Of a stretch of DNA of 64,000 nt, positions 1-64,000 are shown piece after piece. The stretch covers positions 8,584,214 through 8,648,213 of the forward strand of contig NC_057754.1 in the NCBI RefSeq assembly GCF_004010195.1. The letters run 5' to 3'. Numbering within the stretch: the stretch's first letter is position 1; every line of letters begins with the position of its first letter. The notes below the pieces were generated by a model that saw only the letters and a program-made list of their open reading frames with translations, was not told the DNA's origin and did no database searches. The position numbers were made by a program, and so were the translations under genes. This DNA comes from Chiloscyllium plagiosum. Its lineage: Eukaryota.

Positions 1-116
1 ACTGTCATACACACGCACTGACACACTCACACTGACACACACACTGACCCACACACACACACACTGACCCACTCACACTGACCCACACATACTGACCCAC
101 TCACACAACTGACACA
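1..116. repeat. (CACACTGACC)n-type minisatellite, left part
   Basis: Tandem acacactgaccc motifs; continues at 1425 beyond the Penelope insertion. Confidence 0.85.
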
Positions 117-120
117 ATTA

Positions 121-1422
121 AAAATCACACAGCACCAGGTTATAGTCCAACATGTTTATTTGGAAACATTAGCTTTCGAAGTGCTGCTCCTTCATCAGGT
201 GGTTGTGGAGTATAAGATTATGAGACACAGAATTTATAGCAACAGTTTACAGTGTGATGTGACTGAAATTATACATTGAAAAATACCTTGATTGTTTGTT
301 AAGTCTCTCATCTGGAAGAATGACCATGATAGTTTCACTTCTTTCATATGTAAATCGCAAAACTTTTTTTAAAAGTTACATTCTGAAGTGACCTTTAACA
401 ATTGGTGTCAGCCCAGACAATGTATTGGGTATTAGCACCCCTCTGTGCTGCTGTCTGTGCCATAATGTTTCGAGTGATTCTACTCTAAAAAAAATGAATT
501 AACAGAATCTTACATGGATTCATGCAGTTTTGAGCAAAGTACAATGTAACTGTGCAAGTACAAATTCACCCCACAAACTTGTATGTGTATCCATGCATGT
601 GTGTGTGTATGTTTATGTGAGTGTCTGTGTGCGTGCGTGTGCGTGCGTGTGCATGTGTGTAGGAATGCCTGTGTGTGTGTGTGTGTGTAGTGCAATTGGG
701 TCACCTGTAGTGTGACATGAATCCAAGGTCCCAGTTAAGGCCCTCCCTATGGGTACCGAACTTAGTTATCAGTCTATGCTCGGCAACTTTTCGCTGCTGC
801 CTGTCCTGATGTCTGCCTTGGAGGATGGACACCCGAAGGTCCGATGTTAAATGTCCTGGACCACTGAAGAGTTCTCCAACTGGGAGGGAACTCTCCTGTC
901 TGATGATTGTTGTGTGGTACCCATTCATCCGTTGTCGTAGCCTTGGCTCGGTTTCCCCAATGTACTATGCCTCCGGGCATCCTTGCCTGCAGCGTATGAG
1001 ATAGACAACATTGGCTGAGTCACATGAGTACCTGCCACGTACATAGTGGGAGGTGTCCTCACACGTAATGGTGGTATCCATGTCCACACTCTGATACGTC
1101 TTGCAGCGTCTATCGTCACAGGGTTGTATGGAGTTGTCCTGAGAGCCGGGCAGTTTGCTACGAACAACGATCTATTTGAGGTTTGGCGTTGTTTAAAGGC
1201 GAACAGTGGAGGTGTGGGGAAGGTCTTGGTGAGGTGCTCGTCCTCATTGATAATGTGTTGCAGGCTATGGAGAACATGACATAGTTTTTCAGCTCCTGAG
1301 AAGTAATGGAAAACGAAGGGTACCCTGTCGGTTGCAGCACGTGTCAGTCTCCTGAGGACGTCATTACGGTTCCTTGTTGTGGCACATTGGAACTGGCGGT
1401 CAATGAGTTGTGCATTGTACCC
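121..1422 (-). mobile_element. Penelope-like retroelement, 3' part (GIY-YIG endonuclease remnant and 3' tail with hammerhead-like motif)
   Basis: Frameshifted minus-strand frames give ...YIGETEPRL...RMNGYHTTI...PVGELFSGPGH...AEHRLITKFGTHREGLNWD. The tail matches 33960-34260. Confidence 0.85.
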
Positions 1423-1424
1423 AC

Positions 1425-2220
1425 ATGTACTGACCCACATACACACACACACTGACCCACTCACACTGATCCATACACACACTGACCCACTCACACTGAT
1501 CCAAACAAACACTGACCCACACACACTGATCCACTCACACTGACCCACACACACTGACCCCCACACACTGACTCACTCACACTGACCCATACACATTGAC
1601 CCACTCAGACTGATCCATACACACACTGACCCACTCACACTGACCCACACACACTGACCCATTCACACTGATCCATACACACACTGACCCATTCACACTG
1701 ATCCAAACAAACACTGACCCACACACACTGATCCACTCACACTGACCCACACACACTGACCCCCACACACTGACTCACTCACACTGACCCATACACATTG
1801 ACCCACTCAGACTGATCCATACACACACTGACCCACTCACACTGATCCAAACAAACACTGACCCACACACACTGATCCACTCACACTGACCCACACACAC
1901 TGACCCCCACACACTGACTCACTCACACTGACCCATACACATTGACCCACTCAGACTGATCCATACACACACTGACCCACTCACACTGACCCACACACAC
2001 TGACCCACTCACACACTGACACACACACACTGAGACACACAAACTGACACACAGACACCCACTGAGATACACAAACTGACTGACTCTCGCTGACTCTCAC
2101 ATACACACACACACACGAAACCACCCACACACACTGACCACACACAGTGACCCATACACAGTGAACCACACACAATGACTCACACATATTGACCCACATA
2201 CACACTGACCTGCACACATA
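1425..2220. repeat. CA-rich minisatellite (ACACTGACCCAC units) with a ~144-bp higher-order repeat
   Basis: Marker ccaaacaaac recurs at 1501, 1703 and 1847 within identical flanking blocks. Confidence 0.9.
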
Positions 2221-2221
2221 C

Positions 2222-2847
2222 TGGTGAGGTGACATTTTGGCTAGAAGAGTTCATTTTGTCCTGGGTTTGTTGTAAAGTGAGGTTTTGAAGGAGAGGCACA
2301 GAACAGTCTCCACAGAAGCACTGGAACAAACAGTCTCTGAGGCTTCTTTTAAAATTTGGAAAGATAGGAGCAGCCTGAATGTGATCAAACTCTCCCAGAA
2401 CGAGGATTTTTAGCTTCTTTGCTTTTCGGTCACAGTTCCTGCTGAGATTTTGAAGAAGTGTTAGCTGTTTTTCCCCTCTGTTGGTGACATAAAAGCTGGA
2501 GGTTCTCTTCCTGCTGCTGGAAATCCATCTGAGACAATCTGATTTCGGAATTTGCCATTTGCCACAGTTGTGTTTTTGGGGTGCTGCTATATTGGACCAG
2601 TTACTGTCTGGTGACTAACGAATCTCTTATTATATTAAACATTTTAATAGAGTTCCAGAAAAGCTAATTTTTTTTTTCTCGTGCTTGTTTTGTTGTATTT
2701 TATCCAGAGTGTGTGTCTAAGCTTCAAATCTGGCAGTTTGAGCAACCAAAAAGCAGCTGGAACACAGCACCTTTACAATAAGCAAAGTTTGGGGTCTAGA
2801 CTATCATCTTATTATATTTTGAGGTGGGTCTAGACTGGTCCGCACAA
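2222..2847 (+). mobile_element. Probable 5' LTR of the Gypsy element that follows
   Basis: 3' end resembles the LTR at 7500-8160. Followed by a degenerate tRNA-Pro-like PBS (~2849-2868) and gag-like sequence. Confidence 0.55.
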
Positions 2848-2949
2848 ATTAGGGTTCTTCAAGGGATCAAAATCTCTAATTCCAGATTGGACTCAATGGC
2901 AGCGAGTGACAAGTGCTAGCGTATTTTATTTGGTTGTTGAATTCAGTTG

Positions 2950-3669
2950 GGTTACGACAAGGGGTAAAGCCCTCTGCTAATTTAAACCAGCCACACAGAA
3001 AAGGTCCATCTCACGTAATCTGTTGAAGTTCAAGAGGCAAAGAACTATCCCACTATTGAAAGTTATCAATTCTATTCTTTAAGTCCAACAGAGAATATTA
3101 AACCAACAACTATTTGCAACTCATTTCTCTCAAACCCATCTTTTACCTCCCACTCTACAATACTGGTCCGATTAAAAAAAACTCCCCAATTAAGACTTAC
3201 AACAAAAAAATCACATTTCAAACAACCAGTCAGCTTTGTCAATTGTCCTTTGTAGCTTTTCCTCTGTAGATTTTATTCTCTCAGTCAGCTTCGATGTTCT
3301 GCTGCACAAACATCTTCCAGACAGGTACCTTTCAGACAGCGCTTCAGTTAGCAGTCTATATTTGTGGCAGCTCTCCCCCTAACTGTTCAAACTGTCCAGT
3401 TTTATAATCCACAACATCGGATCATTTCATTGGTTTGATGTCATCCGAAACTGTAAAATTTAAATTCGATCGAATTTGGTATCTGGGGCATAATTTAAAC
3501 TGATTGGCCGAATTTGAACTTGTTTTTGTTCCATAGCAACTCAACTCCTGTTATTTCATTCAAACACGTGTTACATTTTTACTTTGTTCAGGACTCTCTG
3601 TGATTTGTCATTCCTTGCCAGTTTTTCAACTCTCTTAAAGGTAAAGCACACACACACACCTTCATAACA
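2950..3669 (-). mobile_element. Solo LTR, family A, with 4-bp TSD GTTG
   Basis: Ends (g)GTTACG...CATAACA; GTTG at 2946-2949 and 3670-3673; similar to the reverse complement of 11704-12437. Confidence 0.8.
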
Positions 3670-4290
3670 GTTGGTTTAAACAGGGTTTAAGTCAAAGTTT
3701 CGAGGGGACAGTGGGGTGGCAACGGTGGCGAGGTCACTTTGGGAACTCTGCAGAAAGTGAACACAGCAAAACTTTTGGAATTGGCAGGCAAGCTGAATTT
3801 GTGGTTGTCTGGAGGAAAGAGAAGGGAGTTGCGGCAATCACGCAGTCATTATAATTACCCAGAATGCCATCTGAGTCATTGGAAATGGCTAAAATTCAAT
3901 GGAAATGAAGCAGCTTTCCCATGAAAATGTAACCAAAAAGTTTGAATGCCGATTAAAATCAGCGGACAAAGATAAGAAAAGAATCGCTCCGGCAAAAGAA
4001 AGTGAGAGAGAAAGAAGGAAGAAAGGGAGAGAAGAAAGAAAAGGTTTTTGCACTGCCAAGGTTGGGGTGAGAACTCAAAAATCGACTTTAAACGCTGGGG
4101 GCAGAGATGAAAAATAAGGGTTATGATGAGGAGAGTAATGGAGAGTAATCCCGTTGTACACAAAGGCTTGGTGAGGATCTGTTTAAATATGTCCAAGGTC
4201 ACCAAAGTTTAATGAGAAAGATGTTTTTTTTTCATTTCATTTGAGCAAGTGGTTAAACAAACGAAATGGCCAGTGACCATGTGGGTATTG

Positions 4291-4429
4291 ATTAGAGTGG
4301 TGCTGGAAAAGCACAGCAGATTAGGCAGCATCCGAGGAGCAGGAAAATCGATGTTTCGGGCAAAAGTCCTTCAACAGGAAAGCCCTTCTAATCTCGACTC
4401 TGATCTCCAGCATCTGCAGTCCTCACGTT
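4291..4429. mobile_element. Short Penelope-derived insertion with a degenerate 17-bp TSD
   Basis: gtggtgctggaaaagcacagcag...gcatctgcagtcctcac, flanked by tgaccatgtgggtattg (4274-4290) and tgaccacgtgagtattg (4430-4446). Confidence 0.7.
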
Positions 4430-6593
4430 TGACCACGTGAGTATTGTTGATGCAAACATAGTTAGCAGTTGGAGCTAGTAAGGTGTGTGCATCACTATCA
4501 GAGGATGTATCTGGACAGTGTAATGAGGAGAAGATGCCATCTTAACTACATATGAGCTCGGTACCAAAAACTTTCAATGTTTCAGGAGAGAACCTAGTCA
4601 AATGTAAATCGCGTTTGAAAGAAACAAATTAATCTTGACAGGTGGATATGGGCAAGTAAGACCAAGCAAACATCCCGTGCTCTTGCAGAGAGACAATTAG
4701 TTTAGAGGAGTTCAAAAAATCAGTTTCTGAAGTAGTGAGAACTTCATGTGGAAGAGCAGAGAGCTAAGAAGGCGAGATTGGCAGTGGAAATGGCAAATGA
4801 TTTTGAGTTGGTTCACAAATCATAGTTCGGCTTTCGATATCAAATTCAATCTGTGAGGGGTAGGAATTGAAGGAAAGCGAAATCCTCGGTTAGGAAGGGA
4901 AAATGACATCCCATTGAAGATAATAACGATCAGTTACCATGGGATAGAAAGGAAACCCATTAGGGGGAAAAAGGACAAAAAAAACTTAAGTGTTTTCACT
5001 GTAATAAAGTCTGCCACAGGAAGTCGCAGGGATTGATGGTTTAGAAAAAGCACAGGGAAGGCAGATGCGGGAAGACAGGAAAGGCCAGTCAGTTTTATTG
5101 AACTGATAAAGGAAAGCACAATGGAAGCTAAAACACTACAAAACATTACATAACCTGGTCAGGGACTTGGAGATAAGAAAGTGCCAGGTCTCTTTAAAAA
5201 AATTTGCGTGTGAGGGCAAGGCTCCTTGTTTATGCTGGCAGGAACAGAGACAGAAATTAACATTTTTAAGAGATTCAGGAGCAAGGCAAACTTTGATGAG
5301 GAGATACGCAATTCAGAAGGAGTATTGCCAGAATAGGTGGCTCTACGTGGAATTCATAGTGATTAGGGCAGGATCCCAATACATAAAGTGAAGTTGGAGA
5401 GTTCAGTGAAAAGTGGTGGTGATAGTCGGAGTAATAGATAAATTCTTGGCTCCAATTTATTCTTAGTAATGATATAGTTAGATCAAAAGTGGGAGTGTTG
5501 CCTACTGAAAAGCGAATGGAAAAGCCAGCCACTGAGATATTACATGAAGTATATCTTGGGATTTGTCCTGACTGTGTGGTGACAAGGTTATGAAACCACA
5601 AGTTGAAGCAGAAGGAGAAATCAATGAATAAAGTAAGGAAGTTGAAGTTCCAATATCAGAAACCATATCTGATCAGATGGTTGAGACAAAAAAAAAACAG
5701 GTGGATGACCAAGTGGATAATTTTAGTTCAGAGAAATTAGCTGAAATACAAAAGAAAATTAAAAACTAAAACAGTTGTATCAAAAATCATATACGAGTGT
5801 ATCCCAGAATGTTACTATCTTACTATTCTGATGAGGATATAGAAACAACCATATATTCAGGTAAATGAGAAATGGGCAGAAAGTTATATTATTGGTGGAC
5901 TACAGAAAGGAAGTGTTGTAGGTAGCACATGAATTACTCAGGGGAGTAGTAAAGAAAACTCAAGCCAAAACAGAAAAATATTTTGTTGGCCCGCGTAAGG
6001 TTGTGGGTGAATTTTGCTGGATGTGTCACATGTGTCAACTAATTGGAAGCCCTCAGGCAGCAATAACATATGCAATAATTGATTGCATATGCTCCGTACC
6101 TAAAACAAAAAGTGGGAATCTGTATTAATTGACCATAATCCTCCAGACACCAGATTTCCAGAGGCCATTCCATTATGCAGGATCACCACTAAGAGGATTG
6201 CAGAAGTGTTCCTCAAATATTTTACTGGATATGGACTACCCACAGAAAAGGGTCAAATTTCACATCAAAGTTATTCAATAAACTTATTGATGGCTTAGGA
6301 ATAAAACAATTTAAATCTCCTGCATAATATCCAGGATTCCAGGGAGTTTTAGAAAGGTGGCATCAAACTTTAAAGACCATGTGGAGGGCTTATCACCAAG
6401 ATTATCCAGAGGATTGGGATAAAGGAATTCCGTTTGTACTGTTTGCAATTAGGGATGCATCAGATGAATCTCCCAAATTCAGTCCGTTTGAATTAGTTCT
6501 TGGGCATGAAGTGAGATGACCACTGATTGGTGAGTTCTAGTTCAGAGACCACATATTTGGACTTTGTGTCAAACTTTAGAGAAAAATAAAGCA

Positions 6594-7410
6594 GGTGATC
6601 AGATGGACCAATGGACTGAGGAGTGACAAATGGAGTATAATTTAGATAAATGTGAGGTGCTGCAAATCAGGGCAGGACTTAGACATTTCAGTGGTACGTT
6701 TCTGGAGATTGTTGCTGAACAAAAAGACCTTGGAGGGCAAGTTCATAGTTCCTTGAAACTGGATACACACGTGGATAGGATAGTGAAGAAGGTGTTTGGT
6801 ATGCTTTCCTTTATTGGTCAGTGCATTGAGCAGAGGAATTGGGAGATCATTTTGTGGCTGTACAGGATATTGGTTACTTTTGGAATACTGCAATTCTGGT
6901 CTCCCTGCTATAAGAAGGGGAAACTTAAAAGGATTCACAAAGATGTTGCTAGGGTTGGACGGTTTGAGCAAAATGGCGAGGCTAAATAGGCTGAGGCTGT
7001 TTTCCCTGGAGTGTCAGAGGCTGAGGGGTGACCTTATAGAGGTTTATAAAATCATGAGGGGCATGGATAGGATAAATAGACAAGGTCTTTTCCTCAGGGT
7101 GGGAGGCGTCCAAAGCTAGAGGGCATAGGTTTAAGGTGAGAGGGGAAAGATACGAAAGGGACCTAAGGGGCAATGTCTTCACACAGAGGGTGGTGCATGG
7201 ATGGAACCAATTTCTGGACAAAGTGGTGGACGCTGGTACAATTACATGGTTTTAAAGGTATCTGCATGGGGACATGAATAGGAAGGTTTAGAGGTAGATG
7301 AGCCAAATGCTGGCAAATGGGATTAGATTAATTAAGAATATCCAGTTGGCATGGATGAGTTGGACCAAATGGTCTGTTTTCATGCTGTACAACTTTATGA
7401 CTCTATTAGT
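6594..7410 (+). mobile_element. CR1-type LINE 3' fragment
   Basis: MEYNLDKCEV, KDLG.QVH, QFWSP, RLRGDLIEVYKIM motifs and a 3' tail. Confidence 0.9.
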
Positions 7411-7499
7411 CTATGAGTTTGCCAGACAGCATTTGAAATTAGCACAGCATGTGATGAAACAGCAAGCAGACAAGAAATCATAAATCTGCCATGTGCAAG

Positions 7500-8160
7500 T
7501 GTGATGATGCTGCTCCTTTAATAAGGTTATGCTGTCCTTGGCTCTTTTTTCAGAGATTCCGAAAAGACTGGGGTTGAAGGGTTTTAGGGCCAGCTTGATT
7601 ATAGCTAACAAATACTGCCTCAGATAAAAGGCTTTCAAGTTTTAAAAAAAACCCTTGTATAATGAAAGGGGAGTGGGCAGTTCTCCCAGCTCAGCTCTGC
7701 TCTGGTTTGGTTTCGTTTGGATTTTAACACTCTGGCTGTTCACTGAAAGCAGTCAGTCAGTTTTTGAGGCTGCTGCTAGTCCAAGAAACATCTACATAGT
7801 AGAAGATGTTCTATGCTGAATCCCTTCCATCTCTATCTCTATCTCTCCTTAAGACCCCGTGTTTGATTTTACCTTTTATGCCACGCGGTGTTTATGGGGA
7901 TTGTTGCAGGAATCTAGAACAGCCTCATTAAGTTGGGATAATCTGTTGGGTTTTCGGGAGGTTAAGTTGTTCGGTATTCTATTCTCTTTTGTAATTTGGA
8001 AATCTTGTAATCAAATTTTGTTGTGTTTAAAGCTAAGTGGTCAGGACAGTTGCATCACTCCTGGAACATCCACTTTACTCTTGCTTAAACCAACTCACAA
8101 AATTTGTGTCCGGGCTACTTTCTTGAAATGTTTTAAGGTGGTTTGGCTTGGTCCATAACA
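7500..8160 (+). mobile_element. LTR, family B
   Basis: TGTGATG...CATAACA ends; similar to the reverse complements of 21118-21738 and 41214-41826. Confidence 0.75.
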
Positions 8161-8514
8161 TTAACTGAGATAAAGTGTTAATGTCACTTCCAGTATGAAG
8201 TTAACTTTTAAGGCAAGGTTTAGTGGATCATATTGAATTGGAAGGAAATTGAGTGAGGTGAATTAGTTGATAAGAATGTCAGATAGAAAGAAATCTCACA
8301 GAATGTGTCATGTGAACAAGTTCAAAAGTAATATTCAGAGGGAAGGAAAGTAAAAGGAGAATGTGTTACCGGTTATAACACAGAGGGGTGAATCAAGTTC
8401 AGTAATACTAGTGAGACATTCCTCAAATTAAATTGGACAATAAGGAAGTTCTCAAACATTGGGATTAATTATTGTGTTTCCTTCTAGATGAACGTTGAAA
8501 TGACCTGCAAGAGT

Positions 8515-8708
8515 TACAAAAATGTGTTGCTGGAAAAGAGCAGCAGGTCAGGCAGCATCAAAGGAGCAGGAGAATCGACGTTTCCTGAAGAAGGGCTTAT
8601 GCCCGAAACGTTGATTCTCCTGCTCCTTTGATGCTACCTGACCTGCTGCACTTTTCCTGCAACACATTTTTAAGCTCTGATCTCTAGCATCTGCAGTCCT
8701 CACTTTCT
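8515..8708. mobile_element. Palindromic Penelope-derived element with 11-bp TSD and hammerhead-like core
   Basis: 8521-8580 is the inverted copy of 8606-8670; TSD cctgcaagagt at 8504-8514 and 8709-8719. Confidence 0.8.
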
Positions 8709-8877
8709 CCTGCAAGAGTCATCACAATCACGTGTGGAGATATGTGGGAATATGCTGGGAAGTACTAATCTAATTATGCATGATTTTGATATAGGAAATG
8801 CTGTTACAATTGAGCAATACCCTTCTAGACTTAACCCTCTAAATTTGGCACAGGTTCAAAAAGAGATTGCATGCATG

Positions 8878-9902
8878 CATTATGATATGACAGTGGACTC
8901 CTCTGTTAATTGAACCAAATAGCCAGAAAACTTCACCTCGCATCATAATTTGTTAAAACGTGAGTAAGAGAACTCCCAAATTCCACAATTTAACGAAAAT
9001 AATATCAATTTATTCTTTAACTCTAAAGGTGAACATTAAACAACTATTCACAACGCTATTCACAATGCTAACATTTCTCATAACTGCTTATTATCTGCCT
9101 TCAACTCTATAACAATATTCAGTTCCAATAAAACACTTATTTAAATTACATCAGTTTAGTTTCAAAACCACACAGCGACCGTTGTCTTTAGTGTCTGTCT
9201 TCTTCTGGCTAAAGATCTCCGTGGTCATCTTCTTCCTTTCTATGGTGAAGACATTTCACATGAAAAGGTATCTTTGATCGAAAGTGTTTCAATGCTTTGG
9301 ATTTCTCTCAATGGCAGTTACTCTGTATGATTTTCAAAATGTATACCTTTTTTATATCCCCATCAGATTGTCTCATTGGTTCAATGTTGGCAAAACAGTA
9401 AATTCAAACTCAATTGGGTCTTGGTATCCTAGGGCACAGTTTAAACTAATTGGTTAAATTTGAATTGTTGTCAAAACAACAACCAATTCAGATTTGAATT
9501 AGATTTGAATCCCTACAGTATGGAAACAGGCCCTTCAGCCCAACAAGTCCACACTAACCCTCCGAAGAGTAACCCACCCAGACCCATTCCCCTCCCTATA
9601 TTTATCCCTGACTAATACATCTGACACTATGGGAAATTTAGCATAGCCAATTCACCTGACCTGCACATCTTTGGACTGTGGGAGGAAACCAGAGCACCTG
9701 GAGGGAACCCACACAGATAGTCGCCTAATGCAGGGATTGAACCGGGTCCCTAGTGCTGTGAGGCAGCAGTACTAATTTCACATCCAAATATTACATATTT
9801 TCAATTTTCCAGTACACTCTGAGACTGCTCTTGTAAGTTCTCAGTGCAGAACAGCATTCACTCTCTCTCAAAAGTACAGTACATGCCTTCAACTTCATAC
9901 TA
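8878..9902 (-). mobile_element. Solo LTR, family A (TSD CATG), containing a SINE
   Basis: Similar to 2950-3669; CATG at 8874-8877 and 9903-9906; Gypsy RT sequence resumes after it. Confidence 0.75.
9490..9775 (-). mobile_element. HE1-type tRNA-derived SINE
   Basis: Reverse complement of gcactgctgcctcacagc...cctcccacagtccaaagatgtgcaggt...ctcttcggagggt, shared with other copies in the window. Confidence 0.85.
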
Positions 9903-10040
9903 CATGCTCAAAGACAACATAATCAAAGCGATTTGCAGTGAATGGAGCTAATCCATACTAATGGTGCCAAAACCAGATGGCACCAAACAATTATGAGTGG
10001 ACTAGCACAATGTCACTGTAGTTAGAAAATCTGATGTATC

Positions 10041-10180
10041 TGTTATGGACCAAGCCAAAATACTTCAAGAAGGTAGCTTGAATTTTGCTAGTTGTTATTT
10101 AGCAGGTAGAATGTGGGTATTCCAGGAGAAATGCCTCTGGTCAAACCACTTAGTTTTAAACAAAACAGAATTTATTTACA
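10041..10180 (-). mobile_element. Truncated family B LTR
   Basis: tgttatggaccaagccaaaa...gtattccaggagaaatgc matches 21118-21270. Confidence 0.7.
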
Positions 10181-11703
10181 GGTGTTTTTACTGCCCCACG
10201 GAGTGAGGAATCAAATCCAGATGTTGTGGAGTTTGATAAACCTCAAAATACGATAAACAATGAGGATCTTCTTCAGTAATGGGATAGGTTAGTAAACTAT
10301 CAGTCTCAGGAGCAAAGGATGCAGTTGAAAGGTTTGTTACAGCAATATGAGGACATATGCAGGAATAAGATGGGAAGGACTAATGCTATTGTGGATGAGG
10401 TAGATGTAGGGAATGCTGTTCCAGTAAAACAACACCCCTATAGGCTTAATCCTTTCAAAGCTAGATCGGTCCAGAAGGAAGTGGAGGTGATGCTCATCGA
10501 ACTGAGTCAGAGTGAGTGAAGTTTGGTGATCATCTTAGTTTGTGTGGACTATTAGAAGGTCACCACTGTAACAAAATCAGATTCATACCCTATACCGAGA
10601 TTGCAGGACTATATAGAGAAATTCGGACAAGTCAGTTACGTCACAAAGTTACCTTGGCAGGTACCTTTGTCAGACAAAGTGAAAGAAGTTTCAGCATTTG
10701 TAACCCCAAACGGGCTATATCAATTCAAAGTGATGCCTTTTGGAATGAAAAACACACTAGCCACATTCCAAACACCCATGAACCGCGTTAACAAACTGTG
10801 CAGTCTATCTGGATGATGTTGTTATCTATAGTGAGTCATGGAAAGATCACATGGTACAATTGACAGAGTTATTTGAATAATTAAGAGAAACAAAGCTGGT
10901 AATAAACTTAAAGAAAACAGAATTCGTGAAGTCAGAGGTGATGTTCTTGGGACAAAACATCAATCACGGAAGGTTGACCCTCTTAGATTTTTGAAACAAG
11001 GCTGATTCCCAACTTTAGCAGCGTAGTGGCACAGCTAACAGATTTACTGAAGAAGAACATAAAGTTTCGGTCGACAGAACAATGCCAGGAGGCATTTGAC
11101 AATTTAAAAGCAGTATTAACCACTGCACCAGTTATAGCTACACCAAATCTTTTGAAACCATTCAAAGTTACAACCAACGCTAGTGACACAGGATTTGGAG
11201 CTATACTGCTACAGGAAGATGATGGTGGAATTGAACTGCCAATTGGCTACTTTTTAAAGAAACTCAACACCCACCAGAGAAAATACCCTAGCATAGAAAA
11301 AGAATTATTCAGTTTGGTACTAGCTTTATAACATTTTAATGTGTATGTCATGAACAATGTGTCGGAGACAGTTGTGTACATGGATCACAATCCTCTTACA
11401 TTCTTGGAATGATTTGAAGACAAGATTTTTGAGACTATTTCATTGGCGTCTTATGTTACAGACTTTTAATTTACAAATCATACATGTTGCGGGTCATAAG
11501 AATGTGATAGCATTTGCATTATCACAGATTTGACAGATAAACCACAGATATGGTTGAACTGATACCAATGTTATACATCTGTGTGCAGAAATTAATATGA
11601 ATTTGATTTCTGTCCTATGTATTTCATTGTAATGGGTTAAGAATTAGAAAACAATGAGGCAAAGTTTTCATTGTGATGGTTCATTTTTTCTTAAGGGCAT
11701 AGG
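10181..11703 (+). mobile_element. Gmr1-type Gypsy RT/RNase H region (decayed) with polypurine-tract-like end
   Basis: PVKQHPYRLNP, SAFVTPNGLYQFKVMPFGMKN, YLDD (tatctggatgat), PFKVTTNASDTGFGAILLQ...YPSIEKELFSLVLAL. Confidence 0.9.
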
Positions 11704-12437
11704 TGTTATTGAAGTTGAAGATGTGTACTGTACCTTTAAGAGAGTGAATGTTGTATGCACTGAGAGCTTGCAAGCACCTGTCATGTGACTGACTAGCAGT
11801 CTCAGAGTGTACTGGAAAATTAAAAATATGTAACATTTGGCTGTAAACTAGACGGTTTGACCACAATTTGAATTTAGCCAGTCAGTTTAACTTATGCCCC
11901 AGGATACTATAACCCAATTGAGTTTGAATTTATTGTTTTTGCAAACCTCAGACCAATGAGACGATCCAAGGTTGGGGTTATAAAGAAGCAGACATTTTGA
12001 AAGCCAGACAGAGACCAAGGGCCTCAAAACACTCTCGGTCAAAGGTACCTTTTTCATTTGAAACACCTTCGCAGCAAAAGACAGAAGGTGACGCAGGGAG
12101 ATCTTCAGCCAGAGGAGGGAGAACACCAGAGATGACAGCCGCTGTGTGGTTTTGAAATTAAGTTGATGCTATTTTAATACAGGCTTTCATTAGCACAGTA
12201 TTACTTTATAGAGTTTGAGGCAGGGAACAAGCAGTTAAGAGAAAGATGCTTAGAGTTGTAAACATTTGTTGTTTGATATTTATATTTACAGTAAAGAATA
12301 AATTGTTTTTTTTGTTCTTTAAATTGAGGAATTTGGGTAGTTCTCTGTCACTCATACTTTAACAGATTATGATGCGATGTGAGCCTTTCTGGGTGTTTGG
12401 TATAGTTAGCAGAAGGATTCACCACCCTGTTGTAACA
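11704..12437 (+). mobile_element. 3' LTR, family A
   Basis: TGTTATT...GTAACA ends, directly after the RNase H region; internal TATAAA and AATAAA. Confidence 0.85.
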
Positions 12438-12457
12438 GTTTGGAGGGGATAGCTAAA

Positions 12458-12950
12458 GAGTCATAGAGTCACACAGCATGGAAACAGACCCTTCAGTCCA
12501 CCTAGTCCAGGCTGACTCCCAAACTAAACTAATCCCATTTGTCTGTGTTTGACTCATATTCACCCAAACCTTACCTATTCATGCACTGATTGAAATGTGT
12601 TTGACATGTTGTAACTGCACCTGCACCCACTACTTCCTCTGGCAGTTCATTTCACATACAAACCACTCCCTGTGTAAAAATAAGTTGCCCCTCATCTCCT
12701 TTCCAAATCTTTCTCTGCTCACATTAAAAATATGCATCTGAGTTTTGAACTCTCCAACCCTAGAGAAAATACCTTTCTTTTCACCTTACCTCTGCCCCTC
12801 GTGATTTTATAAACCTCTGAGGTCACCCCTCAACCTCCTATGCTCCAGTAATAAATATCCCATCCCATCCACCTAATCAAAGCTTCCAATCCTTGCAACG
12901 TCCTCGCAAATGTTTTTCTGCGCACTCTCCAATTTAATAATATCTTTCCT
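12458..12950 (-). mobile_element. CR1-type LINE 3' fragment
   Basis: gagtcatagagtc tail and reverse complement of RGDL.EVYK-coding sequence. Confidence 0.8.
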
Positions 12951-13229
12951 TTAAATGTTGCTGAAAGTGTGAAGATTATGTTTCCATGTATTGATTTTGC
13001 AACATGCTGCTGGTACAGTTAACTATTCCTGCATTGAAGAATGATATCCAATCAGTCCTGAGTTTTGACCACGTGACTCCATGTGACTCAACAGCTTGTC
13101 TCAGGGCTTAGGTCTTTAAGCAGAAAATGTGCAGAATGTCCTGCATGCACCCTCGAGTCCAGGGTTTTAAGATTCTGAGGAAGTCTCAACCAGAGTAGAA
13201 AAAGGCAAATCATATATTGCGTTGACTTG

Positions 13230-14572
13230 CCAGAAGGTGTTCAGCAAGTTACATTACAGGGGGTTAAGTCTTCAGATAAGTGCTGATGGTTATGAGGTAG
13301 TATGGTGACATGGGTGGACAATTGGCAGATTGGCAGGTAACAGCAAGTGGGATGAGGGATTCCTTTTCAGATTGGTGAACAATGATGAGTTAGGTTCCAC
13401 AAGGGTCAGCTTTGGGACAGCATCCATTTCAAATCCGTCTGAATGACTCGGTAGATGGAAGCTAACCCACTGTTGCCAAATTTGGAGTTGGCTCAAAAAC
13501 AAGGTGGAAAGACAAATTCTGAGAGGTGTACCAAATGTGTGACATTTATATTTTGAGTAAGAGAGCAAAGGTTTGCCAAATGGAGTGTACTGTAGGAAAA
13601 TGTGAAGTTGTTCATTTTGCAAGGAAAAACAGTTGACCAGTGCATGATTTGAATAGAGAGAGGACCCTGCAAAACAAAGGGACTCAGTGTATAAGACTTT
13701 TATAAATGACTTGGATGAGGAAGTGGAAGGGTGGTTTAGTAAGGTTGGTGGAGTGGTGGTACATTGACAGGATGCAGAACTGGGCTGATAAGTGGCAGAT
13801 GGAGTTCAACCTGGAAAAGAGTGAACTGATTCATTTTAGTATGTTGAATTTGAATGCACATAACAAGTTTAAAGGCAGGATTCTTGGTAGTGTGGAGGAG
13901 CAGAGGGATCTTGGGGTCAATGTCCATAGATCCAACAAAGTTGCCGTCCAAGTTTGATAGGGTTGTTAAGAAGGCGTTGGTGTGTGGGCTTTCATTAGCA
14001 GGGGATTGAGTTTAAGAGCCATGATGTTATGCTACAGCTCTATAGACCCCTGGTTAGACCACACTTGGAATATTGTGTTCAGTTCTGGACGCCACATTGA
14101 GGAGAGGAAGTGAAAGCTTTAGAGAGGATGCAGTGGATGGAGGGCATTGATTTATGAAGAAAGATTGAAGGAATTAGAGATTTTCTCATTGGAGTGAAGA
14201 ATAATGAGAGGTGACTTGATAGAGGTGTACATGACGATGAGAGGCATAGATATAGTGGATAGCCAGAGACATTTTCAGGGCAGAAATGGCTAACACAAGA
14301 GTTATAATTTTAACGTGATTAGAGGAAGGTTTAGGAGAGATGTCAGAGGTAGGTTCTTCACACAGAGAGTGGTGGGTGCTTGGAATGAACTGCCAGCGGT
14401 GGTAGTAGAGTCAGATGCATTAGGGACATTTAACCAACTCTTGGATAGGCACATGGATGGCAGTAAAATGAAGGGTATGTGGGTTAGTTTGATCTTAGAG
14501 TAGGGTAAAAGGTCGTTACAACATCGAGGGCTGAAGGACCCTGTCCTGTGCTGTACTGTTCTATGTTCTATA
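13230..14572 (+). mobile_element. Two adjacent CR1-type LINE RT fragments (older ~13230-13690, younger ~13698-14572)
   Basis: VPQGS, WADKWQMEFN, EQRDLGVNVH, RFFTQRVVGAWNELP motifs and a gttctatgttcta tail. Confidence 0.85.
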
Positions 14573-15345
14573 TTGTAAGACCATAAGATACAATTGCAGA
14601 ATCAGGCTCTTCATCTCATTGAAGCTGCTACATCATTATATCCCTTTGCTGGTATTGCTTAAACGTGAAGAGATTGTCCTGTTTTCTGAAGTGGTTCACG
14701 AATTGGAATGATTCTTCAATTTTCACCTCAGCTAGCGTTCAATCAGTTAATCCTTTCCGAGTTAATGATAAAACTCCCACCCAGAATGGCAACTATTCTT
14801 TCCGAACACTGGTTTCCTGCCTTCTGCCCATGCACATACATCCCCTTAAGGGTCAAGAAACTATCTGTCGCTGTATCACATACTTTCATGACTTGGACTT
14901 CACAGCGTTCTGTGGCAATGAATTCTGCAGGTTCATTGGCCAATGGGGCACTTGTGCATGAAACACAGAAAGTTAGGATGCAAGTGCAGCTGATGATCAG
15001 TAAGGCTGGTATGATTTTGCGAGGTTGCCCAGCGTCAATGATATGGGACAAAAGTTCAGCACTGGGGTTGTGGAGGGTGTGGACAGCAGTGATGGTGGGA
15101 CAGGCTGGGGCGGTGTGGAGTGAGGGTGGTGGAAGCTGTTGTTGCTCTGTGATGTGAGATTAGTACGACCTGGTTGGCGGGGGGGGGGGGGGGAGATGAG
15201 CGTTTTCACATTAACTGTATTGAATGATTTGTGTTACTCACAAATCCCTGCAACCAAAACTGTTCATGTGCATTTGTTTATTCAGTGGAATGTAACTAAT
15301 ATCGCTGGTCTTATCCTAAAGACGTCCGTGGAGACTTCTCTTTCA

Positions 15346-15353
15346 TATATTAA
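15346..15353 (+). promoter_or_regulatory. Candidate TATA-like element of GPCR copy 1 (counterpart TATAAG at 36705-36710)
   Basis: TATATTAA about 85 bp upstream of the ATG, at an equivalent position in both paralogs; no expression evidence. Confidence 0.25.
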
Positions 15354-15431
15354 GTGGCTCTGCGTGCATTTTGTACGAACACACAGAGAAAAAATACTTA
15401 TCAGTGCAGCTATTGGATTTTCTCGCAAGAA

Positions 15432-15501
15432 ATGGGATACCCCACAATTTTTCAGATTGATCTAATTTACTATCCAGTTCTGGCTGCTATCAGTATTCCA
15501 G
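15432..15501 (+). CDS. GPR139/GPR142-like class A GPCR, copy 1, coding exon 1 (MGYPTIFQIDLIYYPVLAAISIP, phase-1 donor)
   Basis: ATG in aagaaATGG context. 70 coding nt end at CAG|GTGAG. Splices in frame (G+TT=Val) to exon 2 and supplies the first half of TM1. Nearly identical exon at 36797. Confidence 0.88.
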
Positions 15502-16485
15502 GTGAGATCATGGAACAGTGCTGTCCAAGTTGAAAAGTGATGTGTGCTAACAAATGTAATCCATTCTCCCTTTGCTGGTATGGCTTAAATGTAAAGAGAT
15601 TGTCCTATTTTCTGAGCGGTTCACGAATTGGAACGATTCTTCAATTTGCACTTCAGTTAACGTTCAATCAGTTAATGCTTTCAGAGTTATTGATAGAAAC
15701 TCCCACCCAGAATGGCACTGAGATCAGATCACAAATGAAATAACAACTTCTTCAACTTGCCAGCATTAACATTGCTGTCATGCCTTTGTCAAGGTGATTT
15801 CTACAATTGTTTCTTTGCAAAATGATTTCATGTGTTACATTGCAGAGTCCTGCCTTGTTTACTTGTCGTTACATCTGCTGTTTTTATGCATGTTATCCTA
15901 TAACCCGGATGCTTAACTGGGTTAATGTGATTGGAGAATTGGCAATTTTCTTCTGTTGATGCGCAATATACTCGTCATATTTTCTATTTTGCACTTTTCC
16001 CCTCCCCAGACGAACTAACATTTGGTCCACTCATTAAATTTTGCATTCAGAGTTTTGCCCAACCTTCTTTGATGCTTGGATAAAGATATAAACTTTTTTA
16101 CCCAAAGTATCCATCCAGAGATTCAGCAATGTGTGGTACTATTCTGGGTATGTCTGTTTAATTGTACCAAATGGGAATTTTAACTTTGGATAGCTGCCCA
16201 TTTTTTGCTGTCGTTGATCATTTTACATTGACACTTTCTGGAGAGTTAACGGTGTGATTTGGATTTTACTTGACACTGCAAATAAGATTGACAGTTTCAG
16301 CCTATAAATTTCAAGCTTGATGAATGTTATTCTGTATAAACCATCACTTAATGTAGAGATGCATACAATCTAACAGGTAATAGGCTTAGTTAGTGTTAGA
16401 CACCCAACAGGTGAGTGTGAAAAGGTATATGGACACTATTTGTTTTATACATGCATTTATTTTATTTTATAATAACTTTACGCCT

Positions 16486-16860
16486 GCCTTGATTAAAAAA
16501 AAATGAATTGAAATTACTGGCATATTTTAGTTTGCAATTCATTATGTATTTTTCCTTTCCTATGGAAATACTTCATCCAATTATTCATTGTATTTCATTC
16601 ATAATTCAAAATATGAGCATTCAGTACAATTTTGTTTATAAAGGTTCTTTGACATATTATCATAATAATTTACTGTAATAACGTTTCCTTTGCCTTAATC
16701 TCAAAAACAAAATTGAATTTAAATTTCAGACATATTTTAGTTTGCAATTGATTATGTATTTTTCTTTTCCTCTATGAAGAGTTATTTCAATTATTCATTG
16801 TATTTAATTCATCAATCAAAATATAGCATTCAGTACAATTTTCTATATAAAGGTGTTGTT
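16486..16860 (+). repeat. Intronic tandem duplication (~206-bp period) in GPCR copy 1
   Basis: gcctt...catattttagtttgcaatt...cattcagtacaatttt...ataaaggt at ~16486 and ~16692; single copy in the paralog intron. Confidence 0.8.
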
Positions 16861-16922
16861 TAAAAAAAAGTATATAACTTTGACGGGCTCGTGTTACATT
16901 CAAGGTCTTCTGTTTTTCACAG

Positions 16923-17821
16923 TTAACCTGATAGCAATTGCAATCCTTGTTCGAGGAAAGTGTGGTCTATCCAAGTGCATCACATGCTACCTGGTAGCCA
17001 TGGCAGTGGCAGATCTAACAGTGGTTATCATCAACGTGATATTCCATCGGATTAGTTACATGTATTGGCTAATTAGATTCCTTTCCTTGACTCCAGTATG
17101 TACTGTCAATCTTGTTGCATACATAGTAGCTGTAGATTGTTCGGTCTGGTTTACTGTTGCCTTCACATTTGATCGCTATGTAATGATTTGCTGTCAGAAG
17201 CTACAATCAAAATATTGCACACAGAAAACAGCTGGCGTGGTTATCGCTATTATATGTGTGATGAGCTGTTTCAGGAGTATCCCATTCTACTATTTTATCG
17301 AGCCGGCTTTTATCATTGACAGCGTACCATGGCATTGTTTTCCACGCATGGATGATTTGGCTTCCTCTTTTCACAAGGTACATGAGTGGATTGATACCAT
17401 TATTACCCCTTTATTGCCAATTGTGTTCATCCTGTTGTTCAATGCTTTGACCATCAGACACATTATTGTGGTTAACAGATCCCGCACAGGCCTTCTGAGT
17501 AACAGCAGCAACCAGAACGGTCCTGAAGGGAAGAATCGGAGAACATCCATGGTTTTGCTTTTCAGTATTTCTGCCAATTTCGTATTACTGTGGATGACGT
17601 ATGTTGTACATTCGGTAAACTGGCCAGTGATAAACTACTATTACACAGACAAATACCTCAGTAATCCGATGTACATCACCCAACAAGTTGGATTTATGCT
17701 GCAGCTTCTGGGTTCCTGCACAAACACGTGTATCTATGGAATTGCGCAGAAAAAGTTCAGAGAGGAGCTGAAGCATTTGGCAAAATGTTTGTTTACTCTG
17801 ACTGGCAAATTGTGTCAATAA
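16923..17821 (+). CDS. GPR139/GPR142-like class A GPCR, copy 1, coding exon 2 (322 aa spliced protein)
   Basis: Acceptor ttctgtttttcacAG at 16921-16922. Open frame with 7TM pattern: TM2 LVAMAVADL, TM3 Cys and FDRY, ECL2 WHC, TM5 PLLP, TM6 FVLLW, TM7 SCTNTCIY, helix 8 KKFREEL. Stop TAA ends 17821. Family assignment is from motif recognition. Confidence 0.92.
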
Positions 17822-18289
17822 CAAGGGCGTTACAGTTGACTTTGTAGTTCGTTTTGCATTTGTGCTGAAGTTATTGTGATGGATGGAGTGCATTCAAAGA
17901 TCTGATTTCCTTGAATGTCTCTTTGCAATGGTCAAATTGTAAAAGATATCTCGTCAGTCAATGAACCATAAAACATCTCTAACATTTATCTTGAAATAAC
18001 ACAATGCAGATTGAGCTTGTTCATTTTTTTTTATTTAAAGCTTCTCTCCCTCAGCTTAACATTTGTTGAATGCATGAATGCATTTTTTTGTCACATGTAT
18101 TTTACAGTGGAAGACTTCTATTGTTGAAATGATTGTGGAGCTATCTTGAATAGTTTAAGAATACCAGAAGGATGTATCTTAAAGAGGCTCCATAGTCCTC
18201 CTGCCACTGTCTCCTGCGACCAGCAGCGATCTGATATGCCAGGGGGAGTGTGTGCAATCATCTTTGCTACAGGCCTTGAAGAAATTGCC

Positions 18290-18830
18290 TTGAAGGGATT
18301 CCGTTTGGATGTTGCCACACACCTGGAACCCTTCGAAAATCTCCAGGGGATCCAGCTTCCTTCACTGCCAAATCCCAGCCACCCGACGCCTGGACGACGA
18401 ACACCTCAACTTCCGCCTTGGGACCCACACAGGATCAATGCCGACTTCACCAGTTTCCTCATCTCCCCTCCCCCCGACCTTGTCCCAGATCCAACCCTCC
18501 AACGTGGCACCACGTTCCTGAACTGTCCTACCTGTCCATCTTCCTTCCCACCTCTCGGCTCTACCCTCCACTCCGACCTATGACCACCATCCTCCCACCT
18601 TCATTTACCTATCACATTCCTAGCTAACTTCCCCCCAAGCCACATCCCCCCTCCCATGTATCTCTCAGCCCCTTGCCTCTCCCCACCCAACACCACTCAA
18701 CATTCCTGATGAAGAGCTTATGCTCGAAACATCAACTCTCCTGCTCCTCGGATGCTGCCTGACAGACTGTCCTTTTCCAGCACCACATTCCCGACTCTAA
18801 TCTCCAGCAGCTGCTGTCGTCACTTTCTCC
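18290..18830 (+). mobile_element. Penelope-like 3' fragment with hammerhead-like core (counterpart at 39440-39915)
   Basis: ATRRLDDEHLNFRLGT (GIY-YIG C-terminus), then CTGATGAAGAGCTTATGCTCGAAAC at 18706. Confidence 0.8.
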
Positions 18831-19951
18831 AATGATTCTGGATGACCAGGAAGCGGATGCAGTGGAAACTGGGTGAAACTGTGGAGTTTGTACAGTGACA
18901 TGGGGAGGCCAGCAGAGAGTGGCATTGTATCAGTTTAAACTTCAGAGGATCAGGGAGGGAGAGAGCGAGACGATTCAGCTCATCACGTTTTGATTCATTC
19001 ATTCAAAATGTGTCCCATTGCAGGCAGATCTGGTCACGCAATTCAGAAAAACAGAGACACACCAGACACGCACACAGCACACAGAGATAGACACAGAAAT
19101 ACACTCATTTCAATGGTATAGAGAGAGAGATGCACACAAAAGCACACATAGACAGACATACGAATGCGCATATACAGACAAAGTGACAACAGAAAGGCAC
19201 TTAGATACAGAAACATATTCATACAAGCATGCGAATACAAACGAAGCCATACAGATATTCACAAACGCATACTCTGACATACTGTTCCTCAGGATATAGT
19301 CAGGGAAGTAGTTGATATGTTTTAACAATCTCATGTTTATTTGTATAACAAACTCACGCTTATTTGTGCAACCAATCCATGTCATCATTTGATATCCATT
19401 TGTAAAATGCATTTTGTTCATTTGTAGAATTCTCAGATGAATAAAAGGCAGCTTGCTGACTTAACTTTGTTCATCTCAGTTCCACTCCCACCTTTTGGTG
19501 ATCTGTGTGAAAATCCTGTCTTTTCTTGTGCGATGTATGAGTGTTCTCTGGTTGCTGAGTTTGTGTCCCATTCACGTGTAGTGACAGAGCTCTCTCTGTA
19601 GGGATTTCGGGTGTGGACCAGTGTGTGAGGTGAAGAGTTGGGGAGGAGAGGGACAGCCACAGCCAGTCTGGACTAAACTATTGAGCTGCTGCTTTCCATC
19701 ACACGTCCGCTCTTATTCACTCCCCACCTCTAATCTCAAAAGGATATCTCTTGGTTGGGTCCATACTTGAGGGAGGTGTGCTCCAGGTAGAAAGAGCTGG
19801 GAACTAACTGAATGAGCTGGGATTTGAGCACAGAGCGGTCTTTGAGTGACAGATCTGAGGGTATTTTAAACAGGTCGTAGTCACTATAGATCCTTTTGTC
19901 ATATGAATGGAAGAGGTGTGTCAGAATGTTTCTCTGTCTCTCTGTGTGTAT

Positions 19952-20996
19952 ATAGAACATAGAACAATACAGCGCAGAACAGGTCCTTTGGCCCTCGATG
20001 TTGTGCCGACCTGTGAACGTCCCCCTACACTATCCCATCATCATCCATGTGCTTATCCAAGGATTGTTTAAACCTCCCTAATGTGGCTGAGTTGACTACA
20101 TTAGCAGGTAGGGCATTCTACACCCTTACCACTCTTTGAGTAAAGAACCTTCCTCTGGCATCTGTCTTAAATCTATCACCCCTCAATTTGTAGTTACGCC
20201 CTCTCATACAACCTGACGTCATCATCCTAGGAAAAAAGCTTTCACTGTCTACCCTATCTAATCCTCTGATAATCTTGTATGTCTCTATCAAATCCCCTCT
20301 TAGCCTTCTTCTTTCCAATGAGAACAGACCTAAGTCTCTGCAAGACATTCCCTCCAGACCAGGCAACATCCTGGTAAATCTCCTCTGTACCTTTCCAATG
20401 CTTCCACATCCTTCCGGAAATACGACGACCAGAACTGTACACAATATTCCAAGTGCGGCCACTAGCGTTTTGTATAGTTGCAACATGATATTGCGGCTCG
20501 GGCACTCAATCCCTCTACCAATGAAACCTAACACACTGTGTGTCTTCTTAACAGCACTATCCACCTGGGTGGCAACTTTCAGGGATCTATGTACATGGAC
20601 TCCAAGATCCCTCTGCATATCTACACTGCCAAGAATTGTTCCATTGACCCCGTACTCTGCCTTCCTGTCATTCTTCCTAAAGTGCATCAATTCACATTTA
20701 GCTGCATTGAACGTCATTTGCCACCTTTCAACCCAATTCTGCACTTTATCCAAGTCCCCTTGCAACCTGTAACATTTTTCCACACTGTCGACTACTTCAC
20801 CGACTTTAGTGTCATTGGCAAATTTACTAATCCATCCACCTATGCCTGCGTCTAAGTCATTTATAAAAATGGCAACCAGCAGTGGTCCCAAAACAGATCC
20901 TTGTGGCACACCACTAGTAACCCGACTCCAGGCTGAATATTTTCCATCAAACACCACTCACTGCAATACTTCAGAAAGCCAGTTTCTAATCCAAGC
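19952..20996 (-). mobile_element. CR1-type LINE RT fragment inserted only in duplication unit 1
   Basis: ORF 20118..20957: SGVPQGSVLGP...FINDLD...KFANDTK...RGDLIETYKI; atagaac tail; absent at the paralogous site near 41095. Confidence 0.92.
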
Positions 20997-21117
20997 ATGA
21001 GAGAGAGAGAAAGAATGTGTACTGTTGGAATCTCAATGCCTTTTGATCCTTTAACCTCCCCTTTACCCTGCAGCCAGACTGAAGCAGACTCCAGGAGTCA
21101 GCTCTGTCCCTCACAGG

Positions 21118-21738
21118 TGTTAACGACCAGGCCAGAGCCCCTCAAAAGATTTCACAAAGGTAGCCCAAACCATCACTTTGCTAGTTGTTTCAAGCAGGTG
21201 TAAGGTGGATATTCCAGGAGAGAATCAGCTGGTAAAACCATTTAATTTTAAACAAGGCAACTTACTTTCAGATTACTGAATGAAACACAAACAAAATAAA
21301 AAAGAATACTGAACAAATTAACCTCTCCAAAAACCACACAGATCATACCAGCTTAATGATGCTGTTCCATATACTTGCACCAATTCCCCTTGGCATAAGT
21401 AGTAAAATCAAACAGAGTCTTACAGGAGAGATGTCAGAGAGAGTGTCTCAGCCTGGACCTGCCTCTTTGGGTCCAATAAACTTTTCCCCTCACTACTACT
21501 AAAACCCAAACCAAGCCTGAGATAAGCTGAGCTGGGAGAACTGGCCACTCCCCCTTCATTGGACAAGTGTTTTTTTTAACTTGTAAGCCTTCTGTCTGAG
21601 ACAGTATCTGTTGTCCTTTATCAAGTTGGTCCGAAAACCCTCCAACCCCAGACATTTTAGAGTCTGTGTCATTTACAACTGCTCTGACAAACACAGCCAA
21701 GTACACCATAACCTTGTTAAAGGAGCAGCTTCATCGCA
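21118..21738 (-). mobile_element. Solo LTR, family B (counterpart at 41214-41826)
   Basis: TG...CA ends; similar to the reverse complement of 7500-8160. Confidence 0.8.
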
Positions 21739-21739
21739 A

Positions 21740-23065
21740 TCCAAACTGGAATGTACTGCAAGGAGGACCATCTGTTCACTAGCAAAATGGGTACCATGCA
21801 CTTAACATCTATCACAAAACCGCAATCTGTGAAACCTTGTGCAGTCTTTTCATCTGAGCACAACCAGTGATTTCCTCCTTGGTGACTCCTTCTTAAGTCA
21901 ATTTCTTTTTTCGGTAGGATTCATGATAATCATGTGAGTCAGAGGGACTTCTCGTGATATCAAGATACTTTCATGGTACTGCCCAATATAGTGAACCTGT
22001 TTTAGTGGGTGCATGTGATTGTCTCCATGTCTGGGCATGAATAACACTGTCCCTGTATTCCATCCCACTTGAATGACCTGGTCAGTACGCAGTACTCTGC
22101 TGACAAACGTTAAACTCCTTCTGTGTCCCAGGGCCATCTTTTCTCCAATCTATTCTCTTCATTGCTTATCACCCGATTGTGCTCTTGGTTCTGATACAAT
22201 TTCAGCAGGTTAGCATTGCTCATTGACAACAGCCAGCTGGCATAGATTGTACACATCTCCGCTATATGTCATTCCTTCGATATATGAGCCAGTCGGTCAA
22301 AAAGTGAATTGGCCATATCTTGTAGAGGCTTCAAAACTTTACTTGCATCTAACGTAACTTGCTCCCACCATTTCTAATCATCCCCTCCTTTTTGCCAATC
22401 GTTTCAAAAATTGTTTGACCCAGTTCTGGCCATGTACCCGTTGGGGCCTGAGTCAGACTAGCTTTCAGTGTCTAATTCATTCATTCTACCACACCTAACT
22501 TTGGAGTGGTATGGGAGATAAAATGTCAGTCTCTTCCCTAACAGGGCATATACTTGCTTCAGCACCTTCTCTGCGAAACGTATCCCTCGATCAGGGTCGA
22601 CCTGCAGGGGGGCTCCCTTCCCCCAGCCTCGGTATAATCTCTTCTGCCTGTATTCCTCATAAGTAATCTCTGTAGGGGGATGCTCTCACCAACTCTTTAA
22701 TCTGTTCTTCCTGTTGCATGTGGCCTGCAGACGAAGAGATGTATCCTGACTGAGCTCAGACCAATGCACAGTTATGAGTATTACCAAAGGCAAAGCTTAC
22801 TCCCTGCGTTGTGTAAACTCTCCGATCCCTAGCTAGTTTCAGTGCTTTTAATTCCACCACGTGGGTTGAGTACCTCTCAGAATTCTGCATGCCTGCCACC
22901 TGAATCCCCCTTGACATCTACAGCTACGCAAGCATGCAGGACATTCCCTTTAGTATTTCCTTATTTCCTTGATCCATCTACAAATAACTCCAACACTCCA
23001 TCTCTGTCTAACGGTTCCTCAGCAATCCTGCCATGCTCTCCATCATCAACTTCTCTCACTCATTC
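21740..23065 (-). mobile_element. Decayed class I (epsilon/gamma-like) ERV: RNase H, integrase and a post-pol region
   Basis: My minus-strand translation gives EEPLDRDGVLELFVDGSRK...VELKALKLA...FAFGNTH (RNase H) and EEIIPRLGKGAPLQVDPDRGIRFAEKVLKQVYALLG...YLPYH (integrase core). Confidence 0.75.
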
Positions 23066-23072
23066 ATGTTCG

Positions 23073-23270
23073 TCGAATCCTTACAGTGTTGAAACAAGCC
23101 CTTCGGCCCAACAAGTCCACACTGACCCTCCGAAGAGTAACCCACCCAGACCCCATTCCCTTACCCTACATTTACCCATGACTAATGCATCTAGCCGACG
23201 AATCCCTGGAATCGAACCGGGGTCCCTGACGCTGTGAGGCAGCAGTGCTAACCACTGAGCCACCAGGCCG
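23073..23270 (-). mobile_element. HE1-type SINE, internally deleted
   Basis: Minus strand carries ggtggctcagtggttagcactgctgcctcacagc (A box) and ggttcgattcc (B box). Confidence 0.85.
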
Positions 23271-24324
23271 CCCCAATTCTTCACTGGATTTATGAAACTA
23301 TCCTTCACATCTGTATGTTGACCTGAAGGGAGTAACACAAGTTGCCATTTATTTCCAAGGCTACCGAATTAAATAACTATTTCCTTTAATTATTTACATC
23401 TAACCTCCCCTTGTTCCTTCTAATGCCTCTCAATCGACTTCACAGTTACTTCACGGTCAGTGTCTCTAAGGAGTAGGTGTCATTGTGTTATGAAGCAAGA
23501 TTCTTTTTCAATTTACTTGCTACGTTAACAGTTTCGCGTATGCTATTTGTCAAGTAGGTGCATATGATTGAACCTCGTTCCTCAGTGCAATGTTTCTTCT
23601 CCTTTGTACCAGTTTAAATTTGACTTGTCTCTGACTTCTTGCACACTTATGCGGTACACCAATTCCATGACACACACTCTTGACTCTCGTATGATTTTAT
23701 CAAACACAATTTGAGATTTCACGTAACTCTCCACAAGTGGTCTCAATGTTTGTGGACAAGTCATTAAATTCAGTTCTCTTTTAAAAAGGGAAACATCGCA
23801 AAGGGAAAGCTATCAATGTAATGCTCCCATCCATGTTTCCCTTTCACTGGAATTGCATGTGAACGTCAATTGCTGTTGCAACCCATTTTTTTGTGTCTTC
23901 TGCCAACATTTTCCACCCTTTCCAACTTCGTAATTCAACTATTACCAACCTGTCTAATCCCCGGAGAGATTTGCAGTCCAAAGAAACGTATTCTTGCAAT
24001 ATCTTAAAGCAAAAAAAAAACATTGCCACTTGATTCAGGTTATTTATTCTTTCTGTGACATGACGACTTTTTAAAAAAAAAATTACTTGACAACGTGCTC
24101 GAGATATTTGATACATCTATACGTAAACTTGTCCAAATTCAATGTTTCATTTATTCCTCAAAAAACACTAACAAATTTTCCGTCCATAGCTTAAAACCAC
24201 TAAGTTCTGATTATGTTCATTGCATTGCAGAATCCCTTCAGATTTCAGATATTTTTCCCCTTTAAATTATTTAGAGCCATCGAGTCAGGTAACTGTTCTG
24301 TTAACCATTCCCCCTTAAATGTGT

Positions 24325-25684
24325 CAGAGTCATAGAGTCCTCCAGCATGGAGACAGGCTCTTTGGCCCAAACTGGCCCATGCCGACCAAAACATCCATCC
24401 ACATTAACTCCATTTCCCATATCCTTCTAAACCTTTCCTATCCATGTATTTGCCCAAATGCCTTTTAAATGTTGTTGATATACTTGCCTCAACCACTTCC
24501 ACTGGCAGCTCATTCCTTACACAAACCCCTCTCTGTGTAAAAAGCTTGCCCTTCAGCTTCCTATTTATTCTTTCCCCTCTAACCTTAAACTGGTGCCCTC
24601 TAGTTATTGATTCGCCAACCCTGGGAAAAAGACTGAGTACATTTACCCAGCCATGCCTCTCTTGCTTATACACTTCATTAAGGTTCCCCCCTCCCCCACC
24701 TCATTCTCCTACACTCTAAAGTTAAAAAGTCCTGGCCTACCACCTTTCCCAATAACTCAGACCATTGAGCCCTGACAACACCCTTGTAAATTTCTCCTGA
24801 ACTCTTTCCAGTTTAATAACAACCTTCCAATAGCAAGGTGACCAAAACTGAACACAATGCTCCAACTGTGGCCTCACCAATGATCTGTACAACTGCAACA
24901 TAACTTCCCAACTTCTACACTCAATGCCCTGACTGATGAAGGCCAGTGTGCCACAAGCCTTCTTCACTGCCCTGTGACTCCCCTTTCAGAGAACCGTGCA
25001 CCTGAACTGCAAAGACCTTCTGTTCCACTACACTCATTAAGGCCCTACCATTCACCATGAAACTCCTACCTCGATTTGACTTGCCAAAATGCAAGACGTC
25101 ACACTTATCTATGTTAATCTTCATTTGCCATTTCTCGGCCCACTTCTCCAGCTGATCAAGGTCCTGCTGCAATTCCTGATAACCCTCCCCGATATACTGC
25201 TTGAGGAAACTTTCCTGTACACACTTTACAAATTCCACCCTATCTAAGCCTTTAATGCTCTGGCTCAGTATATGTTAGGAAATTTAAAATCCTCCACAAC
25301 TTCTATACTCAATGCCCTGACTGATGAAGGCCTGTGTGCCACAAGCCTTCCTCACTGCCCTGTGACTCCCCTTTCAGAGAACCGTGCACCTGAACTGCAA
25401 AGACCCTCTGTTCCACTACACTCATTAAGGCCCTACCATTCACCATGAAACTCCTGCCTCGATTTGACTTGCCAAAATGCAAGACGTCTCACTTATCTAT
25501 GTTAATCTTCATTTGCCATTTCTCGGCCCACTTCCCCAGCTGATCAAGGTCCTGCTGCAACTCCTGATAACCCTCCCCTATATACTGCTTGAGGAAACTT
25601 TCCTGTACACACTTTACAAATTCCACCCTATCTAAGCCTTTAATGCTCTGGCTCAGTATATGTTAGGAAATTTAAAATCCTCAA
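24325..25684 (-). mobile_element. CR1-type LINE fragment including a 388-bp tandem duplication
   Basis: YQELQQDLDQLEKWAEKWQM and LYRSLVRPQLEHCVQFWSP; 24909-25296 is repeated at 25297-25684. Confidence 0.85.
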
Positions 25685-25905
25685 CTGTGATAACCATTTC
25701 CTCCTCCAAGTCTCCCGAGTCTCCCTGCATATCTGTTTTGTTCATAGATTCTGAATGCCAGACAAGTTGAATCTTAATACAACTTCTACATAATTAATGC
25801 CTAGGTTTTAATGATTCTGAAATGCCCAATATTCAATATATGTCATGTTTCCATAATAGTTCTCCAGTACTGAGATGCAATGTCCACAAGTGGCCGAGTG
25901 ACTGA

Positions 25906-26071
25906 GGGTGGAGAGTGTGTGGTGCTGGAAAAGCACAGCAGGTCAGGCAGCATCTGAAGAGCAGGAAAATCGACGTTTCGGGCAGAAGCCCTTCATCAGG
26001 AACCTGCTGTGCTTTTCCAGCACCACACACTCTCCACTCTGATCTCCAGCATCTGCAGTCCTCACTTTCTC
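25906..26071. mobile_element. Palindromic Penelope-derived element with intact hammerhead-like core on the minus strand (counterpart ~43843-43993)
   Basis: gtgtggtgctggaaaagcacagcagg / cctgctgtgcttttccagcaccacac inverted pair; the reverse complement of 25971-26000 is cCTGATGAaGGGCttctGCCCGAAACGTCg. Confidence 0.8.
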
Positions 26072-26494
26072 CCTGATGATTGAGGGTGACTCGTCCATCG
26101 CTGTATTGTGATGTTTAAAATCTGCGGTCAAGTTCAGAAATTTGAAGCGATTGACAAAAGCTTTCTGCATCTTCAATTACTTAAAAAACAAAATGGTTTC
26201 CATCCCCATCCATCCATCCCTCCCACTTCAATCAGAATGGATTAGCGATAGTTTACTACTAATCTGAAGGAGTCAGAGTCGGATGTAATTATTTCAGCAG
26301 CCCATTTCACCTATAAAAAGGTAAAAGCCATGCGTTATCATCCATTTCATTAAATTATATATTTCTTTCAAACTCTTTTATTTCAAATTTCTCACATTTT
26401 AAAACATATTATCAGACAACTTTGTTCAAAGAAAATTACTTTTCCAAAATTCCAATTTCCCTATTTCTTAAAGAACCATTTCACACCAATAGAT

Positions 26495-26795
26495 GGTTAA
26501 ATGAAATTCGCCACAGTATGGAAACAGTCCCTTTGGCCCTACAAGTCCACATCGACACTCCAAAGAGTAACCCACCCAGACCTACCCATATCCTGATTCA
26601 TGCACCGAATATCATGGGCAATTTAGCATGGCCAATTCACCTGACCTGCACATCTTTGGTTTGTAGGAGGAAACCAGAGCACCCCGAGGAAATCCACGCA
26701 GACATGAGGAGAATGTGCAAACTCCGCACAGTCACCCGAGGCGAGAATTACACCACGGTCTCTGGTGCTGTGAGACAGCTGTGGTAACCACTGAG
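26495..26795 (-). mobile_element. HE1-type SINE (unit 1 only)
   Basis: Shared SINE body gccaattcacctgacctgcacatctttgg; absent at the paralogous position near 44760. Confidence 0.85.
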
Positions 26796-27659
26796 CAAAT
26801 CTTGTCATCTGCAATTGAAGATTCCCCATGGTCAAAATAGTACTTGGAAGTTCACTCTGGCCAGGAAATGTAATTCCAAACGTGATACTTCAATCATAAA
26901 GACTCTGAAATTAGACATTTCCCCAGGACTCTTTCCTCAAACTCAACACAGTATAGATCGTGCATTAATTTGAGGAAGGAGGAAATAAATTATGTCTTTT
27001 GACTTGATTTTCTTGTTGAATTAACTTTAATCAACTGTAACCCATTTAAAGAGGAAAATGTTTACCATGATTAGTGTAACAAATTCTAAATCAAAATGTC
27101 ATAGCAGGGTTTGCACTTACATGATCACGGCTAGCTCCTTAAAGCAACATCACCTTTCACCATACATGTTCCAAACTGATACCGACACATCAAACTTTCA
27201 AAGCATCTTGCCTTCGCAAAATGCAAACTGGACTCAAATTACCCCAGGTCACGAACGTCAGGGAATAAAAACACACAAATCACACAAGTCAACATTGAAC
27301 AAACAACAAACAAAGATACTGTACAAATAAACCAGACCATAAACAGTTAACACTTACTTCAGGGACCATGGCACAGAAAGTTGGTCCCTCTCTTCCTCTC
27401 TCTCTCCTTCTGTCTTTGTAAATTCTTTCTTGTTTCCTTCCAACTTTAATTTCAACTTCGTGCTCGAACTGCTAATATTAAGGCTTTGTCTTCTTCGTGA
27501 TTTTTTTCTTTTTTTTTCGCCACCTTCTTTACAAACGAGGTGTCTTTTAATTGAATTGAATGGAATTTATTGTCACGTGCACCGAGGCACATTGAAAAGC
27601 TTTGTCTTGCGAGCAATCCAGGCAGATCAGAGAGTTAAGTAGCATAGGTAAGTAAATAG

Positions 27660-28760
27660 CGGGGTTCCAATCAACTATAAACGTTTGGTCAATTTGTTCA
27701 GTAGCATTTGCCTCTCTGCTGGGGTTAAAGGTTTTAAGTTAGCTTCCTCCCTCTCCTGTAGACTCCCCTTGTCTCTCCAACTTTTAACTACTGCCCACAA
27801 AAGAGCCGCAGGCATGGGCCTTTCTGATTCAGAGGGTGACATTATTGTCCCTATGTCTGGATGTGTATGCTTCACCATCTAAGCTGTTCCAGTCAACGTC
27901 ATCTTCCTTGCCACCATGTGGGTACAGCAGGGCACAAGGTGCCTTTCCTACAGCGGCCTCCATCCCAGCTTTTTGGCCTCAGACTCTCACATCTGCGAGC
28001 CGCCACCCTCACTGTTCCCATTTCTGGCCATATTTCTGACAAGGCTTGGTAGAATTACAACCACCTTCTCATATTTATCTTTTCCTTGACCCTTCCACGG
28101 AGTTTTCTGCTCAGATCTCGGGGCGTCCGGATCACGCCCCTTTCTGACCATCTTCATGATCAGCTCCTGATTGCAATCCAGTGTACTTTCTACCAACGAC
28201 CCTTCCGGGTCCCATTTTACTTTCCCGTTGTCCTTAAACACAATCCCTTCTGAATCCCTTCCTATGCCGCCCTCAGTGTGCTCTTCCACCCTTGGCATAA
28301 TGTTGTAGGGCTCAAGTCATCCCGGTGCAGACTCTCCTCAGACCTTATTTGACCTGATTTGGGGCTCATCCTTTCCTGTTGGGAATTATGTCTGTTCACG
28401 TATCTGCCTTGCTGTGGAGCTTAATGCTCCCTGGACTGGATTCTCTCTTCAGGCCTTACCCATCCTGCTGTGGGGCTCAACTCTCCCTGAAGCGATTAGT
28501 TCTATTGATTGTCTAGTGAACACAGCACAACTCCTGACTCCCTCTCAGTTCTCTTTGTACTGCAACTTACAGCTGGGATCAACTATGGTGTTTTCACTCT
28601 TCCTAAAGGGTGGTGCTATTAAACATACTCACCGAATTAGGGTACACAGAGCTAATAATGGACCATGCAGCATCCTTCTCACAGCGCCAATAGTTGTGGG
28701 GAGAAATATCAAGAGGGGTCTTAAGTCCTGTGTGCCTTAGCACATACAATTTGTATTCAG
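27660..28760 (-). mobile_element. ERV 5' region: LTR U5 end, PBS, leader and gag remnant
   Basis: Minus strand reads ...CCCCACA actat TGGCGCTGTGAGAAGGAT, followed by a GGTGAGT donor-like site; frames KWDPEGSLVESTLDC (matrix-like) and KPLTPAERQMLLNKL (capsid-like). Confidence 0.6.
28672..28689 (-). promoter_or_regulatory. Retroviral primer-binding site complementary to the tRNA-Ser(CGA) 3' end
   Basis: TGGCGCTGTGAGAAGGAT matches 17/18 of TGGCGCTGTGAGCAGGAT (tRNA end recalled from memory) and lies 5 nt from an LTR-type CA. Confidence 0.7.
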
Positions 28761-29673
28761 AGGTGTGCGGCCAGATATATGGGAAAGGCCAGGAACCACC
28801 CTGAATCTGGCTTTCACATGGAGCCAGGTGGCCCTCTTAATCATAGTTCACATCTGAAGATCAATGACGCTCTGAGTTGCCCAGCGAAATGCAGTACCTT
28901 TCATGTTACAATAATTACATGCAACATTGATGTCATTGTTAGCCACATCTCCCCAATAAATACATTCAATCCAGTAAACACATAATCAATGATGGATAGC
29001 TCTACAGGCAGCCCAAGGTCCTCCCATAATACCATGATGTCTAACAGGTATCTCCATCATGTCTTTGGGATCTTACAATGCTTCTGACAGGTTTATTACT
29101 TCCCAGACACCTGACAGCCTAAATAGTTGCTTTTCATTAAGAGCGCTTCCAACTTCTGTACTAACTTTAGTATGGCAGATTAGGAAGGATATTAATTTCT
29201 ACCACTTCAACCTTTCTCATTTCAACCTGAGAGATCAAGCAAAATTCCTTCAGACTTCCAGCAGCAGCTCAGGCCCTCTGCTATTTGTATGATGCAAGTG
29301 GGTTTTAAAGTGAAGCTTCATTTTAATTTTTTTTTGACAGTTTCCCCTCTAAACATTTCCATTACCTTTTCTTCATAAAAGCATCGATTGGAATTCCACT
29401 GATAAGGGTGAAATTCAATCATTTTAAATCTTTACCAAGCTATTAAGCGAAACATGTTTAGATTCCACAAGGAACGAGGCAACATAACCATATCTTCACT
29501 CTGTATTTTGTTATCTGGCTTTGTCACTCCTCCCTTGATCTATGGATATAACAGCCTGTTCGAATTATCTGCACTTGCAACTTAAGTTTTGAATATTCAT
29601 CTTTCCCAATCGTGTCCTCTCCTACGCCAATGTGTTTGTTTTTGGAGGTCCTCTTTGAACCAGTTATCACTTT

Positions 29674-30427
29674 ATCTTCCCTCATAATTAGGCCTCTTAA
29701 TTTGCCTATAAACATTCACTCATAGAATGTAACTAACTTTTTCACACTAATTTGTTGCTTGCCTTGTCTTCTATGTTTTACTGAATGAAAAACTTGAGGC
29801 TGTGGCCCTACAAAAGTCCCCTTTGTTCGAGCGTTGATATGTTCAGAATTGCCTATTTATAGAAACCTGATTAACTTCCTGAATGTTTCTTTCTGTGGAG
29901 AATCTCATCTTATCCACCATATCTATACAGAGATGGCAAACCTAGCTGTGAACATCTACTGTCCATAACTATTAAACCATTTCGACCATTTTGTGTTAGC
30001 TAAAACAGCCCAAGCGGCCATCTTGTTAACTTCATCATGGGCCATTTCATTACCCTAGCAACTGACTATGGATCAACCACCTCACTGTTCCCTTAGCAAC
30101 GCCTGGAAGCCTCAATCCCTATCACTGGTCTTCCCTAACAATGGTCTTCTGCCACACCCCCCACTCGATTCCCCGAGCAACAGCAAATTGCCTGACGTAC
30201 ACTCTGTTTCCCTTGCAATGTTCTGTTACCCTACCCACCTGTTCCCTGGCCCCACACTGTGGCTCCCTCAGCAATGGCTTGTGTACCACTCCCACTCTGT
30301 TCCCTACCAATGGCCAGTGGTCCCTCACGTTTCCCCTAGTAATGGCCAGTGGTCCAACAATGACCCAGATCCCGAGTGAAGCCATTCCCACTCTGCTCCC
30401 TTAGCAACAGGCCCTGGCCTAACCTCC
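29674..30427 (+). repeat. Inverted duplication, left arm (~750 bp)
   Basis: Reverse complement of 34889-35640; the ORF track shows identical mirrored ORFs (30068..30379+ and 34937..35248-). Confidence 0.95.
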
Positions 30428-30677
30428 CCACCCCAGTCTGACTCATCACCCTCACCTTGACCTCTTTCCACCTATCACATTTCCGACGCCCCTCCCCCAA
30501 GTCCCTCCTCCCTACCTTTTATCTTAGCCTGCTGGACAAACTTTCCTCATTCCTGAAGAAGGGCTTATGCCCGAAACGTCGATTCTCCTGTTCCCTGGAT
30601 GCTGCCTGACCTGCTGTGCTTTTCCAGCAACACATTTCCAGCTCTGATCTCCAGCATCTGCAGACCTCACTTTCTCC
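30428..30677 (+). mobile_element. Penelope-derived 3' tail with intact hammerhead-like core, at the inversion breakpoint
   Basis: CTGAAGAaGGGCttatGCCCGAAACGTC at 30553-30580; ends gcatctgcagacctcactttctc. Confidence 0.85.
30551..30582 (+). ncRNA. Candidate minimal type I hammerhead ribozyme (representative copy)
   Basis: CUGAAGA-A-GGGC(UUAU)GCCC-GAAA-CG-UC: full catalytic core, 4-bp stem II, palindromic ACGU stem III. Stem I is only ~2 bp and activity is untested. Confidence 0.6.
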
Positions 30678-32958
30678 TCTCTAGGGAACCACGTGACGAA
30701 AGCTATTGACCACTCTTTTTGCCTTGATACTCCGTAATGGAATTGCCTCTGGAAATCTGGTAGACACATCCATTATAGTTAACAAATACTGGTTCCCACA
30801 TTTACTTTTCAGGAAGGGACCTACACAATCATTGATAAACCACGTAAAATGTTCTTCCAAAATGGGAATTGGCAACCAAGGGGCTGGTTTTATTACTGCC
30901 TGTGGCTTACCTACCATTTGGCATGTTTGATAGGTACAGCAGAAGTTAACCACATCTTTGCACATTCCAAACCAACAGAAATGTTTTTGTTCCTCAGCGT
31001 GACTCTTCTGTACACCTAGGTGACCTCCTACTGCTAGTTCATTTTCTATGCATAACACCTCCTAACCTTCCAGAAATTCTTGTTGGAAGCTAAACTTTGT
31101 CTTATGCACCAACGTATATTCATCTGCCATCTCTGCAGCTCTTCCCACTTCCTGAACTTTCTTTTCATTCACATGAATTCTTATAATCTCTGGAAGTGAA
31201 TTTTTAATCTCTGTGATTCTATGACTGCTCCAACAGAATAATCTCTCTTCCAGTCTCATAGATCTTATCTATTTTTAAGGCCTGCAAAATGACTCTGTTT
31301 AATTCTTTTGAACTCAACAAAAGACTGACTGGTTCGTTCTTTATGTTTCTGAACCGCTGTCTTTATGCTTCTGGTACTGACTCATAGCACTTAAAATAGC
31401 CTGCTTGACCTCTGCATAATCTCTTGACCCCCTCGTCTGATAGCACTGCAAATACCTCACTAGCTCTGCCTACCAGTTTAGTCTGAAGTAACATTACCCA
31501 CAAGTCCTCTGACCACTCCATCTGCCTTGCCAAATTTAAAATGAAATAAAGAAGGCTTCAACATCTTTCTTTTGAAAATGTGGCAGAGTTTTGATATATT
31601 GGTATATACTGTATCAGGACCTTCTCTCTTCATCTCCATCCTGTTAACTTGCCTTTCCTGACTAATTCACAACTTCTGAAGTTCAAATTCTCTCTGCCTT
31701 CCTCTTTCATCTCTTTCTCTTTGCTCAGCTGAGTACCATCTCTCCCTTTCCTTTTCCTCTCTCTCTTTCTCCATCTTTATCTTCTAATTCAGTTTTCCTC
31801 AATTGTAATGTCAGTTTTTCTAACTCGACTGCACTTGTCTGTTTCTCTGACGCACTGAAGTCCTAGACTAACTCCCTTACAATTTCAGCTTTACTTTTGT
31901 CCTTGGTCAAATCCAATTCTATTTGCTAATTCTAAAAATATGGCCTTTCTCAGTCTTTTTCAACTTTCCTGATAAATTATTTATCACCTCCAAACCCCAG
32001 AACCTCTTTAGCATTTCTATCCATTTTAACTGAACCAACTACAAATAACCAAAATTAAACAAATTGTCTCAGCTATGTTTTATTTACAGATCTTGGACAC
32101 TAATCAAAAAGTGTTTAAATCTGCTGGGATCTTTTCTATCCCAAATCTGCTCAAATCTGTCCAAATTTCAGACTGGATCTATCTAAACCAGTCCAAATGA
32201 GAGACCCAAGCTCCCAAACTGTTACGACACAGCAGTGAGCTCTTCTGCTAATTAAACCAAGCAGCCAGAAAAGCTCACCCTGCCTCATAATCTGTTAAAG
32301 TATGAGTGACAGAGAACTTCCAAATTCTACTATTTAAAGAAAACAATTAATTTATTGTTTTACTCTCCAAGTGAAAATTAAACAAAAGGTATTTACAGCT
32401 CCAAGCCACCTTTCTCTGAACTGTTTATCATCTGCCTCCAACTCAATAACATAATACTGTTCTAATAACCGCCTGTATTAAAATTACATCAACATAATTT
32501 CAAAACCACACAGTGGCTGTCATCTCTGGTGTCCTCCTTCTTTCAGCTGAAGATCTCCCTGGGTCATCTGCTGTCTTCAGCTGCAAAGATGTTTCATATG
32601 AAAAGATATCCTTGCTGGAGAGTGTATTGCTGTCAGCTACTCTGGCGAGGGCTGTTGGTCTCTCTGGCTAACTTTCAAAATGTCTGCTTCTTTATACCCT
32701 AACATCGGATATACCCTAATATTCGATTGGGTATTATTATCCTGGGGCATAAGTTAAACTGATTGGCTAAATTCAAATGGTCGTCAAAACAGCAACCAAA
32801 GCTCAAGTATTTCTTTCATAGCTAAATGTTACAGATGGTCATTTTTGCAGCACACACTGAGACTGCTAGTCAGTCACATGTCAGGTGCCTTGAGGCTCTC
32901 TGTGTAAAGAACTTTCGCCCTGTCTTAAAGGCACAGTACATGTCTTCAACTTCATATT
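30677..32958 (-). mobile_element. Gmr1-type Gypsy 5' half (family A LTR 32220-32958, gag remnant, integrase N-half), inverted relative to its 3' half
   Basis: ORF 30681..31058: GGHLGV...FCCTYQTCQMVGKP...DCVGPF...YLLTIMDVSTRFPEAIPL; AAEMADEY gag motif; LTR boundary TGTTACG at 32220. Confidence 0.88.
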
Positions 32959-33924
32959 TCACATGTAGACACAGACAGGCACATCCAAAATCTGCGAAAT
33001 ATCTAGAGTATTAAGCTCAAGGAGGTTTATAAAGCTCAGTTGAAATATTCACAAAATATCATAATTAGTTGAACTCATCGACTTCCAAACTGCATAAGTC
33101 TCAATTTTGATCAATAGAGAATTTATTGGTGCACCTACAAAAGTTTTAAAATGTTTTCTTAATGGAGGTGCCACGTGTGTATTGCGTGCAAGCCAGCAAA
33201 TTATGAATCAACAATTTTCAATTGGAGATGTTAATCAGTGGAACCTTTCAGACATTGGGCTGTAGAATTTCCACCAAAAATCAGTAAAGTAAGAGTTCAT
33301 TGCTTTCTTGTTCAGCAAACTTTGTTTTAATCGGCATCTCATGAACTTAGATAAACTGGAAGCAGTTCTGCACCTAAACTACTGTAAGTTTACTGTATTG
33401 GCGGGATCTCTGCGATGTCCAAGCAGCGAGCTGAGGGTGCGAATGGGAAGGCACTCGGTTTTGTTTAAGAGCAAAGTTGCGTTATCATTGAAATGCCTGA
33501 CGATGGAAATGAAGTATAATATTGATTCGTATATTCCCTGCATTCTTTAGTTGTGTTTTTACATTGATTATGTGGACTGCTTGATCAACACTCTCTAGAC
33601 CCATAAAAAGTTGTTGTAATTGCGCCTGTGTCAAGACTTCTTGGAATACAAGGTAGGACATCCGATGATCCATTTGAAAAGGGACACTGCTGATCCCAAA
33701 TTAGGATAAATCAGGAGAGGTTAATCAGTGGAACCTTTCAGACATTGGACTGCAGAATTTTCACTAAAGATCAATTTAGGATTGAAGTAAAAGTTTATTA
33801 TTTTATTCTAATTGCACCTCTGTCAAGATTTCTTGAAATCAAAGGCAAAATAACAAATGATGCATTTAGAAAGGGACACATGATCAAAATTCAGTGACAT
33901 GTCCAGAATATTAAGTCACGATTT

Positions 33925-34262
33925 GGAGACAGTGGTGTTGGACTGAGGTGTACAAAGGAAAAAAATCACACAACATTGGGTTTTAGTCCAACAGGTACAT
34001 TTAGAACACTAGCTTTGGGAACGCAGCTTCTTCATCAGGTGGTTGTGGAGAATAAGATTGTAACACACCGAATTTATAGCAAGAATTTACAGTGTGATGT
34101 AACTGAAATCATTTATTGAAAAAGATCTGGGTTGTTTGTTAAGTCTCTCATCTTTTAGAATTATCATTTTTTTAAACGCTTATTTTGAATGTTACATACT
34201 CAAGTTAACATTAACAATTGATGTCATGTTGGCCCAGATAATATATTGAAGGTGTTAGGTCC
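33925..34262 (-). mobile_element. Penelope-like 3' tail, same family as 121-1422
   Basis: aaaatcacacaacattggg...ttcatcaggtggttgtggag...aagtctctcatct is collinear with 121-430. Confidence 0.8.
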
Positions 34263-34274
34263 ATTCATCTGTAA

Positions 34275-34661
34275 CTAGGCCATTGCTCGGGGAGCAGTGT
34301 GGCAGGTGTGTTTAAGACCATTTCAAGGGGAACATTGTGGCGGTTGGGTTCAAGGTCATTGCGGGGGAAGAGTGTGGTAGTTGGATTGAAGGGCGTTGCT
34401 GGGGGATTAATGGGGCAGGTGGATTCAAGGACATTGCTAGGGGATCAGTGTATCCTGTGGATGCAAGGTCATTGCTAGGGGAACTGTATGGCAGGTGGAT
34501 TTAATGGCGTTGCTCGAGGAATAATGTAGTGGTTGGGGTTCAAGGTCATTGCTCGGGGAAAGGTGTGGCCTGTGGGTTCAAGGGCGTTGTTGGGGACAAG
34601 TGTGGTGGTAGGACATAGCCAATTGTTGAGAGAACAGACCTGGAATGATGCAGCAAGCCAT
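34275..34661 (-). repeat. 38-bp-unit minisatellite (degenerate), inverted
   Basis: Reverse complement of the array at 45720-46260. Confidence 0.8.
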
Positions 34662-34673
34662 TGTTTAGGGAGT

Positions 34674-34871
34674 TGAAAATGTGTTGCTGGAAAAGCGCAG
34701 CAGGTCAGGCAGCATCCAGGGAACAGGAGAATCGACGTTTCGGGCATAAGCCCTTCTTCAGAAATGAGGAAAGTTTGTCCAGCAGGCTAAGATAAAAGGT
34801 AGGGAGGAGGGACTTGGGGGAGGGGCGTGAGGCGCTCTTCCTCCAACCGTCGTGTTGTTGTGGTCTGGCGA
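34674..34871 (-). mobile_element. Penelope-derived insertion with perfect 12-bp TSD and intact hammerhead-like core
   Basis: tgtttagggagt at 34662-34673 and 34872-34883; core at 34732-34763 on the minus strand. Confidence 0.85.
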
Positions 34872-34888
34872 TGTTTAGGGAGTAGCTT

Positions 34889-35640
34889 GGAGGTTAGGCC
34901 AGGGCCTGTTGCTAAGGGAGCAGAGTGGGAATGGCTTCACTCGGGATCTGGGTCATTGTTGGACCACTGGCCATTACTAGGGGAAACGTGAGGGACCACT
35001 GGCCATTGGTAGGGAACAGAGTGGGAGTGGTACACAAGCCATTGCTGAGGGAGCCACAGTGTGGGGCCAGGGAACAGGTGGGTAGGGTAACAGAACATTG
35101 CAAGGGAAACAGAGTGTACGTCAGGCAATTTGCTGTTGCTCGGGGAATCGAGTGGGGGGTGTGGCAGAAGACCATTGTTAGGGAAGACCAGTGATAGGGA
35201 TTGAGGCTTCCAGGCGTTGCTAAGGGAACAGTGAGGTGGTTGATCCATAGTCTGTTGCTAGGGTAATGAAATGGCCCATGATGAAGTTAACAAGATGGCC
35301 GCTTGGGCTGATTTAGCTAACACAAAATGGTCGAAATGGTTTAATAGTTATGGACAGTAGATGTTCACAGCTAGGTTTGCCATCTCTGTATAGATATGGT
35401 GGATAAGATGAGATTCTCCACAGAAAGAAACATTCAGGAAGTTAATCAGGTTTCTATAAATAGAAAATTCTGAACATATCAACGCTCGAACAAAGGGGAC
35501 TTTTGTAAGGCCACAGCCTCAAGTTTTTTATTGAGTAAAACATAGAAGAAAAGGCAAGCAACAAATTAGTGAAAAAGTTACTTACATTCTATGAGTGAAT
35601 GTTTATAGGCAAAATAAGAGGCCTAATTATTAGGGAAGAT
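34889..35640 (-). repeat. Inverted duplication, right arm
   Basis: Near-perfect reverse complement of 29674-30427 (a few substitutions and one 2-bp indel). Confidence 0.95.
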
Positions 35641-35730
35641 GAAGAAGGGCTTATGCCCGAAACGTCGATTCTCCTGTTCCCTGGATGCTGCCTGACCTGC
35701 TGCGCTTTTCCAGCAACACATTTCCAGCTC
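35640..35730 (+). mobile_element. Penelope-derived tail fragment at the second inversion breakpoint
   Basis: Nearly identical to 30554-30644; truncated at the first C of the CUGA core. Confidence 0.85.
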
Positions 35731-36500
35731 GGTTCCCTAGAGAGATTCAGTCTGACCAAGGTTATAATTTTACTGCTAGGCTGTTTAAGGAAGTCATGCA
35801 TAGCTTAGGCAAACACCATTTTAAATCAAATACATATCATCCTGAATCCCAGGTAGCTTTGAAAGATAGCATCAGAACCTGAAGACCATGTTGAGAGCAT
35901 ACTGTCAGGATTACCTGAATGATTGGGATAAAGGTATCCCATTTATATTGTTTGCCATTAGAGATGCCCGACATGAATCTACTCAGTTTACTCCCTTTGA
36001 GTTAATATTCGAACATGAAATGAGAGACCTTTGAAATTAATTAAAAAAGGAACTGACAGGACTGAAGTCAGAGACCTCACTCTTCGATTATTTATCAGAG
36101 GTGAGGGAGAGATTAAATCAGGTAGGTGAGTTCGCTAAACATCACCTAAAAAGGGAACAGCATAGAATGAAGCAGGTGGCAGATAAAACTCTGAAATTCA
36201 GGTATTTTCCCATTGGGATGATATATTAGTATTGTTACCAGTGGTAGGAGATTCCTTCAAACCCAGGTTTAGTGGTTCCTATCAAATCGAGAAAAAGTTG
36301 TATCAAGTGAACTACATGGTAAAGATGCCGGACAGGAAAAATCTGTATCGGGTATGTCATGAAAATATGTTGAAATCTTGTTATCATAGAGAGAAGGAAC
36401 TGGAGAAACAGTTGTTTTTTAATGCCCCACAGAGTGAGGAATCAAATCCAGATGCCGTGGAGTTTGATGTGCCTCAAAATACGTTAAACAATGAGGATGC
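35731..36500 (+). mobile_element. Gmr1-type Gypsy integrase C-half (continuation of 30677-31058)
   Basis: FPREIQSDQGYNFTARLFKEVM...YHPESQ...DWDKGIPFILFAIR...PRFSGSYQI...CHENMLK. Confidence 0.88.
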
Positions 36501-36796
36501 CATTGAGGGACGTGGGGTGTGTGGATGGCAAACAACAGAGATGGTGGGACAGGCTGGGGCGGTGTGGAGTGAGGGTGGTGGAAGCTGTGTTGTTACTCAC
36601 AAATCCCTGCAACCAAAACTGTTCATGGGCATTTGTTTATTCAGTGGATTGTAACTAATATTACTGATCTTACCCTAAAGAAGTCCTTGGAGATTTCGCT
36701 TTCATATAAGTAAGCGACACTGAGTGTGTTTTGTACGAACACACACAGAAGGAAAAAAATACTTGTCAGTGCAGTTATTGAAGTTTCTCACAAGAA

Positions 36797-36866
36797 ATGG
36801 GATACCCTACAATTTTTCAGGTTGATCTAATTTACTATCCAGTTCTGGCTGCTATCAGTATTCCAG
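36797..36866 (+). CDS. GPR139/GPR142-like class A GPCR, copy 2, coding exon 1
   Basis: MGYPTIFQVDLIYYPVLAAISIP followed by CAG|GTGAG donor; 2 nt differences from copy 1 exon 1. Confidence 0.88.
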
Positions 36867-38069
36867 GTGAGATCATGGAACAGTGCTGTCCAAGTCGAAA
36901 AGTGATGTGTGCTAACAAATGTAATCCATTCTCCCTTTGCTGGTATGGCTTAAATGTAAAGAGATTGTCCTGTTTTCCGAAATGGTTCACGAATTGGAAC
37001 GATTCTTCAATTTGCACCTCAGCTAACGTTCAATCAGTTAATGCTTTCAGAGTTATTGATAAAAACTCCCACCCAGAATGGCACTGAGATCAGATCAGAA
37101 ATGAAATAACAACTCCTTCAACTTGCCAGCATTAACATTGCTGTCATGCCTTTGTCAAGGTGATTTCTACAATTGTTTCTTTGCAAAATGATTTCATGTG
37201 TTACATTGCAGAGTCCTGCCTTGTTTACTTGTCGTTACATCTGCTGTTTTTATGCATGTTATCCTATAACCTGGATGCTTAACTGGGTTAATGTGAATGG
37301 AGAATTGGTGATTTTCTTCTGTTGATGTGTGATCTTGTCGTCATATTTTCTATTTTGCACTTTTCCCTGTCGGACTAACTAGTGTTTGATCCACTCATTA
37401 AATTGTACACCCAGAGTTTTGCCCAGGCTTCTTTGATGTTTAGATAAAGGTATAAAGTTTTTACCCAAAGTATTCATTTAAAAATTCAGCAATAAGTGGT
37501 TCTGTTCTGGAAATGTGTGTTTAATTATACTGAACGGGAAATTTAATTTTGGATAGCTGTCCGTCCTTTGCTGTTGCTGATCACTTTAGATTGACACTTT
37601 CTGGAGAGTTAACGGGGTGACTTGGAATTTACTTGATACTGCAAACCGGATTGACAGTTTCAGGCTCTCAATTTCAAGCGTGTTGAATGTTATTCTGTAT
37701 AAACTATCACTGAATGTGGAGTGTGCATACAGTCTAAAAAGGTAATAATGCTTAGTTAGTGTTAGACACCCAACAGGTGAGTGTGAAAAGGTACGTGGAC
37801 TCTATTTGTTTTATACAGGCATGTTGCCATAATATTTAACTATAATAACTTTTCATCTGCCTTGATCTCAAAAAAATTGAATTTACATTTCTGACATAAA
37901 TTAGTTTGCAATTGGTCATAGAAGGAGTTATTTCAATTATTCATTGTATTTAATTCATCAATCAAAATATGAGCATTTAGTGCAATTTTCTATATAAAGA
38001 TGTTGTTTAAAAGAAAGTATGTAATTTTGACTATCTCATGTTACATTCAGGGTCTTCTGTTTTTCACAG

Positions 38070-38968
38070 TTAACCTGATAGCAATTGTGATCCTTGTTCG
38101 AGGAAAGTGTGGTCTATCCAAGTGCATCACATGCTACCTGGTAGCCATGGCAGTGGCAGATCTAACAGTGGTTATCGTCGATGTGATATTCCATCGGATT
38201 AATTACATGTATTGGCTAATTAGATTCCTTTCCTTGACTCCAGTATGTACTGTCAATCTTGTTGCATACATAGTAGCTGTAGATTGTTCGGTCTGGTTTA
38301 CTGTTGCCTTCACATTTGATCGCTATGTAATGATTTGCTGTCAGAAGATACAATCAAAATATTGCACACAGAAAACAGCTGGCGTGGTTATCGCCATTAT
38401 ATGTGTGATGAGCTGTTTCAGGAGTATCCCATTCTACTATTTTATCGAGCCGGCTTTTATCATTGACAGCGTGCCATGGCATTGTTTTCCACGCATGGAT
38501 GATTTCATTTCTACTTTTCGGAAGGTATATGAGTGGATTGATACCATCATTACCCCTTTATTGCCAATTGTGTTAATCCTGTTGTTCAATGCTTTGACCA
38601 TCAGACACATTATTGTGGCTAACAGATCCCGCACAGGCCTTCTGAGTAACAGCAGCAACCAGAACTGTCCTGAAGGGAAGAATCGGAGAACATCCATGGT
38701 TTTGCTTTTCAGTATTTCTGCCAATTTCGTATTACTGTGGATGACGTATGTTGTACATTCGGTAAACTGGCCAGTGATAAACTACTATTACACAGACAAA
38801 TACCTCAGTAATCCGATGTACATCACCCAACAAGTTGGATTTATGCTGCAGCTTCTGGGTTCCTGCACAAACACGTGTATCTATGGAATTGCGCAGAAAA
38901 AGTTCAGAGAGGAGCTGAAGCATTTGGCAAAATGTTTGTTTACTCTGAATGGGAAATTGTGTCAATAA
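38070..38968 (+). CDS. GPR139/GPR142-like class A GPCR, copy 2, coding exon 2 (322 aa spliced protein)
   Basis: Acceptor ttttcacAG at 38068-38069. Intact 7TM frame with the same motifs as copy 1; about 95% aa identity (15 differences including exon 1). Confidence 0.92.
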
Positions 38969-39439
38969 CAAGGGCGTTACAGTTGACTTTGTAGTTCGTT
39001 TTGCATTTGTGCTGAAGTTATTGTGGTGGATGGAGTGCATTCAAAGAGCTGATTTCCTTGAATGTCTCTTTGTAATGGTCAAATTGTGAAGATATCTCGT
39101 CAGTCAATGAACCATAAAATATATCAAACAGCATGCAGTTATCTTGAAATAATACAATGCAGATTGAGCTTGTTCGTTTTTTTTTTATTTAAAGCTTCTG
39201 GCACTCAGCATACCTCTTGTTGAATGAATGAATGCATTTTTGTCATGTGTATTTTACAGTGAAAAATACAGTGGAAGACTTCCATTTTTGAAATGGTTGT
39301 GGAGCTATCTTGAATATTTTAAGAATACCATAAAGATATATCTTAAAGAGACTCCATAGTCTTCCTGCCACTAGCAGAGATCTGATATGCCAGGGGGAGT
39401 CTGTGCAATCATTTTTCCTCAGACCTTGAAGAACTTGCT

Positions 39440-39915
39440 CCGGAAATCGAAGATCCCGTTTGGAAGTTGCCACACACATAGAACCCTCCTTGGGATCCGG
39501 CTTCCTTCACGGCCCAGTCCTGGCCACCCGACGCCTGGAGGACGAACACCTCAACTTCCGCCTTGGGACCCTCCACCCATACGGGATCAATGCCGATTTC
39601 ACCAGTTTCCTCTTCTTCCTTATCCCAGATCCAACCTCCTTCCTGAACTGTCCTACCTGTCCATCTTCTCTGCTGCACCCTCTGCCCTGACCTATCACCA
39701 TTACCTATCCCTTTCATCTATCTGTCGCATTCCCAGCCCCACCTCCCCTCCCATTTATCTCTCAGTCGCTTGACCCTCCCCCCAACCCCTCCACATTCCT
39801 GATGAAGAGCTTATGCTCGAAACGTTGATTCTCCTGCTCCTCGGATGCTGGCTGTGCTTTTCCAGTGCCACACCCCCGACTCTAATCTCCATCATCTGCA
39901 GTCCTCACTTTCTCC
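39440..39915 (+). mobile_element. Penelope-like 3' fragment with hammerhead-like core (unit 2 copy)
   Basis: ATRRLEDEHLNFRLGTLHPYGINADF; CTGATGAaGAGCttatGCTCGAAACGTT at 39799. Confidence 0.82.
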
Positions 39916-41213
39916 AATCACTCGAGATGACCAGGAAGCGGATGCAGGCGGGAATGGGGAGAAACTGTGGGGTTTGTGCAGTGACATGGCGAGGCCAGCA
40001 GAGAGTGGTGTTGTACTTAAATTAAACTCCGGAGGATCGGGGAGGGAGAGAGGGAGAGGACTCAATTCATCATGGTTTTGATTCGTTCATTCAACGTGTA
40101 CCACATTGCAGGCAGAATGGGTCACACAGAAGCACACGTACAATACAGAAAACCAGCGACACACCAGACCCAGACACACGCACACAGCACACAGAAATAA
40201 ACACAGATATGCATTCATTTCAAAGAGAGAGAGAGAAGTGCATACAGAAGCACACATAGACAGACATAAGAACACACATATACAGACAGAGAGACAACAG
40301 AAAGACACATAGACACAGGAACATACTCATACAAACACGTGAACGGACACACAACACGCAGAGCCGTACAGACATTTACAGACACATTCAGAAAGAAACA
40401 CACACTCTGACATAATGCTCCTCAGTATATAGTCAGGGACGTAGTTGATATGTTTTAACAATCTCATGTTCATTTGTATAAAAACCTCACACTTATTTGT
40501 GCAACAGATCCGTGTAATCATTTGATGTCCATTTGTAAACGGCATTTTGTTTATTTGTAAAATTCTCAGACGAGTAAAAGGCAACTTGCTGACTTGACTT
40601 TGTTCATCTCAGGTCAACTCCCACCTTTTGTTGATGTGTTTGAAAATCCTGTCTTCTTGTGCGATACATGTGTGTTCTGTGGTTGCTGAGTCTGTGTCCC
40701 ATCCTCTAAATGAACATGTGTAGTGGCAGTGTTGTCTCTGTATGGATTTGAGGTCTGGACCAGTGTATGAGGTGCAGAGTTGGGGGGAGGAGAGGGACAG
40801 CCTGAGGCAGTCTGGACTAAACTATTGAGCAGTTGCTTTTCATCACACTTCCTTTCTCATTCACTCCCTGCCTCTAATCTCAAAAAGCTGTCTCTTAGTG
40901 GGCTCCATACTTGGGGGAGGTGTGCTCCAGGTAGAAAGAGCTGGGAGCTGATTGGATGAGCTGGGATTTGAGCAGAGCGCGGTGTTTGAATGACAGACCT
41001 GAGGGTATTTTAAACAGGTCTTAGACGCTATAGTTCCTTTTGTCATATGGACAGAGGAGGAGGTGTCAGAATGATTCTGTCTGTCTGTGTGTATGTGAGA
41101 GAGAAAAATTGTGTACTGTTGGAATCTCAATGCCAGTTTTGATTCTTTAACCTCCCCCTTACCCTGCAGCCCAACCGAAGCAGACCCCAGGAGTCAGGCC
41201 TGTCACTCACAGG

Positions 41214-41826
41214 TGTTAAGGTCCAGGCCAGAACTCCTCAAAACATTTCACTGAGGTAGCCCAGATCCTCACTTTATTAGTTGCTTCATGTAGGTGTAAG
41301 GTGGATATTTCAAGAGAGAATCAGCTGGTAATGCCACTTAGTTTTAACCAAGGCATTTTTAAAGTAAGATTACTGAATGAAACACAAAGAAAAGAAAACA
41401 GAATACCGAACAAATTAACCTCTCCCAAAACCCCACAGATCATCCCAGCTTAATGATGCTGTTCCAAATACTCGCAACAATTCCCATAAACACCCCTGGG
41501 CACAAAAGGTAAAATCAACACAGTGTCGTACAGAAGAGATGCCAGAGAGAGAGTCCCAGCCTCTTTGGGTCCAGCAGCTTTATTCCCCTCACTACTACTA
41601 AAACCCAAACCAAGCCCAGAGAAATGCTGAGCTGGGAGAATTGGACAAGTGTTCTTTTTTTAAAAAGCTTGTAAGCTTTCTGCCTGAGGCAGTATCTGTT
41701 AACTATTACAAAACTGGCCCTAAAACCCTTCAACCCTCGACTTTTTGGAGTCTGTGTCATTTATGACCGCTCTGACAAAAACAGCCAAGGGCACCATAAC
41801 CTTGTTAAAGGAGCAGCTTCATCACA
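41214..41826 (-). mobile_element. Solo LTR, family B (unit 2 copy)
   Basis: Collinear with 21118-21738. Confidence 0.8.
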
Positions 41827-41829
41827 TTC

Positions 41830-43010
41830 CAAACGGGAACGTACTGCAAGGAGGACCGCCCATTCACTGGCGAAATGGGTAACGTGCACTTCCCATCCAT
41901 CACAAAACCACAATCTGTAAAACCTTGTACAGTCATTTCATCTGAGCATAACCAGTGATGCCCTTCTTGGTGGCTCCTTATTAAGTCAATTCATTTGTTC
42001 AGTAGCATTCGTGATAATTATGTGAGTCAGAGGGTCTTTTTGTGACATCAAGGTCCTTTCATGGTACTGCCCAACGTAGTGAACCTGTTTTAGTGAATAC
42101 ATGTGATTGTCTCCATGTCTGGGCATGTATACCACTGTCCCTGTATTCCATCCCACTTGATCGATCTTCTCAGTACCCCATACTCTGCTGACAAAAGTGT
42201 CCCAGGGCCATCTTTTCTCCAATCTATTCTCTTCATTGCTTATCACCCGATTGTGGTCTTGGTGCTGATCCACTTGCAGCAGGTTAGTACTGCTCATTGA
42301 CAGCAGCCAGCTGGCGTAGATTGTATACATCTCTGCTATATGTCCTTCCTTGGATGTATGAGTCAGTTGGTAAAAAAGCGAATCGGCCATATCTTATAGA
42401 GGCTTCAAAGCGTTAATTACAGCTAAAGTAACCTGCCCCTACCGTTTCTAATCATCCCCTCCTTTTTGCCAGTCGTTTCAAAAATTGTTTGACGCTATTC
42501 TGGCCGTGTCGGGGCCTTAGTCAGACTCACTTTAAGTGTCTAATTCATTCATTCTGAACTTTGGCGTAGTGTGGGAGATAAACTGTCAGTCTAATCCCAA
42601 ACAGGTCATACACTTGCTTCAGCACCTTCTCTGTAAAATGAATCCCTCGATCACAGTCGACCTGCAGGGGGACTCCCTTCCCCCCTCTTCGGTATAATCT
42701 CTTCTACCTATATTCTTCCTGAGCAATTCCTGCAGGGGAATGCTCTCACCAACTCTTTTACCTGTTCTTCCTGCTGCATATGGCCTGCAGACGAGGAGGT
42801 GTATCCTAACTGAGCTCAGATCAATGCACAGTTATGAACAATACCAAAGGCAAAACTTACTACCAGCATATGTGTTAACTCTCTGATCCCTAGCTAGTTT
42901 CAGTGCTACTATCAGGGCTTTTAATTCTACCACGTTGGTTGAGTACCTCTCAGGAGTCTGCATGCCTGCCACCTGAATCTCCCTTGACATCTACAGCCAC
43001 TGAAGCATAC
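41830..43010 (-). mobile_element. Decayed class I ERV pol and post-pol region (unit 2 copy)
   Basis: EEIIPKRGKGVPLQVDCDRGIHFTEKVLKQVYDLFGI; collinear with 21740-22940. Confidence 0.75.
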
Positions 43011-43014
43011 AGGT

Positions 43015-43560
43015 CCCCCCTCATTCTCCGATACTCTAAAGTTAAAAAGTCCTAGCTTGTCCAACCTCTCCCAATGACTCAGACCCTTGAGTTCTGGCAA
43101 CATCCTCGTAAATTTCTCCTGCACTCTTTCCAGTTTAATAACATCCTTCCTATAGCAAGGTGACCAAAACTGAACACAATACTCCAAGTGCAGCCTCACC
43201 AATGTCCTGTACAACTGCAACATAACTTCCCAACTTCTTTACTCAATGCTTAACTGATGAAGGCCCGTGTCCCAAAAGCATTTGTCACTGCCCTGTCTAC
43301 CTGGGACTCCACTTCCAGAGAACCTTGCACCTGAACTCCAAAGTCCCTCTGTTCCACTACACTCATTAAGGCCCAACCATTCACCATGAAACTCCTACCT
43401 TGATTTGACTTTCCAAAATGCAAGACCTCACACTTATCTGTATTAAATCCATTTGCCATTTCTCGGCCCACTTTCCCAACTGATCAAGGTCCTGCTGCAA
43501 TTCCTAATGACCTTCCTCTACATACTGCTTGAGGAAGCTTTCCTGAACGCACTTAACAAA
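43015..43560 (-). mobile_element. CR1-type LINE fragment (unit 2 copy)
   Basis: [25 protein letters not shown]; collinear with 24695-25290. Confidence 0.88.
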
Positions 43561-43999
43561 TTCCACCCTATCTAAGCCTTTAATGCACGGGCCCATTCTA
43601 TGTTTAGAAAATTAAAATCCCTGACTGTGGTAACCCTATTGCTCCTGCTAGTCTTCTGAGTCTCCCTGCATATCTGTTTTGCTCACAGATTTCGAATGCA
43701 AGAAGGGGTGAAACTTAATCTAATTTCTCCATAATTAATGTCCAAGCTTTAGTGATTTTGAAATGCCAAATATTCAATATATGTGTTGTTTTTATAGTGG
43801 TTCTCCAACACTGAGTTGCAATGTACATAAGTGGCATGATGATTGTGTGATGCTGGAAAGGCACAGCAGGTCAGGCAGCATCCGAAGAACAGGAGAATCG
43901 ATGTTTCAGGCATAAGCCATTCATCAGGAACCTGCTGTGTTTTTCCAGCACCACACCCTCTCGACTCTGATCTCCAGCACCTGCAGTCCTCCTTTATTA

Positions 44000-44308
44000 T
44001 ATTACATCCCCTACAGTGTGGAAACAGGCCCTTCGGCCCAGTCAGTCAATACCAATCCTCCGAAGAGTAACCCACCCAGACCCAATACCCTCTGACTAAT
44101 GCACCCAACACTACAGGCAATTTAGCATGGCCAATTCACCTGACCTGCGCATCTTTGGACTGTGGGAGGAAACCGGAGCATCCGGAGGAAACCAACGCAG
44201 ACACGGGGAGAATGTGCAAACTCGACACAGACAGTCACCCGAGGCTGGAACCGAGACTGGAACCCTGGCGCTGTGAGGCAGCAGTGCTAACCACTGAGCT
44301 ACCATGCT
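44000..44308 (-). mobile_element. HE1-type SINE (unit 2 only)
   Basis: Full SINE body with tRNA-like head; absent from the paralogous site near 26070. Confidence 0.88.
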
Positions 44309-45329
44309 GATTCTCCATGATGATTGAGGGCGACTCATCCATCGCTGTATTGTGATGTTAAAAATCTGCAGTCAAGTACAGAAATTTGAAGCTATTGACA
44401 AAAGCCTTTTGTATCTTCAATTACCTGAAAAACAAAACAGTATCCATCCCTCCCACTTCAAGCAGAATGGATTAGCGATAGTTCACTATTAATCTGAAGG
44501 AGTGAGAATTAGATCCTAGAAATATGTCAGCAGCCCCTTTCACCTTTACAAAGATAAAAGCCATGTGTTATCGTCCATTTCCAAACAGAAGGAAAGTCTA
44601 TGCTCTTCATTAAATTATATATTTCTTTCAAACTCTTTTATTTCAAATTTCTCACATTTTAAAACATACTATCAGACAACCTACTTCCAAGCAAATTACT
44701 TTTCCAAAATTCCACTTTCCCTATTTCTTAAAGTACCATTTCACACAAATTGATGTTTAAATGAGCAAATCTTATCATCCGGAATGAAAGATTCACCCAT
44801 GGTCAAAATAGTACTTGGAAGTTCACTCTGGCCAGGAAATGTAATTCCAAATGTGATCATTCAATCATAAAGACTCTGAAATTAAACATTTACCCAGGAC
44901 TCTTTCCTCAAACTAAACACAATACAGACAATGCATTTTTGAGGAAGGAAGAAATAAGTTACGCCTTTTGACTTAATTTTCTTTTTCAATTAACTTTAAT
45001 CAACTGTAACCCATTCCAAGAGGAACGTTTTTACCATGTTTAATGCTTAGTGAAACAAATTCTAAATCTGGGGCTGTGGCGTTACAAAAGTGCCTCATAT
45101 TCGAGTGTTTGTATGTTTAGAACTGCCTATTTACAGAAACCTAATTAACTTCCCGAATGTTTCTTTCTGTGGAGAATCTCGTCTAATCCGGTAAATCTAT
45201 ATGGAGACCGCAAGTCTAGCTATGAACATCTACTGTACGTAACTATTAAACCCTTTCAACCATTTTGTGTGAGATAAAACAGCCCAAGCGGCCATCTTGT
45301 TAACTTATCATGGGTCGCTACATTACCCT

Positions 45330-46460
45330 AGCAACGGACTGTGGATCAACCACCTCACTGTTCCCTCCTCTGCTCCTCGAGTCCCAGGCTGCAGACCCAC
45401 CACTTCACTATTCACCTAACAATGACCTGCTCCCACACCCCCACTCGTTTCCCCTAGCAACAGCCAGTTGTCTGACACGCACTCTGTTCTCCTAGCAACG
45501 GTCTGTTACCCTACCCATCTGTTCCCCTAACCCCACACTATGGCTCCTTCAGCAATGGCCTGTGTACCACTCCCACTCTGTTCCCTACCAATGGCCAGTG
45601 GTCCCTCATGCTTCCCCTAGTAATGGCCAGTGGTCCAACAATGACTCAGTTCCTGAGTGAAGACATGCACACCCATTCCCAATCTGCTCCCTTAACAACA
45701 GGCATGGGCTAACCCCCAAACTGCTCCCCAAACAATGGCTTGAAGCACCATTCCCGGTCTGTTCCTTTAACAATTGGCCATATCCTACCACCCCACTTGT
45801 CCACAACAATGCCCTCGAACCCATGTGCCACACACTGTTCCTCTAATAATGCCCTTGAATCCAACTGCTATACTATCACCTAGCAACACCCTTGAACCCA
45901 CCTGCCATACTGTTCCCCAAGCAACACCTTTGAACCCACCTGCCACACTGTTCCCCTACCAATGCCTTTGAACCCACCTGCCACTCTGTTCCCCTAAAAT
46001 GCCCTTGAATGCATCCGACACACTGTTCCCCTAGCAACGCCCTTGAACCCAACTACCACACTATTCCCCTAGCAACACCCTTGAACCGACCTGCCACACT
46101 GTTCCCTTAGAAACGCCCTTGAACCCACCTGCCACACTGTTCCCTTAGAAACGCCTTTGAACCCACCTGCCACACTGTTCCCTTAGAAACGCCATTGGAC
46201 CCACCTGCCACACTATTCCCCTAGCAACGCCCTTGAACCCACCTGCCACACTGTTCCCTTTGCAGTATCCAGTGGTCCAACATCCACTCTGCTGCTTGAG
46301 CAGTGACCTGGGAACTCAACTGAAAACTGCCCCCCGAACAACAGACATTGGTTTCACATTCACACTATACTCTTAGAAATGCACGACTGCCCCCAAACTC
46401 CTTAGTTTCCCCTAGCAATGGCCTTTGGTCCCATTCCCACATGTTTTCCCTGGCAACAGC
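45330..46460 (+). repeat. 38-bp-unit minisatellite (CCTTGAACCCACCTGCCACACTGTTCCCCTAGCAACGC), best conserved 45870-46262
   Basis: gaacccacct at 46121 and 46159 gives a period of 38; degenerate at both ends. Confidence 0.9.
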
Positions 46461-46483
46461 CTGTTGACCTATTGCCTTACTTT

Positions 46484-46790
46484 GGGGCAGCACGGTGGCT
46501 CAGTGGTGAGCACTGCTGCCTCACAGCACCAGGGACTTGTGTTCAATCCCACCCTCAGGCAACTGTCTGTGTGGAGTTTGCACATTTTCCCTGTGTCTGT
46601 GTGGGTTTCCTTCGGGTGCTCTGATTTCCTCCCACAGTGTAAAGATGTGCAGATTAGGTGGATTGGCCATGCCAATTTGGACATAGTGTCCAGGATGTGC
46701 AGGCTTAGCCCTGGGAAATGCAGCGTTACTGGGATAGGCTAGTGGAGTCGGTCCGGGTGTGGTGCTGTTCGGAGGATCGTCAAATGGCCT
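46484..46790 (+). mobile_element. HE1-type tRNA-derived SINE
   Basis: ggggcagcacggTGGCTCAGTGG A box, GTTCAATCC B box and SINE body. Confidence 0.88.
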
Positions 46791-46920
46791 GAAGCCCATT
46801 TGTCCTATACTACTCCATTTTCATCCATATGTTTATCCAATAACCACTTAAATGCCCTTGAAGTTGGCAAATCTACTATTATTGCAGGCAGCATATCCTC
46901 CTACTTCAGCTATAAGTAGG

Positions 46921-46980
46921 AGGTTCAAAGAGTAGAGAGTGCTTTACTTGAAGGTTCAAAGAGTAGAGAGTGCTTTACTT
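46921..46980. repeat. Perfect short tandem duplication (31-bp period)
   Basis: aggttcaaagagtagagagtgctttactt occurs twice. Confidence 0.9.
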
Positions 46981-48879
46981 TCAGTGTTAAAGAGGAGAGA
47001 TTGAACAAGGCCTTGGTATTTGAAAAGAGCTAGAACAGGGACAACTCTGCTTTGCATCTAGCCCCGTGTTGTACTTGTCCTGAAGTGTTTGGTGGGGACG
47101 GTGCAGAATGAGCTTTATGTTGTATTTAATCCCATGTTGTGCTGTGCTTCAGTGTTTGATAGGGACAGTGCAGAATAAGCTCTACTCTGCACCTAACGCT
47201 GTGCTGTTGCTGAGCAGTATTGGTTGTGATTTAATCAATATCTACCATGCTCACAATGGCCTGTGGATTTGACAAGGGTTAGGGCTGGAGGATCTTTACT
47301 TTGTAACTAACCCCGTACTGTACCTGTCCTGGGAGTGTATGTTGGGGACAGTGATTTTATCAATAGCAAACTCTATGCTGAACATAGCCGGTGTAATTGA
47401 TGAGGACCTGTGTCGGAGGATCTTTATTCTGTATGTAACCTTGTGTGGTACCTGTACTGGATTGTTTGATGGGGACAATCCAGAGTGATCTTTCCGTATC
47501 TGCGGAGAGAAATGGAGTTAATGCTTTTGGTCCAATGATCTATCTTCAGGAGGGTTCAGAACGTTAACTCTGTTTTCTCTCCACAGATGCTGACTGACCT
47601 GCAGAGATCTTCCAGTAATATCAGTTTTTGTTTCTGATTTTCAACACCTGCAGTTCTTTCATTTTTTTTTAACAGAGTGTCCGTTATTCCATATCTAACC
47701 CTGTAGTGTACCTGTTCTGGGAGTGTTAGATGGGGACAGTGCAGATTGCGCTTTGCTCTGTATCTAAACCTCTGCTATACCTGTCCTCGCAGAGATGGAT
47801 GGGGATGTGTGGTGTTATTTGAATGAATACCCAACCCCATGTTGAACATGGCTTGGGAATTTGAAAATGGCTATTACAGTGAGAGCTTTACTCTGCATCT
47901 CACCCCATGTTCTGCCTGTCCTTCCATGCTGTGCTGTGCCTGTCCTGTTTGATGGAGGAGATTGCAGAGTCAGCTTTATTCTGTATCTAGCCCTGTGCTG
48001 TACCCATTCTGAGGTTCCTTGATGGATACAGTGTGGAGGAAGATTTATTTCCAGTATCTAACACTATAATGTCCCTGCCCTGGCCATGTTTTGATCGAGG
48101 GAACATCAAGAGAACTTTACTGTAAGTTTACTTTCTCTTTAAAACAGTAGAAGATGCATCACACTGTATCGAATCCCTTGCCTCTCCATCATGGGAGTGT
48201 TTAATAGCAAAATGTTGAAGGAGCTTTACTTTCATTTTAAAAGTGTAGAGGTTGATTTAGTCTCTATCTACCCTCTGCTATACCTGACCTGGCAATGTTT
48301 GGTGGAGACAGTGAGTGGTATGATTAAATGAATATCTAACTCTATATTGAACATACCCTGGGAATTTGAAACAGGTTAGTGCAGAGAGAACTTTTCATTG
48401 TAACTAAACCCATACTGCATCTGTTCTGGCCTGTTGATGTGCACACTGATAAGGGAGGTTTATTTTCCATTTAGTTTTCCTTTAAAAGGGGGAGATTGAC
48501 TCTGTATCTAAACATGTGCTGTTCCTGATGCGGGAGTGTTTAATAGAGAACAGTATAGATGGAATTTCAATTTGTGTCTCATCCCATTTTGTACCTGTCC
48601 TGAGACTGTTTGATGGAAATAGTGTCGAGGGAAGTTTGCTCTGTATCTAACCCTATATTGTACCTGTACTAGGAATGTGTGATGCGGACACTGCAGAGTG
48701 AGCTTTATTTGACATCTAATCCTACGTTATAACTGTCTTTCACAGTGTTTGATGGAGACAGTACAGACTGAGTTCTAATCTGGATCTGATGCTGTGATTA
48801 ACTTGCCTTGATAATGCTTGATGTAGGATAGATTAGGTGGTGTTTCAATTTGTGCTGTACCTGTCCTGGGAAGTATTTT

Positions 48880-49190
48880 ATTAATTACTCAGATGAGAGC
48901 GTTGCTGGCCAGGCCTGCGATTATTGCCCATCCCTAATTACCCAGAGGGCAGTTAAAAAGTCAACCACATTGCTGTGGGTCTGGAGTCACATGTAGGCCA
49001 GACCAAGTAAGGATGGCAGTTTCCTTCCCTAAAGGGCATTAAAAAAACAGGTGGGTTTTTCCAAAAATTGACAATGGATTCATGCTCATTGTTAGACTCT
49101 TTTTTCCAGATTTTTGTTGCATTCAAAAAACTGCTGTGGTGGAATTTGAACCTGAGTCACCAGTCCAGTGATAACCCCATTCAGCCATCA
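48880..49190 (-). mobile_element. SINE with L2-type tail (DeuSINE/SacSINE1-like)
   Basis: The gctggccagg...ttattgcccatccctaatt tail is shared with the L2 end at 56000-56060. Family name recalled, not verified. Confidence 0.55.
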
Positions 49191-49439
49191 CCTTCCCTCC
49201 ACGTTCAATGGGGACAGTGTGGAGGCTAACTCAATCAACATCTAATCCCATTGTGAATGTGGCCTGGAAATTTGAAAAATGCTAGTGTAGTGGGATCTTT
49301 GCTCCGTATCTAGCCCCATGCTGTACCTGTCCTTCACTGGTTAATGGGGACAGTGTAGCAGCTGATTCAATGAATATCTAACACCATACTGAATATGGTC
49401 TGGACATTTTAAAGGGCTAATGCAGGCGTAGCTTTATTC

Positions 49440-49640
49440 TAATTGACAGGAACAGGAAATGACATCGCCACAGGAAACAACATCACCACAGGATATGGTG
49501 TCACCGATCCAAGAATCACATAAATAAAAAGTGGGCTATACCACCAGTGCTTCATCCAGAGGTACACTGATGATGTTACCTAGTATGGTGATGAAATGTC
49601 TGAAACTGAATCTTCCAGCTAAGTGAGCAATACAATTTCC
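49440..49640 (+). mobile_element. Penelope-like 3' tail (third family) with hammerhead-like core
   Basis: caCTGATGAtGTTACCtagtatGGTGATGAAATGTCtg at 49565-49602. Confidence 0.6.
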
Positions 49641-49850
49641 AGCTTAATTCTGTATGGAAACCCGTACTGTCCATCTCATGGAGTGATGATAGGGGCATTG
49701 TAGAATGAGCGTTATTCTACATCTAACTCTTTGCTGTACCTTTCCCATTTTCTAAATGAGTGCAGCCTTACTCCTCATCCACTGATGCTCAGTAGCAGCA
49801 ATGTGCATCGTTGACATAGTGATCTGCAGAAATTCTCCAAGGCTCCTTAC

Positions 49851-50588
49851 TTTTATGAAGTTGAGGGTGTGTACTGTACCTTTAAGAGAGAGAGAATGCT
49901 ATTCTGCACTGAGAGCTTACAAGCGCCTGTCATATGACTCAGAGTGTATTGGAAAATTGAAAATATGTAACATTTGTCTGTGAAATAGAGTTGGTTTTGA
50001 CAACAATTCGAATTTAACCAATCAGTTAAAATTATGCCACAGCATTCTAAAACCCAATCGAGTTTGAATTTATTGTTTTGCCAACCTTGAACCAATGAGA
50101 CAATCCAATGTTGGGGGTATGAAAAAGGCAGGCATTTTGAAAGTCAGACAGAGTAATCGCCATTGAGAAAGACCCAAGATATTGAAACATTTTCTATCAA
50201 AGGTTCATTTTCATATGAAACATATTCACAGTAAAGAAAAGAAGACAGTCCAGGGAGATCTTTAACTGAAAGAAGAAAGATACGGAAGACGTCAGCCGCT
50301 GTGTAATTTTGAAATTAAATTGATGTAATTTTAATAAGTATTTTGTTGGAACGGTATTTTTATAGGGTTGGAGGCAGAGAATAAGCAGTTAAGAGACAGG
50401 TGGCTTAGAGTTGTGAATATTTGTTGTTGAATGTTCACTTTTAGAGTTAAAGCATAAATTGATATTATTTTCTTTAAATAGTGCACTTTGGGAGTTCTCT
50501 GTCACTCGTATTTTAACGGGTTATGAGGCGAGGTGAGCTTTTCTGGGCATTTGGTTTAATTAACAGAGGAGTTCATTGCCATGTGATA
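49851..50588 (+). mobile_element. Solo LTR, family A
   Basis: Collinear with 11704-12437 (gtgtactgtacctttaagagag...gttctctgtcactc). Confidence 0.85.
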
Positions 50589-50779
50589 GAACTTACACAG
50601 CACCTATTAAACTCATGGCCATCTAATAAGGAAAGGGCAATAGATACATGGCAACACCACCATGTTCCAATTCTGTTCCAAGACACCCACCATCCTGATT
50701 TTAAAATATGTCACCACTCGTTCAGCATCACTGTTTCAAGAACCTCTCTAATCACATTGTAAGTCTTCCTTTGGCACAC

Positions 50780-51070
50780 GGACAATAACAGTACCTTTTC
50801 AAGAGAACTGAGGGAACGGACAATGAAAACTGGCCTAACCATCGATGTCCACACCCCTTGATTAATTAGATTTAAAAACATTGTCCAGACATGTCTAATG
50901 TTGAACACGGAGCTTCAGGTTTTGTGAGTACAGACTGGTCGGGTCCAGTCAGTACCTTACTTATAGCTGAAGGGATATGCTGTCCCAAATCATCTATCAG
51001 TCTTTCAGGGGCATTGCTTACATACCTAGCACCACACAGACACTGACATTCATATACCACACTACTTATT
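50780..51070 (-). mobile_element. Old Penelope-like GIY-YIG fragment
   Basis: VYECQCLCGARYVSNAPERLIDDLGQHIP resembles the VY-x-C-x-C-xxx-YVG-T-RL motif. Confidence 0.6.
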
Positions 51071-52429
51071 TATAATTAGGGCAGAAGAGTTTAAAATGTA
51101 CTCGTATCTGGACTGTAGAACATTTGGACATAGTTATAGCATTGCCATAAAAATGATTATGAGTGAATACTAGCATACAATGCACATACAAGGGAAAAAT
51201 AATTGTACATTTTCAAAGTCCATGCATGTAATAATAGATTAGTGATCTTGGATGCAGTAAACAGACTCATCGTTTATTGTGAATTATACACTGTTTTCAT
51301 TATATTCTAGTCATAAAATTGAACAAAAATATATGGATTTGTATTTATTGGACAATCGAAAAGTGGGGATTTGGGACCTTCAGTGATGAGACTTTTCTGT
51401 TCATGGTTAGAACAATGTGGAAACTATTTACAAAAACATTTCTATCTCAAGTCACACAAGGATAATGCAGGTCATCAATATAGCTGCACAATTCTGTTTG
51501 AATGCGAAAATTGTGGAGTTGACATACACTGAATATGGTTTATGAGCGATTCAGTGCAAGAGGCCATGTGCTGCAGGAGTCCATCAGTTTTGTAACACCT
51601 TCATTCAGAAGCTGATCCAAGGTGTAGAATTATGGAGATTAGGTGAGATGACCCAGCATCTGCAGTCCTCACTTTCTCCATTTGTATGAATGTCAAACTG
51701 CATTTGGATCAGCACTGAATCCTGTGCTAGCCCATTGGCTAGTCTTCCCTATACAATTTCTTATTGTTCAAGGACATCTCCAATTGTTCTTTGGTGAGAG
51801 ATATGTGAATAAATGTCCAGGTCCAGTTTTAAAGCTATCTGGATGGTTTTTGGAGATGACCAGAGTTTTGGAGGTATTGGTGAGGCCTACTATCACTGGG
51901 TCTGAATTCAGCCTTTTTAGAAATTACTTTCAACAGCTTTGCTGACTGCAAGATGATGTATTCACTGATCTGAACATGAATTAGCTGTTTATTACAGTCA
52001 CTGAATTGCGCAATAATTAGGTGTGTATTCCAATGATTTAATTATTGTTCACTTCAGTCATCTTCAAGTGAAAAACAATGGTGTTCAGTTTACTTTACAG
52101 CATGTAAGAAGTAAAGTGATGTTGACTCTTTATTGTAAAAAATATAAAAGTGACCTGTGAGATATTTCTCTCAGGCTAATCAAAGCACCATTCAGATATT
52201 GTCTGTCACGTATCATTCTGTCATTCTGTCAGAATGATATTTCCAGACACCACCATCACCACTGACAGGACAAAGCTAGGCAGAGGTGGCAGTACCTTGG
52301 TATATAGTCAATATAGTACTCAACGTTAATGCCAGATACTACAATGTCTCATCACATCAGATTAAACAATGGCAAGGAATCCTACTGCTGGTTACCATGT
52401 ACCATATCGTTTGAATCATGAACGCAGTG

Positions 52430-53167
52430 TATTATGACACGGCGGTGAAACCTTCAGTTAATTAAGCCAAACGCACAGGAAATCTCACCCAGCCTCATAA
52501 TCTGTTAAAATATGAGTGACAGAGAACTCCCAAATTCCACTGTATAAATAAAAGAATATCAATTTACTCTTTAATTCTGAAAGTGAACATTAAACATTTA
52601 TTCACAACTCTCTCTCTCACACTCTCTCCTTCTCTTCCATCCCCCACCTCCAACCCGGCAGTAACTCTATCTGACTTGCAACATGCCTGCTTGTTTTATA
52701 ACCCCAACGTCGGATCGTCTCATTGGTTCGAGGTTGGCCAAACTGTAACTTCAAAGTTGATTGGATTTTAGTATCATGAGGCATAATTTAAACCGATTGG
52801 TTAAATTTGAATTGTTGTCAAAACAGCAACCAACTCGGGTAACCATTTCACACCCAAATGTTCCATACATAGGAACCTCGATTATCTGGTATTCGATTAT
52901 CCGAATATCGGATTATCCAGCAAGATCGCAAGGTCCCGATGCCTGGCTAAATTATGTTATCCAGCATTCGATTATCCAGAATTCAATTAAGTGAACGAAA
53001 TACTCCCTGCCCATGTCCTTCGAATAATCGAGGTTCCTTCGTATTTTCAATTTACAGTACACTGTGACACTGCTAGTTAGTGATATGACAGGTGCTTGTA
53101 AGCTCACAGTTCAGAATAGCATTCACTTTCTCTTAAAGGTACAGTATGCAACTTCAACTTCAGAACA
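52430..53167 (-). mobile_element. Solo LTR, family A (internally deleted), containing a MITE
   Basis: Similar to the reverse complement of 49851-50588. Confidence 0.8.
52868..53041. mobile_element. Tc1/mariner (pogo/Tigger-type) MITE with TA TSD
   Basis: TIRs cataggaacctcgattat / ataatcgaggttccttcg; TA at 52866-52867 and 53042-53043; internal cgattatcc repeats. Confidence 0.8.
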
Positions 53168-55069
53168 GTATGGAGGGTGGGCAGGCCAGAGAATGTACTC
53201 TGGGTGGGTAATTTCAATATTCATCACCAAGAGAGGATCCGCAGCACCACAGAGGACAATGGGACCGCCAAGGGACAGGGGGCGGAACCACCAGGGGCCG
53301 GTGGGACGGGTCCACACCAGGATTGAGGGAATCAATACAACAGAAAAATATGCTTAATGACACCATCACCAATCCACCTACTGCAGATATATCTCTCCAC
53401 TTCATATATGTGTAAGAGTGGCCACTGCACAGTTCTTGTGGGGAGGAAGTACCATCTTCACATTTTTGAGACCTTCCCACATGTAGTGCGACACTTCCCC
53501 TGAACGAAACGGGACAGGCTTCAAACAGATTGAGAAATTCACAACAAGGCGCAGTGGGCCATCGACAGGAGCAGAATCACACTCTCCACGGCTCATGCAA
53601 TCTGCAAGCTCATGGCCTGGCATATCGCCCACTCGACAGCAACCATCAAGCCAGCGACTCACCCAGGTTCAATGAAGAGTGCAGAAGGACATGCTGGGAG
53701 CAGCACCAGCCATACCTACGTATGAGGGGATAACCTACTCATATGGTCTTCAACTACAAAGCAGGACAACCTGTACGCTGAACAGCGTAAGCAGCAAGTG
53801 ATAGACAGGGCTGAGTGATCTCACAACCAATGGATCAGATCTATCTTTGCAATTTAGTCGTACAAGGTGGTGAACAATAAAGCAGGATGAGAAAGCTACT
53901 CTCTAACAACTGAATCCTCCGTGATGGGGGAGCCCAGCACGCCAGGACAACAATAAGCCTGAAACATTTGCAACAGCTTTCAGTCAGAAGTGCTAAGCAG
54001 ATGATCCATTTCAGCCTCCTCCGGTAGACCCCAGTGTCACAGATGCCAACATTCAGACAATTTGATTCCCACTCGTTGTTTAGAAATGGCTGTGGAGGCA
54101 CTGGAAACTGCCATGGCCTTGGGCCCCGACAACATAACTCCAGAATTTGCCACATCCCTAGCCAAATAGCTCCAGTACAGCAACAAAATTGACCATCCAC
54201 CAACGAGCTGGTTAATTCCCCAAGTGCACAAAAAGCAGGGCACTTTCATTCCAACCAATCACCGACCCATCAGTGTACAGTTAACCACGTAAACGAAACG
54301 GAAGGTGTCAGCATTAATGTGATAAATCAATACTTGGGCGATACTGGTAATCTGCAATAACTTGCTCAATGATGTTCAGTTAGGGTTCCAGCAGGATCCC
54401 TCAGCTCCTGACTTTATCACAAGCATAGTGGAACTCCAGAACGGAAGTGAGAGTAATTACATAATGGATGGTTTCAATAAAGACATTTAAGCTGAAACAA
54501 GTAAAATTCTAAGGCTTGCTTGAACATCAAACATCAGACATCATGGTCAAAAGCCATACTTGCAATATTTCCTCTGTGCAATGACGTCCCATACGAATGC
54601 ACATCCACTTACTGTCCTCTGTCAGGATGCAGCAAGGCCGTATGTGCAAATAGCATTTTGATTGAATCAAGGAGTTTGGCCTTGGATACAGTTTGAAAAT
54701 CCTTTTCATCATTAGCATCAAGGTGACGTTCGACAGAGTCTGACACTACCATCCCGAGTAAAATTACAGTAAATGGAAATCTGGGGAAATCTCTTCGCTG
54801 ACTGGACTAATCACTAGCAAAAATAAGATTGCTGTTAGTCTCAGTAATTCAAACACCAGGATATCTCTGCTGGCATTCCTCAGCACAGAAAGTACCAGAG
54901 GCCTAAAAGTCTTCATCTGCGTTAATGATCTTCCCTCTGCCCTCAGTTCAGATGAGGGAATATTCACTGATTATACGGCTTCCCAGGTACCGAAACAATC
55001 CACGTTCAAGTGCAACAAAACCTGGGAAATATCCAGGCTTGGGTTGACAAGAGATAAGCAACGTTCAGG

Positions 55070-55985
55070 CAATGAAGGACAAAATTCCATTTGCCTTCTT
55101 AATTACCTGTTGTACCTGCAGACCAACCTTCTGTGATTCATGCACAAGGGCACCAGGTGCTGCAACTTTTTCCCCATTCTTTTTTACTGTTACTCCTACC
55201 AAAATGGATGACTTCACATTTATTAACATTGTATTCCATCTGCCAGACCTTTGCATCAAAAAGCCCTACCAAAACTGTAACCATAGTGTGGATAAATGTG
55301 AAGTTGTTCAATTTGGAAGCAACAGCAAAAGAGCCAGTCATTATTTACATGGAGAAAACTGTAGAGAGGTGCGGCACGAAGGGACTTGGGGTGTTCCACA
55401 TGAAACGCAGAGAGCTAGCACATAGCAGCAGGAGGCAATCGGGAAGACAAATGGAATATTGGCCCTTAGTTCAAGGTAATTGGAGTATAAGAGTAGGGAA
55501 GACTTATTGTAACGGCATAATGTGCTGGTGGGGCGACATCTGGAAGATTGTGAGCAGTTTTAGTCCCTTCATTTCAGGAAACACGTGGAGGCAGTTCAGA
55601 GAAGGTCCACGTGGATGACCCCTGACATGGAGGGATAGTCTAATGAGAAAAGAACAGTTTGAGACTCTGCTCACTGGCATTTGGAAGACGAACACGTGAT
55701 TTCCTCGAAATATCAAGGATTCCTAAGGGGCTGGAGAGGGTAAATGCTGAGAGGATGTTTCCCCTCATGTGAGCCTCTTGAACAAGACAACAGAGTCTCG
55801 GAATGCAGGGAGAGTAATTTCAGCCTGGGATGAGGAGGATCTCAGATGTTTGTGTGGCTCCTTTACACAGAGAGAGCTGTGGGGGCAGTGTCCTTGTACA
55901 TACTGAAGGCTAAGATGGATTCTTGAGCTGTAGGGAAATCCAGGGTTATGGGGAAAGAGCAGGAAAGTGGATGTCAGGAATAATT
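55070..55985. mobile_element. Two old CR1-type fragments (minus ~55070-55260, plus ~55290-55985)
   Basis: WQMEYNVNKCEVIHFG and QVIKKANGILSFIA on minus; DKCEVVQFG on plus. Confidence 0.7.
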
Positions 55986-55999
55986 GAATTAGCAATTTC

Positions 56000-56780
56000 T
56001 ATTCATTCATGGGATGTTGGTGTCACTGGCTGACCAGCATTTATTGCCTGTCCCTAACTGCTTTTTGAGAAGGTGGTGGTGAGCTGTCCCTTGAACCACT
56101 GCATTCCAGCTGCTGTGGGTTGACTCACAATGCCCTCAGGGAGGGAATTCTAGGATTTTGACCCAGCGACAGTGAAGGAACGCCAATATATTTCCAGGTC
56201 AGATTGTTTAGAGGCTGTTGAAGGTGGTGGTGTTCCCATGCAAGCTCTGCACTTGTCCTTCTCAATGGAAGTATTCGTGGGCTTGGAATGTGCTAAGGAT
56301 CTCTGGTGAATTTTCGCAGTGTTTCATGTAGTTGATACACACTGTTGGTCCATTGGTGGTGGAGGGAGTGCGTTTTGTGGATGTGGTATCAATCGAGCAG
56401 CTGCCCTTGTCTTGAATGGTGTTGAGCTTCTTAAGAGACATGGGAGCTGCATGCATCCAGGCAAGTGGATAATATTCCATCAGACTCCTGACTTGTGCCT
56501 TATAGATAATGGAGAGTCAGGAGGTGAGACATTTGCTCCAGTATTCCTAGTCTCTGGACCTGCTCTTGCAGCCACTGTGATGAGTCCTGTTGAGTTTCTG
56601 GTCAATGGTAAGCCCCAGAATGTGGATAATGGGGAATTCAGTGACGGTCACACCACTGAATGTCAAGGAGCAGTGGTTAAATTGACTCTTAACTGAGATA
56701 ATTAATGTTGACAATTATGTGGCACAATTGTCAGCCCAAGCCTGAATATTTTCCAGATCACGTTGCATTTGAAGATGGAA
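56000..56780 (-). mobile_element. L2-clade LINE 3' fragment
   Basis: MEYYPLAWMHAAP...KLNTIQDK; tail attcattcatgggatg. Confidence 0.7.
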
Positions 56781-56854
56781 AAGGCTTGAGAAGCAAGAAC
56801 ATCCTACTTTGTCCCTAGTTCATATGGTGTTTTGGAATAAGGGAAACTCTCCAG

Positions 56855-58065
56855 AAATTTGTTAGAGTTCTTTGATGCAGTGACCTGGAAGGTTGACGAG
56901 GGCAGGGCGGTAGACGTAGTCTATATGGATTTCAGTAAGGCCTTTGATAAGGCTCCACATAGTAGGCTGTCTGGAAGGTGAGATCGCGTGGAATCCAAGG
57001 GAGGCTGGCAAACTGGATACACAATTGGTTTGATGGTAGGAAGCAGAGGGTAATAGAGGCAGGATGTTTGTCGGTCAGGAGGCCTGTGACTATAGAGTGC
57101 CTCAGGGATCCATTCCTGTTTGTTATCGATATCAATGATTTGGATGAGAATGTGCAAGGCATGATTAGTAAGTTGGCAGATGACACTAAAATAGGTGGTT
57201 TTGTGGACAGTGAGGAAGGTTATCAGAAATTGCAGCAGGACATTGATCAGCTGGGGAAGTGGGCCGAGAAATGGCAAGTAGAGTTTAATATTTGCATTTT
57301 GGCAAGTCAAATCAAGGTTGAAGTTTCATGGTAAATGATAGGGCCTTAAGGAGTCTTGTGGAAGAGAAGGACCTTGGAGTTCAGGTGCACGATTCACTGA
57401 AAGTGAAGTCTCAAAAAGACAAGGCAGTGAAGGAGGCTTTTGGCACATTGACCTTCATCTGTCAGGGCATTGAGTATAGAAGTTGGGGAGTTATGTTGCA
57501 GTTGTACAGGACATTGGTGAGGCTGCATTTTGCAGTATTGTGTTCAGTTTTGGTCACCTTGCGATAGGAAGGATGTTATTAAACTGGAAAGAGTGCAGAA
57601 GAAATTTACAAGGATGTTGCCAGGAGTCAAGTGTTATGGGGAGAGGTTGGACAAGCATTTTTCTTTAGAGCGTAGGAGACTGAGGGGGATCTTATAGAAG
57701 TGCATATGATCATGACAGGCATGGATAGGGTGAATGCACTCAGTCTTTTTTCCCAGGGTTGGGGAATCGAGGACTAGAAGGCATCAGTTTGAGGTGACAG
57801 GGGAAAGAATAAAAGGGAACCTGAGGGGCAACTTTTTTACACAGAGGGTGGTACGCATATAGAATGAGCTGCCAGCAGAAGTGGTTGAGGTGGGTACCTT
57901 AACAACATTTAATAGGCATTTTGACAAATACATGGATAGGAAAGAGTTAGAAGATTATGGGCCAAGTGCAGGGAAATAGGGATAGCGTGAATGGACATTT
58001 CAGTTGTCATGGACCGTTTTTGGGCCGAAGGGCCTGTGTCCATGCTGTAGGACTCCATGACGGTA
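56855..58065 (+). mobile_element. CR1-type LINE RT fragment
   Basis: VYMDFSKAFDK, INDLDENVQGMISKLADDTKIGG and a 3' tail. Confidence 0.9.
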
Positions 58066-58084
58066 TGAGTGTATGGCCAACAGG

Positions 58085-58690
58085 AAGATGGTTATTACAC
58101 TACCTAGTACCTGAACATTAACTCTGTAAGTCGTGCCTTTGTTTGTTTTACCAAAGTGAAATATATCACATTTATCCAAATTAAACTCCACCTGCTACTC
58201 CTCTGCCCATTGACCCAAAACTCTTTGTAATCTTAGATAACCTTCTTCATTTTTCACTATACCACCAAAACCAATGTTGGTGTCATCCACCAACCTACTA
58301 ACCATGCCTCCCATTTTCTCATCCAAAGAATTTATGTAAATGACAAGCAAAAGTGGACCCGGTAACAAGCCCTGTGTAACACTGCAGTTCACAGGTCTCT
58401 AGTCCGAAAAACAAGCCTCCACCTCCACCTCTGACTCCTACCAATTTTGTATCCAATTTGTATCCAATCTGAATACCACGTGATCTGACTTACTAATTAG
58501 TCTACCCGGCAGAACCTTATCAAAGGCTTTACTATCGTCCAAGGAAACAAAATTGACCACTCTGCCCTCATCCCACTTTCTTGGTGCTTCCTCAAAAAAC
58601 TCAAATAAGTTTGTGAGACATGACACCCCTCACACAAAACCTGTCTATTGTTAATCATTCCTTGCCTCTCAGAATACATGTAAATTCTTT
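58085..58690 (-). mobile_element. CR1-type LINE RT fragment
   Basis: SCLTNLFEFFE, SKAFDKV, GPLLLVIYIN. Confidence 0.85.
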
Positions 58691-59039
58691 ATCTGCTTCA
58701 TCAATGACCTTCTTCCCAATGTAAGTTCAGGAGCTGGGATATTTACTGATGACAACACAATGTTGAGCAGCATTTGTGAAGTAATATACACTAAAGCAGT
58801 TCACACCCCAATGCAATGAAATCTCGACAATTTGCAGGCTTGGGTTAACAAGCGACAAGGAACATTCATACCTCACAAACGGTGGGGAATCTCATTATCA
58901 CCGTTCGACATCCAAAGGTATTATCGACATTGAATCCTTTGCTGTTAACGTTCTGGGTTCATCCAAGATCATATAAATGCTTTGGTTACAGCCGCAGATC
59001 AGAAGCTAGGAATCTTGCAGCTAATACCTTTTCGTAGAA

Positions 59040-59236
59040 AGATCATAGAATCCCTACAGTGTGAAAACGGGCCATTTGGCCCAACAAGTCCACACTGACC
59101 CTGTGAAGAGTAACCCACCCAGACTCAGTCCCCTACCCTATTACTCTACATTTACCCCTGACTAATGTACCAACCTATACTTGCAAGAACACTATGGGCA
59201 ATTTAGTGTGGCCAATTCACCTAACCTGCACATCCT
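59040..59236 (-). mobile_element. HE1-type SINE 3' part, inserted in an old L2 fragment (~58690-59500, plus strand)
   Basis: atcatagaatccctacagtg...gccaattcacctaacctgcacatc. Confidence 0.8.
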
Positions 59237-59894
59237 TTCTCCTGTTTCGCTGAAGCCTGTCCATTATCTATAAGGCTCAGGTCAGAGGTGTGGTGGAATA
59301 CTCATCACTTCACTGAATGAATGCAGCTCCAACAGTACTCAAACAGTTTGGCATAATCAAAGACCAAACAGCCCACTTGATTGGTGCCCATCCACACTCA
59401 TTCACTCCCTCTAGCAACAGTTGTGTGTACCATGATATTCCTCAGTAGCCCGTTCCACACTCATGGCCACAACCATCTGGAAGGAAAAGAGCAGCATTTT
59501 GGTAATAGTGATCATAATTTAGTTGAGATTAACATAATTATTGAAAACCGACAAAGATAGACCAAGTGGTATAGTTTTGATTTGAGTAAGTCCAAGTTTA
59601 ATAAGCTGAGAAGAGATGTAATTAAAGTGAACTGGAAACAACAATGAGAAGATAAATCGGAATCAGATAGTGGCAGATATTCTGAGGGAAGATTAAAGTG
59701 GTTCTGACAAAATGTGCTCTCACCAAGTTAAAAGGCTCAGGCTGTTAAATCCAGAGATCCTTGGAAGTCCAGGAGCATGCAAGCGGAAAAAGAAAGCTTA
59801 TGTCATACTGTGGCAACTCAATACTACAGAAAACCGAGAGGAGTGTGGATTGTGGAGGGATGCAATCCAAAAGGAAATTGGAAAGAAAACAGAG

Positions 59895-60393
59895 ATGGGG
59901 TACTGGGCTAATGGCCGGATACTTGGTAGTGTGGATGTGCAGAGGGATCTTGGTGTCCATGTACACAGATCTTTGAAAGTTGCCACCCAGGTAAATAGTG
60001 CTGTGAAGAAGGCATATGGCGTACTGGCTTTTATTGGTAGAGGAATTGAGTTCCGGAGTACTGAGGTCATGTTGCAGTTGTATAAGACTCTGGTGCGGCC
60101 ACATCTGGAGTATTGTGTGCAGTTTCGGTTGCCATACTATAGGAAGGATGTGGAGACACTGGAACGGGTGCAGAGGAGGTTTACCAGGATGTTGCCTGGG
60201 ATGGTAGAAAGATCGTATGAGGAAAGGCTGAGGCACCTGGGGTTGTTTTCATTGGAATGGGCATTTAAGCGGGCATTGGATAGGCATATGGAGGTTAGTG
60301 GGCTAGTGTAGGTTAGGTGGGCTTGGATCGGCGCAACATCAAGGGACGAAGGGCCTGTACTGCGCTGTATTCTTCTATGGTCTATGTTCTATG
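59895..60393 (+). mobile_element. CR1-type LINE 3' fragment, internally deleted
   Basis: QRDLGVHVHRSLKV...[16 protein letters not shown], fused to a ttctatg tail. Confidence 0.9.
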
Positions 60394-60559
60394 TGAAATG
60401 ATGCTGCCAAGAAACATCAAGGCAATCTTCAGCAGATATTTTATCAATATAGAGAAAGGAAAAGAAGTGAAGTAAGGATCATAAAAGACAAGAAACATTA
60501 ATGCGTAGATTTGCACATGGTCCTTCATTTGGATTGAAACTTAAAGGGGCCTCAACAAT

Positions 60560-63500
60560 ATGAGGAACCGGGGAGACTCGCCTGAGAAGTCCAGGAGGCC
60601 CTTCTCGACGTTGCGAGCAGATAATTGCATTTAGGAACATGAGATCTGGGCATCGGGACTGGGTGGGAAGGATGGTACGGTTCAGGAACCTGGGATGACA
60701 AGAGAAATTGTGAATTGTGTCAAAAAGCAAAAGGAGGCGTATGTAAGATTCAGAAAAACTGAAGATGGACTGAGCCCTTAAAAAAAAACGCAATGAAAGC
60801 AAGATAATAGGAAACAGGGAGTTAGGAGGACAAAAGGGAGCCATGAGGTGTCTTTGGCAAAGCGAATTATGGAAAATCCCAAGCTGTTTTATAAAATATA
60901 AGGAGAAAGAGTGTAGCCAGAGCAAAGAAGATAGTTTATGAGTGGAGTTGGATGAAGTGGGTGAAATCTTTAATGAATACTTTGTACTGGTATTCGAAAG
61001 ATGAAGGATGTGATGGGCAGTGAGTCGAGAGAGGGATGTATTGATATTCTAGAGCATTTCAATGGAAAAAGGTAGAGGATATGCTGGGAGTTTTGAAAAG
61101 CATTGGGATAGACAAGTCCCCAGGACACAAAGAGATCAATCCCAGAATATTGAGGGAATAAGATTGGCGGAGTAGCAGAAGTGAAGGGGACTGTCAGAGA
61201 ATACAGCAGAATATAGACAGATTGGAGAGTTGGGCACAAAAATGGCAGATGGAGTTCAATCCGAGCAGATGTGAGGTGATGCATTTTGGAAGATCCAATT
61301 CAAGAGCGAACTATACAGTAAATGGAAAAGTCCTGGGGAAAAGTCACTAAGGAAAGGGACCTTGTTATGAATGAGAACTTTGTGGAGCTGGGATACAGGC
61401 TTTAACAGATCAAGATTGATGAAGTTAATGTGCTGGAAAGTTTGGAAAACATTAAGATTGATAAGTCCCCAGGGCCAGACCAGATTTATCCTAGGCTGCT
61501 CCGGGAAGCGAGAAAGGAGATTGCTACGCCACTGGCCAAGATCTTTTCCTCCTCACTCTCCATGGGAGTTGTACCGGAGGATTGGAAGGAGGTGAATGTT
61601 GTTCCTCTTTTCAAGAGGGTAATAGGGAAATTCCTGGCAATTACAGACTAGTCAGATTTACGTCTGTGGTCAGCAAAGTTTTGGAAAGAATTCTGAGGGA
61701 TAGGATTTATGACTATTTAGCAAAGCATAACGTGATTAAAGGCAGTCAGCATGGCTTTGTGAGGGGTAGGTCATGCCTCACAAATCTTACTGAGTTCTTT
61801 GAGGAGGTGATGAGACAGGTCGATGAAGGTCGAGCAGTGGATGTGGTGTATATGGACTTCAACAAGGCATTTGATAGGGTTCCCCATGGTAGGCACATTC
61901 ATATAGTCAGGAAGTATGGGATACAGGGAGAGTTGGCTATCTGGATTCAGAATTGGCTGGCTGACAGAAAGCAGAGAATGGTTGTAGACGGAAAATATTC
62001 TGCCTGGAGGTCAGTGTTGAGTGCGGTTCCGCAGGGCTCTGTTCTTGGCCTCGGCTCTTTGGAGTTTTTATAAATGACTTGGATGAGGAGGTTGAGGGGT
62101 GAGTTAGTAAATTTGCAGATGGAGGTGCTGTTGATAGTATCGAGGGCTATTGTAGCCTGCAGCACTACATAGACAGGATGCAGAACTGGGCTGAGAAATG
62201 GCAGATAGAGTTCAACCTGGATAAATGCAAAATGATGCATTTTGGAAGGTCAAACTCGAATGCTGAATATAGGATTAAAGACAGGATTCTTGGCAGTGTG
62301 GAGGAATAGAGGGATCTTAATGTTCAAATACATAAATCCCTCAAAGTAGCGACCCAAGTGCATTGGGTTGTTAAGAAAGCATATGGTGTTTTAGCTTTCA
62401 TTAATAGGGGGAATTGAGTTTAAGATCCACAAGGCTTTGCTACAGCTCTACAAGTCCCTGGTCAGACCACACTTGTGTCCAGTTCTGGTCGCCCTATTAT
62501 AGGAAAGATACCGAGGCTTTGGAGAGGGTGCAAAGAAGGTTTATTAGGATGCTGCCTGGGCTGGAGGGCTTGCCTTATAAAGAGAGGTTGACTAAGCTCG
62601 GACTTTTCACTCTGTTGAGAAGGAGGAAGAGAAGTGACCTGATCGAGGTGTACAAGATAATGAGAGGAATGGATAGAATCAGTAGTCAGAGACTTTTCCC
62701 CAGGGAAGGATTGACTGGCACGAGGGATCATAGTTTTAAGATATTAGGAGAAAGTTATAGAGGGGACATCAGAGGTAAGTTCTTTATGCAGAGAGCTGTG
62801 AATGGATGGAATGCATTGCCAGTGGTGGTGGTGGTGGTGGAAGCAGAGTCATTAGGGACATTTAAGCGACTGCTGGACATGCACATGGATAGCAGAGAGT
62901 TGAGGGATGTGTAGGTTAAGTTTTGTTTTACATTAGGATTAATCCTTGGTACAACATTGTGGGCCAAAGGGCCTGTTCTGTGCTGTACATTTCTATGTTC
63001 TATGTTCTAAAATTGATGTACAGAGAGATCAGGGTGTTCAGGTCCATTGTTCCCTGAAGGTGGCAACGCAGGTCAGTAGAGTGGTCAAGAAGGCACTTGG
63101 CATGCTTTTCTTCATTGGACAGGGTATTGAGTACAAGAGTTGGCAGGTCATGTTACAGTTGCATAAGACTTTGCTTCAGCCACATATGTAATACTGCGTA
63201 CAGTTCTGGTCGCCACATTACCAAAAGGATGTGGATGCTTTGGAGAGGGTGTAAAGGAGGTTAACCAGGATGTTGCCTGGTATGGAGGGTGCAAGCAATG
63301 AACAGAGATTGAGGGGAGTAGGATTATTTTCATTAGCAAGATGAAGGTTGAGAGGGAATCTGATTGAGGTCTACAAAATCATCAGAAGTATAGACAGGAT
63401 GGATAGCAAGAAGCTTTTTTCACAGAGTGGGGGACTCATTTATTAGGGGGTCACAAGTTCAAAGTGAGAGGGGAAAAGATTAGGAGAGATATGTGTGCCA

Positions 63501-64000
63501 AGTTCTTTATGCAGAGGGTGATGTGTACCTGGAACGCGTTGCCAGTGGAAGTGGTAGAGGCGGGCATGATACAATCATTTAAGTTGCATCTAGAAAGATA
63601 CATGAATGGTCAGGGAGCAGAGGGATGCAGACCCTTAGAAAATAGACAACAGGTTTAGATAGAGGATATGGATTGGCACAGGCTTGGAGGGCCGAAGGGG
63701 TGTTCTTGTGCTGTAATTTTCTTTGTTCGTTGTTCTTGAAGTGAGATAGTAAAATTGCTGGGACCTTGTACAAAACCTTTGCGTGCTCTTTAGTCACAGG
63801 AGAGCTTCCAGAAGACTGGAAAATAACTTGTTGTTCCTTTGTTTAAGAAAGGCAACAGGGAAAATCCAGGAAAGTACAGGGCGGTGAATAGGGAAATTGT
63901 TGGAGAAGATTCTTAGAGATAGGATTTCCTCACCTTTAGAAAAGTAATGGCTTACTCATGACAGACTGGTGGCTCTGTATGGAGGATGTCAACTCTTGCA
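60560..64000 (+). mobile_element. Cluster of head-to-tail CR1-type LINE fragments (longest ~61345-63008; others ~60560-61340, ~63010-63735, ~63740-end)
   Basis: KSPGPDQIYPRLL, NYRLVRFTSVVSKVLE, VYMDFNKAFDRVPH, VPQGSVLG, RSDLIEVYKIM; frameshifted; (gttctat)n tails. Confidence 0.92.

Follow-up and report, generated by a model that had tools for sequence, protein, structure and literature searches.

Does the repeat segment at positions 30551-30582 (+) of this 64,000-nucleotide (64 kb) stretch of shark DNA (hereafter the window) specify a self-cleaving RNA and, if so, would such a ribozyme act where it now lies or only in the RNA of the element that left it there? In RNA letters the segment reads UC-CUGAAGA-A-GGGC-UUAU-GCCC-GAAA-CG-UC-GA, and it adds one more ordinary case to a known kind, the minimal hammerhead described in 2014 for Penelope-like elements (PLEs). 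The focal locus itself is very probably a 250-base truncated end-piece of a PLE terminal repeat that carries a minimal type I hammerhead sequence and is likely inert (Table 1).

A minimal hammerhead in the focal repeat

The catalytic core (C3-U4-G5-A6-N7-G8-A9, G12-A13-A14-A15.1 and U16.1-H17) shows zero deviation in five copies of the focal repeat family, F1, namely those at 30553, 8585, 25999, 34761 and 39799. The base inserted between A9 and position 10.1 is an A in 9/9 F1 copies, the G10.1-C11.1 pair is kept in 8/9, and the palindromic 15.2-16.2 spacer, which stands without a helix III loop, is CG in six of the nine and, through CpG decay, CA in the other three. Helix II is a loop-closed stem of 4 bp in which 94% of the cells of the nine-copy F1 alignment are paired, and the focal helix I allows 2 bp plus a U-U mismatch, with a predicted pairing probability of no more than 0.08. 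The original prediction had placed complete copies of the pattern CUGAnGA-A-(4-bp stem)-GAAA-CG-UH at 8585(+), 25999(-), 30553(+), 34761(-) and 39799(+) (C3 positions), all of which are seen, and had set the cut 3' of GUC at 30580, which is indeed C17.

With a motif this short, a repeat could in principle resemble the hammerhead pattern by chance. In a descriptor search of the kind that the original prediction had proposed, run over both strands of the window for the core, a stem II of at least 4 bp, GAAA, a self-complementary spacer and UH, 7 strict matches were found (8585, 25999, 30553, 34761 and 39799, all of family F1, together with 198(-) and 49567(+)) against an expected mean of 0.14 and a maximum of 1 in 100 order-3 Markov simulations; when a helix I of at least 2 bp was added, 6 matches remained against 0 in 30 simulations. 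The Markov null contains no repeat amplification, and thus rejects a chance pattern while saying nothing on the independence of single copies. Rfam returned no hammerhead among 10 matches at E values up to 5, these matches being only microRNA-type hairpins below the gathering score that are due to the inverted arms of the repeat. No such match was to be expected, because the motif has neither helix III nor loop contacts, and the result is not supportive either; canonical type I hammerheads, as represented by the Rfam models, have a 6-bp helix I with loop-loop contacts, and the focal motif, with its 2-bp helix I, falls outside that class. The shortness of the motif, the silence of Rfam and the occurrence of a single double-sided stem change (see below) are what chance has in its favour, but the simulations largely refute it already, features beyond the core pattern (the extra base, the G10.1-C11.1 pair and the palindrome) are all found, and the motif sits at the 3' end of a GIY-YIG element, the exact place where PLE hammerheads are described. 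We consider a chance origin extremely improbable, and the focal motif is almost certainly a PLE minimal hammerhead.

Table 1 Coordinates of the hammerhead motifs, their host repeats and the rearranged interval (window positions)
Feature	Position	Strand	Details
Focal minimal type I hammerhead motif, family F1	30551..30582	+	2-bp helix I
Focal CUGAAGA core	30553-30559	+	C3 = 30553
Focal extra A after A9	30560	+	
Focal stem II	30561-30572	+	Strands 30561-64/30569-72
Focal GAAA	30573-30576	+	G12 = 30573; followed by CG, UC
Focal predicted cut site	3' of C17 = 30580	+	
Arm A, 5'-truncated PLE 3' end with focal motif	30428..30678	+	Optional 33-34 nt tail at 30645-30678
Arm B, tail-less PLE insertion with intact F1 motif (C3 34761)	34670..34873	-	Target duplication of ~10 bp
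Arm C, tail-less, truncated at U4 of the core	35640..35730	+	Without C3 and the helix I 5' strand
Inverted head-to-head PLE end pair, intact motif at 8585	8518..8711	+	Target duplication of ~10 bp
Inverted pair, intact motif (C3 25999), loop UUCU	25905..26072	-	
Duplicate of the 25999 insertion, motif 43927	43845..43995	-	10.1-11.1 pair broken, CG to CA
PLE 3' fragment, GIY-YIG C-terminal remnant (about 39445-39609) and motif (C3 39799)	39430..39915	+	
Duplicate of the 39799 insertion, frameshifted GIY-YIG remnant and motif 18706	18263..18830	+	CG to CA, helix I broken
Inverted pair, degenerate motif (C3 4377)	4297..4429	-	A6 to U, stem II mismatch, CG to CA
Flank X, unique-type	29670..30427	+	Inverted duplicate at 34887-35644, 744/760 columns identical
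Putative inverted interval between arms A and C	30678..35743	.	
F2 hammerhead (C3 198)	165..201	-	Stem II GGAG/CUUC, GC palindrome, UA site; unrelated to F1
F2 PLE family stretch	107-1572	-	Holds the remnant, a CA microsatellite and, in its terminal repeat, the hammerhead 198
Decayed second F2 copy, motif 34039(-)	33961-34258	-	GAAA to CAAA
F3 hammerhead (C3 49567)	49565..49602	+	6-bp stem II, extra U, UG then UC

Kinship of the copies and the weight of covariation

To judge from their flanks and mutual likeness, the nine F1 motifs derive from five to six insertions, so that the copies are not independent. Those at 18706 and 39799 are a single insertion inside a ~7.7 kb duplication (15232-22940 versus 36591-43013) in which both flanks are common, those at 25999 and 43927 a single insertion within another duplication, and the arms bearing 30553, 34761 and 35640 differ from one another at 1-3 of 91 bases. 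The ~7.7 kb block, a tandem duplication at ~83-87% identity, also holds two single-ORF rhodopsin-family receptor genes (7tm_1) at 16808-17821 and 37973-38968 (+), the first matching 7tm_1 at E 6e-19.

Against this background several details of the original prediction required revision. It had listed 18706(+) as a full copy of the pattern, but this motif reads GAAA-CA-UC, with CA in the place of CG, and its first helix I pair is gone. The copy at 35640(+) does lack its first C, as stated, although the cause is 5' truncation (the arm starts at U4) and not mutation of that base. The degenerate copies reported at ~4350-4378(-) and ~43899-43928(-) are both present, with C3 at 4377(-) and 43927(-), and the loop varies as described, but the UUUU form is confined to the copy at 4377, in which both the core (at A6) and stem II are disrupted.

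A further claim was compensatory change in stem II. The replacement of GGGC/GCCC by GAGC/GCUC is a true double-sided change, from G-C to A-U, and is found at 18706 and at 39799, where the motif is otherwise intact and lies 190 nt downstream of the GIY-YIG remnant; because these two copies are one insertion multiplied by segmental duplication, the change counts as one event. In the nine-copy alignment it affects 1 of 6 pairs and 2 of 54 cells; one such pair was reached in 247/500 shuffles and two such cells in 28/500, and the overall covariation score was matched by 25/500 in a control that ignores the relatedness of the copies. The change is real but, as a single inherited event that nearly half of the shuffles equal, is weak evidence of covariation. 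As to conservation of the core, across 7 non-independent copies 1/77 cells differ at 11 invariant core positions versus 14/168 at 24 downstream bases (p 0.04), and significance is lost once CpG sites are left out (1/70 versus 9/147, p 0.17).

A better structural argument than covariation within F1 is the comparison between families. The window contains two further hammerheads, F2 and F3, which the original prediction did not mention, and in F1, F2 and F3 unrelated stems, each of them pairing, surround the same core. The F2 motif lies 506 nt downstream of a PLE remnant (RT thumb, linker and GIY-YIG) at 704-1428(-), whose best matches are Chiloscyllium punctatum proteins (84%), which makes a bamboo-shark-like source of the window probable; the order and strand of hammerhead and remnant suggest that they belong to the same element. 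For F3, no PLE protein could be linked at 49565..49602.

Three other repeats of the window deserve mention. A weak GIY-YIG-like remnant is present at 50893-51066 (-) (E 0.13). At 47496-47690 there is an inverted pair of another repeat end that resembles the downstream part of F1 (74% over 68 bases), has no intact core and probably represents a fourth PLE family. Finally, a perfect-looking 388-bp tandem duplication (97%) at 24909-25682, inside a LINE-like remnant, is either a recent duplication or an assembly artefact.

The host, a likely shark Penelope-like element

Decayed reading frames ending RRL..EHLNFRLGT...N.DFTSF lie upstream of 39799 and 18706, and a short coding piece of the GIY-YIG end is found at the 5' end of arm B. 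A whale-shark protein shares 79% identity with the remnant upstream of 39799 and leads to two proteins, P0029 of the whale shark and P0031 of the zebra shark, that combine reverse transcriptase (RT) motifs, a CX4CxxC linker and a GIY-YIG domain and match 39445-39657 at E 3e-9 and 9e-10, respectively. In P0029 the Pfam GIY-YIG domain scores above the cut-off (23.2 versus 22.6 bits) and the RVT_1 match lies below its own; P0031, for which no PDB match was found, is a read-through model that ends in LMKGLRPKR, the hammerhead's own frame (LKKGLCPKR at 30553). Starting at about 30424, the focal arm can be aligned at 70% with the fragments that hold 18706 and 39799.

The F1 arms have two end points 33-34 nt apart, occur in inverted pairs, are truncated at the 5' side and are flanked by short target duplications; 5' truncation, inverted end arms, an optional tail of 30-40 nt and short target duplications have been described for PLEs (PMC8557442, PMC3846280). 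Family-wide, a 3' boundary likewise falls at 30678. These sequence comparisons indicate that the F1 repeat forms the 3' terminus of a PLE with RT and GIY-YIG that is found in sharks, the link to RT coming from proteins of other sharks and the F1 copies of the window apparently carrying only a C-terminal remnant; the window holds no full-length F1 element, its copies being terminal pieces. A linker of the CX2-5CxxC type before the endonuclease is a Neptune/Nematis feature (PMC8557442), and the host clade is probably Neptune. The idea that a PLE carries the motif, in the form of a minimal hammerhead of dimer-type architecture, is thus borne out by the core, the spacer and the RT + GIY-YIG relatives.

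Searches with less complete queries gave little. The 60-aa F1 remnant had no match by word search (0/11 candidates), in Atlas or in Pfam, the F1 remnants escaped a profile built from F2-type proteins, and neither metagenome contigs nor viral contigs contained the downstream family pattern (0 matches in each). P0025 and P0027, considered as F1 relatives among 3 representative matches, turned out to be unrelated tandem-repeat proteins.

Predicted folding and cleavage

Stem II of the focal copy forms with a pairing probability of 0.96-1.0, and the hammerhead fold costs between 1.0 and 6.2 kcal/mol depending on context; in the copy at 8585 the cost rises to +17.8 kcal/mol, and folding predicts that a long hairpin traps the motif. 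For the active dimer the secondary-structure energy is -13.3 versus -24.1 kcal/mol for the best co-fold, in a model that cannot score the non-standard pairs of the core. Since stem II forms, helix I rarely does and the hammerhead fold is costly, we regard the motif as weak.

Published experiments point in the same general direction. A single minimal hammerhead did not cut and dimers cut weakly (PMC4209133), dimer cleavage also being the subject of Lunse et al. (via PMC6765202). The PAc motif of Anolis cut only with the element's protein, mutations of its core had no effect on insertion in vitro, and the main substrate was uncut RNA (PMC11167929). By analogy, we lean towards the F1 motif cutting at some rate, either as a dimer or with protein. 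To judge from published PLEs, the transcript of an active tandem element would be cut after C17 (30580), and only when two motifs pair through ACGU to form helix III or when the element's protein aids folding; selection on the core would then act only in active master elements, and inserted copies would subsequently decay neutrally. On this view the RNA of the active element would carry the motif as a conditional ribozyme, and the focal copy would be a passive relic. This copy is likely inert because its helix I is limited to 2 bp and it has no tandem partner close by, the nearest F1 copies on the same strand lying 5.1 kb (truncated) and 9.2 kb away, and we think it most probable that cleavage plays no role at this locus. 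Moreover, the cut site is read through in all arms that continue beyond it on the 5' side, and 0/11 independent arms begin there, which means that the template RNA of the genomic copies was either uncut or rejoined.

Family-wide reads and the fate of inserted copies

The region 30400-30720 was compared at 80% likeness with contigs of two sequencing runs, X1 and X9, which represent two species, and with an RNA run, X21. The F1 family gathered 97,945 contigs from X1 and 111,858 from X9 (contig counts, not copy numbers), in agreement with the proposal that it is very abundant, as well as 4257/12,955,460 records in X21; a fourth run, X22, contributed no reads and carries no weight either way. Of the 4257 X21 reads, just 96 are at least 99% alike and 95% continue into sequence that differs. 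They fall on both strands (1068 versus 1335 reads at 30576-86), and X21 depth is zero in the bins flanking the focal locus; taken together, they give no sign of transcription of the focal locus.

Inserted copies decay without visible protection of catalysis, since G12 is lost as fast as the neighbouring CpG base 30578. It is mutated in 20% of the X21 RNA reads (423/2104) versus 446/2223 for this non-core base, and the change of G12 to A reaches 20%, 8% and 15% (X21 reads, X1 and X9 contig depth) versus 20%, 10% and 14% for G30578. RNA ends do not pile up at 30580/81 in X21, a poly(A) single-cell library that is insensitive to such ends, and depth shows no step across the cut site (ratios of 1.21, 1.00 and 0.86). 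N7 and the loop bases are among the most variable positions in the 40 of 130 variant rows listed, and the compensatory stem II pair (30562 and 30571) does not figure in those rows.

Might the scattered copies, including the focal one, nevertheless shape the transcriptome by cleaving host transcripts, whether in cis or in trans? The family is represented on both strands of the RNA run, 5 intact F1 cores occur within 64 kb, and the palindromic ACGU lets any two copies pair in principle. This proposal has to contend with the failure of single motifs to cut and the poor cutting of dimers (PMC4209133), the distance to the nearest same-strand copies, the predicted locking of 8585 in a duplex, the zero reads on the focal flanks, the decay of G12 at the CpG rate and, as a weak test, the lack of piled-up ends, and we judge it very unlikely. 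The original prediction had described potentially self-cleaving motifs as very dense in this genome. Motif density in the window is indeed high, with 7 strict matches inflated by local duplications, but the copies are scattered, truncated relics and their self-cleaving potential is weakly supported.

The opposite possibility is that the F1 hammerhead is dead or near-dead even in active elements and is kept through overlap with promoter, start-codon or protein-binding signals. Such a vestige would fit the 2-bp focal helix I with its U-U mismatch, the even depth across the cut site and the lack of ends there (in an insensitive library), and in Anolis the PAc ORF starts inside the hammerhead, whose core can be mutated without effect on in vitro insertion (PMC11167929). 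However, three unrelated families keep the exact catalytic bases while their stems change, N7 and the loop bases are among the most variable positions in those 40 of 130 rows, and the PAc motif does cut when protein is supplied (PMC11167929). We therefore hold a vestige to be rather unlikely and prefer a conditional ribozyme that would act in the RNA of active elements.

The 5' edge of the hammerhead

From 30532-42 to 30565-75 the depth of the family increases by a factor of 5.5 to 12, and it shows no step at the cut site. X21, X1 and X9 all list 30549 as a 5' boundary, the flanks being mixed and AT-rich in both contig sets. Four of the 8 independent short arms start within 30550-30554, some 30 nt upstream of the predicted cut site, and 0 at 30581 (p about 0.01-0.015, post hoc); for all 11 arms over the same span, p is 0.04-0.06. 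One way to read this edge is that the RNA of the element starts ~4 bases before the core, near 30549. The ribozyme would then be a cap-proximal switch that removes a ~32-nt leader, the solo and inverted copies of 85-130 bp would be run-off cDNAs from the 5' end of uncleaved RNA, and cutting would withdraw RNA from the transposition pool instead of making it ready. A 5'-proximal hammerhead would not be unprecedented, given that the start site of D. virilis Penelope lies 46 bp upstream of an intron whose end is at helix I (PMC4209133). Nonetheless, the subfamilies diverge upstream of this point, which also yields a depth step at 80% likeness, and a 3-base microhomology could make it a hot spot for template switching; together these explain the clustering of starts equally well. 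Capped 5' ends did not appear, and we find a start near 30549 unlikely. Two other candidates for the edge were discarded: a splice acceptor at 30549, because no AG precedes it, and the initiator-like TCATT at 30547-30551 (compare the Inr-like TCACT in PMC3846280), which is ACATT in the 18706/39799 subfamily.

A probable rearrangement at the focal copy

The arrangement of the surrounding repeats indicates that the focal arm marks one breakpoint of a ~5 kb inversion (29670-35743 region). Two parts of one Gypsy integrase remnant lie apart, at 30681-31061 (-) and from 35731 onward (+), the same target duplication of 13-14 bp is found in inverted orientation at both junctions, and an uninterrupted Gypsy copy at about 5908-6526, with both parts in one orientation, displays the original order. 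In the paralogous block at 45069-46270, flank X runs straight into the sequence that is now inverted at 34277-34672. Both paralogous blocks contain a 38-bp minisatellite (34277-34605 and 45807-46258), and the inversion accounts for the opposite orientations of its two copies.

Two origins can be envisaged. A single aberrant integration may have linked both cDNA arms with a second break; alternatively, a copy of X may have been captured and inserted before it recombined with its source. Capture of host DNA between pLTRs has been reported (PMC3846280), as have reciprocal inversions driven by L1 (bioRxiv 10.1101/2024.08.27.596794), and the excerpts of PMC12910113 hold nothing on inversions made by Penelope. 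The inversion, as reconstructed here, would show that PLE insertions can rearrange adjacent DNA.

Comparison with known systems

As a class the F1 motif offers little that is new, since PLE minimal hammerheads were described across animals in 2014. With these (PMC4209133) it has in common the CUGANGAH core plus extra base, the G10.1-C11.1 pair and GAAA-C-G-U-H without a helix III loop, as well as a short helix I, the presence of many families per genome and a predominance of solitary truncated copies with some opposite-strand pairs. The alignment rows that resemble the focal motif include those of Culex, which also has a 2-bp helix I, and Ixodes (PMC4209133); helix II (4 bp) and helix I (2 bp) of F1 are at the short end of the published range, in which helix I rows have 2-5 bp (PMC4209133). 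The searched portions of the PMC4209133 supplement contain no chondrichthyan row and no mention of shark, Callorhinchus, Leucoraja or Chiloscyllium, and our literature search, which most subscription papers lay beyond, met no paper devoted to a shark PLE hammerhead.

The closest functional parallel is the Poseidon element PAc of Anolis (PMC11167929), whose hammerhead likewise lies about 100-130 nt upstream of two alternative 3' ends a 30-40 nt tail apart, whose copies also come from uncut RNA and for which RNA-seq ends at the cut site are likewise absent. The shark PLE proteins differ from it in their CX4CxxC linker before the endonuclease. Non-LTR retrozymes (bioRxiv 10.64898/2026.07.22.740005) also bear type I hammerheads related to PLE pLTRs and have been reported in one chondrichthyan genome, but they form tandem arrays with a motif in each unit, whereas F1 copies are dispersed truncated ends and 0/26 tandem-repeat rows in the window overlap any F1 motif.

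The role of hammerheads for PLEs is still open (PMC8557442, PMC11167929). The abundance of F1, seen as contig counts rather than copies, is apparently far above the 4,000-9,000 motifs of coelacanth and Xenopus (PMC4209133), and so abundant a family makes a good natural test set for whether cutting prepares or disables the transposing RNA.
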